From Burkholderiales bacterium (GTDB taxonomy: Bacteria > Pseudomonadota > Gammaproteobacteria > Burkholderiales > Ga0077523): 43,176 nt of DNA. This document shows, in pieces, positions 1 to 43,176 of the stretch; positions within the stretch are counted from its first letter, which is position 1; each line of letters begins with the position of its first letter. Both the position numbers and the translations under genes were made by a program. The stretch covers positions 1 to 43,176 of the forward strand of contig JBILUV010000001.1 of the NCBI GenBank assembly GCA_044370825.1. The letters run 5' to 3'. The notes beneath the pieces are model-generated. The model worked only from the letters and a program-made list of their open reading frames with translations. It was not told the origin of the DNA and ran no database searches.

Positions 1-1
1 T

Positions 2-1462
2 ACGGTGGTGTCCGTCACAGACGGCATCTGTCGCATCCACGGCCTCTCCGACGTCATGCAGGGGGAGATGCTGGAGTTCCCCGGTAATACCTTCGGGCTC
101 GCTCTGAACCTGGAACGCGATTCAGTAGGGGCGGTCATTCTCGGCGAGTATGAACATATTTCCGAAGGGGACACGGTCAAGTGCACGGGCCAGATTCTTT
201 CCGTTCCGGTTGGCCCCGAGCTTCTTGGCCGGGTCGTCAACTCTCTGGGCCAACCAATCGATGGCAAGGGTCCTTTGAACGCCAAGGAAACAGACGTCAT
301 CGAGAAGGTTGCGCCTGGGGTGATCTGGCGGAAGTCGGTGTCGCAGCCCGTGCAGACAGGACTCAAGGCGATCGATGCCATGGTACCGGTTGGTCGCGGT
401 CAGCGCGAACTCATCATCGGCGACCGCCAGACCGGCAAGACAGCGGTCGCCATCGACACCATCATCAACCAGAAAGGTAAAGACCTTCTCTGCGTGTATG
501 TCGCCATCGGTCAGAAAGCCTCCACGATAGCGAACGTCGTGCGCAAGCTCGAGGAATACGGCGCCCTGTCCTATACGATTATCGTCGCCGCCTCCGCCTC
601 CGAGTCCGCTGCCCTGCAGTACATTGCGCCTTATTCGGGCTGCACAATGGGGGAATACTTCCGCGATCGTGGACAAGACGCCCTCATCATCTACGATGAT
701 CTGACCAAGCAGGCGTGGGCGTACCGACAGATCTCGTTGTTGTTGCGCCGTCCCCCGGGCCGTGAAGCCTATCCCGGTGATGTGTTCTACCTTCACTCCC
801 GTCTGCTCGAGCGTGCGGCTCGAGTCAACGAAGAGTGGGTGGAGAAATTCACCAATGGAGCCGTCAAGGGAAAGACCGGCTCGCTTACCGCGCTCCCCGT
901 GATCGAAACCCAGGCGGGCGACGTGACCGCCTTCGTTCCCACGAACGTGATTTCGATCACTGACGGCCAGATCTTCCTCGAGACGGACCTGTTCAATGCA
1001 GGTATCCGCCCCGCGATCAACGCGGGCATCTCCGTGTCTCGGGTAGGTGGCGCTGCGCAGACCAAGATCATGAAGCGCAAGGACACCGGCGGCGGTGTTC
1101 GGCTTGCCCTGGCGCAGTACCGCGAGCTTGCTGCTTTCGCCCAGTTCGCTTCCGATCTCGATGAGGCCACCCGAAAGCAACTCGAGCGCGGACGAATGGT
1201 GACCGAGCTGATGAAACAGCCCCAGTATCAGCCGCTGGAAGTCTACGAGATGGCACTGACCCTCTTCGCGGTGAACAACGGTTTCTTTGATGAAATCGAT
1301 GTCAAGAAAGCACTCGCGGCTGAGAAGTCGATGCGTGAGTACCTCAAAGGCAAGTACGCGGACCTGATCAAGCGGATAGATGACCGCAAGGACCTTCCCG
1401 CCGACGATGAAAAGGCTCTCTCCGAAGCGCTCAAGGACTGGAAGAAGAACGGCAGCTACTGA
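2..1462 (+). CDS. atpA: F0F1 ATP synthase subunit alpha (5' end cut by window edge)
   Basis: The frame is open to the window start. It carries the Walker A motif GDRQTGKT and typical alpha-subunit sequence ([25 protein letters not shown]). The gamma, beta and epsilon genes follow in canonical order. Confidence 0.97.
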
Positions 1463-1495
1463 TCCGATGCCCGCTGATACCACAGGCTCCCACCC

Positions 1496-2359
1496 ATGCC
1501 CGGCACGAAAGAGATACGCGTAAAGATCAAGAGCGTGCAGAACACGCGAAAGATCACCAAAGCAATGGAAATGGTTGCCGCCTCCAAGATGCGGCGAGCG
1601 CAGGAACGCATGCGCGCGGCGCGGCCATACGCCGAGAAGATCCGCCACGTTGCGGCGCACATCTCGCATGCAAATGCCGAATACAAACACCCGTTCCTCG
1701 TCGAACGCGACACGGTGAAGCGTGTTGGCATCATCGTCGTAACCACGGACAAGGGTTTGTGCGGAGCGCTGAACACCAATTTGCTGCGACAGGTGCTGAC
1801 CCAATACAAGCAGTGGCAGGCAGAAGGTGAGGAGGTGGAGGTCTGCTGCATCGGCAACAAGGGGTTTGGGTTCATGCAGCGCCTTGGAGCCACCATCTCA
1901 TCGCATGTTGTGCAGTTGGGTGACCGGCCGCAAATGGACAAGCTCATCGGCGCCGTAAAGGTCATGCTCGACGGTTACATGCACGACCGTTTCGACCGGC
2001 TCGTCCTCGCGTATACCCGCTTCATCAACACGATGAAGCAGGAGGCCGTCCTGGAGCAGCTATTACCCCTCTCAGGCGACCGCCTCGGTGCCCCGGAAGG
2101 CACGTGGGACTACCTCTACGAACCTGAGGCAAAGGACGTCCTCGACCAGGTGCTGACACGCTACGTCGAGGCGCTGGTCTTCCAGGCCGTCGCGGAAAAC
2201 ATGGCGTCCGAACAGTCAGCGCGTATGGTCGCCATGAAGGCTGCCTCCGACAATGCAGCCACCCTGATAGACGAGCTCACCCTTGTCTACAACAAGAACC
2301 GGCAGGCCGCGATCACCAAGGAACTCTCCGAGATCGTGGGCGGTGCGGCAGCGGTGTGA
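1496..2359 (+). CDS. atpG: F0F1 ATP synthase subunit gamma
   Basis: 287-aa ORF with a typical gamma N-terminus ([30 protein letters not shown]) and C-terminus ([15 protein letters not shown]), positioned between atpA and atpD. Confidence 0.96.
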
Positions 2360-3853
<1,494 letters not shown>

Positions 3854-3894
3854 CCGACGCCGCATCTGTACGCCACCATTGCCTCTGAGGGAAC

Positions 3895-4314
3895 ATGGCA
3901 AACACCATCCAAGTGGACGTCGTCAGCGCGGAAGAGTCCATCTTCTCGGGGGAGGCGGACTTTGTCGTGCTTCCAGGTGAAACCGGAGAGCTTGGCATCT
4001 ATCCGCGCCACACGCCTCTGATCACCCGTATCAAGCCGGGATCGGTTCGCATCCAGCCTGCTGGGGGCGGAGACGAGCAGCTGATTTTCGTGGCAGGTGG
4101 CATCCTGGAAGTCCAGCCCAGCATGGTCACCGTTCTGGCCGACACGGCCATCCGAGGGCGGGATCTCGATGAAGCAAAGGCCAGCGAGGCGCTCAGACTC
4201 GCTGAGGAGGCTCGAGCCAAAACCCAGGACAAGGAAGAGATCGCAGCTGTCGAAGCTGAGCTCGCGTCGTTGGCTGCGCAACTCGCCGCGATCCGCAAGC
4301 TGCGCAAGCGCTGA
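3895..4314 (+). CDS. atpC: F0F1 ATP synthase subunit epsilon
   Basis: 139-aa ORF with an epsilon-like N-terminal domain ([36 protein letters not shown]) and a helical C-terminus. It is the last gene of the atp operon. Confidence 0.94.
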
Positions 4315-4335
4315 CCGGCCCTTTTCCGTCAAAAA

Positions 4336-4359
4336 GGGCGACCGCGGTCGCCCTTTTTT
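4336..4359 (+). terminator. Rho-independent terminator of the atp operon
   Basis: Perfect GC hairpin GGGCGACC-GC-GGTCGCCC followed by TTTTTT, about 20 nt after the atpC stop. An A-run precedes the stem. Confidence 0.85.
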
Positions 4360-4508
4360 ATCGCCCCAGCGCCTGCCCGCAGAGTTGGGCAGATGAACAC
4401 CCGGGCCGGGTGGCGGCAGCGCCCACGAAAACACTTATCCCACCTCCGCGCACCGCGCGCCGCCAAACCATCCCGAGATAACGTCCTGACCGCCGCAGCC
4501 CGTTATCA

Positions 4509-4526
4509 TTGGTCAACTTTGACCAA
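4509..4526. promoter_or_regulatory. Candidate operator: perfect palindrome TTGGTCAA-CT-TTGACCAA
   Basis: 8-bp perfect inverted repeat with a 2-nt spacer, ending 18 nt before the yafJ-like ATG (4545). A second inverted repeat, GATAACG(4477-4483)/CGTTATC(4501-4507), lies just upstream. Confidence 0.4.
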
Positions 4527-4544
4527 ACACCTGCGACGCTCCGA

Positions 4545-5336
4545 ATGTGCCAGCTTCTCGGCATGAACTGCAACGTCCCGACCGACATCTGCTTTTCGTT
4601 CGCGGGATTTCAGCAACGTGGCGGTAGAACGGATCACCATGCCGACGGATGGGGTATTGCGTTCTTCGAGAACCGGGGTTGTCGCGTCTTCCTAGATCAT
4701 CAGCCAGCAGCGACCTCCGCAGTTGCACGCCTCGTGCGCGAATACCCGATACGCTCGAAAAACGTCATCGCCCATATCCGGAAGGCCACACATGGCGCCG
4801 TCGCCCTTGAAAACACCCACCCGTTCAATCGAGAGCTTTGGGGTCGATACTGGATTTTCGCCCACAATGGGACGCTGACCGACTACGACCCCGATCTCGA
4901 TGGCACTTACCAGCCAGTCGGCGCCACCGACAGCGAGTCAGCCTTCTGTCATTTGCTGCAAACCCTTCGCGAACGATTCGGTCTGGTCGCCCCGCCGGAC
5001 GATCAGTTCGTTCTGGCGATCCAGCACTGGGCGGACCAAACCGCTGCCCACGGCACGCTGAATTTTCTGCTATCCGACGGGGAACTGCTGCTCGCTCGCT
5101 GCTCCGACAAGCTTTGCTATGTCGAACGCAGAGCGCCCTTCCCAGTCGCGCACTTGGTGGACGAGGACGTCAGCGTGGATTTCGCAGAGGTGACCACGCC
5201 GAATGATCGGGTGGCCGTGATCGCCACCGTTCCGCTTACGGACAACGAGACGTGGACGTCCCTGACCCCAGGCGAACTCGCGGTCTTTCGGCATGGAGCC
5301 CGTCTGTGTGACGAGTTAACGGCGAAGAGCGTTTGA
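4545..5336 (+). CDS. yafJ: Class II (Ntn-type) glutamine amidotransferase, YafJ-like
   Basis: Starting at ATG 4545 gives Met-Cys (MCQLLGMNCNVPTDICFSF), as expected for an N-terminal nucleophile Cys. It resembles E. coli YafJ along its length (HIRKATHGAVALENTHPF, APFPVAHL). Confidence 0.85.
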   Translation: MCQLLGMNCNVPTDICFSFAGFQQRGGRTDHHADGWGIAFFENRGCRVFLDHQPAATSAVARLVREYPIRSKNVIAHIRKATHGAVALENTHPFNRELWGRYWIFAHNGTLTDYDPDLDGTYQPVGATDSESAFCHLLQTLRERFGLVAPPDDQFVLAIQHWADQTAAHGTLNFLLSDGELLLARCSDKLCYVERRAPFPVAHLVDEDVSVDFAEVTTPNDRVAVIATVPLTDNETWTSLTPGELAVFRHGARLCDELTAKSV

Positions 5337-5406
5337 CAGTCACTCGGGTGCCCAATAGGCTGCGCGCCACACACAGGCCAAGAGAAACCGAAGAGGGAGA
5401 GCAGCC

Positions 5407-6564
5407 ATGATCGAACGACTTGTCGCCGCATTTGCCACGGCAACGTTGTTGTCCGTCCCGTCCCTGACCGCCGCCAAGGACACCGTGCGTATCGTTTTCA
5501 TCGGCCCGCTGACGGGGGGAGTGGCGGCGAACGGCCTTGGCGGACGCAACTCCGTGGACCTGGCCGTGAAACTGCGCAACGCGGACCCCAGGGCCCGCTT
5601 TTCCTACGACTTGGTCGTGCTGGATGATGAGTGCAAACCCAATGTCGGGGTTCAGGTGGCGACGAAAGCGGCTTCCGACAACAGCATCATCGGTGGGGTG
5701 ACGCATTATTGTTCCACCGTCGCCATGGGCACCGTGGACGTATACCACCGCTTCGGGCTTCCTGTGATTATCTGGGGTGCCGTTCTCCCCGACGTTACCT
5801 ACGCCAATGACTACCGGGAGATCCACCGGGTCAACGGCACCATGATCAACCAGAACGAAACGGCAGCCCAGTTCATGACCGCCCAGAAGTTCAAGCGCTG
5901 GGCGATCGTGCACGACACTACCGACTACGGCAAAGGCCACAACAAGTACTTCGCCGAATACCTCCAGAAGAACGGTGGCCAGATACTGGGCAGCTTCGGT
6001 GTCACTGCGGACCAGCAGGATTTTTCGGCCGAGCTCACAAAGATCAAGGAGCTCAAACCCGAGGTGGTCTATTTCGGCGGCATCACGCCTCTCGGGGTGC
6101 GCGTTCGAAGCCAGATGGACAAGTTCGGGGTCAAGGCCGTCTTCCAGGGTACCTCCGGCATCATCTCCGATGCCTTTGTCGAGGGCCTCGGGCCGCTCGC
6201 TGAAGGGGTGGTGGCATTCCGCGAGGGTGCCCCTGCGGAGAAGCTGCCCGGCGGAAAGGCCTTCCTGGAGCAGTATGCGAAGGCGAAGTACAGCGATGAT
6301 CCGGAGGCGTACGGCCCGTTCGCCTTCGTTGCCGCAAACCTGCTGATGGATGCTATCGAGAAGTTCGGCCCTGATCGCAAGAAGGTGCGGGCCGAACTGA
6401 ACAAGACCCGTGATTATGAGTCCGTCGTCGGCCGCATCACTTTCGACGACCACCGACAGAATGCGGTGCCGGTCATCACCAAGTTCGTTGTTCAGGATGG
6501 GCGATGGATGGTCTGGGAGGACAGTGAATACGCCAAGGGCAAGCGCGCCCTGGTCCGGAAGTAA
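5407..6564 (+). CDS. ABC transporter substrate-binding protein, branched-chain amino acid (LivK/Peripla_BP_6) type
   Basis: Signal peptide (MIERLVAAFATATLLSVPSLTAAKD), then IGPLTGG and the overall LivK-like pattern. GAGGGAGAG lies upstream, and livHMGF-like genes follow. Confidence 0.88.
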   Translation: MIERLVAAFATATLLSVPSLTAAKDTVRIVFIGPLTGGVAANGLGGRNSVDLAVKLRNADPRARFSYDLVVLDDECKPNVGVQVATKAASDNSIIGGVTHYCSTVAMGTVDVYHRFGLPVIIWGAVLPDVTYANDYREIHRVNGTMINQNETAAQFMTAQKFKRWAIVHDTTDYGKGHNKYFAEYLQKNGGQILGSFGVTADQQDFSAELTKIKELKPEVVYFGGITPLGVRVRSQMDKFGVKAVFQGTSGIISDAFVEGLGPLAEGVVAFREGAPAEKLPGGKAFLEQYAKAKYSDDPEAYGPFAFVAANLLMDAIEKFGPDRKKVRAELNKTRDYESVVGRITFDDHRQNAVPVITKFVVQDGRWMVWEDSEYAKGKRALVRK

Positions 6565-6573
6565 TCTGCCGCC

Positions 6574-7491
6574 ATGGATATCGCGCTGCTCGCGCAGCAC
6601 GTCCTTAATGGCGCCATGCTGGGGGTGATCTACGCGCTTGTGGCGGTGGGTTTCACGCTGTTCTTCGGGGTGCTCGACGTCATCAAGTTCTCCCATGGCG
6701 ATGTGGTCATGCTGGGTGCCTTCGTCGCCCTTGCCACGTCCGTCGGTCTGTCCGGGCAGGCTTTCCCCGCCGCCGTCACCCTTGCCGCGATGCTCGTGAT
6801 CTCGGTGATCGCCATGGGTGTGGTAGGCGCTCTGCTCGCCCGCTTCCTCGTCCTCCCCCTGCGCAGGGCCCCCACGCTCAACGTGCTGCTCATCACCTTG
6901 ATGGCTGGCACGGTCATACGGGAAGCTGTACGTCTGTTCTATCCCCAGGGCTCCAACCCCAAGCCTTTCCCCCGCCTGCTGCCAGGTGGGGCCTGGGAGT
7001 TCGGCCAGTTCACCCTGAGACACGACAGCGCGATCCTTCTCGTGCTCGGCGTGGCGGCGATCGTCACGGTACACATCCTGATCCGTCACACCCGCCTGGG
7101 GCTGGCCATCCGCGCCGTCGCCCAGGACGCAGAGACGGCGTCGACCATGGGAATCCCGTTTCAGCGCACGGTGCTCGCCACCTTTGCCATCGGGTCCGCG
7201 CTCGCCGCGCTCGCGGGTGTGGTCAACGGCCTCTACTACAGCGAGGTTAGCTTCAACATGGGCCTGCTGTTGGGTGCCATCGGGTTCTCGGCTGCGGTGA
7301 TCGGCGGCCTGGGCAATGTCTACGGCGCGATCCTTGGGGGCTTCATCTTCGCAGGACTGCAGACGGTGGGGGCGGTGGCCTTGCCCATCGCCAGTGCTTA
7401 CAAGGATGTGTTTGCCTTTGGTGCCGTGATCGTCCTCATGGCACTGAAGCCGGGCGGCCTGCTGGTCGAGCGATCGGCCGAGCGGGTCTGA
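6574..7491 (+). CDS. Branched-chain amino acid ABC transporter permease (LivH-like)
   Basis: Polytopic hydrophobic 305-aa ORF with LivH-like motifs (LNGAMLGVIYALVAVGFTLFFG, FSHGDVVMLGAF). Confidence 0.88.
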   Translation: MDIALLAQHVLNGAMLGVIYALVAVGFTLFFGVLDVIKFSHGDVVMLGAFVALATSVGLSGQAFPAAVTLAAMLVISVIAMGVVGALLARFLVLPLRRAPTLNVLLITLMAGTVIREAVRLFYPQGSNPKPFPRLLPGGAWEFGQFTLRHDSAILLVLGVAAIVTVHILIRHTRLGLAIRAVAQDAETASTMGIPFQRTVLATFAIGSALAALAGVVNGLYYSEVSFNMGLLLGAIGFSAAVIGGLGNVYGAILGGFIFAGLQTVGAVALPIASAYKDVFAFGAVIVLMALKPGGLLVERSAERV

Positions 7492-7506
7492 GAGGCCTTA
7501 CGACCT

Positions 7507-8646
7507 ATGAGTACGATCCTGCCTGCGCTCGCCGCAATCCTCGGAGCCGCCCTCGCGATACTCGGCCTCATGCTCGCGGACAAGCAGTGGGAAGTCGCCG
7601 CAGTGGCGGTCGCCTGTGTCGCAGTGGTCCTGATGGCTGGACGCCTGGGTTGGACGGAGCGCGTGCACCGATCCGCTGGCCGACACGGTCTCGTCGCCAA
7701 CGCGCTGGCGTGGAGCACTGCTGCGGTCGTCATCTTCCTGCTACGTGAACACAACTTCGAATTGCTGATGCTGTGCACCGTGATGCTCTACATGGTGGCG
7801 GGCCTCGGACTCACGGTGCAGTTCGGATTCGCCGGCGTCGTCAATTTCGCCGCAGCGGCGTTTCTCGGAGTCGGGGCCTACTGCGCGGCAGTGCTGCTGA
7901 CATCCAGTCCCCTTCCGCCATTGCTCGTCGTTCTCGTTGCCGGTCTGGTGAGCGCCTTGGTGGGTTCGGTCCTGCTCTTGCCTCTGTTGCGCACCCGCGG
8001 CCACTACGCGGCTCTCATCACGATCGCCTTCGGCATCCTGTTCCGGACCTTCCTCGAGGTCAATGACGCGCTTGGCGGACCGCAGGGCCTGAAGGTTCCG
8101 GGCATGCGGCTCGCAGGTGTCGATTTCAACAGCGCCATCGAGATCGGCGACGAGACAGAGTGGTCGTTCTATCTCCAATACGCCGGCCTGTGTCTCGCGG
8201 TGTTGTTCCTGGCCACGATGCTGGTTCGTCGCCTCGAGCGCTCCTGGCTGGGACTGTCGATGGATGCGGTGCGTCTGGACGAAACCGCAGCTGCCGCGTT
8301 CGGCCTCAATGCCGCTGCCTGGAAGATCGTAGCCTTCTCCGCGGGCAATTTCCTCGCCGGCATCGCCGGAGCGCTCTATGCCATGCTATCGGGATTCATC
8401 GCCCCGGCTAGCTTCACTTTTGGCGACTCGCTGATCCTGGTATCCATTGTCATCCTTGGCGGGCTCGGCAATCCCCTGGGCCTGCTGCCGGCGGCGCTCA
8501 TCGTGGTCGTCCTCCCCGAGAAGTTGCAGGTTATCCAGGAATACCGTTTCCTGCTGTTCGCGGCACTTGTGATAGGTATCCTCCTGCTGAGACCTGGCGG
8601 CCTGCTGCCCCGCCGCCCCCGCCAATATTTCAGGAACCCGGGATGA
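7507..8646 (+). CDS. Branched-chain amino acid ABC transporter permease (LivM-like)
   Basis: Hydrophobic 379-aa ORF with a LivM-like core (GLGLTVQFGFAGVVNFAAAAFLGVGAY). Its stop overlaps the next start (ATGA). Confidence 0.86.
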   Translation: MSTILPALAAILGAALAILGLMLADKQWEVAAVAVACVAVVLMAGRLGWTERVHRSAGRHGLVANALAWSTAAVVIFLLREHNFELLMLCTVMLYMVAGLGLTVQFGFAGVVNFAAAAFLGVGAYCAAVLLTSSPLPPLLVVLVAGLVSALVGSVLLLPLLRTRGHYAALITIAFGILFRTFLEVNDALGGPQGLKVPGMRLAGVDFNSAIEIGDETEWSFYLQYAGLCLAVLFLATMLVRRLERSWLGLSMDAVRLDETAAAAFGLNAAAWKIVAFSAGNFLAGIAGALYAMLSGFIAPASFTFGDSLILVSIVILGGLGNPLGLLPAALIVVVLPEKLQVIQEYRFLLFAALVIGILLLRPGGLLPRRPRQYFRNPG

Positions 8647-9425
8647 GCGGCGAACCACTTCTCGTAGCGGCCAGCCTGTCGGTCAGGTTTGGCGGTGTCC
8701 GGGCTCTCGATGGCTTGAACCTGAGCATCGATGAAGGCGAGATGCTCGGCCTGATCGGGCCCAATGGTTCCGGCAAAACCACTTTCTTCAACACCGTGAC
8801 CGGCTTCGTCGTCCCGGCCGGCGGGAGCATCCGCTTCGCGGGCGAGGATCTTACGGGGATGATCCCGCGCAAAGTGGCGCGTCGCGGTATTGCGCGTACC
8901 TTCCAGCGTCTGCGTTTGTTGCTCGAACTTTCGGTATTCGACAACCTCATGCTCGGTCTGCACCTCTCGCTGGATCACGGCGTCTGGAGCAACCTGCTGT
9001 TCCGCAGGGGACTGCGCCAGAGCATCGATCGGTACACCACGATCGCCAGGGACCTCCTGGCCCAGTTCAGCCCGGCCCTGCCCGATCGCCTGTTCGAACC
9101 GGCGGGTGCCCTGACCATGATCGATCGGCGCCGTGTCGAGGTCTGCCGGGCACTGATCCGCGAACCGAGACTGTTGCTTCTGGATGAGCCGTCCGCCGGA
9201 ATGACGCCTGACGAGACGCATGAACTCATGCGTGATCTGCTGCGTGTGAAGGCTGGCCGTCCAGCCCTTGCCGTGGTCCTGATCGAGCACGACATGACCG
9301 TCATCGAGAGTGTTGCCCAGCGCTGCGCTGTACTCGATTACGGACGCAAGCTCTGCGAGGGCAGCTACGCGCAGGTGACTGCAGATCCCGAAGTGCGACG
9401 CGCCTACCTGGGGCTTGAGGAATGA
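8643..9425 (+). CDS. ABC transporter ATP-binding protein (LivG-like)
   Basis: Walker A GPNGSGKTT, LLLDEPSAGM, and ATGA start/stop overlaps on both sides. Confidence 0.9.
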   Translation: MSGEPLLVAASLSVRFGGVRALDGLNLSIDEGEMLGLIGPNGSGKTTFFNTVTGFVVPAGGSIRFAGEDLTGMIPRKVARRGIARTFQRLRLLLELSVFDNLMLGLHLSLDHGVWSNLLFRRGLRQSIDRYTTIARDLLAQFSPALPDRLFEPAGALTMIDRRRVEVCRALIREPRLLLLDEPSAGMTPDETHELMRDLLRVKAGRPALAVVLIEHDMTVIESVAQRCAVLDYGRKLCEGSYAQVTADPEVRRAYLGLEE

Positions 9426-10159
9426 CTTCTGCGCTCGGACTCGAGGTCCGCGGCATCCGGGTGGGCTACGACCGGGTCGACGTGCTTCAGGATGTGTCCC
9501 TGTTGGCCCACCCGGGAGAGATCACCTGCCTGCTGGGTGCCAACGGATCCGGCAAGACTACGCTGGTGCGGGCTGTTCTCGGCCTGACGCCACCGCGCGA
9601 AGGTGAAATCCTGCTGGGGAGCAGTAGGATCTCGGGTATGCCCACCCACCAGATCGTGGGACTCGGCATCGGTGCCATTCCAGAGGGGCGGCGGGTCTTT
9701 CCGAAGCTCACGGTCGAGGAGAACCTGCGGACGGGCGCCTACCTAGTCGCTGATCGGGAACTTGTCGGCCAGCGCATGGTGAACGTGTACGAGACCTTCC
9801 CCCGCCTGCGGGAGCGTGCGTCACAGCTGGCGGGTACCCTGTCCGGGGGCGAGCAGGCGATGCTGTCCATCGGGCGCGGGTTGATGGGCTCACCGGGACT
9901 GCTGATCATCGACGAGCCCTCGCTGGGCCTGTCACCGAAGTTCGTGAAGGAGAACTTCCAGGTCATACGTCGCATCAACGAATCGGGCGTCTCCGTCCTG
10001 CTCGTCGAGCAGAACGTGCACCAGACTCTCGAGGTCTCCCATCGCGGCTATCTGCTCTCCGGGGGCCGGGTCGTGGCGTCGGGCACAGCGGCCGAGCTGA
10101 AGCGCCACCCGGAGCTTGTGGCTGCGTATTTTGGAGACACTCAGACGCCGGGAAGCTGA
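9422..10159 (+). CDS. ABC transporter ATP-binding protein (LivF-like)
   Basis: Walker A GANGSGKTT, signature LSGGEQ, Walker B LLIIDEPS. Confidence 0.9.
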   Translation: MTSALGLEVRGIRVGYDRVDVLQDVSLLAHPGEITCLLGANGSGKTTLVRAVLGLTPPREGEILLGSSRISGMPTHQIVGLGIGAIPEGRRVFPKLTVEENLRTGAYLVADRELVGQRMVNVYETFPRLRERASQLAGTLSGGEQAMLSIGRGLMGSPGLLIIDEPSLGLSPKFVKENFQVIRRINESGVSVLLVEQNVHQTLEVSHRGYLLSGGRVVASGTAAELKRHPELVAAYFGDTQTPGS

Positions 10160-10240
10160 CTTCCGCGGTTGCGCAGGTTCTGCGCGTTCCAGTCCCGGTG
10201 CGCCGCTATACTCGGCGGATATTTTCAGGACACTACATCC

Positions 10241-11368
10241 ATGGCTGCCATCGATCCCCTGAGGCTCACCCAGGAGCTGCTCACCTTCAATACGATCAAC
10301 CCGCCTGGCGCGGAGGAACCCTGCGCACGGCATATCGGCGCCTTGCTGGAGGCGGTCGGGTACCGGGTGACATATCACGGCTTCGGTTCTGGCCGAGCCA
10401 ATCTGGTCGCGACCATTGGCGGCAGCGACGAGATCGCCCCGATCTGTTTCACCGGGCACATCGACATCGTCCCTCTTGGAGCCAAGCCCTGGAGCCATGA
10501 TCCGTTCGCGGGAGAGACCGATGGCGGGAGAATGTACGGGCGCGGGTCCAGTGACATGAAGGCAGGGGTGGCGGCTTTCGTGGCTGCGGCAGTCGAACTG
10601 GCGCCTCATCTGGCGCGCTCTCCCGGGGTGTCCATCGTCATCACCGCTGGCGAGGAGACTGGCTGCCAGGGCGCCTTCGACCTCGTCTCCAAACCCGGTG
10701 CACTCGGGCGCGCGGGTGCGATCGTGGTGGCCGAGCCCACCGGCAACTTTCCCTACGTCGGCCATCGGGGCGCCTACTGGCTGCAGGCCCGCACCAGCGG
10801 CATCACCGCGCATGGCTCGATGCCCGAAAAAGGTGTCAATGCCGTGTACAAGGCCGCCCGAGCCGTCACCTGCCTGGAGCATTTTCACTTCTCCACGCCG
10901 CCGCACGCCATGATGGGCCAGGGAACGCTGAACGTCGGTACCCTCAGCGGGGGGCTCAACATCAACTCCGTTCCTGATCAGGCCGTCATTGGTATCGACA
11001 TGCGCACTGTCCCGACCCAGAGTCATGCGCATATCAGGGAGGAACTCGGGCACGTTCTGGGGCCGGAGGTACAACTCGAGACGCTGCTGGACGTGGCTGC
11101 GGTCTACACGGAACCGCAGGAAGCCTGGGTGCAGAGCGTATTCGACGTGATGGCCCCTTATCTCGGCAGCCGACCCGAGCCCCGGACGGCGACGTATTTC
11201 ACCGACGCCGCGGCCCTGAAGCCGGCTCTCGGCAACCCACCGACCTTGATCCTTGGCCCCGGTGAGCCGCACATGGCGCACCAGACAGATGAGTACTGCG
11301 AGACCGAGCGGGTAAAGGCCGCGACCCAGGCGTTCCTGCGCATCATGCAGGACTGGTGTCGCGCCTGA
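10241..11368 (+). CDS. M20 family metallopeptidase / deacylase (ArgE/DapE-like)
   Basis: Motifs GHIDIVP...W..DPF and GRGSSDMKAG are typical of the ArgE/DapE/CPG2 M20 family. I chose the internal ATG 10241 (MAAIDPLRLTQELL) over the longer ORF start at 10169. Confidence 0.82.
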   Translation: MAAIDPLRLTQELLTFNTINPPGAEEPCARHIGALLEAVGYRVTYHGFGSGRANLVATIGGSDEIAPICFTGHIDIVPLGAKPWSHDPFAGETDGGRMYGRGSSDMKAGVAAFVAAAVELAPHLARSPGVSIVITAGEETGCQGAFDLVSKPGALGRAGAIVVAEPTGNFPYVGHRGAYWLQARTSGITAHGSMPEKGVNAVYKAARAVTCLEHFHFSTPPHAMMGQGTLNVGTLSGGLNINSVPDQAVIGIDMRTVPTQSHAHIREELGHVLGPEVQLETLLDVAAVYTEPQEAWVQSVFDVMAPYLGSRPEPRTATYFTDAAALKPALGNPPTLILGPGEPHMAHQTDEYCETERVKAATQAFLRIMQDWCRA

Positions 11369-11552
11369 GTCCGAGCGCTTTAAGCCTCATGCCGGACCGA
11401 GCGCGATGTCCATGACGCCCGGCTTTCCGGTCGATTGCTTCCGCACCCGGGCGCACCGATCGGGGACGACGCTCGTCGACCCGCGGATTGCCGCGATCGG
11501 CACGGGCTCACGCTTTGGACACATGCTCCCGTTTGTCTGCATGAGTTAGACC

Positions 11553-12863
11553 GTGTCCCGATCCTTCCTCGCCGGCCTTTCGGGCGAGCGCCTGTGGGAT
11601 CTTGCAGGCGACACGTGGCCGCTTTCCACCGCCCGGGCCTTGCGGCCTGCGGCAGCCATCGCGGTACGCGGCCTCATCCATGGTCATCGCGTTGTCCTGG
11701 CGGCGACTGACCCGGCCGTGGCATCGGGCGCCATCGGTGGCGCCGAGGCTGAAGTCCTGGCCGTCGCCGTTGACGAGGCGATGGAGCACCGCCTGCCGCT
11801 CATCCTGCTCATCGATTCCGCTGGTGCTCTTCTCACCGAAGGGGTGGTCGTACTGGGTGCCTTCCGCCGGTTGCTCCGCAGCATGCTGGTCGCGCGCAGT
11901 CAGGGTCTGCCGACTCTCGCGGTGTTTGGGCGGAATTGTTTCGGCGGAGCCAGCCTTCTCGCGTTTGCGGCGGATACCAGGATCTATCCTCAGGGCTGTC
12001 GCCTCGGTCTGTCGGGGCCCCGAGCGCTGCGTTCCCTGGACGCTGGCCCGGAGACCGATACAGCGGTCCTTACACTCTATGGCGCCGAAAGCCGATGCCG
12101 TCATGACGAAGACGGTGTGATAGTGAGTGATGACTCTTCTGCGGTCGCCGCTCTTGTTCGCGCATGGCTTGCAGAGGCCGTGAGCAGGCCCCCTGCAGCG
12201 ACGTCAGCCACCGAGAGCCGCCTTGCCCGTCGCCTGAGCCTCTACAGGGGTGATCCGAGCAGTCTGTCCAGCACGAGCCCTCCGCCAGACGTCGGTACAC
12301 GGTTGGATCAATGGTTTCCCGGAGGTTGGACTGCCGCCTACAGCGACGGCGTGGTCTGGGGCGAGTGTTGGGCGGACGGGGGGGAGACTTGTTTCGCCGG
12401 TTTTGTGGCGGGGCGGCCTGTCGGCGCCTTCGCCTGCGTCCGGATGATGGAAATCCTGCGTGGTTTCGCCGATGAACCACCGATCCTGGGAGTCACCCTG
12501 CTGCTGGACAGCCCCGGCCAGATGGCAGACGTGGACAACGAGCAGATCCTGCTCAGCGAGTTCGTTGCGCGCGTGGCCGATCTTGTCCACGGGCTTGGTG
12601 CGGAGGGCCGACTTGTCGACCTTTGGCTGGTGGGCGAGGCGGGGGGCGCGATCTATCTGGCCCTGGCTGCTGCAGCGACACGCGTCACCGCCTGGCCGGG
12701 AATGCATATCCAGACCCTTCCGCCCCGCGTCGTGGATGGGGTCCTGGGGCAGCGTCAGGCTGCGAGTGCAACCCTGGAAGATCTGCTCGAGGCCAGGGTG
12801 ATCGACGGCTGGGCGTCGGCCCCCCGCATCGACTACGAACCCCGACCAGCCGAACGCGACTGA
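11553..12863 (+). CDS. Fused malonate decarboxylase beta (MdcD)-like and gamma (MdcE)-like carboxyltransferase
   Basis: From GTG 11553 the N-terminus (MSRSFLAGLSGERL) resembles the MdcD N-terminus. The N-terminal half shows the MdcD-like pattern (LLIDSAGALL, CFGGASLLAFAAD, LGLSGPRAL). The C-terminal half shows the MdcE-like pattern (LLLDSPGQ....EGRLVDLWLVGEAGGAIYLAL). This rests on recalled family resemblance, not a search. Confidence 0.7.
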   Translation: MSRSFLAGLSGERLWDLAGDTWPLSTARALRPAAAIAVRGLIHGHRVVLAATDPAVASGAIGGAEAEVLAVAVDEAMEHRLPLILLIDSAGALLTEGVVVLGAFRRLLRSMLVARSQGLPTLAVFGRNCFGGASLLAFAADTRIYPQGCRLGLSGPRALRSLDAGPETDTAVLTLYGAESRCRHDEDGVIVSDDSSAVAALVRAWLAEAVSRPPAATSATESRLARRLSLYRGDPSSLSSTSPPPDVGTRLDQWFPGGWTAAYSDGVVWGECWADGGETCFAGFVAGRPVGAFACVRMMEILRGFADEPPILGVTLLLDSPGQMADVDNEQILLSEFVARVADLVHGLGAEGRLVDLWLVGEAGGAIYLALAAAATRVTAWPGMHIQTLPPRVVDGVLGQRQAASATLEDLLEARVIDGWASAPRIDYEPRPAERD

Positions 12864-12894
12864 AATTGGCAACCGCCACCTGGATATTCACCCA

Positions 12895-14397
12895 ATGAAC
12901 CGCAATCTCTACACTTTGCTGGAAAGCCGTTTCCCGCCCCCGGACACCCCGCTTCTAGAGACCGAGGAAGGTGTCGTCCATACCTATGGTGATCTGGCTG
13001 GCCTGTCGGCCAGGATGGCCGCAGTCCTGGCCGCGTGCGGCGCTGTCCCCGGCGACCGCATCGCCGCGCAAGTGGAGAAATCCCCTGCGGCGCTGGCTCT
13101 GTATCTGGCCTGCCTGCGCGGAGGCTTTGTCTATCTGCCGCTGAACACCGCCTACCAGCCGCCCGAGGTGTCGTACTTCCTTGGGGATGCCGAACCCAGT
13201 GTCTTCGTGTGCCGTCCCGAGAGCGTCGAGGCCCTCGAGCCGCGCGCGCGCGAGTCCGGCGTCGCAACCGTGCTGACCCTTGACGCCTCAGGTCGAGGCA
13301 CTCTGGCCGACGAGGCGCGGGCCGCCCCAGATGATCAGTCGATCCATCTCGCCGGAGCGGACGACCTCGCCATCATCATCTACACGTCTGGGACGACGGG
13401 ACGATCCAAAGGGGCGATGCTGACCCACGGCAGTCTTGCCGCCAATGGCGAGGCCCTGCGCAGAGCCTGGGCCTTCGAGGCTGGTGATGTGCTGCTCCAC
13501 CAGTTACCCCTGTTCCACGTGCATGGGCTGTTCATCTCGACACACTGTGTGCTCTTGAGCGGAGCCCGGATGTTGTTCCACCGCAGGTTTGACAGCGCCT
13601 TGGCCGTGGCGAGTCTGCCGCGCTGCAGTGTCATGATGGGCGTTCCCACCTATTACACGCGCCTGTTGGCGGAGCCCGGATTCACCCGCAACAGCGCGGC
13701 CAGCGTCCGTCTGTTCGTTTCGGGCTCGGCGCCCCTGCTGCTCGAGACCTTCCGCGAGTTCGAGGCGCGCATCGGACAGCGCATCCTGGAGCGCTACGGC
13801 ATGAGCGAGGCAGGCGTCATCACGACAAATCCCCTGGGCGGGATTCGCAAGGGAGGAACGGTCGGCCAGCCTCTCGAGGGGATGGACGTCCGAGTGACGT
13901 CATCCGAGGACGTGCCCCTGCCGGCGGGCGAACCGGGCGGGGTACAGATCCGTGGAGAGAGTGTCTTCCAGGGGTACTGGCGCATGCCGGAGAAGACGCA
14001 GGAGGAATTCACCAGCGACGGCTGGTTCCGCACTGGGGATGTCGGCGTGATCGATGAGGAGGGCTACCTGTCCATCGTCGGACGGGCCAAGGACCTGATC
14101 ATCAGTGGTGGCTTCAACGTTTATCCCAAGGAGATCGAGCTCGAACTCGACGCCTGGCCCGGCGTCGTCGAGTCTGCCGTCATCGGCATACCCCACCCTG
14201 ATTTCGGCGAGGCGGTGACGGCAGTGGTGGTACTGACAGCAGGAGCGTTTCTGAACGAGGCGGGGGTCCTCGCTGCGCTTCGAGCGCGGCTCGCCAATTA
14301 CAAGGTCCCCAAACGCATACACGTGGTGCCTGACCTTCCGCGGAATGCGATGGGCAAGGTCCAGAAGAACGTGTTGCGGGAGCGCTTCGCGCCGTAG
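12895..14397 (+). CDS. matB: Malonyl-CoA synthetase (MatB-type AMP-forming acyl-CoA ligase)
   Basis: AMP-binding motif IIYTSGTTGRSKGAMLTHG and a strong resemblance to rhizobial MatB (GDRIAAQVEKSPAALALYLACLRGGFVYLPLNTAY, YFLGDAEP, GKVQKNVLRE). Confidence 0.85.
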   Translation: MNRNLYTLLESRFPPPDTPLLETEEGVVHTYGDLAGLSARMAAVLAACGAVPGDRIAAQVEKSPAALALYLACLRGGFVYLPLNTAYQPPEVSYFLGDAEPSVFVCRPESVEALEPRARESGVATVLTLDASGRGTLADEARAAPDDQSIHLAGADDLAIIIYTSGTTGRSKGAMLTHGSLAANGEALRRAWAFEAGDVLLHQLPLFHVHGLFISTHCVLLSGARMLFHRRFDSALAVASLPRCSVMMGVPTYYTRLLAEPGFTRNSAASVRLFVSGSAPLLLETFREFEARIGQRILERYGMSEAGVITTNPLGGIRKGGTVGQPLEGMDVRVTSSEDVPLPAGEPGGVQIRGESVFQGYWRMPEKTQEEFTSDGWFRTGDVGVIDEEGYLSIVGRAKDLIISGGFNVYPKEIELELDAWPGVVESAVIGIPHPDFGEAVTAVVVLTAGAFLNEAGVLAALRARLANYKVPKRIHVVPDLPRNAMGKVQKNVLRERFAP

Positions 14398-14459
14398 GAA
14401 GGTCTGACTGCTCCGGCGCGGGACCTCCGTCCCGACCGCACAATCAATCAGACCTTCCT
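14396..14459. repeat. Inverted-repeat element, copy A (12-bp perfect arms AGGAAGGTCTGA / TCAGACCTTCCT, 40-nt interior)
   Basis: The arms lie at 14396-14407 and 14448-14459. The interior holds a small hairpin, CGGGAC-CTCC-GTCCCG (14419-14434). The left arm starts inside the matB TAG stop codon. The same arms recur at 34359-34387. Confidence 0.75.
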
Positions 14460-14634
14460 GAGGATCGGCAGGACGCGAGTACGGCTGTCGAAAAAGGGGG
14501 TCAGGCGATCGATGGCGCAAAGGCAAGGTGCGCCACACCGTCGCACTCATTGTCGGGTTTCGGCCGCCGGGCCCCTGTATTCGCGGCGCTGTAGCCCGTG
14601 ATTGGGTCCGGGTGAGCAGCATGCCTAGCGCGGT

Positions 14635-15306
14635 TCAGGTCTGGCCGCGGGCGCGACGGGCGATGGCGCGACGGAGATCTCCGATGGAGGCACGCACACC
14701 CGTGAGATTCGGGTTGATATCGAGAGCCTGCTCGTAGAACGCGAGCGCGCGTTCCATGTTCCCGCGTCCGGTCTCGATCATGCCGTAGCCGGCAAGTGCA
14801 CCGAAATGCGAGGGATTTCGAGCCAGTACCTGATCGCAATCCCTCGCCGAAGCATCCAGATTGCCGACCAGGAACCATGCAGTAGCACGCTTGTTCCAGC
14901 CTTCGGCGTAATCGGGGGCAAGCCCGACGACGCGACTGAAAGTCTCGATGCTCTCGGTCAGGCGGCCTTCCGCCATCTGCCGCCTTCCGTTCTCCATCAG
15001 TGCATCGATCCGTTCGTCGCCGGAACGACCCCATACCGCCCAGACCGCGTTCTGCGCCAATGATCTGACCAGATTGTCGGGGTCATGCAATGCAGACAGA
15101 AGAGCCGGGACATCGGCCATGGTGCCAAGGCGCTCGAGACGCATGGCGGCAAGCTGACGGGTCGCCGACTCGCCCGTGCGCAGCGCGGATACAGCTTCTT
15201 CGCGTGTCAGCGGTGGAGGCGTCGGTTCAGCAGTCCATGCGGACGCGGTGAGGCAGAGCAGCATCGCCAACAGCGCGGCCCGTCGCAGCGCGCTCATGCG
15301 CGGCAT
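14635..15306 (-). CDS. Secreted HEAT/TPR repeat protein
   Basis: Signal peptide (MPRMSALRRAALLAMLLCLTASAWTA), a HEAT-like segment (LLSALHDPDNLVRSLAQNAVWAV), and TPR-like repeats (AEGWNKRATAWFLVGNLDASARDCDQVLARNPSHFGALAGYG). It starts 2 nt after the upstream aminotransferase stop. Confidence 0.75.
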   Translation of the reverse strand: MPRMSALRRAALLAMLLCLTASAWTAEPTPPPLTREEAVSALRTGESATRQLAAMRLERLGTMADVPALLSALHDPDNLVRSLAQNAVWAVWGRSGDERIDALMENGRRQMAEGRLTESIETFSRVVGLAPDYAEGWNKRATAWFLVGNLDASARDCDQVLARNPSHFGALAGYGMIETGRGNMERALAFYEQALDINPNLTGVRASIGDLRRAIARRARGQT

Positions 15307-15308
15307 CG

Positions 15309-16508
15309 TCAGGCCACGGCTCGCGGCAGCGCCGAGGGGCGCTTCGACTCGGTCAGGAAATCCAGCGCCGCTCGAACACCTTCCCGGACGATTGGCACGC
15401 CGCCCAGGACGAGACCCATCTCCACCCCCGCCAGGGTGCCGGCCAGGGTGAGGTCATTGAAGTCGCCCAGATGTCCGACGCGGAACACACTGCCGGCGAG
15501 TCTGCCCAGTCCGGTGCCCAGAGAGAGGTCGAAGTGGTCGAGGATCAGGGCCCGCACCCGATCGGCATCGTGCCCTGCCGGAAGCACGACCGCCGTCAGT
15601 GAACTGCTGTACTCGGCTGGGTTGGCACACAGTACCTTGAGACCCCAGGCGCGAACGGCGCGCCGGGTCGCCTCGGCATGGCGGTCGTGACGCGCAAACA
15701 CGTTCTCCAGCCCCTCCTCCATGAGCATGACGATGGCCTCCCGCAGTCCGTAGAGGAGATTGGTGGCGGGCGTGTAGGGGAACCACCCCGACTGATTGGA
15801 GGCGAGCATCTCCTCCCATGACCAATAAGATCGAGGCAGCCGCGCCGCCGCGGACGCAGCCATCGCCTTGCGGCCGATGGCATTGAACGACAGCCCCGGG
15901 GGAAGCATCAGGCCCTTCTGGGAGCCGGCCACGGTGACGTCCACGCCCCATTCATCATGTCGGTAGTCGATCGAGCCGAGCGACGAGATGGTGTCGACCA
16001 TGAACAGGGCCGGGTGGCCGGCGGTGTCGATGGCACGGCGGACGTCCGGAATGCGGGAGATCGCACCCGTGGAGGTCTCGTTGTGCACCACGCATACGGC
16101 CTTGATGGCATGCGCGGCATCCTCGGACAGACGCGCACCGATGGCCTCGGGGTCTGCGCCATGCCGCCAGTCGCCCGGCAGGAACTCGACCTCGAGACCG
16201 AGCCGGGCTGCGAGCTTCCGCCACAGGCTGGCGAAGTGTCCGGTCTCGACCATCAACACCCTGTCGCCAGGCGACAGGGTGTTCACCAGAGCGGCCTCCC
16301 AGGCACCGGTTCCGGAGGCAGGGTAGATAACCACGGGGCCGCGGGTCCCGAAGATGGGCTTGAGTCCGTCGAGGACTTCGCGTGCGAGGCGATTGAATTC
16401 GGGGCCGCGGTGGTCGATAGTCGGCCGGTCCATGGCACGCAGGATCCGGTCCGGCACGTTGGTCGGCCCTGGAATCTGCAGGAAATGGCGGCCTGCGCGA
16501 TGTGCCAT
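15309..16508 (-). CDS. Class V aminotransferase, serine--glyoxylate aminotransferase (SgaA)-like
   Basis: Close resemblance to methylotroph SgaA (PGPTNVPDRILRAM, VHNETSTGA, AGSQKGLMLPPGL with the PLP lysine, FRVGHLGD). I chose ATG at 16508, preceded by GAGGAG. The longer ORF (to 16640) adds a non-homologous leader. Confidence 0.88.
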   Translation of the reverse strand: MAHRAGRHFLQIPGPTNVPDRILRAMDRPTIDHRGPEFNRLAREVLDGLKPIFGTRGPVVIYPASGTGAWEAALVNTLSPGDRVLMVETGHFASLWRKLAARLGLEVEFLPGDWRHGADPEAIGARLSEDAAHAIKAVCVVHNETSTGAISRIPDVRRAIDTAGHPALFMVDTISSLGSIDYRHDEWGVDVTVAGSQKGLMLPPGLSFNAIGRKAMAASAAARLPRSYWSWEEMLASNQSGWFPYTPATNLLYGLREAIVMLMEEGLENVFARHDRHAEATRRAVRAWGLKVLCANPAEYSSSLTAVVLPAGHDADRVRALILDHFDLSLGTGLGRLAGSVFRVGHLGDFNDLTLAGTLAGVEMGLVLGGVPIVREGVRAALDFLTESKRPSALPRAVA

Positions 16509-16563
16509 GGGGTACTCCTCAAACGAGTCCAGTGAACGGCTGCAGAGTATCATTCCCCCAGTC

Positions 16564-19485
16564 ATGAACGCACCGCATCCCATCGTCCGCTCGAGGCGAC
16601 CCGGAGATCCCGCCCTGGCCGGACGCCTGCGCGGCGCCATCGAGGGTGATGTGCTGTTCGATGCGTCCAGCCGTGGACGCTATTCGACCGACGCCTCGAT
16701 CTATCAGGTGGAGCCCCTCGGCGTCGTGGTTCCGCGAACCGATGCGGATGTCGAAGCGGTGCTGGAGATCGCCCGCGATCAGGGAGTGCCCGTGTTGCCG
16801 CGGGGAGCGGGCACCTCCCAGTGCGGGCAGACGGTGGGTGAGGCGATCGTGATCGATACCTCCCGTCACCTGAACCGTCTGGTCCGGCTGGACGAGGAGG
16901 CGCGCACCGCAGTTGTGGAACCCGGCATCGTTCTGGACCACCTGAACGCTGCCCTCAGGCGCAGCGGCCTCTGGTATCCGGTTGATGTGTCGACCTCCGC
17001 GCAGGCCACGCTGGGCGGCATGGCGGGCAACAATTCCTGCGGTGCCCGTTCCATACGTTACGGCAACATGGTGCACAACGTCCTGGGCGTCGATGCCTGG
17101 CTGGCCGATGGCAGCGAGTGCCACTTCGGTCCTGCGGAGCAGGTCGCGTCCGGATCGTTCCGGTACCGCGAACTCGTCCATGCCATCCACGCCATCGCGC
17201 AGCGGGAGGCCGCAGAGATCGAGGCGCGCTGGCCACGGGTGATGCGGCGGGTGCAGGGCTACAACCTCGACATGATGCAGCCGCATCTGCCGCACAATCT
17301 CGCGCATCTGCTCGTCGGTTCCGAGGGGACGCTGGCCTGGTTTCGCCGCCTGCACCTGAAGCTTGCCCCGCTGCCCAGACACAAGGTTCTGGGAGTCGCG
17401 CACTTCCCCAGCTTTCACCGCGCCATGGAGCTCACCCAGGAGATCGTCCGGCTCGATCCGGACGCGGTGGAGCTCGTGGACCGCACCATGATCTCGCTGG
17501 CTCGGGAGCACGACGAGTTCCGGCCGGTGGTCGAGCGGTTCTTCGTGGGCCAGCCGGATGCGATCCTGCTGGTCGAGTTCGCAGGCGAGGATCGCGACGC
17601 TCTGGTCACCAGGCTTGCGCGACTGGACGAGTTGCTCGGGGATCTCGGTCTTCCCGGCGCGCTGGTCCAGGTCACGGATGCGGCCCAGCAGCGCAGTCTG
17701 TGGGAGGTGCGAAAGGCCGGGCTGAACATCATGATGTCCATGAAGGGCGACGGCAAACCTGTGTCCTTCATCGAGGACTGCGCCGTGCCCCTGGAACATC
17801 TGGCCGAGTACACGCGCGCCATCGACGAGGTGTTCGCCCGCCACGGTACCCGTGGCACGTGGTACGCCCATGCCTCGGTTGGGACGCTGCACGTCCGTCC
17901 CGTGCTGGACATGCGCCGTGACGGCGCGCGGAAGATGCGCGCCATCGCCGAGGAAGCCTGCGCCCTGGTGCGCCGGTTCAAGGGAGCCTACTCGGGCGAG
18001 CACGGCGATGGTCTGGTGCGCTCCGAATGGATCGAGCCCATCCTCGGTGAAAGGCTCACGCGTGCGCTCGGGGAGATCAAGGATCTGTTCGACCCGGGAA
18101 ACCTGTTCAATCCCGGCAAGATCGTGCGCCCGCCGCGCATGGACGACCGCAGCCTGTTCCGCTACAAGCCGGGATACGCCTTGAAGTCTCCGCCCACCGC
18201 CCTGGACTGGTCGGAATGGGGTGGGATCGGCGGTGCGGTGGAGATGTGCAACAACAATGGCCACTGCCGCAAGTTCGACGCCGGGACGATGTGTCCGTCG
18301 TACCGGGTGACGCGTGAGGAGCGGCACCTCACCCGTGGCAGGGCCAATACCCTCCGGCTGGCCCTGTCCGGCCAGCTCGGGAGCGACAGCGAATCTGCCG
18401 GCGCCCTGGCAGAGGCGATGTCCCTCTGCGTGGGCTGCAAGGGATGCAAACGGGAATGCCCCACCGGGGTGGACATGGCCCGGCTCAAGCTCGAGTGGCG
18501 CCACTGGCAGCACCTTGCGCAGGGAGCGGGGTTGCGCGATCGCCTCGTGGCACACCTGCCCCGATATGCACCCCTGGCAGCGCGTCTGTCCTGGCTGGTC
18601 AACACGCCGAGTTGGTTGCCCGGCGCGGCCACACTGCTCGAGCGCCTCACCGGGTTGTCGGCGCAGCGCCCGCTTCCACGCTGGCGCGCAGACGTCTTTC
18701 GTGACCACGAGATACCGGGCCGGGATGCGTCCGGCGACCGGACGCCGGTGGTCCTGCTGGCCGACACGTTCAACCGCTACTTCGAACCCGAGAACCTGCG
18801 CGCCGCGGTCCGGGTGCTGGATGCGCTGTCCTATGCCGTCGAGCCTGCGCGCGACGCCGATGGCGGGAGGCCGCTTTGCTGTGGCAGGACTTATCTCGCG
18901 GTCGGCATGGTGGACGAGGCCAGGGCCGAGGCGCGACGGCTGCTGCGGGCGCTGCAGCCTGCCATCGAGCGTGGTCTCCCGGTGGTGGGCCTGGAGCCCT
19001 CCTGCCTGTTCACGTTGCGTGACGAATACCGGGTACTGGGCCTCGGGGCTGCAGCGGACGCACTGGCTAAACAAGCACTCACTTTCGAGGAATTTCTTTC
19101 GGCCGAAGCCAGGAGCGGCAAGTTGAAGGCCGCATTCCAGGCTCTGCCGCGGCCTGCTGTCCTGCATGGGCATTGTCACCAGAAGGCCTTCGGCGCTTTC
19201 GAGGCGGTGCGCGAGGTCCTCGGCCTCGTGCCGCAATTGCAGGTCTCGGTGGTTGAGTCGGGCTGCTGCGGCATGGCGGGCAGTTTCGGTTACGAGGCCG
19301 AGCATGTCGCGGTTTCACGGGCGATGGGTGAGCTCTCACTTTTACCCGCGGTGCGCGCCAGCAAAGAGGACGCGCTGGTGATCGCGGACGGCACCAGCTG
19401 TCGCCACCAGATCAGGGACGGCACCGGTCGCGCGGCCCTGCATGTCGCGCGCGTGCTCGAACTGGCTTTGCCCGCGACCGCCTGA
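16564..19485 (+). CDS. ydiJ: FAD-binding oxidase fused to an Fe-S (CCG/4Fe-4S) domain, YdiJ-like 2-hydroxyacid dehydrogenase
   Basis: N-terminal FAD-PCMH domain (VVPRTDADVEAVLEIARDQGVPVLPRGAGTSQCGQ), a GlcD-like middle, and Cys clusters (CVGCKGCKRECP, CCGMAGSFG). The architecture matches E. coli YdiJ. I chose ATG 16564 so the gene does not overlap the divergent aminotransferase. Confidence 0.85.
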   Translation: MNAPHPIVRSRRPGDPALAGRLRGAIEGDVLFDASSRGRYSTDASIYQVEPLGVVVPRTDADVEAVLEIARDQGVPVLPRGAGTSQCGQTVGEAIVIDTSRHLNRLVRLDEEARTAVVEPGIVLDHLNAALRRSGLWYPVDVSTSAQATLGGMAGNNSCGARSIRYGNMVHNVLGVDAWLADGSECHFGPAEQVASGSFRYRELVHAIHAIAQREAAEIEARWPRVMRRVQGYNLDMMQPHLPHNLAHLLVGSEGTLAWFRRLHLKLAPLPRHKVLGVAHFPSFHRAMELTQEIVRLDPDAVELVDRTMISLAREHDEFRPVVERFFVGQPDAILLVEFAGEDRDALVTRLARLDELLGDLGLPGALVQVTDAAQQRSLWEVRKAGLNIMMSMKGDGKPVSFIEDCAVPLEHLAEYTRAIDEVFARHGTRGTWYAHASVGTLHVRPVLDMRRDGARKMRAIAEEACALVRRFKGAYSGEHGDGLVRSEWIEPILGERLTRALGEIKDLFDPGNLFNPGKIVRPPRMDDRSLFRYKPGYALKSPPTALDWSEWGGIGGAVEMCNNNGHCRKFDAGTMCPSYRVTREERHLTRGRANTLRLALSGQLGSDSESAGALAEAMSLCVGCKGCKRECPTGVDMARLKLEWRHWQHLAQGAGLRDRLVAHLPRYAPLAARLSWLVNTPSWLPGAATLLERLTGLSAQRPLPRWRADVFRDHEIPGRDASGDRTPVVLLADTFNRYFEPENLRAAVRVLDALSYAVEPARDADGGRPLCCGRTYLAVGMVDEARAEARRLLRALQPAIERGLPVVGLEPSCLFTLRDEYRVLGLGAAADALAKQALTFEEFLSAEARSGKLKAAFQALPRPAVLHGHCHQKAFGAFEAVREVLGLVPQLQVSVVESGCCGMAGSFGYEAEHVAVSRAMGELSLLPAVRASKEDALVIADGTSCRHQIRDGTGRAALHVARVLELALPATA

Positions 19486-19513
19486 TCTTGATCACCTCAG
19501 TCCAGGAGACACC

Positions 19514-19990
19514 ATGGAAGACACCTCCCCCACCGACTGGAAATTCCACGGCGTGCGCGTCGTCAAGGGCACCGAACTCGACGTCAACACGCCGCAGACA
19601 CCCGGCATGAATCGCGCCGCCGCCATCACCAACGCCCGTTGCGGCGCGGAAAAACTCTGGGCTGGCACCGTCGTGATCCACGCGAAAGCGAAAACCGGAG
19701 CCCATCACCACGGGCCGGTGGAAAGCGTCATCTACGTCGTCAGCGGCAGGGCCAGGATGCGCTGGGGGGACAGGCTCGAGTTCACCGCCGAGGCCGGTCC
19801 CGGGGACTTCATCCACGTGCCCCCCTTCGTGCCGCATCAGGAGATCAACGCGTCGGACACCGAGCCGCTGTCATGTGTCCTGTGCCGCAGCGGGCAGGAT
19901 CCGGTGGTGGTGAATCTCGACATTCCCGTGGTCGAGCAGCCAGAGACCGTCCACTGGGTGGATGACATCCATGCAGCCCCGGAGCGGTGA
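19514..19990 (+). CDS. Cupin domain protein
   Basis: Cupin motifs (HHHGPVESVIYVVSGRARM ... GDFIHVPPFVPHQEIN). ATG 19514 is preceded by AGGAGA. Confidence 0.75.
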   Translation: MEDTSPTDWKFHGVRVVKGTELDVNTPQTPGMNRAAAITNARCGAEKLWAGTVVIHAKAKTGAHHHGPVESVIYVVSGRARMRWGDRLEFTAEAGPGDFIHVPPFVPHQEINASDTEPLSCVLCRSGQDPVVVNLDIPVVEQPETVHWVDDIHAAPER

Positions 19991-20061
19991 GGCCAATTGG
20001 ATCGGCCGGGTGCACCGATGGCGGGTCGCTGCCGGTCGCGACGTCTGAAGGAGTGGAGCGC

Positions 20062-20412
20062 ATGATCCGGCTGCACGGCATTCCCAACTGCGACACGGTC
20101 AAGAAGGCTCGCGCATGGCTCGATGCCAACGGGGTCGCCTACGAATTCCTGGACTTCAAGAAAACGCCGCCCACTGCGGAGTTGCTCGGCAATTGGGTTC
20201 GCAGACTCGGCGTCGAGCAACTGCTGAACCGGCGTGGGACTACCTGGCGCAAGCTGCCTCCGGAGGTTCAGGGGGAGGCTGCCAACGCTGAAGGCGCGGT
20301 CCGCCTGATGCTGGAGCACCCCTCGGCCATCCGTCGTCCTGTGGTGGAGGCGGGCGACCAGCTCTGGACCGGTTTCGACGCCGAGGATTACCGGCGCCGT
20401 CTGGAAGCCTGA
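20062..20412 (+). CDS. yffB: ArsC/Spx-family protein, YffB-like
   Basis: MIRLHGIPNCDTVKKARAWLDANGVAYEFLDFKK with the single-Cys NCDT motif and RRPV near the C-terminus, typical of the YffB subgroup. I chose the internal ATG 20062, preceded by GGAGTGGAG. Confidence 0.8.
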   Translation: MIRLHGIPNCDTVKKARAWLDANGVAYEFLDFKKTPPTAELLGNWVRRLGVEQLLNRRGTTWRKLPPEVQGEAANAEGAVRLMLEHPSAIRRPVVEAGDQLWTGFDAEDYRRRLEA

Positions 20413-20493
20413 AATCGGCGGTGGCCGCCGTGACGCGCGCTTGCGGCAGGCGCGTCTCCTTCAGGCGACGGTCCGAGGATTGAGGAGATCGAT

Positions 20494-21900
20494 GTGAAGA
20501 CAAGAGCCATTCCTTCTGCAGTGCTGATGACGGCCTGCGCGCTTGCGCAGGCGGCGCCGCCCTACCAGCGGCCGGCCGGCATCGCGGACGACAAGGAGCC
20601 TCTCGTCGTCGCTGGCTACCGCGCCATTTTCACGTGTTCCGCCCATTTCCTCATGGGCCGGCCGCTCGAGGACATCGAGCGGGTCGAACTGGTGGACGTG
20701 GCCGGGTTCGGCTACCCGGCGCCGCGCATCGATGCCGCCCGGAAGCTCGTGACGGCCAGTGATCCCTCCGGGACGGTCGTGCAGACCGCCGCCTATCGAG
20801 ACGCCATGGGATGCACGTTGCTGCCCCCGCATTGGTCGATCACGGATGTGCCGCGCCTGCCCTACGTGCATATGCCCAGCGTTCCGGATGTGTCTACGGT
20901 ACCGTTCCCCCAGGGCGACCGCGTCGACCTACCGGCCGTGGGTATCGACGCTCGCCATGGTGCCCTCGGTGCCATCCTGGAGCGCGCCTTCGACGGGCGC
21001 AGCTACGGGGAGGCGGAGGGCGTGGTGACCACCTCGGTTCTGGTGGTGCATCGTGGTCGTATCGTCGCCGAGCGCTATCGCCCGGGCTTCGGGGTGCACA
21101 GCGGCTATCGCACCTGGTCCACCGCCAAGAGCATCACCGCGGCACTGGTCGGCATCGCCGCCGGCCAGGGGCTCATCGATGCGGATGCACCCGCGGCCAT
21201 CCCCGAGTGGTCATACCCCGGGGATCCCCGGCAGAAGATCACGTATCGCCACCTGCTGTGGATGTCCAGCGGACTGTTCAGCGGTGGCGCCAATACCAAC
21301 GCTCTCTACTTCGGGGGGCAGGACGTCGTCACCACGGCGACGGGCAATCCCCTGGAAGCGGAACCCGGCAAGCGCTGGAAGTACGCCAACAACGACACGC
21401 TGCTGCTGATGCGCGCCCTGCGCCACCGGCTGGGGGACGATCTGCGCTATCTGCGGTTCCCTTACGACGAGTTGCTGCACCCCATCGGCATGCACCACAC
21501 CCGCATGGAGATCGATCACCAGGGGAATTTCATCGCCTCCAGCCAGACTTACACCACCGCGCGCGATCTCGCCCGCTTCGGGTTGCTGCTGGCCAACGAT
21601 GGTGTCTGGAACGGCAGGCGCATTCTGCCGGAGGGATGGGTGCGGTTTCTGGCGACCCCTGCGCCTGCGAAGCCGCCCGAGGTCGGGCAGTGGGGCTACG
21701 GCGCCCAGATCTGGTTGCTCGACCAGATGCCGGGCGTGCCCGCAGGAACCTTCACGACTGCAGGCAACAAGGGGCAGTACGTCACGATCGTTCCCGGCCG
21801 TGATCTCGTGATCGTGCGCACCGGCGTCGACCCTGACGGAAAACGCTTCCAGCCGCACCGGCTGGTCGCCGACCTTGCACGTGTAATGCCGGCGCAGTGA
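20494..21900 (+). CDS. Serine hydrolase, beta-lactamase/transpeptidase-like family
   Basis: Signal peptide (MKTRAIPSAVLMTACALAQA), an SxxK motif (WSTAKS) and a YxN-like YANND. GTG start preceded by GAGGAG. Confidence 0.75.
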   Translation: MKTRAIPSAVLMTACALAQAAPPYQRPAGIADDKEPLVVAGYRAIFTCSAHFLMGRPLEDIERVELVDVAGFGYPAPRIDAARKLVTASDPSGTVVQTAAYRDAMGCTLLPPHWSITDVPRLPYVHMPSVPDVSTVPFPQGDRVDLPAVGIDARHGALGAILERAFDGRSYGEAEGVVTTSVLVVHRGRIVAERYRPGFGVHSGYRTWSTAKSITAALVGIAAGQGLIDADAPAAIPEWSYPGDPRQKITYRHLLWMSSGLFSGGANTNALYFGGQDVVTTATGNPLEAEPGKRWKYANNDTLLLMRALRHRLGDDLRYLRFPYDELLHPIGMHHTRMEIDHQGNFIASSQTYTTARDLARFGLLLANDGVWNGRRILPEGWVRFLATPAPAKPPEVGQWGYGAQIWLLDQMPGVPAGTFTTAGNKGQYVTIVPGRDLVIVRTGVDPDGKRFQPHRLVADLARVMPAQ

Positions 21901-21959
21901 GCGGGACTCCGGTCCGGGGCCATCCGCCGCATCCGTCGGGTGGCACGCCGGGCCTGCGA

Positions 21960-21985
21960 CTGGCGACGTTTCCAGGCGTCGCCAG
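21960..21985 (+). terminator. Stem-loop downstream of the serine hydrolase gene (possible terminator, no U-tract)
   Basis: Perfect 9-bp stem CTGGCGACG / CGTCGCCAG with an 8-nt loop, about 60 nt after the stop at 21900. No T-run follows it. Confidence 0.3.
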
Positions 21986-22084
21986 CGTGCGAGGCAGGGC
22001 AACCGAGGGGGCCCTTGGGAGCATAATTCGGTGACGAGGAGTGCCGTCCCGCGCACGCCCCACCTCATTTGAGTGGAGCCCATC

Positions 22085-22957
22085 ATGAAAGCCTACCCAA
22101 TTGTCCGCCTCGCGCTCGCCGCAGCCCTTGCGCTGACGCCGTTGACCTCCGCCGTGGCGCGCGACCTCGTTCTCGGTCTGGTGCCAGCCGAGAACAACGA
22201 GGAGATGCTGAAGCGCTTCGAGCCGATGCGCGCCTACCTGGAGCAGAAGCTCGGCGAGAGGGTGAAGATGTTCACCGCCACCGACTACACCGGGGTCATC
22301 GAGGCCATGCGCAAAAAGCGTGTGGACATCGCTTTCTACGGCCCGATGTCCTACGTGCTGGCGGAGCAGGAAGCCGGGGCCGAGGCCTTTGCCATCGGCA
22401 TCCGGGTCGGCACCGCCTCTGCCACCTACAAGAGCGTCATCGTGGCGCGCTGCGACAGCGGCATCAAGTCGCTGAAGGATCTCAAGGGCCGTAGCGTCGC
22501 CTTCGTCGATCCTGCCTCGACCTCGGGCGGACTGGTGCCCACCTTCATGGTGAAGCGCGACACCGGACTGATGCCCCAGGCCTTCTTCGGCAAATTCACC
22601 TATGCCGGAACACACGATGCCGCCGAACTGGCGGTGAAGAACGGCACGGTGGACGCGGCGGCGGATGCGGACGTCACCTATGAGCGCATGGTCGCGAAGG
22701 GACTCATCAGCCGCGACACCAACTGCATCATTGCGGAGTCCGCTCCCATACCCGGGCCTCCGCTGGCTTTTCGCGGCGACCTCGCCCCGGAGCTGAAGAA
22801 GAAGATCACCGAGGCCATCCTGTCGGCGCACAAGGAGATCGACATCTCCGGCTACGTGCCGCTCAGCCGCTACGTCGCAGCCTCAGGGGCGGACTATGCA
22901 GGCATCAAGGAAATGGCGAGATCCCTCGGGCTCACCAAGGAGCAGATGCTGAAGTGA
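22085..22957 (+). CDS. phnD: Phosphonate/phosphite ABC transporter substrate-binding protein (PhnD family)
   Basis: Signal peptide, then a PhnD-like pattern (LVLGLVPAENNEEMLKRFEPMRAYLEQKLG, DIAFYGPMSYV, FVDPASTSGGLVP). phnC and phnE genes follow. Confidence 0.88.
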   Translation: MKAYPIVRLALAAALALTPLTSAVARDLVLGLVPAENNEEMLKRFEPMRAYLEQKLGERVKMFTATDYTGVIEAMRKKRVDIAFYGPMSYVLAEQEAGAEAFAIGIRVGTASATYKSVIVARCDSGIKSLKDLKGRSVAFVDPASTSGGLVPTFMVKRDTGLMPQAFFGKFTYAGTHDAAELAVKNGTVDAAADADVTYERMVAKGLISRDTNCIIAESAPIPGPPLAFRGDLAPELKKKITEAILSAHKEIDISGYVPLSRYVAASGADYAGIKEMARSLGLTKEQMLK

Positions 22958-22967
22958 ACGGCACGCG

Positions 22968-23762
22968 ATGGCCATGGCGGCGGTCGAACTGCGCGGCCTG
23001 AGCAAGCGTTACCCGAATGGCCTGCTGGCCCTGGAGCCGCTCGATCTGGACATCGAGGCAGGCTCCTTCGTCGCGGTCATCGGGTCGTCCGGGGCGGGCA
23101 AGTCCACCCTGATCCGTCTGATCAACGGCCTCGAGTCGGCTACGTCGGGTTCAGTGACGGTGGACGGTATCCGACTGCGGGCCAATACGCTGCGCCGCAT
23201 CCGTTCCCGCGTCGGGATGGTGTTCCAACAGTTCAATCTCGTCGGGCGGCTTTCGGTCGTCACGAACGTTCTCACCGGCCGCCTCGCGCAGCGCTCCACC
23301 GTTGCAAGCCTGTTCCATCTGTTCCGCCGGGAAGACCTGGAGATCGCCCACTCAGTGCTGGAGCGCGTCGGCCTGGTCGAGAAGGCCTGGGAGCGGGCCG
23401 ACCGGCTGTCTGGTGGGCAGCAGCAGCGCGTCGGAGCCGCTCGTGCCCTGGCGCAGCAGCCGCGGCTGATCCTGGCCGATGAGCCTGTTGCCAGCCTCGA
23501 TCCGGTCACTGCCATCGAGATCATGGACCTGCTGCAGGACATCAACCGGCGCGATGGCATCACGCTGGTCGTGAGCCTGCATCAGGTCGATCTGGTACGG
23601 CGCTACGCGGGGCGCGTCCTCGGCCTGCATTCCGGTCGACTGGTTTACGACGGTCCGGCGAGTGGGCTCACCGAGGCCTTGCTCCGGGACATCTACCAGC
23701 GCCCGTCACCGGTGGGCCAGACCGTGGAGGCGATGCGTGGCCCTGCGCTTTCCGACACTTGA
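22968..23762 (+). CDS. phnC: Phosphonate ABC transporter ATP-binding protein
   Basis: Walker A GSSGAGKST, signature LSGGQQQRV, Walker B LILADEP, and a PhnC-like N-terminus (LSKRYPNG). Confidence 0.9.
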   Translation: MAMAAVELRGLSKRYPNGLLALEPLDLDIEAGSFVAVIGSSGAGKSTLIRLINGLESATSGSVTVDGIRLRANTLRRIRSRVGMVFQQFNLVGRLSVVTNVLTGRLAQRSTVASLFHLFRREDLEIAHSVLERVGLVEKAWERADRLSGGQQQRVGAARALAQQPRLILADEPVASLDPVTAIEIMDLLQDINRRDGITLVVSLHQVDLVRRYAGRVLGLHSGRLVYDGPASGLTEALLRDIYQRPSPVGQTVEAMRGPALSDT

Positions 23763-24531
23763 CGGGCTGCCGCCGCGACCGTTGGTGCGGGTGGTGCTGA
23801 TCGTCGTCGGTCTGCTGATCGCGAGCGCACCCCTGGTGGAATTGAATCCGCGATCCCTGGCCGGCGCAGGGACACGGATGCTGGAGTTCCTGGGCCACCT
23901 CTGGGTCGCGCCCGACTGGTCCTACCTGCCCGATCTCGGGCAGCGCATGGTGGAGACCATCGAGATGGCTGTCATCGCAACCGCCATCGCGCTGGTGCTG
24001 TCGCTGCCGCTCGCGGTGCTGTCGGCGCGCACCGTGAGTCCGCACCCGCTCGTGTTCGCTCTGGGCCGCGGCCTGCTTTCGTTGATCCGCGCCCTGCCGG
24101 AGCTGGTGTGGGCGCTGGTGTTCGTGTCAGCAGTCGGGCTCGGTCCACTTCCGGGCATCCTCGCGCTCGCCGTTGTCACGGTCGGTTTCATGGGCAAGGT
24201 CTTCGCCGAGGCCATCGAAGTGGTCGATCCGCGGCCGGTGGAGGGCGTTGCAGCCCATGGGGCGCGGCGGTGGCAGGTGCTCGGTTTCGCAGTCCTGCCC
24301 CAGGCTCTCCCCGATCTGCTGGGGTCCACGCTGTACGTCCTGGACCACAATGTCCGTGCTGCAGCCATACTCGGGCTGGTCGGTGCCGGCGGCATCGGCT
24401 ACGACATGGTGATGGCCATGCGCCTGTTCGAGTATGACCGGCTGGTGCTCATCGGGGCGGCCATCTGGCTGTGCGTGACGCTGCTCGATCGGGCGTCCCA
24501 TCGCCTGCGTGCCCGGGTGATCGATGGCTGA
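23737..24531 (+). CDS. phnE: Phosphonate ABC transporter permease (PhnE), copy 1
   Basis: Polytopic ORF with the PhnE-like motif (RALPELVWALVFVSAVGLGPLPGILALAV). The start is uncertain. I chose GTG 23737, preceded by GGAGG, over the ORF-track ATG 23662, which overlaps phnC by about 100 nt. Confidence 0.8.
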   Translation: MALRFPTLDGLPPRPLVRVVLIVVGLLIASAPLVELNPRSLAGAGTRMLEFLGHLWVAPDWSYLPDLGQRMVETIEMAVIATAIALVLSLPLAVLSARTVSPHPLVFALGRGLLSLIRALPELVWALVFVSAVGLGPLPGILALAVVTVGFMGKVFAEAIEVVDPRPVEGVAAHGARRWQVLGFAVLPQALPDLLGSTLYVLDHNVRAAAILGLVGAGGIGYDMVMAMRLFEYDRLVLIGAAIWLCVTLLDRASHRLRARVIDG

Positions 24532-25306
24532 GCGGTCACAGCTTCCACCGCGGCCGCGCAGCTGGCTGCCGGCCTGGACTGCGGTTGCGCTGGCCCTGCT
24601 CTACGCGGCGGGCCACGACCTGGAACTGTCGTTCGAGGATCTCGCCTACGGCCTCGAAGACATGATCGAGTACTTCGGTCGTTACGGCGCACCGGACTTC
24701 GCCGGAGTGCCGGGAATGCTCACGCTCATGATGCAGACCATGGCGACCGCTCTCTGGGGAACAGTGCTGGCACTCGTCCTGGGAGGACTGCTCGCGCCCC
24801 TGGCCGCGCGCAACCTGTCGCCCCGTCGGTGGACTTATCTGGCCGTGCGTGAGGTGCTGAACCTTATGCGGGCGATGCCGGACCTGCTGCTTGCCCTGGT
24901 TTTCGTGGCCGCCTTTGGGCTGGGGCCCCTCCCCGGGGTGCTTGCACTCGGTGTGCACACTGCCGGATTCATGGGGAAGTTCTGCGCCGAGAGCATGGAG
25001 CGCGTGGAACCCGGGATCTACGAGGCGCTCGCCGCCACGGGCGCCACGCTGCCGCAGCGCATCATGTATGCCGCGTGGCCGTCGGTGCTGCGCGAAGCCG
25101 CCGGCTACGTCCTGATCATCCTCGATCGCAATGTGCGCATGGCTTCGGTGCTCGGCCTCGTGGGGGCCGGCGGAATCGGCCTGGCATTGCACGACACGCT
25201 ACGCCTGTTCGACTACAGCCGCTCCTCCGCCCTGATCCTGGTCATGCTCGTCACCATCGTCGGCATCGACGCGCTGTCCTCTTCGCTGCGGCGTCGCCTC
25301 GGGTGA
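24524..25306 (+). CDS. phnE: Phosphonate ABC transporter permease (PhnE), copy 2
   Basis: Paralogous motif (RAMPDLLLALVFVAAFGLGPLPGVLALGV). Its start overlaps the phnE1 stop by 8 nt. Confidence 0.85.
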   Translation: MAERSQLPPRPRSWLPAWTAVALALLYAAGHDLELSFEDLAYGLEDMIEYFGRYGAPDFAGVPGMLTLMMQTMATALWGTVLALVLGGLLAPLAARNLSPRRWTYLAVREVLNLMRAMPDLLLALVFVAAFGLGPLPGVLALGVHTAGFMGKFCAESMERVEPGIYEALAATGATLPQRIMYAAWPSVLREAAGYVLIILDRNVRMASVLGLVGAGGIGLALHDTLRLFDYSRSSALILVMLVTIVGIDALSSSLRRRLG

Positions 25307-26469
25307 CTTACGTGACGCCGGAGCGGCAGCAGCTGGTGCACGCCCGGGTGGTGCTTGCCGACGGGGTGTTTGATGACGCCGATGTTCTCCTGGAGGGCGG
25401 CCGTGTGCTGGCGATGGGCGCCGACGCCGGCGCAGCGGCGATGGTGACCGACCTGAGAGGACACTGGTTGCTCCCGGGGCTCGTAGACCTTCATTGCGAT
25501 GCGCTGGAAAAGGAGCTGGAGCCGCGGCCGGGCGTGTTCTTCGGAGAGGGCTTCGCGGTCGCCAACGCCGACAAGCGCAACGCCGCAGCCGGGATCACGA
25601 CAGTCCATCACGCCATTTCCTTCGCTCACGATGAACTCGGCGTGCGCAATGTCCGGCTGGCTGCGAGCCTTGCCCTTGCGCTGCACCGTTTCCAGACCCA
25701 TGCGCTGGTAAACAACCGTGTGCACGCGCGCTACGAGATCACGGATCCCGCGGGCGAGCCCGTGCTGCGCGAGTTGCTGAGCGCGGGCGTCGTGGACCTG
25801 CTCTCCTTCATGGACCACTCACCGGGGCAGGGACAATTCCGGACGCCCGAGGCTTATCGGGACTACGTGATGCGGACCTATCACTGCAGCGCGGCGGAGG
25901 CGGCGCGCATGGCGGACGCAAAGCGGGGACAACGCGAACCGGCCCGGGACCGTGCGCTGGCGCTGTGGGGACTCGCACGCGCCGCCGGCGTGAGGCTGGC
26001 GAGCCATGATGATGACAGCGCTGGGCGGGTGGCCACCATGGCCGCCATGGGCGCGAGCATTGCCGAGTTCCCGGTCAACGTGGAAGCAGCGACCGCCGCG
26101 CGTGCCGCTGGTCTTGTCACGGTTTTCGGAGCTCCCAACATCCTGCGCGGCGGCAGCCAGTCCGGCAACATGCGCGCCCTGGCGGCGGTGCAACAGGGTC
26201 TGGCAGACTGCCTGTGCGCGGACTACGCACCGGCCGCCATGTTGGCCGCCGCCTTTCGTCTGCCGGCGGTCTCGGCGCTCTCGCTGCCTGAGGCAGTCCG
26301 GATGGTCACCCGCGCGCCTGCCCTCGCGGCGGGTCTGGAAGATCGCGGGCAGATCGCCCCGGGCCTGAGGGCCGACCTCATCGCTGTCCGTGAGGTGGAC
26401 GGACTGCCCCAGGTGACCCATGTCTGGCGCGCGGGCACACTCGTGTACCGCGCAGGGTATCCGGCCTGA
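25303..26469 (+). CDS. phnM: PhnM-like amidohydrolase (alpha-D-ribose 1-methylphosphonate 5-triphosphate diphosphatase family)
   Basis: Resembles E. coli PhnM along its length (WLLPGLVDLHCDALEKE, SFMDHSPGQGQFR, LASHDDD, IAEFPV, GAPNILRGGSQSGN, DYAPAAML). GTG 25303 overlaps the phnE2 stop (GTGA). Confidence 0.82.
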   Translation: MTYVTPERQQLVHARVVLADGVFDDADVLLEGGRVLAMGADAGAAAMVTDLRGHWLLPGLVDLHCDALEKELEPRPGVFFGEGFAVANADKRNAAAGITTVHHAISFAHDELGVRNVRLAASLALALHRFQTHALVNNRVHARYEITDPAGEPVLRELLSAGVVDLLSFMDHSPGQGQFRTPEAYRDYVMRTYHCSAAEAARMADAKRGQREPARDRALALWGLARAAGVRLASHDDDSAGRVATMAAMGASIAEFPVNVEAATAARAAGLVTVFGAPNILRGGSQSGNMRALAAVQQGLADCLCADYAPAAMLAAAFRLPAVSALSLPEAVRMVTRAPALAAGLEDRGQIAPGLRADLIAVREVDGLPQVTHVWRAGTLVYRAGYPA

Positions 26470-26505
26470 TGCAGCGACGCGAAGCCGGCGCCCCATGCCG
26501 GGCTC

Positions 26506-28236
26506 TCAGTGGATCTCGGGTTCCGGCGTAGCCTGTGTTCCTTCGAGGAAGTCGAAATCGCATCCCTCGTTGGCCTGGGACACGTGGCGGCTGAACAGCA
26601 TGCCGAAGCCGCGGGCGAAGCGCGGGGGGGCGGGTGTCCAGGCCGACCGGCGGGCCGCCATCTCTGCTTCCGGGATCTGCAGGTCCAGACGGCGCGCCGG
26701 CACATCCAGCTTCACCAGATCGCCGGTGCGCACCAGCGCCAGCGGACCGCCGATCCAGGACTCCGGCGCCACGTGCAGCACGCAGGTGCCGTAGCTCGTC
26801 CCGCTCATGCGCGCGTCCGAGATCCGGACCATGTCCCGAACACCGGCCTTGAGCAGTTTCTTCGGTATGGGCAGCATGCCCCACTCGGGCATGCCGGGTC
26901 CGCCCAGGGGGCCGGCATTGCGAAGGATCAGCACCGAGTCGGCGTCGACGTCGAGATCCGGGTCGTCGATACGGGCAGCCATGTCGTTGTAGTCTTCGAA
27001 CACCAAAGCACGACCGGTGTGCTGCAGCAGCCGCGGGTCGGCCGCGTTGGCCTTGATGACGGCCCCGTCGGGCGCCAGATTGCCCCGCAGCACGACCAGC
27101 CCGCCATCCGGACGGATGGGGTCGGCGGGGGTGCGGATGACGTCGCTGTCGTGGATCTTCGCGCCGGAGATGTTCTCGCCCAGCGTCAGGCCGGTGCAGG
27201 TGAGTTCATCCACGTCGAGGAGCTCGCGCATGCCCTCCAGCAACCCCACCAGTCCGCCGGCGTAGTAGAAGTCCTCCATGAGGTACTTGCCGGCGGGTCG
27301 CATGTTCACCAGGTAGGGGGTGCGGCTTCCGATCTGCTCGAAGCGGTCGAGGGGCAGGTCGATGCCGGCGCGTCTGGCCATGGCGATGACGTGTATCAGC
27401 GCGTTGGTCGATCCGCCCAGCGCCATCAGGACCTTGATGGCATTGTCCACCGAGCGCGGCGTGATGATGTCGCGCGGCTTGAGGTCTTCCCAGACCATCT
27501 CCACGATGCGCCGGCCGCTGTGCGAAGCCATGCGCGGATGGTTCGAGTCCGGCGCGGGAATGGCGGCCGCGTTGGGCAGGCTGAAGCCCAGGGTTTCGAT
27601 GATGCTGGTCATGGTGGAGGCCGTGCCCATGGTCATGCAGGTCCCGGGCGATCGTGCGATGCCTTCCTCGATTTCCTTCCAGTCCCGGGGTGTGATGTTG
27701 CCGGCACGCAGTTCGTCCCAGTACTTCCACACATCCGAACCCGAACCGAGGGTACGCCCTGCCCAGCGTCCGGTCAGCATCGGTCCGGCGGGAACGAAGA
27801 TGGCCGGGAGGTTCATGCTGATCGCCCCCATCATCAGTGCCGGTCCGGTCTTGTCGCAGCCGCCCATGAGGACGCAGCCATCCACCGGATAGCTGCGCAA
27901 CAACTCCTCGGTCTCCATGGCGAGGAAGTTCCGGTACATCATGGTGGTGGGTTTCTGCAGAACCTCCGCCAGGGTCATGGCCGGCATCTCGAGCGGGAAA
28001 CCGCCGGCCTGCCAGACGCCGCGCTTGACGTCCTCCACCCGCTCGCGGAAGTGCGAGTGGCAGTGGCTGACGTCGCTCCAGGTGTTGACGATGGCGATCA
28101 CCGGCTTGCCCTTGTAGTCCTCATGGGAGTAGCCCATCTGCAGGGTGCGCGAGCGGTGGCCGAAGCTGCGCAGGTCCTGCGGGCCGTACCAGCGGTGGGA
28201 GCGCAGCTGCTCTGGGGTCGTCCTTTTGTTCGTCAT
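26506..28236 (-). CDS. IlvD/Edd family dehydratase (sugar-acid dehydratase-like)
   Basis: Family motifs [25 protein letters not shown] and [18 protein letters not shown]. The N-terminus (LRSHRWYG) resembles the arabonate/xylonate dehydratase subgroup more than canonical IlvD. ATG 28236 is preceded by GGAGG. Confidence 0.85.
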
Positions 28237-28286
28237 CAGGGTCCTCCGGGTGTCGCGTCGAATTATGGCGCGCCCGGCGGGCGCCC

Positions 28287-28318
28287 GAAAAAGAAATGGC
28301 GGCCCGGAGGCCGCCATT
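28287..28318 (-). terminator. Rho-independent terminator of hpf
   Basis: On the minus strand: AATGGCGGCC-TCCG-GGCCGCCATT followed by TCTTTTTC, about 20 nt after the hpf stop. A second GC hairpin (GCGCCC-GGC-GGGCGC) lies at 28270-28284. Confidence 0.8.
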
Positions 28319-28338
28319 CACCAGTGATGGACAGGCGC

Positions 28339-28725
28339 TCAGGCGCCTTCGTCCGAGGCCTCGGACGCGAGCAGTTCGGCAGCCATGGCGCGTCCTCCGA
28401 GCTGGTGTTTCACGCTGCTACGAACTTTCTGATGGTGTTCCTCGAGTTGGCGCTTGGCCGCGTCGAAGGCGTCGCGCAAGGCGACGTAGGCATCCTCGTG
28501 CTCGTGGTGGTTGACCACGATCTCGGTGCCAGGGACCCTGAGGTCGAGGTTGACCCGGAAGTTCCTGCCCTGATGCTTGTGCTTGTGGGGTAGTTCGACT
28601 TTCACGTGGCAGGCCATGATCGGCGAGAACAGCGACTCCAGCTTCGCCGCCTTTTCACGGATGTGCGCCTCCATGGCGTCGGAATGGGGCACGTCGTGGA
28701 AAGTGATCTGCAGCGGAGTTTGCAT
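28339..28725 (-). CDS. hpf: Ribosome hibernation promoting factor / RaiA family protein (short form)
   Basis: MQTPLQITFHDVPHSDAMEAHIREKAAKLE...HEDAYVALRDAFDAAKRQLEEH matches the HPF/YfiA fold pattern. ATG 28725 is preceded by GGAGGG. Confidence 0.85.
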   Translation of the reverse strand: MQTPLQITFHDVPHSDAMEAHIREKAAKLESLFSPIMACHVKVELPHKHKHQGRNFRVNLDLRVPGTEIVVNHHEHEDAYVALRDAFDAAKRQLEEHHQKVRSSVKHQLGGRAMAAELLASEASDEGA

Positions 28726-29032
28726 GCGTTTTCCCTCCATCAATCGAGCTAGAAAACGGGAGGCGATCCAGCCCTCCCTGGTCTGTCGTGCTGCCGGGCG
28801 GGGGGTTCCTGGCCGGTCCCCGCCCACGCCCTCGGCGGGCGATGGGTTGCACCTCCTGGCAATGCCGACACTATTGACTTCGACCACCGGGCCGCAAACC
28901 TGAGGCTTCGCGGTCCCGGGGTGGCAGGCGGGAGGTCCGTGACCATCCCTGAATCACCACAATCCTATGATGCGCCGCCCTGCCGGCCCGGACAACCCTG
29001 GGCGGGGCGGGCCCACGGCCCTCCGGAAGGGC

Positions 29033-31057
29033 TCATGCGTCCGGTGCGGCATCGACGGCGGTGCCACCGAATTCGACCGTCAGTCGGTGGCGTCCCACCC
29101 CGAGCGGCCATGCCAGAGTCACCACACAGGCCTGCATGATCTTCTCGAAACCTGCCTCGGACTGGGATACCGTGCGCAACGGCTGTGTCGTGGTTGTCGC
29201 CGGCGGCTCCATGGCCAGCGTCGCGCCGCCCTGCAGAACGCCATCCTCGAGTGAGAGGCCGGCCGTGGTCCCGTGGTGCAGCACGTCGCCGAAACCGCCC
29301 GCGATCAGGTTGCCGCAACGCACGCGGCCCAGGAAACCATCGCAGCTCGGCATGGCGAGGTTGAGTTCGACTTCCCAGCGCAGGGGCTCGGTGGCGTCGA
29401 TGTCGTAGGTCACCCGCAGGATGCCGCGGTCCAGGGAGAAGCGCTTGTCGATGTCGGCCGCCCGGCTGCGCGCCAGGAAGGCGGTACCGGCGCCGCCTGC
29501 ACGCACGTACCGAGGCATGAAGCCCTGCGGCCCATCTTCGACGAAAAGAGTGTCCATGAACGACTGTCTGGGACGGCGGTCCTCCACCACGTCCGCCGGG
29601 ACGATCTCGTGGCGGAAGGCGACCCGGTCGTGGGCAGAGGCGATTCCGCCATGCTGGGCCCGGCGCGCCACAGTCTGGTCGAGCAGTCGATGGTAGTGCT
29701 CGCGACGGCGGGTGAGGGTGTCCGCGAAATTGTGGGACAGCCCTCGGTGCGAGAGTTCGCAGACGGCAGCGTGGGCGTCGTCGCGCACGACCGCGACCCA
29801 CTGGTCATCGCGGAGGAAGATCTCCTCCCGGCCGTCGAGGTCGAGGTCCATCGTGGTGCAGGCCTCCGAGGGCGCGCATCGCTCAAGGGCATCCTCGAGG
29901 GCGACGATGGCGTTCCAGACCGCGCGACGCAGATGGGGGAGATACAGGCCGCCGAACAACCCGTGCCAGTAGGCGTCGTTGGCCTGCGCCCGGTGCAGCA
30001 GAGGCAGCATGTCGCCAGACGCCTTCTCCCCGAGCGCTGCGACACGCGCGGACAGGTCGAGCATGCGCTTGTGCATCCAGTTGGCCTCCGGGTACCGCGA
30101 CAGGAAGTTGCGCCAGATGCCTCCGCGCAGGAAGGGCTTGAAACGCTCGTAGGTTCCCGCCTCTTTGTGCCGTGAAACCAGTTCGGCGAAATCGTCGGCG
30201 CGCGCTGCCGGCAGCGTCCATTCGCCCATCTCGACGTAGGAGGTCGTCGGGAGATAGACCACGCCGCGGGTCGGCTGGCGCGCCCTGAACTCTCCGAAGT
30301 GGCGGGTTTGCAGGAGGGATGAGCCGAGCACGCCTTCGATGAAATCCTCGAGCCAGCGCCGGCCGTACACCCAGTCGTGGGTTTCGGGCCAGATGCCGAA
30401 CTTCTCGATGTCGTCGAAGTAGATGCCTGCGGTCTCCTGCCCCTCGCGCGCGAGTGACTCGAGGTAACGGATCGTCTCGGCGGCCGGCGCGAACGGTATG
30501 CGGTAGCGCAGCTGCTCCGAGATGGGGAACAGGTCGAGCCGGCGACCGTCCTCCTCTGTCGAGAAATGCCCGCCGAGTTCGGACAGATCCCGGCCGGCGC
30601 AGACGAAGTGGTAGTCGTCGACGGTCACGTAGTCGATGCCGGCGTCGAGGAGCGCAGGCACAACTGTCGCCTCCCAGACGCGCTCGGTGAGCCAGGCCCC
30701 GCGGGGCCGGGTGCCGAGGGCGCGTTCGAGGCGGTCACCGAGGGCCTCCAGTTGTGCGACCCGGTCGCGGCCTGGAATGGCAGCCAGGACCGGCTCCATG
30801 TCGCCGCCACCAAAAAGTTCGACCTGGCCACGCGCCACCATTTCCTGCAGCAGGGCCATGTCGTCGGGATGACGCTCGAGCAGTTCCTGCAGCAGCCAGC
30901 CCGAGAAATGCACCGCGAATCGGAAACGGGGGTGGCGATGCAGCGTGCGCAGGAAAGGTCCGTACGATTTCTCGTGAGCCTCGTCCACCACTTCGGGAAA
31001 GTTGCCCGCGGGCTGATGGGCGTGTACGCCGAAGAGCAGGGAGACGGGTGCGTTCAT
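29033..31057 (-). CDS. Glycoside hydrolase family 57 protein (alpha-amylase / 4-alpha-glucanotransferase-like, with C-terminal DUF1925/1926-type region)
   Basis: GH57-like N-terminus (LLFGVHAHQPAGNF, FAVHFSGWLLQEL, ELFGGGDMEPVLAAIP, AWLTERVWE). I chose ATG 31057 (MNAPVSLLF). Confidence 0.8.
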   Translation of the reverse strand: MNAPVSLLFGVHAHQPAGNFPEVVDEAHEKSYGPFLRTLHRHPRFRFAVHFSGWLLQELLERHPDDMALLQEMVARGQVELFGGGDMEPVLAAIPGRDRVAQLEALGDRLERALGTRPRGAWLTERVWEATVVPALLDAGIDYVTVDDYHFVCAGRDLSELGGHFSTEEDGRRLDLFPISEQLRYRIPFAPAAETIRYLESLAREGQETAGIYFDDIEKFGIWPETHDWVYGRRWLEDFIEGVLGSSLLQTRHFGEFRARQPTRGVVYLPTTSYVEMGEWTLPAARADDFAELVSRHKEAGTYERFKPFLRGGIWRNFLSRYPEANWMHKRMLDLSARVAALGEKASGDMLPLLHRAQANDAYWHGLFGGLYLPHLRRAVWNAIVALEDALERCAPSEACTTMDLDLDGREEIFLRDDQWVAVVRDDAHAAVCELSHRGLSHNFADTLTRRREHYHRLLDQTVARRAQHGGIASAHDRVAFRHEIVPADVVEDRRPRQSFMDTLFVEDGPQGFMPRYVRAGGAGTAFLARSRAADIDKRFSLDRGILRVTYDIDATEPLRWEVELNLAMPSCDGFLGRVRCGNLIAGGFGDVLHHGTTAGLSLEDGVLQGGATLAMEPPATTTTQPLRTVSQSEAGFEKIMQACVVTLAWPLGVGRHRLTVEFGGTAVDAAPDA

Positions 31058-31184
31058 TCGGGGTATGTTCCTCGCCAGGAAGTTGGCGTTCGGTCCGCGT
31101 CGGCAAGACTCTGGCACGGCCATGCCGGGAGAAGACGCCATCCGTGGCTGCCGATCCGCGGGGATGCCAGCCGTATCGAAGGTT

Positions 31185-32441
31185 TCACAACATGCGGCTG
31201 ATGTCGCCCCGCACGAATCCTCGCAAGGGTGGTGCCAAGTCGCGGGTCAGTGCCATCACCTTGAACAGGTCTCCCATCTCCGCCGGGCTGAGCAACCGTT
31301 GCACGCCCGCACTGAGGGAAAGGTAGTCGCGGGTCGCCGCAGGTCCCGAAGCCAGCAGCAGTTCGGTAATGCCGCAATTGACCAGGAAATGCGCCTGGGT
31401 GACGAAGCCTGCCAGCGAAAGTCCCTGCTCCGTGCCCGCCATGGCCGCTGCGGTGAAATCGACGTGTGCTGTGATGTCCTGGATGCCCGGCAGTATCAGA
31501 GGATCCGCATGGGAGCGGTGCCGGTGGTGGCACATCAGAGTGCCTTCGCTCCGCTGGGGATGGTAGAACTCCCGCCTGCCGAAACCGTAGTCGATGAAAA
31601 GCAATGCCCCGCGCATGAGCCGCTGCGCAAGCGTGGACACGAGGGCACGCGCCTGCAGCGCCACCTCGCTCACGTAGGGGGGCGTCACGGCGATCGCCGC
31701 CACGGCCTGGGACAGCGGGCCCGACACGGGGGGCCCGCGACGCCACGCAAACGCATCGCAGGCCAGACCGACGCCCTGCTCGAAACAGCCCTCCGTCGTC
31801 CACTCGACCAGGTGTACCGGCAAGGCGTCCAATACCTCGTTGGCCACCACCACCCCGGTCAGTCGGGTTGGCAGGGCATCCAGCCAAGAGACCCGCCGGC
31901 CCAACGCCTCAGGCAGTCGACTGATTGCCATTTCTTGGCGTTCGCGCAAGTCTGCGCTCACATCCAGCATGAGGTATCGCGCCGGCAGGCAGCCGAGACG
32001 GGCCAATTCCGGCAGGACGGCAGCGGCCAGGGCTCCGCTGCCGGGACCCAGTTCGAGCAGGTCACCGCCAGTCTCGGCCAGGATGTCTGCCACCTGACGG
32101 GCGAGCGTCCGACTGAACAAGGGTGAGAGTTCCGGCGCGGTCGTGAAATCGCCCTCGGCACCGAACTTCCTGCTTCCGCCCGCGTAGTAGCCCAGGCCGG
32201 GCTCGTAGAGCGCGAGAGCCATGTAACGGTCGAAGCCTATCCACCCGTCGGAGGCCAGGATCGCATCTCGAATCCGCTGCGCCAGACGTTGGCTGTTTTC
32301 CAGGGCTTCGGGCGGGGGTTCCGGCAGGGTGGAGGTGCGGGCTGGCACTTGGGGCGGGGGAGTGCTGTCGTAGAATCGCACTATAAACGCTGGCGCCAGC
32401 AATGCGGGCGGGGGTCCTCCCGGCCCAGCCGGTCGCGCCAT
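31185..32441 (-). CDS. Class I SAM-dependent methyltransferase, MidA/NDUFAF7 (DUF185) family
   Basis: Motifs DRYMALALYEPGLGYYA, GDFTTAPELSPLF and LLELGPGSGALA. The start is uncertain: ATG 32441 or GTG 32381. ATG 32531 would overlap the divergent gene. Confidence 0.75.
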   Translation of the reverse strand: MARPAGPGGPPPALLAPAFIVRFYDSTPPPQVPARTSTLPEPPPEALENSQRLAQRIRDAILASDGWIGFDRYMALALYEPGLGYYAGGSRKFGAEGDFTTAPELSPLFSRTLARQVADILAETGGDLLELGPGSGALAAAVLPELARLGCLPARYLMLDVSADLRERQEMAISRLPEALGRRVSWLDALPTRLTGVVVANEVLDALPVHLVEWTTEGCFEQGVGLACDAFAWRRGPPVSGPLSQAVAAIAVTPPYVSEVALQARALVSTLAQRLMRGALLFIDYGFGRREFYHPQRSEGTLMCHHRHRSHADPLILPGIQDITAHVDFTAAAMAGTEQGLSLAGFVTQAHFLVNCGITELLLASGPAATRDYLSLSAGVQRLLSPAEMGDLFKVMALTRDLAPPLRGFVRGDISRML

Positions 32442-32466
32442 TTCAATGCCCAAGCCAGGTCCGTCC

Positions 32467-33207
32467 ATGCCCGATCCCGTCGTCCTCGTCACCGGAGGTG
32501 CCCGCCGCGTCGGCGCCGCCATCGGGCGCATGCTGCACGGGTGGGGCGCCCGCGTGATGATTCATTTCCACTCTTCGGAGGCGGCTGCGCGGGACCTCCA
32601 GGCAGAGCTCGAGGCCGTTCGTCCCGGTTCAGCGGCCGTCGTCCGTGGTGACCTGCTCGACGTGCCGGGTCTGTCGCGGCTGGTGAGCGAGACCGTGGAG
32701 CGGTTCGGGCGCCTCGACGTGCTGGTCAACAATGCCTCCAGTTTCTTCCCTACGCCCGTGGGTGGCATATCCGGTTCGCACTGGGACGATCTGGTGGGCA
32801 CCAACCTGAAGGCGCCGCTCTTTCTGTCACAGGCCGCAGCCCCCCATCTGCGCGCGGCTGGCGGTTGCATCGTCAACATCGTCGACATCCACGTCGATCG
32901 TCCGATGCAGGGGCACCTCGTATACAACGCCGCCAAGGGCGGACTGGTGGCGCTCACGCGCTCGCTCGCGCGAGAACTCGGCCCCGAGGTCCGCGTCAAC
33001 GGTGTCGCACCCGGGCCCATTCTCTGGCCCGACGACGAGGTCTGGTCGGACGAGCAGGAGCGCCGCCGGATCATCGACACCACTTTGCTCAAGCGTTGCG
33101 GCGAGCCTGACGACATCGCCAGAACCGTGCGCTTCCTGGTCGGCGATGCTCCCTACATCACCGGGCAGGTCATCGCCGTGGATGGCGGCCGCAGCGTCCA
33201 TTTGTGA
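32467..33207 (+). CDS. Short-chain dehydrogenase, pteridine reductase (FolM/PTR1)-like
   Basis: [12 protein letters not shown] Rossmann motif, NNAS, YNAAKGG catalytic motif, and [12 protein letters not shown], typical of pteridine reductases. The start is either ATG 32467 or ATG 32446. Confidence 0.8.
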
Positions 33208-33215
33208 GGTTTCTC

Positions 33216-34118
33216 ATGCAGCAGCAGCACCCTCCCGTCACCTCCAGGAAGGAAGTCCTGGAGGGCAACAAGCTCGCCAAGCGCCTCAGGCGTCAGGTGG
33301 GGGAAGCCATCGTCGACTACCGCATGATCGAGCAGGGCGATCGTGTCATGGTCTGCCTGTCCGGTGGCAAGGACAGCTACGGCCTGCTCGATGTCCTGCT
33401 GTCCCTGCGGGGACGAGCGCCCGTCGACTTCGAGGTCGTCGCCATGCATCTGGACCAGGCTCATCCTGGCTATCCTGCCGACGTGCTGCCCGATTACCTG
33501 CGGGCGCGCGGGGTCAGCTTCCACATCGAGCGCCAGGACACCTACAGCATCGTCAAGCGGGTGATCCCGGAGGGCAGCACCATGTGCTCGCTCTGCTCCA
33601 GACTGCGTCGGGGCGTGATCTACCGGGTGGCGACCGAACTCGGTGCCACCAAGATCGCCCTGGGTCATCATCGGGAGGACATGCTGGAGACGCTGCTGCT
33701 CAACATGTTCCATGGCGGCAAGCTAAAGGGCATGCCGCCCAAGCTGGTGTCTGACGATGGACGCCACACCGTCATCAGACCCCTTGCCTATTGCGCCGAG
33801 AAGGATCTGGCGGCATACGCGGATCTTCGGCAGTTCCCCATCATCCCCTGCGATCTGTGCGGTTCGCAGGACAACCTGCAGCGCAAGCAGATCAAGCAGA
33901 TGCTGGCCGAGTGGGACAGGCGCTTCCCCGGACGCATAGAGACCATGTTCCGCAGCCTGCAGAACGTGGTCCCCTCCCACCTGGCCGATGGGCGGCTGTT
34001 CGACTTCGTCTCGCTGAAGCCCAGCGGAGTTGCCGATCCGGACGGTGACACCGTGTTCGATGATGCCGGGGTGACGTCGCCCGCACCGGCCTCCGTTTTC
34101 AAGGTCGTGACTGCCTGA
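33216..34118 (+). CDS. ttcA: tRNA 2-thiocytidine(32) synthetase
   Basis: PP-loop CLSGGKDS, Cys motifs ([17 protein letters not shown]) and TtcA-like sequence throughout. ATG 33216 is preceded by GAGG. Confidence 0.93.
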
Positions 34119-34135
34119 GGGCGGTCACGACTCCT

Positions 34136-34516
34136 TCATTCGGGCAAGGTTCGGCCGGAGCCTCCCAGTTCCGCGGGGATATCGGCCATCTTCGGCAGGC
34201 CGTCGCGGATGCGCAGTACGGTCTCCTCATGGAGGACGTGACCATCGCAGGTCTTGCACCACTTGCGGTAGCTGCGGTCGGTCTTGTTGTAGGTTCCGAT
34301 GTTGTCTTCGCCGCGGGTCACCTTCACCGCCGCCGGCTGCCAGAGCGAGAAGGCGTCAAGGAAGGTCTGATTTCGTCAGACCTTCCTTGCAGGAGCGGCC
34401 GACCACTTCCGGCAGGAGTCGCAGTGGCAGTAGCCGGCAGCGGCCGGCTCCCGGCTTACATCGAATTGCACCGCTCCCCAGAAACAGCTGCCGTGGCAGG
34501 TCATGTCGGCACTCAT
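34136..34516 (-). pseudogene. Decayed GFA (glutathione-dependent formaldehyde-activating / CENP-V) family gene, interrupted by a palindrome carrying an in-frame TGA
   Basis: My own translation from ATG 34516 (preceded by GGGAGAGAG) gives MSADMTCHGSCFWGAVQFDVSREPAAAGYCHCDSCRKWSAAPARKV, then TGA at 34376-34378. The same frame continues as AFSLWQPAAVKVTRGEDNIGTYNKTDRSYRKWCKTCDGHV... to the stop at 34136. The usual GxCxCG motif reads GSCFWG here, so a conserved Cys is replaced by Trp. Confidence 0.65.
34357..34389. repeat. Inverted-repeat element, copy B (33-nt perfect hairpin: 14-bp arms CAAGGAAGGTCTGA / TCAGACCTTCCTTG, 5-nt loop)
   Basis: Read directly from the sequence. The inner 12 bp of each arm match the arms of the element at 14396-14459. 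It lies inside the GFA-family reading frame. Confidence 0.8.
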
Positions 34517-34618
34517 GGGCTCTCTCCCTGTTTTGTCGGTTTCCTGGCAAGCGTCCCGGATGGGCGCCGCAAATTCAATTCAGCGGCCTGATCGCCATCG
34601 GGCAATCGTCCCGCGTCT

Positions 34619-35620
34619 TCACGCCGGTCGCGGATCGACGGCATGGCATGCGACGCTGCGATCCGTGCCATCGTTCTTCGGAAGAGGGGTCTCCTCGCGA
34701 CAGCGCGCGCTTGCCAAATGGCAGCGCGGGTGGAAGCTGCATCCTGATGGCCGGTCGATGGGGCTGGGGATTTCTCCGGTCAAGATCGGTGCAGGACGCT
34801 CCCGAACCTCGAGGTCGGGCACTGCCGCGAGCAACATGCGGGTGTAGGGGTGCGCCGGCTGTGCCAGCACCTCGGTGGTCGGTCCCGATTCGACCAGGCG
34901 GCCGAGGTACATCACGCCGACGCGATGCGCCACGTGTTCCACCACCGCGAGATTGTGGGAGATGAACAGGTAGGCCAGACCGAGACTGGCCTGCAGATCA
35001 CCCATCAGGTTGAGCACCTGGGCCTGCACCGAGACGTCCAGCGCCGAAGTGGGCTCGTCGCAGACGATGAAGGCAGGCGAGGAAGACAGTGCGCGGGCGA
35101 TCGAGATGCGCTGGCGCTGTCCCCCGGAGAATTCGTGCGGAAACCTCCCGGCGTCCGTCGGCGACAACCCCACCTGCGACAGGAGTGACTCGACGCGCTC
35201 GCGGGTTTCCCGACGATTGCCCGTCAGGCCATGGGCCCGCAAGGGCTCGGCCACGATGTCCGCTACCCGCCAGCGGGGATTGAGGCTCGCCTGAGGGTCC
35301 TGAAAAATCATCTGCAGTCTTTGGCGGACGCCGGCGGCTCGCACCGCCGACCGGTCGTGCAGGTCCACACCGTCGAAGTGGACCGACCCTCGCGACGGCG
35401 GATAGAGGCCGACCGCCAGCCGCGCCACTGTCGACTTGCCGCAGCCGGACTCTCCCACCAGCGCAACTGTCTCGCCCGCCCGGACCTCCAGGCTGAAATC
35501 ATCCACGGCGACGAGGCGTTGTCGCGGCAGGCGAGACACAACCCGGTCGAGCCAGGGCCGGGAGACGTCGAAGTCCCGGCCCACGGCGTCCATCTGCAAC
35601 AGGGTGCGCGCCTCAGGCAT
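34619..35620 (-). CDS. Dipeptide/oligopeptide ABC transporter ATP-binding protein (DppF/OppF-like)
   Basis: Walker A GESGCGKST, signature FSGGQRQR, Walker B IVCDEPTSALD, and a C-terminal oligopeptide-transporter Cys-containing extension. ATG 35620 overlaps the upstream stop (ATGCCTGA). Confidence 0.88.
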   Translation of the reverse strand: MPEARTLLQMDAVGRDFDVSRPWLDRVVSRLPRQRLVAVDDFSLEVRAGETVALVGESGCGKSTVARLAVGLYPPSRGSVHFDGVDLHDRSAVRAAGVRQRLQMIFQDPQASLNPRWRVADIVAEPLRAHGLTGNRRETRERVESLLSQVGLSPTDAGRFPHEFSGGQRQRISIARALSSSPAFIVCDEPTSALDVSVQAQVLNLMGDLQASLGLAYLFISHNLAVVEHVAHRVGVMYLGRLVESGPTTEVLAQPAHPYTRMLLAAVPDLEVRERPAPILTGEIPSPIDRPSGCSFHPRCHLASARCREETPLPKNDGTDRSVACHAVDPRPA

Positions 35621-36593
35621 CGCCGGGCTCCGCGTACAGCCAGCAGGACACGGAATGTTCCATCGCGCCAGCCTCCGGTGGCCGCTCCCAATCACACGGA
35701 TCGAAGCGGCGCGGGCAGCGCGGATGGAAGGCGCAGCCGGGAGGTATGGATTCCAGCCCAGGCATGGCGCCGTCGATCTGGCTCAGTCTGGCGCGTCGCG
35801 CTCCCAGTCTGGGGATCGCTCCCATCAGACCGGTGGTGTAGGGATGAAGGGGGGCGTGGACCACCTCGTGCACAGGCCCGATCTCGACCAGCCGCCCGGC
35901 GTACATCACGGCCACCCGGTCCGCGGTGCCGGCGATCACACCCATGTCGTGCGTGATCAGCATCACCGCCGTTCCGCGCTCGCGCGCGAGTCGCCTGAGC
36001 AGTTCCACGATCTGGGCCTGGGTGGATACATCCAGCGCGGTGGTGGGCTCATCGGCGATGATCAGTTGGGGATCGGCACACAGCGCCAGTGCGATCACCA
36101 CCCTCTGACGCAGGCCGCCGGAGAGCTGGTGCGGGTACTGTTCGACCCGGCGTTCCGGAGCCGGGATGCCGACCTCGGTGAGCAGCTCGACCGCGCGGTT
36201 CCGCGCCTGCTGCCGGCTCATCGGCAGGTGGGCGAGCATGGTCTCGCTCAGCTGCTGGCCCACTGTGAACAGAGGATCCAGGGCGGTGAGGGGATCCTGG
36301 AAGATGGCGGCGATGCGCCGGCCGCGAAGACGCTGCCACGCCTGCTGCGGCAGGTTGTCGATGCGGTTTCCCTCGAGCCGGATCTGGCCACCGGCGATGC
36401 GGGCGGGCGGTTGCAGGAGTCCGAGCACCGCGGCTCCGGTCACGGACTTGCCGGCACCGGACTCGCCCACCATGCCGAGTATCTCGCCGGGCGCGATGGA
36501 AAACGACACATCGTCGATGGCCACCAGCGGGCCGCCGCGGGTCGCGAACTCGACCCGCAGCCGCTGGACCTCCAGGAGCGGCGCCTCGGTCAC
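35613..36593 (-). CDS. Dipeptide/oligopeptide ABC transporter ATP-binding protein (DppD/OppD-like)
   Basis: Walker A GESGAGKS, signature LSGGLRQR, Walker B IIADEPTTALD. GTG 36593 overlaps the dppC-like stop (GTGA). Confidence 0.88.
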   Translation of the reverse strand: MTEAPLLEVQRLRVEFATRGGPLVAIDDVSFSIAPGEILGMVGESGAGKSVTGAAVLGLLQPPARIAGGQIRLEGNRIDNLPQQAWQRLRGRRIAAIFQDPLTALDPLFTVGQQLSETMLAHLPMSRQQARNRAVELLTEVGIPAPERRVEQYPHQLSGGLRQRVVIALALCADPQLIIADEPTTALDVSTQAQIVELLRRLARERGTAVMLITHDMGVIAGTADRVAVMYAGRLVEIGPVHEVVHAPLHPYTTGLMGAIPRLGARRARLSQIDGAMPGLESIPPGCAFHPRCPRRFDPCDWERPPEAGAMEHSVSCWLYAEPGDA

Positions 36594-37564
36594 CGCGCCC
36601 CCTGGCGCAGACGCGGGTTGAGGGCGTCGCGCAGCCAGTCGCCCAGGAGGTTCACCGACAGCACCAGCAGCACCAGGGCCGTCCCGGGGAACACCGTGAT
36701 CCACCATTCACCGGAGAACAGGAAGTCGTTGCCGATGCGGATCAGGGTACCGAGGGAAGGCGTGGTCACGGGCATGCCGACACCCAGGAAGGACAGGGTG
36801 GCTTCCGTGATGATGGCCGTCGCCAGATGGATGGTCGCGATCACCAGCACCGGCCCGGTGACGTTGGGCAGCAGGTGCAGCAGCATGATCGCCAGCGGGT
36901 GACGACCGATCACCCTGGCAGCCTGGATGTAGTCCTTGTTCTTTTCCACCAATGTGGAGCCGCGCACCGTCCGAGCATACTGGACCCAGCCCGACAGCCC
37001 GATGGCGGCCACCAGCACGGCAAGCGCGAGGCCGCCGCGGGCTGCGTCGGGCAGGATCACCCGCGCCACACCGTCGGCCAGCAATGCGATCAGGATCGCC
37101 GGGAAGGAGAGCTGGATATCGGCCACGCGCATGATCAGGGCGTCTGCCCAGCCGCCGGCATAGCCGGCGACGAGGCCGAGGCTGACGCCGAGCACCATCG
37201 CCAGCAACACGGACGCAACGCCCACCAGCAGGGAGATGCGGGCGCCGTGAAGGATGCCGGACAGGACGTCGCGACCCTGGTCGTCCGTCCCCAGGGGGTA
37301 GGTGATGCGACCCTCGGGCAGCCAGGCCGGTGGTGACAGGCCGTCCATGAGTTCCAGTGCCGCCAGATCGAAGGGATCGTGGGGCGCCAGCCACGGTGCG
37401 AGTGCTGCACCGACCACCAGGGTCAGTGCGACCGCTGCCGCCCCCATCGCGAGGGGCGAATGGCGGAACGACCAGACGAGATCGGACGCCAGCCAGCGTC
37501 CCAGGCGTCCCGGTGATGGTCGCGACGAGGCCTCGGGTCGCGGGTGAGTGGTCCGCGCCGGCAT
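36590..37564 (-). CDS. Dipeptide/oligopeptide ABC transporter permease (DppC/OppC-like)
   Basis: Polytopic ORF with DppC-like motifs (PLGTDDQGRDVLS, the EAA-like loop YIQAARVIG). Confidence 0.86.
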   Translation of the reverse strand: MPARTTHPRPEASSRPSPGRLGRWLASDLVWSFRHSPLAMGAAAVALTLVVGAALAPWLAPHDPFDLAALELMDGLSPPAWLPEGRITYPLGTDDQGRDVLSGILHGARISLLVGVASVLLAMVLGVSLGLVAGYAGGWADALIMRVADIQLSFPAILIALLADGVARVILPDAARGGLALAVLVAAIGLSGWVQYARTVRGSTLVEKNKDYIQAARVIGRHPLAIMLLHLLPNVTGPVLVIATIHLATAIITEATLSFLGVGMPVTTPSLGTLIRIGNDFLFSGEWWITVFPGTALVLLVLSVNLLGDWLRDALNPRLRQGAR

Positions 37565-37572
37565 GGCCGGAC

Positions 37573-39156
37573 TCAGCGCACCATCACCCAGCGCAACGCC
37601 AGGAAGCTGTCGGGCGACTGCACCACCTCGACGTTCTTCCTCATGCCCCAGGTCAGGGGTTGCTGGTGCAGCGGGATATGGCCGACGTCATCCTGATGCA
37701 GCCGGAACGCCTCGGCAATCATGGCATCGCGCTTCGCCGGGTCGTTCTCGGCACCGATGCGCCGGATCAGGTCGTCCAGCCGCGGGTTGGAGTAGCTGCC
37801 GCCGTTAAACTGCCCCTGGCCGCTGTCACCCGGCGTGGCCATCAATGCGAACAGGGCGTTGTGGCTGTCCTGGCTGGTCGGTGTCCAGCCCGCCAGGTAG
37901 AAGGACACGTTGCGCTGCAGGAGTTTGGGAAAGAACTGGGTCTTGGGCTCGGCCACCAGGTTGACCCTCACCCCCACCTTGGCCAGCATCGATGCCACTG
38001 CCTGGCAGATCTCGCTGTCGTTCACATAGCGGTCGTTGGGACAGTGCATCCCGAGATCGAATCCGGAGGCGTAACCCGCTTCTGCCAGCAGCCGGCGCGC
38101 CGCTTCCGGGTCATGGGACAGGCGCTTGTTGAGGCTCTCGACGAACCCGCGAACTGCGGGTGCCACCATCAGCCCAGCGGGCGTGGAGGCACCGCGCATG
38201 ATGCGGCTTCGGATCGCCTCGACATCGATGGCCTGGTAGAGGGCCTGCCGCACCCGCCGGTCCTTCAGCGGGTTGCGGCCCTTGACGCTGGAGAACAGCA
38301 GCTCGTCGCGCTTCTGGTCCATGCCGAGAAATATGGTCCGCATCTCCGGCGACTGCTGGATCTTGAGCGCGGGGTTCGCCCGGACGCGGGGCGCGTCCTG
38401 CAATGGCACCGGATCGACCAGGTCCATCTCGCCGCTGATGAGCGCGGCGACACGGGTGGCGTCGTTGCCGATGGGTGTGAAGGTGGCTTCGGTCAGATTG
38501 TGTTCCGGCTGTCCCCACCAGCCCGGATGCACCGCGAACACCGTGCGCACGCCGGGTTCGCGTGACTTCAGGACGAAGGGGCCAGTCCCGGTGGCATGGG
38601 TGCTGGCGTGGTTCTCGGTACCCTTGCGCACGTCCACCGGCCGTGTCGCGTTGTGACGCTCGCACCACGTCTTCGACATGATGTACCAGCGGCTCATGTT
38701 CTGCGGCAGGATGGAGAACGGCTCGCTGGTGACGATGTCGATGGCGTGCGTGTCCACCTTGCGGATCTCGCGGATCCCCGCCACGTACACGCGCACGTCC
38801 GAGCCTTCGCCCCTCGCCCGCTCGAAGCTGAAGATCACGTCGTCCGCCGTGAACGCGCTGCCGTCGTGGAACTTCACACCTTTGCGCAGGTTGAAGCGCC
38901 ACACCGTGGGCGCCGTCTGCTTCCAGTCGGTCGCGAGTTCCGGCCGCAGCGCGAAGTTGCGGTCGCGCCCGGTGAGGGCCTCGTACACATTGCCCATCAG
39001 GGACAGCAGCACCGCCTCGTTGTGCATGTGGGGATCGACCGACAGCGCATCACCCTGGTTGGCGAAGCGGAAGGTCGCCGCGCCTGCCGGCGGCACCGCG
39101 AGCGCAGCTGCCAGCAGGAGCACCCTGGCGGCGTTCCGGAGCAGCCGGGCGTTCAT
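37573..39156 (-). CDS. ABC transporter substrate-binding protein, family 5 (DppA/OppA-like)
   Basis: Signal peptide (MNARLLRNAARVLLLAAALAVPPAGAA) and an SBP_bac_5-like sequence (WRFNLRKGVKFHDGSAFTADDVIFS). ATG 39156 overlaps the amidohydrolase stop by 1 nt (TGATG). Confidence 0.86.
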   Translation of the reverse strand: MNARLLRNAARVLLLAAALAVPPAGAATFRFANQGDALSVDPHMHNEAVLLSLMGNVYEALTGRDRNFALRPELATDWKQTAPTVWRFNLRKGVKFHDGSAFTADDVIFSFERARGEGSDVRVYVAGIREIRKVDTHAIDIVTSEPFSILPQNMSRWYIMSKTWCERHNATRPVDVRKGTENHASTHATGTGPFVLKSREPGVRTVFAVHPGWWGQPEHNLTEATFTPIGNDATRVAALISGEMDLVDPVPLQDAPRVRANPALKIQQSPEMRTIFLGMDQKRDELLFSSVKGRNPLKDRRVRQALYQAIDVEAIRSRIMRGASTPAGLMVAPAVRGFVESLNKRLSHDPEAARRLLAEAGYASGFDLGMHCPNDRYVNDSEICQAVASMLAKVGVRVNLVAEPKTQFFPKLLQRNVSFYLAGWTPTSQDSHNALFALMATPGDSGQGQFNGGSYSNPRLDDLIRRIGAENDPAKRDAMIAEAFRLHQDDVGHIPLHQQPLTWGMRKNVEVVQSPDSFLALRWVMVR

Positions 39157-40379
39157 CACGCGACCTCCACGGGGTCGGCCCTGGCCTCGTTCCGGTCGCG
39201 CAGCGGCAGTGCCGCCTCCGCCAGCGCGGCCAGATAACCCGCGCCCAGTGGAATGACGCTGTCGTTGAAGTCGTAGCGCGGGTTGTGCAGGAAACATCCG
39301 CCGTCGGCGCCACCCTGGCCGAGGAACACGTAGGCCCCCGGCTTCTCCTGAAGGAAGTAGGCGAAATCCTCCGCGCCCATGGTGGGATCGGCATCGCGGA
39401 TCACGTTGGCGGCGCCGAAGATGGCTTCACCGACGCGCGCCGCGAACTCCGCCTCGCAGGCCGTGTTGACGGTCGCGGGATATCCCCGCGTCACCCTGAC
39501 CTCCGCCGTGGCGCCCAGCGCCATGGCGACACCGTTGGCGATCTCGACGATGCGTCTTTCGGCCAGATCACGTGTCTCCGGGCGGAAGCTGCGCAGCGTC
39601 CCGAGCAGGTGGACGGCGTCGGGAATCACGTTGTGGGCCCCTGTCTGGCTGGTGTGCATGGAGCAGATGCTCACCACCACGGCATCCACGGGGGAGACGT
39701 TGCGACTGGCGATGGTCTGCAGCGCGGTCACCACCTGCGCCGCCGCCACCACAGGATCGACACTCAGGTGGGGCAGCGCGCCGTGTCCGCCCCGACCGCG
39801 GATGACGATCGCCACCTCGTCCGTGGCCGCCATCACCGGGCCGGCACGCACGGCGATGCGGCCTGGCGGCAGCTGCGGCCAGTTGTGCAAGGCGTACACC
39901 TCATCCGCCGGAAAGCGCTCGAACAGGCCTTCCCGCACCATCACCCCACCGCCACCGCCGTGCTCCTCAGCCGGCTGGAAGATGACGTACACGGTGCCAT
40001 CGAAGTTGCGCGTCGCAGCGAGGTACCGCGCTGCGCCGAGCAGCATGGTGGTGTGGCCGTCGTGTCCGCAGGCGTGCATCCGGCCCGCGCTGCGCGAGGC
40101 ATGGGGCCGGTCGTCGGCCTCGTGCATCGGCAGGCAGTCCATGTCTGCGCGCAGGCCGATCTTGCGACCCCGCGTGTCGACGCGTCCCGGGATCACCCCG
40201 ACCACGCCAGTGGTTGCCAGCCCCCGATGGACCTCGATCCCCAGGGCAGTCAACTCGCGCGCGACGATGCCGGCCGTGCGCGCTTCCTCGAATGCCAGCT
40301 CCGGGTGCATGTGGATGTCGCGCCGGATGGCGGTGAGTTCGTCCTGCTGACGGCGGATGTAGGCGACGGGGTCGGCCAT
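39156..40379 (-). CDS. M20D family amidohydrolase (aminoacylase / hippurate hydrolase-like)
   Basis: Motifs HMHPELAFEE, MHACGHDGHT and FQPAEE are typical of M20D N-acyl-amino acid amidohydrolases. ATG 40379 is preceded by GAGGA. Confidence 0.85.
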   Translation of the reverse strand: MADPVAYIRRQQDELTAIRRDIHMHPELAFEEARTAGIVARELTALGIEVHRGLATTGVVGVIPGRVDTRGRKIGLRADMDCLPMHEADDRPHASRSAGRMHACGHDGHTTMLLGAARYLAATRNFDGTVYVIFQPAEEHGGGGGVMVREGLFERFPADEVYALHNWPQLPPGRIAVRAGPVMAATDEVAIVIRGRGGHGALPHLSVDPVVAAAQVVTALQTIASRNVSPVDAVVVSICSMHTSQTGAHNVIPDAVHLLGTLRSFRPETRDLAERRIVEIANGVAMALGATAEVRVTRGYPATVNTACEAEFAARVGEAIFGAANVIRDADPTMGAEDFAYFLQEKPGAYVFLGQGGADGGCFLHNPRYDFNDSVIPLGAGYLAALAEAALPLRDRNEARADPVEVA

Positions 40380-40395
40380 GGTCGGGTTCCTCGTT

Positions 40396-41373
40396 TCAGG
40401 TGGCGGCGCCGCGCGTGCGCAGCCGGGGGTCGACGACATGGTAGAGGAGGTCGACCACAAGGTTGATGATGACGAAGATCAGGGCGATGAGGCACAGATA
40501 GGCGGCCATGACCGGCACGTCGGCGAACATCACCGACTGGATGAACAGCAGACCCATGCCCGGCCACTGGAACACGCTCTCGGTGATGATGGCGAAGGCG
40601 ATGATCGAGCCCAGCTGCAGCCCGGTGACCGTGATGACCGGAACCAGCGTGTTGCGCAGGGCGTGACGCAGCTGGATGGACCGTTCCGGCAGCCCTCGGG
40701 CGCGGGCGAAGCGGATATGGTCGGTCCGCAGCACCTCCAGCATCTCGGCCCGGGTGAGCCGCATGATCAAGGTCATCTGGAACAACCCGAGCGTCACGGC
40801 CGGCAGCACCAGCGCCTTCAGACCGGAGACGGTGAGCAGGCCGGTGCTCCACCCACCGATGAGCACGGTTTCGCCGCGGCCGAACGACGGCAGCCAGCCC
40901 AGGTGCACCGAGAACAGCAGGATGAGAAGGATGCCGATGAGGAAGGTCGGCAGCGACACTCCGGCCAGCGAGACGACCAGGAACATCTGGCTGAGGATGG
41001 ACCGGGGCGCCAGGGCCGTGCGCACGCCCATGGCCACACCCGCCACCAGCGCGAAGGCTGCAGCCATGAAGGACAACTCCAGCGTGGCTGGCAGCCGCTC
41101 GAGAAACAGGGTGGAGACGGGTCGCATCTGTCGCAGCGACATGCCGAACTCTCCGGTGAGCGCACGGGACAGGAAGCGCGCGTACTGAACGTGGAAGGGC
41201 TGGTCCAGCCCGAGGCCGGCGCTCACCGCAGCCCGCTCTTCCGGCGTTGCATCCTGGCCGAGCATGAAGACCACGGGGTCGCCGACGTATCGGAAGAGGG
41301 AGAAAGCAAGCAATGCGACGGTCAGCATGACCGCTGCCGCCTGGATCGAACGCCGGACAGTGAATGCGAGCAT
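40396..41373 (-). CDS. Dipeptide/oligopeptide ABC transporter permease (DppB/OppB-like)
   Basis: Typical N-terminus from ATG 41373 (MLAFTVRRSIQAAAVMLTVALLAFSLFRYVGDPV) and an EAA-like loop (IRFARARGLPE). Confidence 0.85.
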   Translation of the reverse strand: MLAFTVRRSIQAAAVMLTVALLAFSLFRYVGDPVVFMLGQDATPEERAAVSAGLGLDQPFHVQYARFLSRALTGEFGMSLRQMRPVSTLFLERLPATLELSFMAAAFALVAGVAMGVRTALAPRSILSQMFLVVSLAGVSLPTFLIGILLILLFSVHLGWLPSFGRGETVLIGGWSTGLLTVSGLKALVLPAVTLGLFQMTLIMRLTRAEMLEVLRTDHIRFARARGLPERSIQLRHALRNTLVPVITVTGLQLGSIIAFAIITESVFQWPGMGLLFIQSVMFADVPVMAAYLCLIALIFVIINLVVDLLYHVVDPRLRTRGAAT

Positions 41374-41547
41374 GAGTCTGCCGGAGGAGCCCTGCGACCC
41401 CCTGGCGGGTTGGGGCGGAGCGGCGACGGGCAGCATGCCCGGCACCCGCCGCACACTCGGTCGATGGTGCCCATTCCGCTCAGGGGCGTCAACGCGGCAG
41501 GGAGAGGCGGCTGGCAGGTGGGGGAGCGGGCTTGGCGAAAACTTCAG

Positions 41548-41568
41548 TTGTCAAAATTTATTTGATAA
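41548..41568. promoter_or_regulatory. AT-rich divergent promoter region with imperfect palindrome TTGTCAAA-ATTTA-TTTGATAA (candidate operator)
   Basis: It sits in the only conspicuously AT-rich patch of the intergenic region between the dppB-like gene (minus) and the HTH/aminotransferase ORF (plus). The 8-bp arms match at 7 of 8 positions, and it ends about 36 nt upstream of ATG 41605. Confidence 0.4.
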
Positions 41569-41604
41569 GGCAAGCTCCGCACCTTCAACGTCTCCTGCGC
41601 AGCC

Positions 41605-41871
41605 ATGAATTGTGTCGAACGCCTCGTCAGTCTCTTCGGCAGTCAGGCCGAAGTAGCCAGACGCTTCAAGCTCGATCGCGCCGTCGTCAGCAATTGGGTC
41701 AAGTCCGGCTACGTGCCGGCGCGCTGGGCGATGGAGGTCGAGGTGGTCACCGAAGGGCAGATCGCCGCAGTCGAGGTGCTCGACGAAGCCAACAGGCTCC
41801 GCCCGGTCCGGGTCAAGTCCCGCGGCGAGGACGAGATCTTTCACGGAACTTCAATTGCAGGGAGCGACACG
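41605..41871 (+). CDS. Cro/YdaS-like helix-turn-helix ORF segment, in frame with the downstream aminotransferase and lacking its own stop codon
   Basis: FGSQAEVARRFKLDRAVVSNWVKSGYVPARWAMEVEVVTEGQI fits the YdaS/Cro HTH pattern (GxQxxxARxLxVxxxxVxxWxK...PAxxxxxIExxTxG). Third codon positions are G/C-rich through residue ~70 and AT-richer in the ~20-codon linker. No obvious SD precedes ATG 41605. Whether it is translated alone, as a fusion, or not at all is unresolved. Confidence 0.5.
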
Positions 41872-43116
41872 ATGATTTCCTTCGCGCCATCCAAGCGCAT
41901 CCATTCCTTCCATCCCCCGCAACGTACGCTGATGGGGCCTGGGCCCACCGAGATCCACCCGCGGGTGCTCACCACCATGAGCCAACCGGCGATCGGTTAT
42001 CTCGACCCCGTCTTCGTGGAGATGATGGAGGAGCTGAAGGGTCTGCTCAGATACGTCTACCAGACCCGCAATCCCCTCACCTTCCCTGTGTCGGGGCCGG
42101 GCTCCGTCGGCATGGAGTACTGTTTCGTCAACATGGTGGCGCCGGGCGACAAGGTCATCGTCTGCGTGAACGGTGTTTTCGGAGGCCGCATGCTCGAGAA
42201 CGTGGTCCGGTGCGGCGGTATCCCCGTCGTTCTGGAGCATGAATGGGGTACGCCGGTCGACCCCAACCGCGTCGACGAGGCGCTGAGGGTCAATCCTGAA
42301 ACCAAGGTGGTTGCCTTTGTCCACGCCGAGACCTCCACGGGTTGTCTTTCGGACGCGAGGAGCATCATCGAGGTGGCGCATCGCCACGGCGCCCTTACGA
42401 TCATGGACGCGGTGACCTCCTTGGCCGGGGTGCCGGTCTTGCTGGATGCGTGGAATGCCGACGCCGTCTACTCGGCCAGCCAGAAATGCCTGTCGTGCAC
42501 GCCCGGCCTGTCTCCCGTTTCCTTCAGCGATCGCGTGGTGGAACACGTGAAGGCCCGCAAGGACAAGATCCACAGCTGGTTCATGGACATGAATCTGCTA
42601 CTCGGCTACTGGGGCGCGACCACGCGCACCTACCACCACACGGCACCGACGAACTCGCTGTTCGCGTTGCATGAGGCCCTCCTGCTGATCCGCGAGGAGA
42701 CCCTCGAGGACTGCTGGGCGCGGCATCGCCGCCACCACGTCGCCCTCAAGACGGGGCTCGAAGCCATGGGCCTGCATTTCTTGGTGAAGGAAGAGTTCCA
42801 GATCCCGCAGATGAACGCGGTGCGTATCCCCGAGGCCATCGCTCCCAAGGAGGCGGAAGTCCGCAAACGCCTCCTCAACGAGTTCAACCTCGAGATCGGT
42901 GCCGGTCTTGGGCCTCTCGCAGGCAAGATCTGGCGTTTCGGCACCATGGGCTACTCCTGTCGTCCTGAGAACGTGATGCTGTGCCTGTCGGCGCTGGGCT
43001 CCGTGCTTTCCGACATGGGCATGCCGGTGCACGTGGGCGATGCCGAGGGTGCGGCGCATGACGCCTACGCCCAGATGCACAAGGCCGCCGCCCAGCAGAA
43101 GAAACGGGCTGCCTGA
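41872..43116 (+). CDS. Class V aminotransferase, alanine--glyoxylate (AGXT)-like
   Basis: MGPGPTEIHPRVL, HAETSTG, and YSASQKCLSCTPGLSPVSF with the PLP lysine, then FRFGTMGY. ATG 41872 is preceded by GGGAG at 7-nt spacing. The full open frame runs 41605-43116. Confidence 0.88.
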   Translation: MISFAPSKRIHSFHPPQRTLMGPGPTEIHPRVLTTMSQPAIGYLDPVFVEMMEELKGLLRYVYQTRNPLTFPVSGPGSVGMEYCFVNMVAPGDKVIVCVNGVFGGRMLENVVRCGGIPVVLEHEWGTPVDPNRVDEALRVNPETKVVAFVHAETSTGCLSDARSIIEVAHRHGALTIMDAVTSLAGVPVLLDAWNADAVYSASQKCLSCTPGLSPVSFSDRVVEHVKARKDKIHSWFMDMNLLLGYWGATTRTYHHTAPTNSLFALHEALLLIREETLEDCWARHRRHHVALKTGLEAMGLHFLVKEEFQIPQMNAVRIPEAIAPKEAEVRKRLLNEFNLEIGAGLGPLAGKIWRFGTMGYSCRPENVMLCLSALGSVLSDMGMPVHVGDAEGAAHDAYAQMHKAAAQQKKRAA

Positions 43117-43137
43117 GCGAATCCCCGGATACGGCGT

Positions 43138-43170
43138 GAAAACGGCGGGTCAAACCCGCCGTTTTCATTT
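43138..43170 (+). terminator. Rho-independent terminator after the aminotransferase
   Basis: 13-bp perfect stem GAAAACGGCGGGT-CAA-ACCCGCCGTTTTC followed by ATTT, about 20 nt after the stop at 43116. Confidence 0.85.
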
Positions 43171-43176
43171 CTGGCG

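What the first reader, a model, noticed from the sequence alone, without database searches (positions are those of the whole stretch)
11553..12863. Orphan single-polypeptide MdcD-MdcE fusion next to MatB, with no MdcA, MdcC (ACP) or holo-ACP synthesis genes nearby
In biotin-independent malonate decarboxylase, the separate beta (MdcD) and gamma (MdcE) subunits decarboxylate malonyl-S-ACP. They depend on MdcA, the MdcC carrier protein and the MdcB/G/H accessory proteins. Here both carboxyltransferase-like halves are fused into one 436-aa ORF joined by a Ser/Pro/Ala-rich linker. The only malonate-related neighbour is MatB, which makes malonyl-CoA. This suggests a carrier-protein-independent malonyl-CoA decarboxylase that is not homologous to MatA/MCD. 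If so, it would functionally replace matA in a mat-like module.
Basis: partly seen in the sequence, partly recalled or inferred. Interest (0 to 1): 0.65.

Follow-up and report, generated by a model that had tools for sequence, protein, structure and literature searches.

The report
Fused MdcDE-like decarboxylase beside MatB
A lake-water betaproteobacterium carries a short, single-chain relative of the two decarboxylase subunits of malonate decarboxylase that is always encoded directly before, and sometimes fused to, malonyl-CoA synthetase MatB, so it most likely turns malonyl-CoA into acetyl-CoA without any carrier protein, an undescribed but not radically new way of using malonate.

Summary
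ORF 11553-12863 (436 aa) is a real gene with an MdcD-like half and an MdcE-like half. A true MatB follows 32 nt downstream, and the 43 kb window has no mdcA, mdcC, mdcB/G/H or matA.

The protein belongs to an unnamed family of about 165 representatives, found here only in uncultured Betaproteobacteria. It aligns end to end with canonical fused MdcD-MdcE proteins at 22% identity. Those proteins sit in ordinary mdcA-mdcC operons, so the fusion itself is not new.

What is new is the partnership:
- MatB lies directly downstream in 61 of 61 related loci.
- Two lineages carry natural in-frame fusions of this protein to MatB.
- One layout (GntR | fusion-MatB-TRAP transporter) mirrors a classic mat operon, with the fusion in matA's place.
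- P. aeruginosa MdcD-MdcE is published to decarboxylate free malonyl-CoA.

The complication is that 16 of 18 Usitatibacter-type operons also encode MatA straight after MatB. 'Replaces MatA' is therefore not universal, and a different or broader substrate cannot be excluded.

Verdict: a probable carrier-independent malonyl-CoA decarboxylase, a new variant of a known kind. Nothing has been tested biochemically.

The parts
11553..12863 (+). Fused MdcD-like/MdcE-like carboxyltransferase-fold protein ('FUS'), 436 aa, GTG start
   Evidence: ORF. Pfam PF01039 plus PF06833. 79 homologue clusters. hhalign to canonical fused MdcD-MdcE: probability 100%, 420 collinear columns. AlphaFold2 pLDDT 91.7, pTM 0.92.
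11658..12173 (+). N-terminal (MdcD-like) domain, residues 36-207. It carries the first oxyanion-hole motifs D88-S-A-G-A92 (11814-11828) and N-C129-F-G-G132-A-S (11934-11954), and R150-L-G-L-S-G-P.
   Evidence: Pfam. Family-invariant columns. Alignment of MdcD (5vip_B) with P0169 plus hhalign places MdcD V121, G162 and R180 opposite A92, G132 and R150. The CFGG motif is shared with MdcD, whereas the one biotin-dependent CT seen aligned here, S. coelicolor PccB, has CAGG. On a per-domain basis the best solved-structure hit is MdcD (77.9 bits).
12183..12302 (+). Inter-domain connector, residues about 211-250, S/P/A-rich but containing a conserved helix at 217-232
   Evidence: Alignment A1. AlphaFold2 secondary structure and pLDDT. 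It is collinear with the connector of canonical fused MdcD-MdcE.
12303..12863 (+). C-terminal (MdcE-like) domain, residues 251-436. Motifs: L-D319-S-P-G-Q323 (12507-12521), E330 (12540-12542) and G361-E-A-G-G365-A-I-Y368 (12633-12656).
   Evidence: Pfam MdcE at residues 307-389. Invariant D319, E330, G361, G365 and Y368. MdcE Q100 aligns with Q323 and MdcE S142 with G365. By sequence and by fold this half is about equally distant from MdcE and from the C domains of biotin-dependent carboxyltransferases.
12895..14397 (+). MatB, malonyl-CoA synthetase, 500 aa, 32 nt after the stop codon of FUS
   Evidence: NCBIfam NF005702, 753 bits against a cut-off of 558. 545 bits over the full length to R. 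palustris MatB 4FUQ. Adjacent to FUS in 61 of 61 loci and fused to it in P0102 and P0106.
10169..11368 (+). M20 (ArgE/DapE-family) deacylase. The true start is probably the ATG near 10241.
   Evidence: Pfam and NCBIfam. It is the immediate upstream neighbour of FUS in 28 of 57 loci.
5407..10159 (+). Liv-type ABC transporter: binding protein, two permeases and two ATPases
   Evidence: Pfam. Conserved upstream of M20-FUS-MatB in the M20-type loci.
11369..11552 (+). 184-nt spacer between M20 and FUS. It is 286 nt in the two closest relatives and under about 30 nt in most other M20-type loci. Its first 165 nt or so are roughly 75% conserved.
   Evidence: No promoter-like or Rfam match was found.
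15309..16640 (-). Class-V aminotransferase, closest to the aspartate-glyoxylate aminotransferase BhcA but below its cut-off
   Evidence: Pfam. NCBIfam 453 bits against a cut-off of 650. Its orthologue sits upstream of FUS in the FAD-oxidase-type operons.
16354..19485 (+). FAD-oxidase/4Fe-4S/CCG dehydrogenase, YdiJ-like, 1043 aa
   Evidence: Pfam. NCBIfam YdiJ model 525 bits against a cut-off of 1350. Its orthologue lies immediately upstream of FUS in 24 of 57 loci.

Best explanation
FUS is a carrier-protein-independent, biotin-independent malonyl-CoA decarboxylase. It descends from the MdcD-MdcE decarboxylase of malonate decarboxylase.

Proposed mechanism:
1. MatB activates malonate with ATP and CoA to give malonyl-CoA. 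This step rests on orthology to characterised MatB enzymes.
2. FUS binds the CoA thioester in the MdcD-like half. The thioester carbonyl sits in the oxyanion hole formed by the backbone NH groups of A92 and G132.
3. The MdcE-like half (D319, Q323, E330 and the G361-Y368 loop) closes the site.
4. FUS releases CO2, giving acetyl-CoA. Steps 2-4 are inferred.

The two halves are proposed to pack within one chain in the way MdcD and MdcE pack as a heterodimer. This is inferred and could not be checked against coordinates.

In the window the pair forms a module with a Liv-type ABC importer and an M20 deacylase. The malonate may therefore be released inside the cell from an imported N-malonyl or amide compound. 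This last point is a low-confidence inference.
For: Shown here:
- End-to-end homology to canonical fused MdcD-MdcE (hhalign probability 100%, E 6.4e-49, 420 columns).
- Conserved active-site positions. MdcD V121, G162 and R180 align with FUS A92, G132 and R150, and the CFGG motif is shared with MdcD. MdcE Q100 aligns with Q323.
- A confident compact model (pLDDT 91.7, pTM 0.92). Its two domains each match carboxyltransferase domains, but not in the same-chain arrangement of CT-beta subunits (TM about 0.42, rmsd 17-20 A).
- MatB lies directly downstream in 61 of 61 loci, often with overlapping or nearly abutting genes.
- Two independent natural FUS-MatB fusions, P0102 of 899 aa and P0106 of 939 aa, with clean junctions.
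- The layouts GntR | FUS-MatB-DctPQM (L067, L068) and GntR | FUS-MatB fusion (L071) match the classic matR/matA-matB/transporter layout, with FUS where matA would be.
- No MatA within 10 kb in 0 of 23 M20-type loci, the type to which the window belongs.
- No MdcA, ACP, BCCP or biotin carboxylase in the window or in any annotated homologue locus of this family.

From the literature:
- P. aeruginosa and A. calcoaceticus MdcD-MdcE decarboxylate free malonyl-CoA in vitro, with kcat 2.3 per s and K0.5 100 uM (PMC5534430).
Against: - In the Usitatibacter-type operons FUS, MatB and a canonical MatA (PF05292) are encoded in a row (16 of 18 such loci with enough sequence). There FUS keeps all invariant motifs. 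If FUS only decarboxylates malonyl-CoA, it is redundant in those operons.
- Scores against the MdcD and MdcE equivalog models are far below cut-off.
- The C half is no closer to MdcE than to the C domains of biotin-dependent carboxyltransferases.
- MdcE S142 is a Gly in FUS. MdcE Q100 is a His in three of the four subgroups.
- The published malonyl-CoA activity of MdcD-MdcE is weak, with kcat 14-fold below that of human MCD.
- The rest of the genome is unseen.
- There are no biochemical data, and the only expression evidence is one 132-nt metatranscriptome contig.
Confidence: 0.6

Rival explanations
1. FUS decarboxylates a different MatB product from the one MatA handles, or a broader range. 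Candidates are methylmalonyl-CoA or another 2-substituted malonyl-CoA, such as hydroxymalonyl-CoA (tartronyl-CoA) or aminomalonyl-CoA. Under this reading FUS and MatA are complementary rather than redundant, and FUS alone covers both jobs in operons that lack MatA.
For: - FUS-MatB-MatA co-occur in one operon in 16 of 18 FAD-oxidase-type loci, and the FUS motifs are intact there.
- In these operons FUS starts 8 nt after a YdiJ-like 2-hydroxyacid dehydrogenase. A BhcA-like glyoxylate-type aminotransferase is conserved alongside, and both are also present just downstream in the window. This hints at a substituted C3-dicarboxylate pathway.
- The residue aligned with MdcE Q100 differs between subgroups, Q or H.
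- MatB enzymes are known to accept methylmalonate as well. This comes from my own knowledge and was not tested here.
Against: - The MatB partner is a close, full-length orthologue of a bona fide malonyl-CoA synthetase.
- The GntR-FUS-MatB-TRAP layout is that of a plain malonate operon.
- Nothing in the sequence identifies a pocket for a 2-substituent.
- The residue aligned with the PccB specificity residue D422 is hydrophobic (L, V or I), as in MdcE and acetyl-CoA-type enzymes.
Confidence: 0.2
2. FUS is the carboxyltransferase component of a biotin-dependent system, such as a transcarboxylase or a Na+-pumping decarboxylase of the Malonomonas MadC/MadD kind. It would pass CO2 from malonyl-CoA to a biotin carrier encoded elsewhere.
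For: - By total score the best solved-structure matches are biotin-dependent carboxyltransferases: 12S at 99.6 bits and AccD6 at 91 bits. Foldseek gives E about 1e-21.
- The C half keeps the 'D-x-P-G ... E' and 'G-G-A-x-Y' motifs and a Gly at the position of PccB G419.
Against: - No BCCP, biotin carboxylase, membrane decarboxylase beta subunit or biotin ligase appears in the window or in any annotated related locus.
- The conserved partner is MatB alone, and it is even fused to FUS.
- On a per-domain basis the N half is closest to MdcD, and the whole protein is collinear with MdcD-MdcE.
- The predicted domain arrangement differs from that of CT-beta chains.
Confidence: 0.07
3. FUS is the decarboxylase of a conventional ACP-dependent malonate decarboxylase whose MdcA, MdcC, MdcB, MdcG and MdcH genes lie elsewhere in the genome.
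For: FUS is homologous to MdcD-MdcE, and only 43 kb of this genome is visible.
Against: - Across 61 loci from many species the gene is never next to mdcA or mdcC and always next to matB. Canonical fused MdcD-MdcE, by contrast, sits directly after mdcA-mdcC.
- FUS is about 100 residues shorter than canonical fused MdcD-MdcE and only 22% identical to it.
- Natural FUS-MatB fusions tie it to a CoA-based route.
Confidence: 0.05

Closest known systems
MdcD-MdcE, the beta and gamma subunits of biotin-independent malonate decarboxylase (P. aeruginosa, PDB 5VIP/5VIT/5VJ1; Maderbocus et al. 2017, PMC5534430)
   Same: Both have two carboxyltransferase (crotonase-type) domains. The oxyanion-hole positions, the CFGG motif and the R-L-G-L-x-G-P motif are shared, and MdcE Q100 aligns with Q323. 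Neither needs biotin. MdcD-MdcE is shown to decarboxylate free malonyl-CoA in vitro.
   Different: FUS is one chain of 436 aa rather than two subunits of about 280 aa each. It is about 22% identical to the canonical fused MdcD-MdcE proteins and falls far below the family cut-offs. It has no MdcA, MdcC ACP or holo-ACP genes nearby and is paired with MatB instead. MdcE S142 is replaced by Gly.
Canonical single-chain MdcD-MdcE fusions inside mdcA-mdcC operons (for example P0169, 533 aa, loci L072/L073)
   Same: The beta-then-gamma domain order in one polypeptide is the same, and so is the connector. The two align collinearly over 420 columns.
   Different: The canonical fusions score strongly on the MdcD and MdcE models (209 bits to 5vip_B; Pfam MdcE 190 bits). 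They are about 100 residues longer and follow MdcA and the ACP. FUS follows an M20 deacylase, a FAD-oxidase or a GntR regulator, and precedes MatB.
MatA / malonyl-CoA decarboxylase (MCD, PF05292) of the rhizobial matABC operon
   Same: The proposed reaction is the same (malonyl-CoA to acetyl-CoA plus CO2), and so is the operon partner, MatB. In L067 and L071 FUS sits where matA sits, next to a divergent GntR regulator and a dicarboxylate transporter.
   Different: There is no sequence or fold relationship. In Usitatibacter-type operons both proteins are present.
Biotin-dependent carboxyltransferases (transcarboxylase 12S, PccB, AccD5/AccD6, AccA-AccD, GcdA)
   Same: The two-domain fold is the same and both oxyanion-hole glycine motifs are present. 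These give the best Foldseek E-values (about 1e-21).
   Different: FUS is about 80-100 residues shorter. Its predicted domain packing differs (TM about 0.42). No biotin carrier or carboxylase partner is encoded nearby. FUS has the CFGG motif of MdcD rather than CAGG.

Membership tests
Biotin-independent malonate decarboxylase beta/gamma subunits (MdcD/MdcE) | Scores above the curated cut-offs of the MdcD and MdcE family models | tested here: not met
   NF005530 60.7 bits against 228. TIGR03133 56.7 against 278. TIGR03134 32.7 against 237. Only Pfam MdcE is marginally above its cut-off, 33.6 against 32.7.
Biotin-independent malonate decarboxylase beta/gamma subunits (MdcD/MdcE) | Homology over the whole length to MdcD followed by MdcE | tested here: met
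   hhalign against eight canonical fused MdcD-MdcE proteins: probability 100%, E 6.4e-49, columns 3-422 aligned to 32-497. The profile hits 5vip_B at 77.9 bits over nearly its full length. The C half alone is ambiguous.
Biotin-independent malonate decarboxylase beta/gamma subunits (MdcD/MdcE) | Encoded with MdcA, the MdcC ACP and the holo-ACP genes MdcB, MdcG and MdcH | tested here: not met
   None is found in the 43 kb window or in annotated related loci. The control protein P0169 does sit after MdcA and the ACP. The rest of the genome could not be searched.
Biotin-independent malonate decarboxylase beta/gamma subunits (MdcD/MdcE) | Active-site residues defined in the P. aeruginosa structure: backbone NH of MdcD V121 and G162, MdcD R180, and MdcE Q100 and S142 | tested here: inconclusive
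   V121, G162 and R180 align with A92, G132 and R150, and Q100 aligns with Q323. However, that position is His in other subgroups, and S142 aligns with the invariant G365.
Biotin-independent malonate decarboxylase beta/gamma subunits (MdcD/MdcE) | Decarboxylates a malonyl thioester without biotin | not testable with these tools
   This needs an enzyme assay.
MatA / MCD malonyl-CoA decarboxylase (PF05292, PF17408) | MCD fold and sequence | tested here: not met
   FUS has no PF05292 or PF17408 hit. Genuine MatA genes with these domains are found beside FUS-MatB in L003 and L066.
mat-type malonate utilisation module (regulator, decarboxylase, MatB, transporter) | A MatB orthologue adjacent to the decarboxylase gene | tested here: met
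   MatB scores 753 bits against a cut-off of 558 and 545 bits to 4FUQ. It is adjacent to FUS in 61 of 61 loci.
mat-type malonate utilisation module (regulator, decarboxylase, MatB, transporter) | A GntR-type regulator and a dicarboxylate transporter in the same cluster | tested here: inconclusive
   Both are present in L067 and L068 (GntR plus DctPQM), and GntR is present in L071. The window instead has a Liv-type ABC importer and no regulator next to the genes.
Biotin-dependent carboxyltransferase (AccA/AccD, PccB, 12S) | Two-domain carboxyltransferase fold with both Gly-rich oxyanion-hole motifs | tested here: met
   PF01039 hit. 12S at 99.6 bits and AccD6 at 91 bits. Foldseek E about 1e-21.
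Biotin-dependent carboxyltransferase (AccA/AccD, PccB, 12S) | Works with a biotin carboxyl carrier protein, usually encoded nearby, and adopts the CT-beta type quaternary arrangement | tested here: not met
   No BCCP or biotin carboxylase is found in the window or in related loci. The whole-chain superposition on CT-beta chains is poor, with TM about 0.42 and rmsd 17-20 A. The true oligomeric state is unknown.

The most novel reading that the evidence does not exclude
FUS is not a second malonyl-CoA decarboxylase. It is a natural decarboxylase for a 2-substituted malonyl-CoA, for example tartronyl-CoA to glycolyl-CoA, or aminomalonyl- or methylmalonyl-CoA. It would work with MatB in a so-far undescribed C3-dicarboxylate pathway that also uses the conserved YdiJ/GlcD-GlcF-like FAD/Fe-S dehydrogenase and the BhcA-like glyoxylate aminotransferase. 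This would explain why Usitatibacter-type operons keep both FUS and MatA.
Probability: 0.12. Interest if true: 0.8.

Novelty: new variant of a known kind. Interest (0 to 1): 0.55.

Why it matters
Two bacterial routes for malonate are in the textbooks: the ACP-based Mdc/Mad complexes, and the CoA-based MatB plus MatA pair. This family looks like a hybrid of the two. The decarboxylase of the first route has lost its carrier protein and transferase and has been wired, sometimes covalently, to the synthetase of the second.

If that is confirmed:
- It would be a clear case of non-orthologous displacement of MatA. The Usitatibacter operons, which hold both enzymes, could be the intermediate state.
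- It would give physiological meaning to the weak malonyl-CoA activity that Maderbocus et al. saw in MdcD-MdcE.
- It would put a name on roughly 165 representative clusters that are now labelled 'hypothetical' or mislabelled 'acetyl-CoA carboxylase alpha subunit'.
- It would provide a compact 436-aa biotin-free acyl-CoA decarboxylase scaffold, plus natural synthetase-decarboxylase fusions, for pathway engineering.

The conserved M20 deacylase and Liv importer also point to an unknown malonyl-conjugate as a carbon source in lake water.

Tried and rejected
- **My own ORF caller and clustering.** Some loci first appeared to hold giant FAD-oxidase-FUS ORFs of 800-1800 aa. Reading L030 showed an Arg-rich out-of-frame stretch between the two genes, so these are open-frame artefacts of high-GC DNA or assembly frameshifts. 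I replaced this approach with a tblastn census. Clusters c16 and c27 were opposite-strand shadows of MatA and FUS.
- **Assigning the C half to MdcE.** Sequence against the PDB and a separate AlphaFold2 model with Foldseek both failed. The C half is equally distant from MdcE and from carboxyltransferase C domains. Only the full-length profile-profile alignment settles the homology.
- **Testing the intramolecular MdcD-MdcE-like packing.** No model coordinates are returned, and 5VIP could not be superposed on the model. Only the indirect TM/rmsd argument remains.
- **Rfam, promoter and terminator scans.** Nothing was found in or around the M20-FUS spacer.
- **The 48-codon ORF in the spacer (11405-11550).** Read by eye against L074, it is much less conserved as protein than as DNA, so I do not call it a gene.
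- **RNA evidence.** Only one 132-nt metatranscriptome contig was found, which is too little to claim expression or co-transcription.
- **Literature.** No paper in the held library describes a MatB-coupled MdcD-MdcE-like enzyme. Absence from this library is not proof of absence.
- **Whole-genome search for mdc and matA genes.** This was not possible.
Full report
**1. What is in the sequence**

- Pfam finds a Carboxyl_trans domain at residues 36-207 (E 4.6e-14) and an MdcE domain at residues 307-389 (33.6 bits, just above the 32.7 cut-off).
- In NCBIfam the best models are the MdcD equivalogs, at 60.7 and 56.7 bits against cut-offs of 228 and 278. MdcE scores 32.7 against 237. AccD and MmdA follow.
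- The protein is therefore a distant relative of MdcD and MdcE, not an equivalog.
- The next gene, 12895-14397, starts 32 nt after the stop codon. It is a genuine MatB: 753 bits on the malonyl-CoA synthase model (cut-off 558) and 545 bits end to end with R. palustris MatB 4FUQ.

I annotated every coding-looking ORF of the 43 kb window. In order, the window holds:

- ATP synthase alpha, gamma, beta and epsilon subunits, then a class-II amidotransferase.
- A Liv-type ABC transporter, an M20 deacylase, FUS and MatB.
- A TPR protein and a class-V aminotransferase on the minus strand.
- A 1043-aa FAD/Fe-S/CCG dehydrogenase, a cupin, an ArsC-family protein and a beta-lactamase-fold protein.
- A phosphonate-type ABC system, an amidohydrolase, a dihydroxy-acid/6-phosphogluconate-type dehydratase (ILVD_EDD family), HPF, a GH57 enzyme and a methyltransferase.
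- A short-chain dehydrogenase, a PP-loop protein, an Opp-type ABC system with a second M20, and an HTH-aminotransferase.

There is no MdcA, MdcC, MdcB/G/H or MatA.

**2. The family**

- A word-indexed search found 79 clusters, nearly all 385-440 aa with both domains. The few that carry names are called 'hypothetical protein' or 'acetyl-CoA carboxylase alpha subunit', and come from Betaproteobacteria or Burkholderiales MAGs.
- An exhaustive profile search of 1.84 billion representatives gave 165 proteins at E up to 1e-30.
- A scan of one genome per GTDB species returned 61 loci. All are MAGs, mostly Usitatibacter/Usitatibacteraceae, Rhodocyclaceae and unclassified Burkholderiales. That scan used a single peptide pattern, so it is a sample and not a complete census.
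- The window's own sequence occurs in at least 20 lake-water metagenome runs.
- The family alignment has invariant D88, S89, G91 and A92, the motif G126-R-N-C-F-G-G-A-S134, then D319, E330, G361, G365, Y368 and D418.

**3. Relationship to MdcD and MdcE**

- A family profile against PDB sequences gives its highest summed scores to two-domain biotin-dependent carboxyltransferases (12S at 99.6 bits, AccD6 at 91 bits).
- Per domain, however, the best N-half match is MdcD. 5vip_B scores 77.9 bits covering residues 12-273, against 65-69 bits for 12S and AccD6.
- The C half alone is ambiguous. AccD6 scores 18.8, 12S 16.2 and MdcE 14.8-18.2 bits. A separate AlphaFold2 model of the C half with Foldseek finds only a generic carboxyltransferase domain.
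- The decisive comparison is profile against profile. Against eight canonical single-chain MdcD-MdcE proteins, the family aligns collinearly over 420 columns (3-422 to 32-497). Probability is 100%, E 6.4e-49 and identity 22%. The alignment includes the inter-domain connector and the 'F-P-x-G' start of the C half.
- One of those canonical fusions, P0169, lies directly after MdcA (PF16957) and the MdcC ACP (PF06857). A single-polypeptide MdcD-MdcE is therefore not unusual.

**4. Active site**

Maderbocus et al. 2017 (PMC5534430) report the following for the P. aeruginosa enzyme:

- The oxyanion hole is formed by the backbone amides of MdcD V121 and G162.
- MdcD R180 lies near the CoA pyrophosphate.
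- MdcE Q100 and S142 matter for catalysis.
- P. aeruginosa and A. calcoaceticus MdcD-MdcE decarboxylate free malonyl-CoA. kcat is 2.3 per s and K0.5 is 100 uM, with kcat 14-fold below that of human MCD.

Chaining the alignments with the family alignment gives these correspondences:

- 'E-T-G-G-V121-R-L' aligns with 'D88-S-A-G-A92-L-L'.
- 'G-C-F-G-G162' aligns with 'N-C129-F-G-G132'. In the PccB alignment the same position reads C-A-G-G.
- 'A-R180-L-G-L-N-G-P' aligns with 'C-R150-L-G-L-S-G-P'.
- In the C half, 'D-V-P-S-Q100-A-Y102' aligns with 'D319-S-P-G-Q323-M-A'. Here the Q is replaced by H in the other three subgroups.
- 'G-K-A-M-S142-G-A-F' aligns with 'G361-E-A-G-G365-A-I-Y368'. The Ser is a Gly, as in PccB G419.

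The machinery for stabilising a thioester enolate is present, but the MdcE-side residues are only partly kept.

**5. Structure**

- AlphaFold2 with the family alignment gives a confident, compact model (pLDDT 91.7, pTM 0.92).
- The S/P/A-rich 'linker' contains a helix at residues 217-232.
- Foldseek against the PDB returns two-domain CT-beta chains at E about 1e-21. TM is only about 0.42 and rmsd 17-20 A over more than 430 columns.
- Each domain therefore fits, but the two are not arranged as the N and C domains of one CT-beta chain are.
- This is what one would expect if the two halves pack like the active-site-forming MdcD-MdcE heterodimer. I could not superpose 5VIP, so that remains an inference.

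**6. Genomic context**

This is the main evidence. It comes from a tblastn census over the non-redundant loci and from Pfam-annotated loci.

- MatB lies within 0-350 nt downstream of FUS in 61 of 61 loci that have enough sequence.
- The immediate upstream neighbour falls into four layouts:

| Upstream neighbour | Loci (of 57) | Layout | MatA after MatB |
|---|---|---|---|
| M20 deacylase | 28 | Liv-type ABC transporter - M20 - FUS - MatB; includes the window and its 87%-identical relatives L074/L075 | 0 of 23 (none within 10 kb) |
| YdiJ-like FAD/Fe-S dehydrogenase | 24 | DctPQM and a BhcA-like aminotransferase on the opposite strand, then dehydrogenase - FUS - MatB - MatA | 16 of 18 (canonical PF05292 MatA) |
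| Divergent GntR/FCD regulator | 1 | L067 (L068, an identical layout, was excluded as redundant): GntR, FUS - MatB - DctPQM, the layout of a classic mat operon with FUS in matA's position | none within 10 kb |
| Other | 4 | Mostly the ATP synthase operon | none within 10 kb |

- The window combines two of these neighbourhoods. The aminotransferase (15309-16640, minus strand) and the dehydrogenase (16354-19485) lie just beyond MatB.
- Two representatives are natural triple fusions, P0102 (899 aa, in L071, with a divergent GntR upstream, Illumina coverage 102) and P0106 (939 aa, in L070).
- In both, the FUS C-terminus runs straight into the MatB N-terminus: '...GLADTISTLPVTA-MNANIFATFE...' and '...GAVDAIFGSGTERPSPANG-NRNFYAVV...'.

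**7. Interpretation**

The constant, sometimes covalent, FUS-MatB pairing, the absence of any carrier or transferase gene, the matA-like position in the GntR-type operon and the published malonyl-CoA activity of MdcD-MdcE together make a carrier-independent malonyl-CoA decarboxylase the best explanation. I put it at about 0.6.

- **Main objection.** The Usitatibacter-type operons encode both FUS and MatA, and the FUS motifs are intact there.
  - One reading is redundancy, a snapshot of non-orthologous displacement in progress.
  - The other is that FUS has a different or wider substrate range, such as methylmalonyl-CoA or another 2-substituted malonyl-CoA (about 0.2). The conserved 2-hydroxyacid dehydrogenase and glyoxylate-type aminotransferase hint at such a pathway, but I could not reconstruct it.
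- **Biotin-dependent role (about 0.07).** No carrier or carboxylase is encoded nearby in any locus.
- **Conventional Mdc system encoded elsewhere (about 0.05).** The context across 61 loci argues against it.
- **Source of the malonate.** The conserved Liv importer and M20 deacylase suggest malonate is released inside the cell from an imported malonyl conjugate. This is a low-confidence inference.

**8. Novelty**

Five full-text searches found no description of a MatB-coupled MdcD-MdcE-like enzyme. The fold, the chemistry and even the in-vitro activity on malonyl-CoA are known. What is new is the stand-alone, shortened, MatB-wired form and its restricted distribution in uncultured Betaproteobacteria. 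I rate it a new variant of a known kind, with interest about 0.55.

**9. Limits**

- There is no biochemistry.
- Only 43 kb of the genome is visible.
- The genome census depends on one peptide pattern and on MAG binning. A few bins are labelled Lysobacter, Acidobacteria or Nitrososphaera, which probably reflects mis-binning.
- Expression evidence is a single 132-nt metatranscriptome contig over the start codon.

Noticed in passing
window 41605-43116 (+): A 503-aa protein joins an N-terminal Cro/YdaS-type helix-turn-helix (residues 5-55) to a class-V aminotransferase domain. It resembles MocR/GabR-type regulators in concept, but with a different HTH and a different aminotransferase class.
   Followed up: no
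window 11369-11552; L074 7575-7860; L075 6811-7096: There is a 184-286 nt spacer between the M20 deacylase and FUS in the window and its two closest relatives only. Most other M20-type loci have under about 30 nt there. The first 165 nt or so are about 75% conserved. The spacer holds a 48-codon ORF (11405-11550) that ends 2 nt before the FUS start, but this ORF is poorly conserved as protein. No Rfam or promoter match was found.
   Followed up: partly
window 15309-19485; L065 5799-9992; L066 2270-6463: A BhcA-like class-V aminotransferase and a divergently transcribed YdiJ-like FAD/4Fe-4S/CCG dehydrogenase of about 960-1040 aa travel with FUS-MatB. They lie downstream in the window and immediately upstream in the Usitatibacter-type operons. 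Their link to malonate metabolism is unexplained.
   Followed up: partly
L003, L018, L020, L026, L030, L031, L033, L041-L047, L053, L056, L058, L061, L065, L066: These operons encode FUS, MatB and a canonical MatA (PF05292) in a row, next to a DctPQM TRAP transporter. They therefore hold two candidate malonyl-CoA decarboxylases.
   Followed up: yes
L070 1975-4794; L071 6001-8700: Natural single-ORF fusions of the MdcD-MdcE-like protein with MatB (939 and 899 aa) occur in two divergent lineages.
   Followed up: yes
L072 914-4785; L073 593-4464: Canonical malonate decarboxylase operons (MdcA, then the MdcC ACP) in which MdcD and MdcE are already fused into one 533-aa protein.
   Followed up: yes
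window 10169-10241: The listed TTG start of the M20 deacylase is probably too far upstream. Called homologues are 371-375 aa, an ATG ('MAAIDP') lies 24 codons in, and a terminator-like hairpin sits at 10201-10218, inside the extension.
   Followed up: no
window 1-4314, and L002, L069, L074: The FUS-MatB module sits just downstream of the F1 ATP synthase genes (atpA, atpG, atpD, atpC) in the window. The same is true in several only distantly related members of the family, which is an unexpectedly stable chromosomal position.
   Followed up: no
window 11536-11667: A single 132-nt contig from a freshwater metatranscriptome matches at 100% across the FUS start codon. This is a weak hint of transcription, and DNA carry-over is not excluded.
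   Followed up: partly
L030 7061-11170 and similar loci: In several high-GC MAG loci an open frame runs from the FAD-oxidase gene through out-of-frame Arg-rich sequence into FUS. This mimics giant fusion ORFs of 800-1800 aa. It is an artefact of sparse stop codons or assembly frameshifts, not a real fusion.
   Followed up: yes

Follow-up and report, generated by a model that had tools for sequence, protein, structure and literature searches.

Near the end of the 43,176-nt stretch of Burkholderiales DNA analysed here (the window), a reading frame that begins as a Cro/YdaS-type HTH domain continues without a stop codon into a class V aminotransferase. Two questions follow: is the fusion genuine, and if so, what would a protein do that joins a phage-type DNA-binding domain to a metabolic enzyme?

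A Cro-type domain joined to an aminotransferase

The stop-free reading from HTH into enzyme reported by the first-pass annotation holds over all 503 codons (Table 1). The encoded protein comprises an HTH domain (residues 1-73), a linker (74-89), and a class V, AGXT-like aminotransferase (90-503). The annotation regarded it as a possible fusion and kept in view a small regulator gene that had recently lost its stop codon, and it suggested that orthologues be checked for a stop between the two parts. That check was run on 80 related species genomes of uncultured Burkholderiales, all of them MAGs, and no intervening stop was found. The fusion ORF is uninterrupted at 80/80 loci with a length of 498-510 aa, and an ATG aligns with residue 1 at 78 of them; at least 80 species of uncultured Burkholderiales carry the gene. 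Among protein clusters, the best 120 each combine PF15943 with PF00266. A sequencing error, or a fresh loss of the stop codon between a regulator gene and an aminotransferase gene, had only its prior possibility in its favor and is refuted because 80 independent species-level assemblies, 75-97% identical and near-saturated in synonymous divergence, share the same open frame. Matches of 45-276 aa in a representative library were considered as stand-alone versions, and the approximately 20 inspected turned out to be the fusion itself in truncated, chimeric, or frameshifted form.

Table 1. Positions in the window of the fusion gene and its associated elements
Feature	Position	Strand	Remarks
Candidate operator dyad TTGTCAAAATTTATTTGATAA	41548..41568	+	overlaps -35 and spacer of the fusion gene's promoter
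-35-like hexamer TTGTCA	41548..41553	+	left half-site of dyad; G, T, C, and A invariant in 80 aligned copies
-10-like hexamer CAAGCT	41571..41576	+	from position-specific counts and hexamer lists; weak in the window's lineage
Long ORF, Cro-HTH-linker-AGXT fusion	41605..43116	+	503 aa; same ORF in 80/80 related species genomes
Cro/YdaS-type HTH	41605..41823	+	residues 1-73; Pfam, PDB sequence matches, AF2, Foldseek, dN/dS
Variable linker	41824..41871	+	residues 74-89; low pLDDT
Internal Shine-Dalgarno GGGAG	41860..41864	+	7 nt upstream of internal ATG (41872-41874)
Short ORF, AGXT-like class V aminotransferase alone	41872..43116	+	414 aa, start M90
PLP lysine K294 codon, SQK motif	42484..42486	+	read from sequence; invariant in 66 aligned family members
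Terminator-like hairpin after stop codon	43136..43168	+	15-bp stem, -28.3 kcal/mol, z = -4.55 versus shuffles

Profiles, sequence matches to solved Cro proteins, and the predicted fold all support the Cro/YdaS pattern first noticed at the N terminus. With residues 1-89 alone, Pfam returns YdaS_toxin (PF15943, 35.9 bits, cut-off 30) and P22_Cro (PF14549, 31.9 bits, cut-off 30.2). With the full protein, YdaS_toxin stays above its cut-off at 31.8 bits and P22_Cro drops below its own at 27.8 bits. Sequence matches in the PDB include Xfaso1 Cro (3bd1), XPH1, and P22 Cro. An AF2 model of the domain (pLDDT 91) displays helices at residues 3-11, 14-21, 25-34, 39-48, and 55-65, with the recognition helix at roughly D24-K33. 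Foldseek matches it best to 3bd1 (TMt 0.86, rmsd 1.4 A), followed by N15 Cro, YdaS, and P22 Cro, so that the modeled fold is of the all-alpha, five-helix Cro type. The nearest free-standing relatives are proteins of 60-95 aa with 35-48% identity, one of which lies in a phage early-operon context.

Approximately 23 HTH residues are invariant among the fusion relatives. The HTH has a dN/dS of 0.19, the enzyme 0.15, and the linker 0.54, at mean synonymous differences (pS) of 0.50-0.60; purifying selection on the HTH is comparable to that on the enzyme. The linker is 13-17 aa long among relatives and occurs as 62 distinct sequences, in frame every time. It is also AT-richer at third positions, as had been observed (GC3 0.62 versus 0.82-0.84). 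AF2 pLDDT falls below 50 across residues 67-116, and the linker is probably disordered.

The aminotransferase had been described as complete and as retaining its PLP lysine in an SQK motif, which agrees with a Pfam Aminotran_5 match (PF00266) at residues 141-393 (59.5 bits, cut-off 21.5) and with the position of K294. Residues 90-503 align over their whole length with enzymes of the AGXT family, to which alanine/serine-glyoxylate aminotransferases belong, and their N terminus agrees with that of free AGXTs. The match to Nostoc AGXT (1vjo) has E = 4e-103, with 45% identity across the Foldseek alignment, and that to the ureidoglycine aminotransferase PucG has E = 8e-85. Every one of the closest structures is a class V enzyme of the AGXT type (TMt 0.85-0.90 for PucG and AGXT, with 0.90 for 3isl). 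All scores against NCBIfam equivalogs (pyridoxamine-pyruvate transaminase, BhcA, and PhnW; 127-193 bits) fall far below their cut-offs of 296-650. All 66 aligned sequences share K294, D268, S244/T245, and R444; we take K294, D268, S244, and R444 to correspond to K209, D183, S158, and R360 of human AGT. Judged by these residues, the aminotransferase part looks catalytically intact. Precomputed domain lists of some relatives give PF00155 alongside PF00266.

A conserved dyad over the promoter

An AT-rich palindrome had been reported upstream of the ORF, and one is present: TTGTCAAAATTTATTTGATA (41548-41567) equals its own reverse complement with one mismatch and occurs once in the window. The family consensus is a 19-bp dyad, TGTCAAAaTnAtTTTGACA, with half-sites 12 bp apart, found at 79 of the 80 related loci with no more than three mismatches. 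Most dyad positions carry 1.1-2.0 bits of information, position 18 approximately 0.9, and the flanks, which are not alignable among loci, 0.1-0.3. Because the fusion and the palindrome both recur in 80 other species genomes, they are far beyond chance. No second copy of the dyad was found in the 43-kb window or in 878 kb of the loci (about 6 kb each side per locus), and no convincing match to it lies upstream of a free-standing Cro relative (L081-L084).

The left half-site is also a -35-like hexamer, the second T of which is kept in 79/80 aligned copies, and it lies 17 nt upstream of a -10-like hexamer. In other lineages the -10 hexamer reads TAAAAT, TAGACT, or TAATCT. The CAAGCT of the window's sub-clade is poor, and a consensus scan of the window made no promoter call. 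At one locus (L077), the -35 and -10 are present and the right half-site is missing.

The earlier suggestion of an autoregulatory role was based in part on a divergent transporter/hydrolase operon next to the gene. The dyad, conserved over the promoter of the fusion gene, backs the suggestion, whereas the operon argument fails. A tblastn search of the six proteins of this Dpp-type ABC-transporter/M20 operon against the 80 loci found it next to the fusion gene at one locus only, that of the closest relative (L003); L001 has the M20 gene alone, and a same-strand ttcA lies upstream at approximately 40 of the 80. The operon is a lineage-specific insertion and was rejected as part of the system. 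Neighbors of the fusion gene are housekeeping genes (ttcA, metF, ahcY), and the dyad accompanies the gene irrespective of what lies upstream. When the intergenic region and the gene were compared with Rfam, the only match was a sub-threshold one to PrrB/RsmZ at the 3' end (17 bits versus 44).

How much of this conservation reflects a regulatory site? Some of it is mere promoter conservation, and the fusion could be real while the dyad is just part of the promoter or binds another regulator, with the Cro domain acting elsewhere on distant genes or tethering the enzyme to DNA. The overlap with the -35 hexamer and the TG and -10 that follow the motif favor this alternative. Moreover, the right half-site varies (TTTGACA, TTTGTCA, or TTTGATA) and the recognition helix is invariant, so that no covariation between them was found, and the search for extra sites spanned only the 6 kb or so on either side of each locus. 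On the other hand, spacer positions T10 and A12 and the TTTGAYA half-site are kept and mirror the left half. Because sigma-70 RNA polymerase requires neither this T10/A12 pair nor TTTGAYA, the dyad appears to be more than a promoter. The motif also moves with the gene under any upstream context, and dyads in the promoters of their own genes are the classic binding sites of Cro-family proteins. We therefore consider it improbable, although the best of the alternatives, that the dyad is unrelated to the Cro domain of the fusion.

Two in-frame translation starts

The first-pass annotation had also pointed out that the aminotransferase has its own Shine-Dalgarno sequence and ATG at 41872, so that two products, one long and one short, were conceivable. 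Both elements are conserved. Codon 90 is a start codon in 79/79 sequences (ATG in 78, TTG in one). The internal Shine-Dalgarno is kept as nucleotides despite amino-acid changes (G/E/R and S/N/T): the Gly86 codon is GGG or GGA in 58/60 sequences versus 18% elsewhere, and the Ser87 codon is AGY in 51/51 versus 25% elsewhere. Anti-SD duplex energy at this site is -6.5 kcal/mol versus a background of -2.1. A scan of third-position conservation detected no other embedded signals in the coding sequence beyond Met/Trp-rich stretches.

The first ATG presents a different picture, since no Shine-Dalgarno precedes M1 in any promoter class. At 36 of the 80 loci only 5-10 nt separate the end of the -10 hexamer from this ATG, which would place the codon at the start of a leaderless mRNA. 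In L058 a GTG occupies the leaderless position and should be poorly translated.

The gene might nevertheless make a single product, either the long form only, with the internal Shine-Dalgarno-like sequence acting as a pause site or persisting as a relic, or the short form only, with an untranslated N-terminal ORF. The bare M1 lends itself to such a reading, as do public gene calls, which mostly give the long form and in one of the cluster give the 414-aa form. However, an untranslated N terminus is contradicted by the low dN/dS of the HTH, the in-frame linker variants, and the conserved first ATG, and a relic by the codon bias at positions 86-87 and the start codon kept at position 90. A single product is accordingly given little chance.

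A candidate self-regulating enzyme and its known counterparts

A conserved candidate operator at the promoter of the gene combined with an internal ribosome-binding site makes it probable that a self-regulating long form is produced together with plain enzyme. We put at roughly 0.6 the probability that the gene encodes a bifunctional protein of the trigger-enzyme type, with one mRNA giving both a self-repressing long isoform and a short enzyme in abundance. Such a protein would combine a phage-derived, all-alpha Cro domain, a short flexible linker, and a catalytically intact AGXT-family aminotransferase. The aminotransferase part would dimerize as AGXT enzymes do and thereby display two Cro domains, which as a pair would bind the 19-bp dyad over the -35 and spacer and repress transcription of their own gene. 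The first ATG, lacking a Shine-Dalgarno and often leaderless by predicted transcription start, would yield little of the long regulator-enzyme, and the internal Shine-Dalgarno and ATG at codon 90 would supply free enzyme from the same mRNA. From sequence we infer DNA binding, repression rather than activation, the isoform amounts, mixed dimers of long and short form, and any modulation by PLP or substrate.

A further-reaching proposal is more tentative. The fusion may represent an independently evolved class, in which a Cro domain is joined to a working AGXT and a scarce long repressor-enzyme coexists with abundant short enzyme. AGXTs are obligate dimers, so long/long, long/short, and short/short dimers would form. 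How far the operator is occupied, and with it the level of transcription, would mirror the ratio of the two isoforms and might also convey the state of the enzyme with respect to cofactor or substrate. Feedback would in that case reside in the enzyme, and a separate regulator would be unnecessary.

MocR/GabR/PdxR regulators consist of an N-terminal GntR-type wHTH, a linker, and a dimeric fold-type-I PLP domain, giving two DNA-binding heads, and a MocR-family regulator commonly has its operator in or close to the promoter of its own gene (PMC5320631, PMC6677901). MocR/GabR proteins retain the PLP lysine while serving as sensors (PMC5320631, PMC6677901). By analogy, the aminotransferase domain of the fusion could sense a ligand instead of catalyzing a reaction, making the protein a transcription factor and nothing else. 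This is unlikely, given that the selected internal start would yield an aminotransferase domain without an HTH, that the domain is so similar to Nostoc AGXT, with invariant catalytic residues and the lowest dN/dS of the protein, and that the gene sits among housekeeping genes with no adjoining target operon.

Self-repression by a working enzyme remains the preferred reading, and the resemblance to MocR/GabR/PdxR is one of layout: an N-terminal DNA-binding domain, a linker, and a PLP-fold domain. The difference in architecture noted at the outset is confirmed. The fusion has a five-helix Cro/YdaS HTH instead of a GntR winged helix, and the window protein gives no match to a GntR-type wHTH at E <= 1. 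Its PLP domain belongs to class V (AGXT, PF00266) and not to the AAT-like class I/II, and PF00155 (Aminotran_1_2, class I/II) is likewise unmatched at E <= 1. That domain is moreover enzyme-like, with its own conserved internal translation start. MocR linkers are longer than the ∼16 aa of the fusion. The origin of the fusion is independent of MocR/GabR/PdxR.

Enzyme-regulator fusions show direct feedback of metabolism on transcription. To our knowledge, the MocR family is the only established PLP-enzyme example, and there the enzyme fold has turned sensor. Here another DNA-binding fold, that of phage Cro, has been captured by another PLP enzyme class that still looks catalytic, and the gene appears built to make regulator-enzyme and plain enzyme from one message. 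If true, this would open a second route to transcription control linked to PLP, independent of the first. It would also be a clear-cut natural example of a core metabolic gene that has domesticated a phage Cro domain, and a compact model of isoform-ratio regulation and leaderless translation. Because the system consists of one gene and one 19-bp site, testing in a heterologous host is feasible even though the carriers are uncultured.

Parallels to individual parts of the system exist elsewhere. In the trigger enzymes PutA, BirA, and NadR, a single protein chain catalyzes a metabolic reaction and also represses the operon that encodes it or a related one. The fusion fits this pattern in that both halves are conserved and look functional. 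It differs in enzyme class and DNA-binding fold, and we know of no enzyme-only isoform made from a conserved internal start in PutA, BirA, or NadR. Residues 1-66 resemble Xfaso1 Cro, N15 Cro, P22 Cro, and E. coli YdaS in sequence and predicted fold, and the candidate target, as for phage Cro, is dyad-symmetric and located at a promoter. Unlike phage Cro, a free protein of 60-80 aa, the HTH is joined to a chromosomal housekeeping-type enzyme, which would also supply dimerization. No solved or named member of the AGXT family has an N-terminal HTH, and a literature search found no publication on a fusion of a Cro/YdaS HTH to a class V aminotransferase.

The two in-frame starts recall Tn5 transposase/inhibitor, ClpB, IF2, and CheA, in which an internal start yields an isoform without the N-terminal domain. 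In Tn5 the missing part is DNA-binding, and the short form can make mixed oligomers with the long. The fusion mRNA likewise has two starts, from which corresponding isoforms and mixed dimers would arise, but here the part common to both isoforms is a metabolic enzyme.

The fused reading frame and its conservation

The HTH segment reads into the aminotransferase in a single frame of 503 codons, as the first-pass annotation had noted from the window. In a search of 5.8 billion proteins, all 120 top clusters carry both PF15943 and PF00266, with lengths of 499–517 aa, identities of 77–98%, and coverage of 95–100%. Scanning one genome per species turned up no fewer than 586 stretches that encode relatives, and the best 80 of these loci, all from MAGs, were compared. 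Most are labeled Burkholderiales or Betaproteobacteria, the few other labels being probably mis-assigned, and they align in one piece over residues 1 to ~503 at 75–97% identity. When the frame was read locus by locus, every complete case held an uninterrupted ORF of 498–510 aa. Residue 1 aligns with an ATG in 78 of 80 loci, and a stop codon usually lies just 3–40 nt upstream of this ATG.

In pairwise Nei-Gojobori comparisons, dN/dS is 0.15 in the enzyme, 0.19 in the HTH (residues 1–73), and 0.54 in the linker; with mean synonymous differences (pS) of 0.50–0.60, the divergences are old. The linker (13–17 aa) comes in 62 sequence variants, all of them in frame, and is AT-richer at third positions, as first described (GC3 0.62 versus 0.82–0.84). 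Taken together, the frame kept in all loci, the dN/dS values, and the in-frame linker variants show that the fusion is under selection. A regulator gene that recently lost its stop codon, the alternative raised earlier, is excluded by the open frame across species and the age of the divergences, and the same open frame excludes a sequencing error. The factual statements of the first-pass annotation all hold, and its main interpretation is supported.

Conserved as it is, the fusion is taxonomically narrow: every full-length member lies within ~75% identity, in one 50%-identity cluster. It is also unusually easy to test. Public annotations say nothing more than "aminotransferase class V-fold PLP-dependent enzyme" or AGXT/SGAT, and a literature search found no published description of the fusion.

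Coordinates of the fusion gene, its signals, and neighboring genes in the window
Feature	Position	Strand	Remark
ttcA	33204–34118	+	
Six-gene ABC/M20 block	34619–41373	−	between ttcA and fusion gene
DppB-like permease	40396–41373	−	first gene of divergent operon
Candidate operator (dyad)	41548–41567	both strands match	unique in 43 kb
Fusion ORF	41605–43116	+	single frame, 503 codons
Internal Shine-Dalgarno GGGAG	41860–41864	+	in frame inside ORF
Internal ATG (M90)	41872	+	in frame inside ORF
PLP lysine K294, SQK motif	42484–42486	+	read from sequence

The Cro-type and aminotransferase domains

Residues 1–89 alone exceed the curated cut-offs for both YdaS_toxin (35.9 bits against 30) and P22_Cro (31.9 bits against 30.2), confirming the proposed YdaS/Cro type. 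The HTH sequence matches Cro of the Xylella prophage Xfaso1 (3bd1, E = 2e-4), the hybrid XPH1, P22 Cro, and PHROG transcription-regulator families. An AF2 model of residues 1–76 (pLDDT 91) has five helices; its best PDB neighbor is Xfaso1 Cro (TMt 0.86, rmsd 1.4 Å), and others include N15 Cro (also in a DNA complex), YdaS, and P22 Cro. The predicted recognition helix, D24-R25-A26-V-V-x-N-W31-V-K33, is invariant.

With the HTH alone as query, a filter-free search yielded only 225 relatives among 1.84 billion representatives. Among the close relatives, those inspected are frameshifted versions or fragments of the same fusion, and the next tier consists of free-standing Cro-like proteins of 60–95 aa at 35–48% identity. 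The closest of these, P0172 (81 aa), is encoded ahead of a DnaB_C (DnaB-type) helicase gene in a phage-like early operon (loci L081–L084; ~2556–2801 in L081), a context that fits a phage origin of the domain. The fusion gene thus captured an entire small phage-type Cro. The same search returned proteins with two to six tandem matches to this Cro-type HTH: P0208 (744 aa), P0235 (789 aa), P0258 (2454 aa), P0266 (1505 aa), and several of 130–215 aa. Residues 4–52 (41605–41760) also give a sub-threshold match to NCBIfam NF046037, "carph-isopro domain" (28.6–32.4 bits, cut-off 38), a name for which a literature search found no paper.

Alignments of the enzyme part with Nostoc AGXT (E = 4e-103), PucG, and human AGT run its full length; the Pfam Aminotran_5 match spans residues 141–393, and the predicted structure is an AGXT fold (TMt 0.85–0.90). 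The PLP lysine is retained, as first reported, and K294, D268, S244/T245, and R444 are invariant among aligned family members. In AGXT dimers, the N-terminal arm packs onto the partner subunit. In the full-length model, pLDDT falls below 50 at residues 67–116, which comprise the linker and this arm. Like MocR/GabR proteins, the fusion would place a DNA-binding head on a dimeric PLP fold. However, membership in that family, defined by a GntR winged helix and an AAT-like PLP domain (PMC5320631, PMC6677901), is ruled out because the fusion lacks the winged helix and its PLP domain is class V.

Two probable translation starts

In 36 of the 80 loci, 5–10 nt separate the end of the −10 hexamer from the first ATG, predicting a leaderless mRNA there; the gap is 17–19 nt in 14 loci and 21–71 nt in 30, including the window (28 nt). 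No gap class among the 80 loci has a good Shine-Dalgarno before the first start (mean anti-SD duplex energy 0 to −3.3 kcal/mol). One locus, L058, has GTG at residue 1 (L058:6001), with the −10 hexamer ending 7 nt upstream in a leaderless position.

At the internal start, codon 90 reads ATG in all but one of 79 sequences; the exception has TTG, also a start codon. It is preceded by GGGAG, GGAG, GGGAA, or GAGAG, kept despite residue changes (G/E/R and S/N/T). Of 60 Gly86 codons, 58 are GGG or GGA and none is GGC, whereas GGC makes up 70% of Gly codons elsewhere in these genes; the Ser87 codon is AGY in 51 of 51, against 25% elsewhere. The anti-SD duplex energy at M90 is −6.5 kcal/mol, compared with −2.1 over all codon positions and −2.0 at other in-frame ATGs; in 80% of genes M90 ranks among the top 10% of positions. 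In alignments M90 coincides with the natural N-terminus of free AGXTs. Codon usage and duplex energies thus show nucleotide-level selection of an internal ribosome-binding site. The short product, earlier thought conceivable, is therefore very likely made: a 414-aa enzyme alongside the 503-aa form, an arrangement resembling the Tn5 transposase/inhibitor pair. Annotation pipelines disagree on the start: in P0284, the 90%-identity cluster that contains the window protein, a single public gene call gives exactly the 414-aa form and the others give 503 aa.

A candidate operator and the gene neighborhood

The upstream regions are otherwise unalignable, yet TTGTCAAA-N5-TTTGAYA or TTTGTCA recurs just upstream of the first ATG in the window and in 79 of the 80 loci, allowing up to three mismatches. 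Position counts yield a 19-bp dyad, TGTCAAAaTnAtTTTGACA, with next to no variation at positions 1–7; T10 mirrors A12, and A9/T13 shows a weak preference of the same symmetric kind. A TG often follows, then a −10 hexamer, (T/C)A(A/G)AnT, exactly 17 nt past TTGTCA. By this spacing, the −35 hexamer forms the left half-site, with the right half-site falling in the spacer. RNA polymerase needs no conserved symmetric spacer positions, and their conservation points to a bound dimer, for which the dyad is a candidate site. The 878 kb of DNA flanking the loci contain no second copy.

The function we infer for the fusion protein would be that of a trigger enzyme, working as do PutA, BirA, and NadR. A long Cro-AGXT chain would be produced at low level, dimerize via its enzyme domain, and repress its own promoter at the dyad, and M90 would provide most of the enzyme. 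Plausible but wholly conjectural consequences are mixed long/short dimers carrying one HTH only and a modulating effect of PLP or substrate. Several observations weaken this mechanism. The −10 hexamer is poor in the window's sub-clade, and a promoter scan of the window called nothing at the fusion gene. The invariant recognition helix accompanies the invariant left half-site, but the right half-site varies with no matching helix change. The most divergent locus, L077, whose start lies two codons earlier (MASC...), keeps TTGTCA-17 nt-TACACT without a right half-site (L077:5870–6000), and the GTG of L058 is in a leaderless position.

A regulatory role had also been argued from the divergent transporter/hydrolase operon, in the order DppB-like permease, M20 peptidase, SBP_bac_5 binding protein, DppC, DppD, and DppF. 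This argument falls away: among the 80 loci, the operon adjoins the fusion gene solely in L003, and L001 has just the M20 gene there. In ~40 loci ttcA is immediately upstream on the same strand (median distance ~145 nt), so the ABC/M20 block looks like a lineage-specific insertion between the two genes. Downstream, on the opposite strand, lie metF (15 loci) or ahcY (12 loci). A weak Rfam PrrB/RsmZ match (43002–43169, +; 17 bits, gathering score 44, E = 0.4) overlaps the 3′ end of the gene and the terminator hairpin and is most likely due to chance. Other long ORFs, among them 40378–41565 (+), 41851–42573 (−), and 42598–43080 (−), run antisense to real genes or out of frame with them, as is typical of high-GC DNA.
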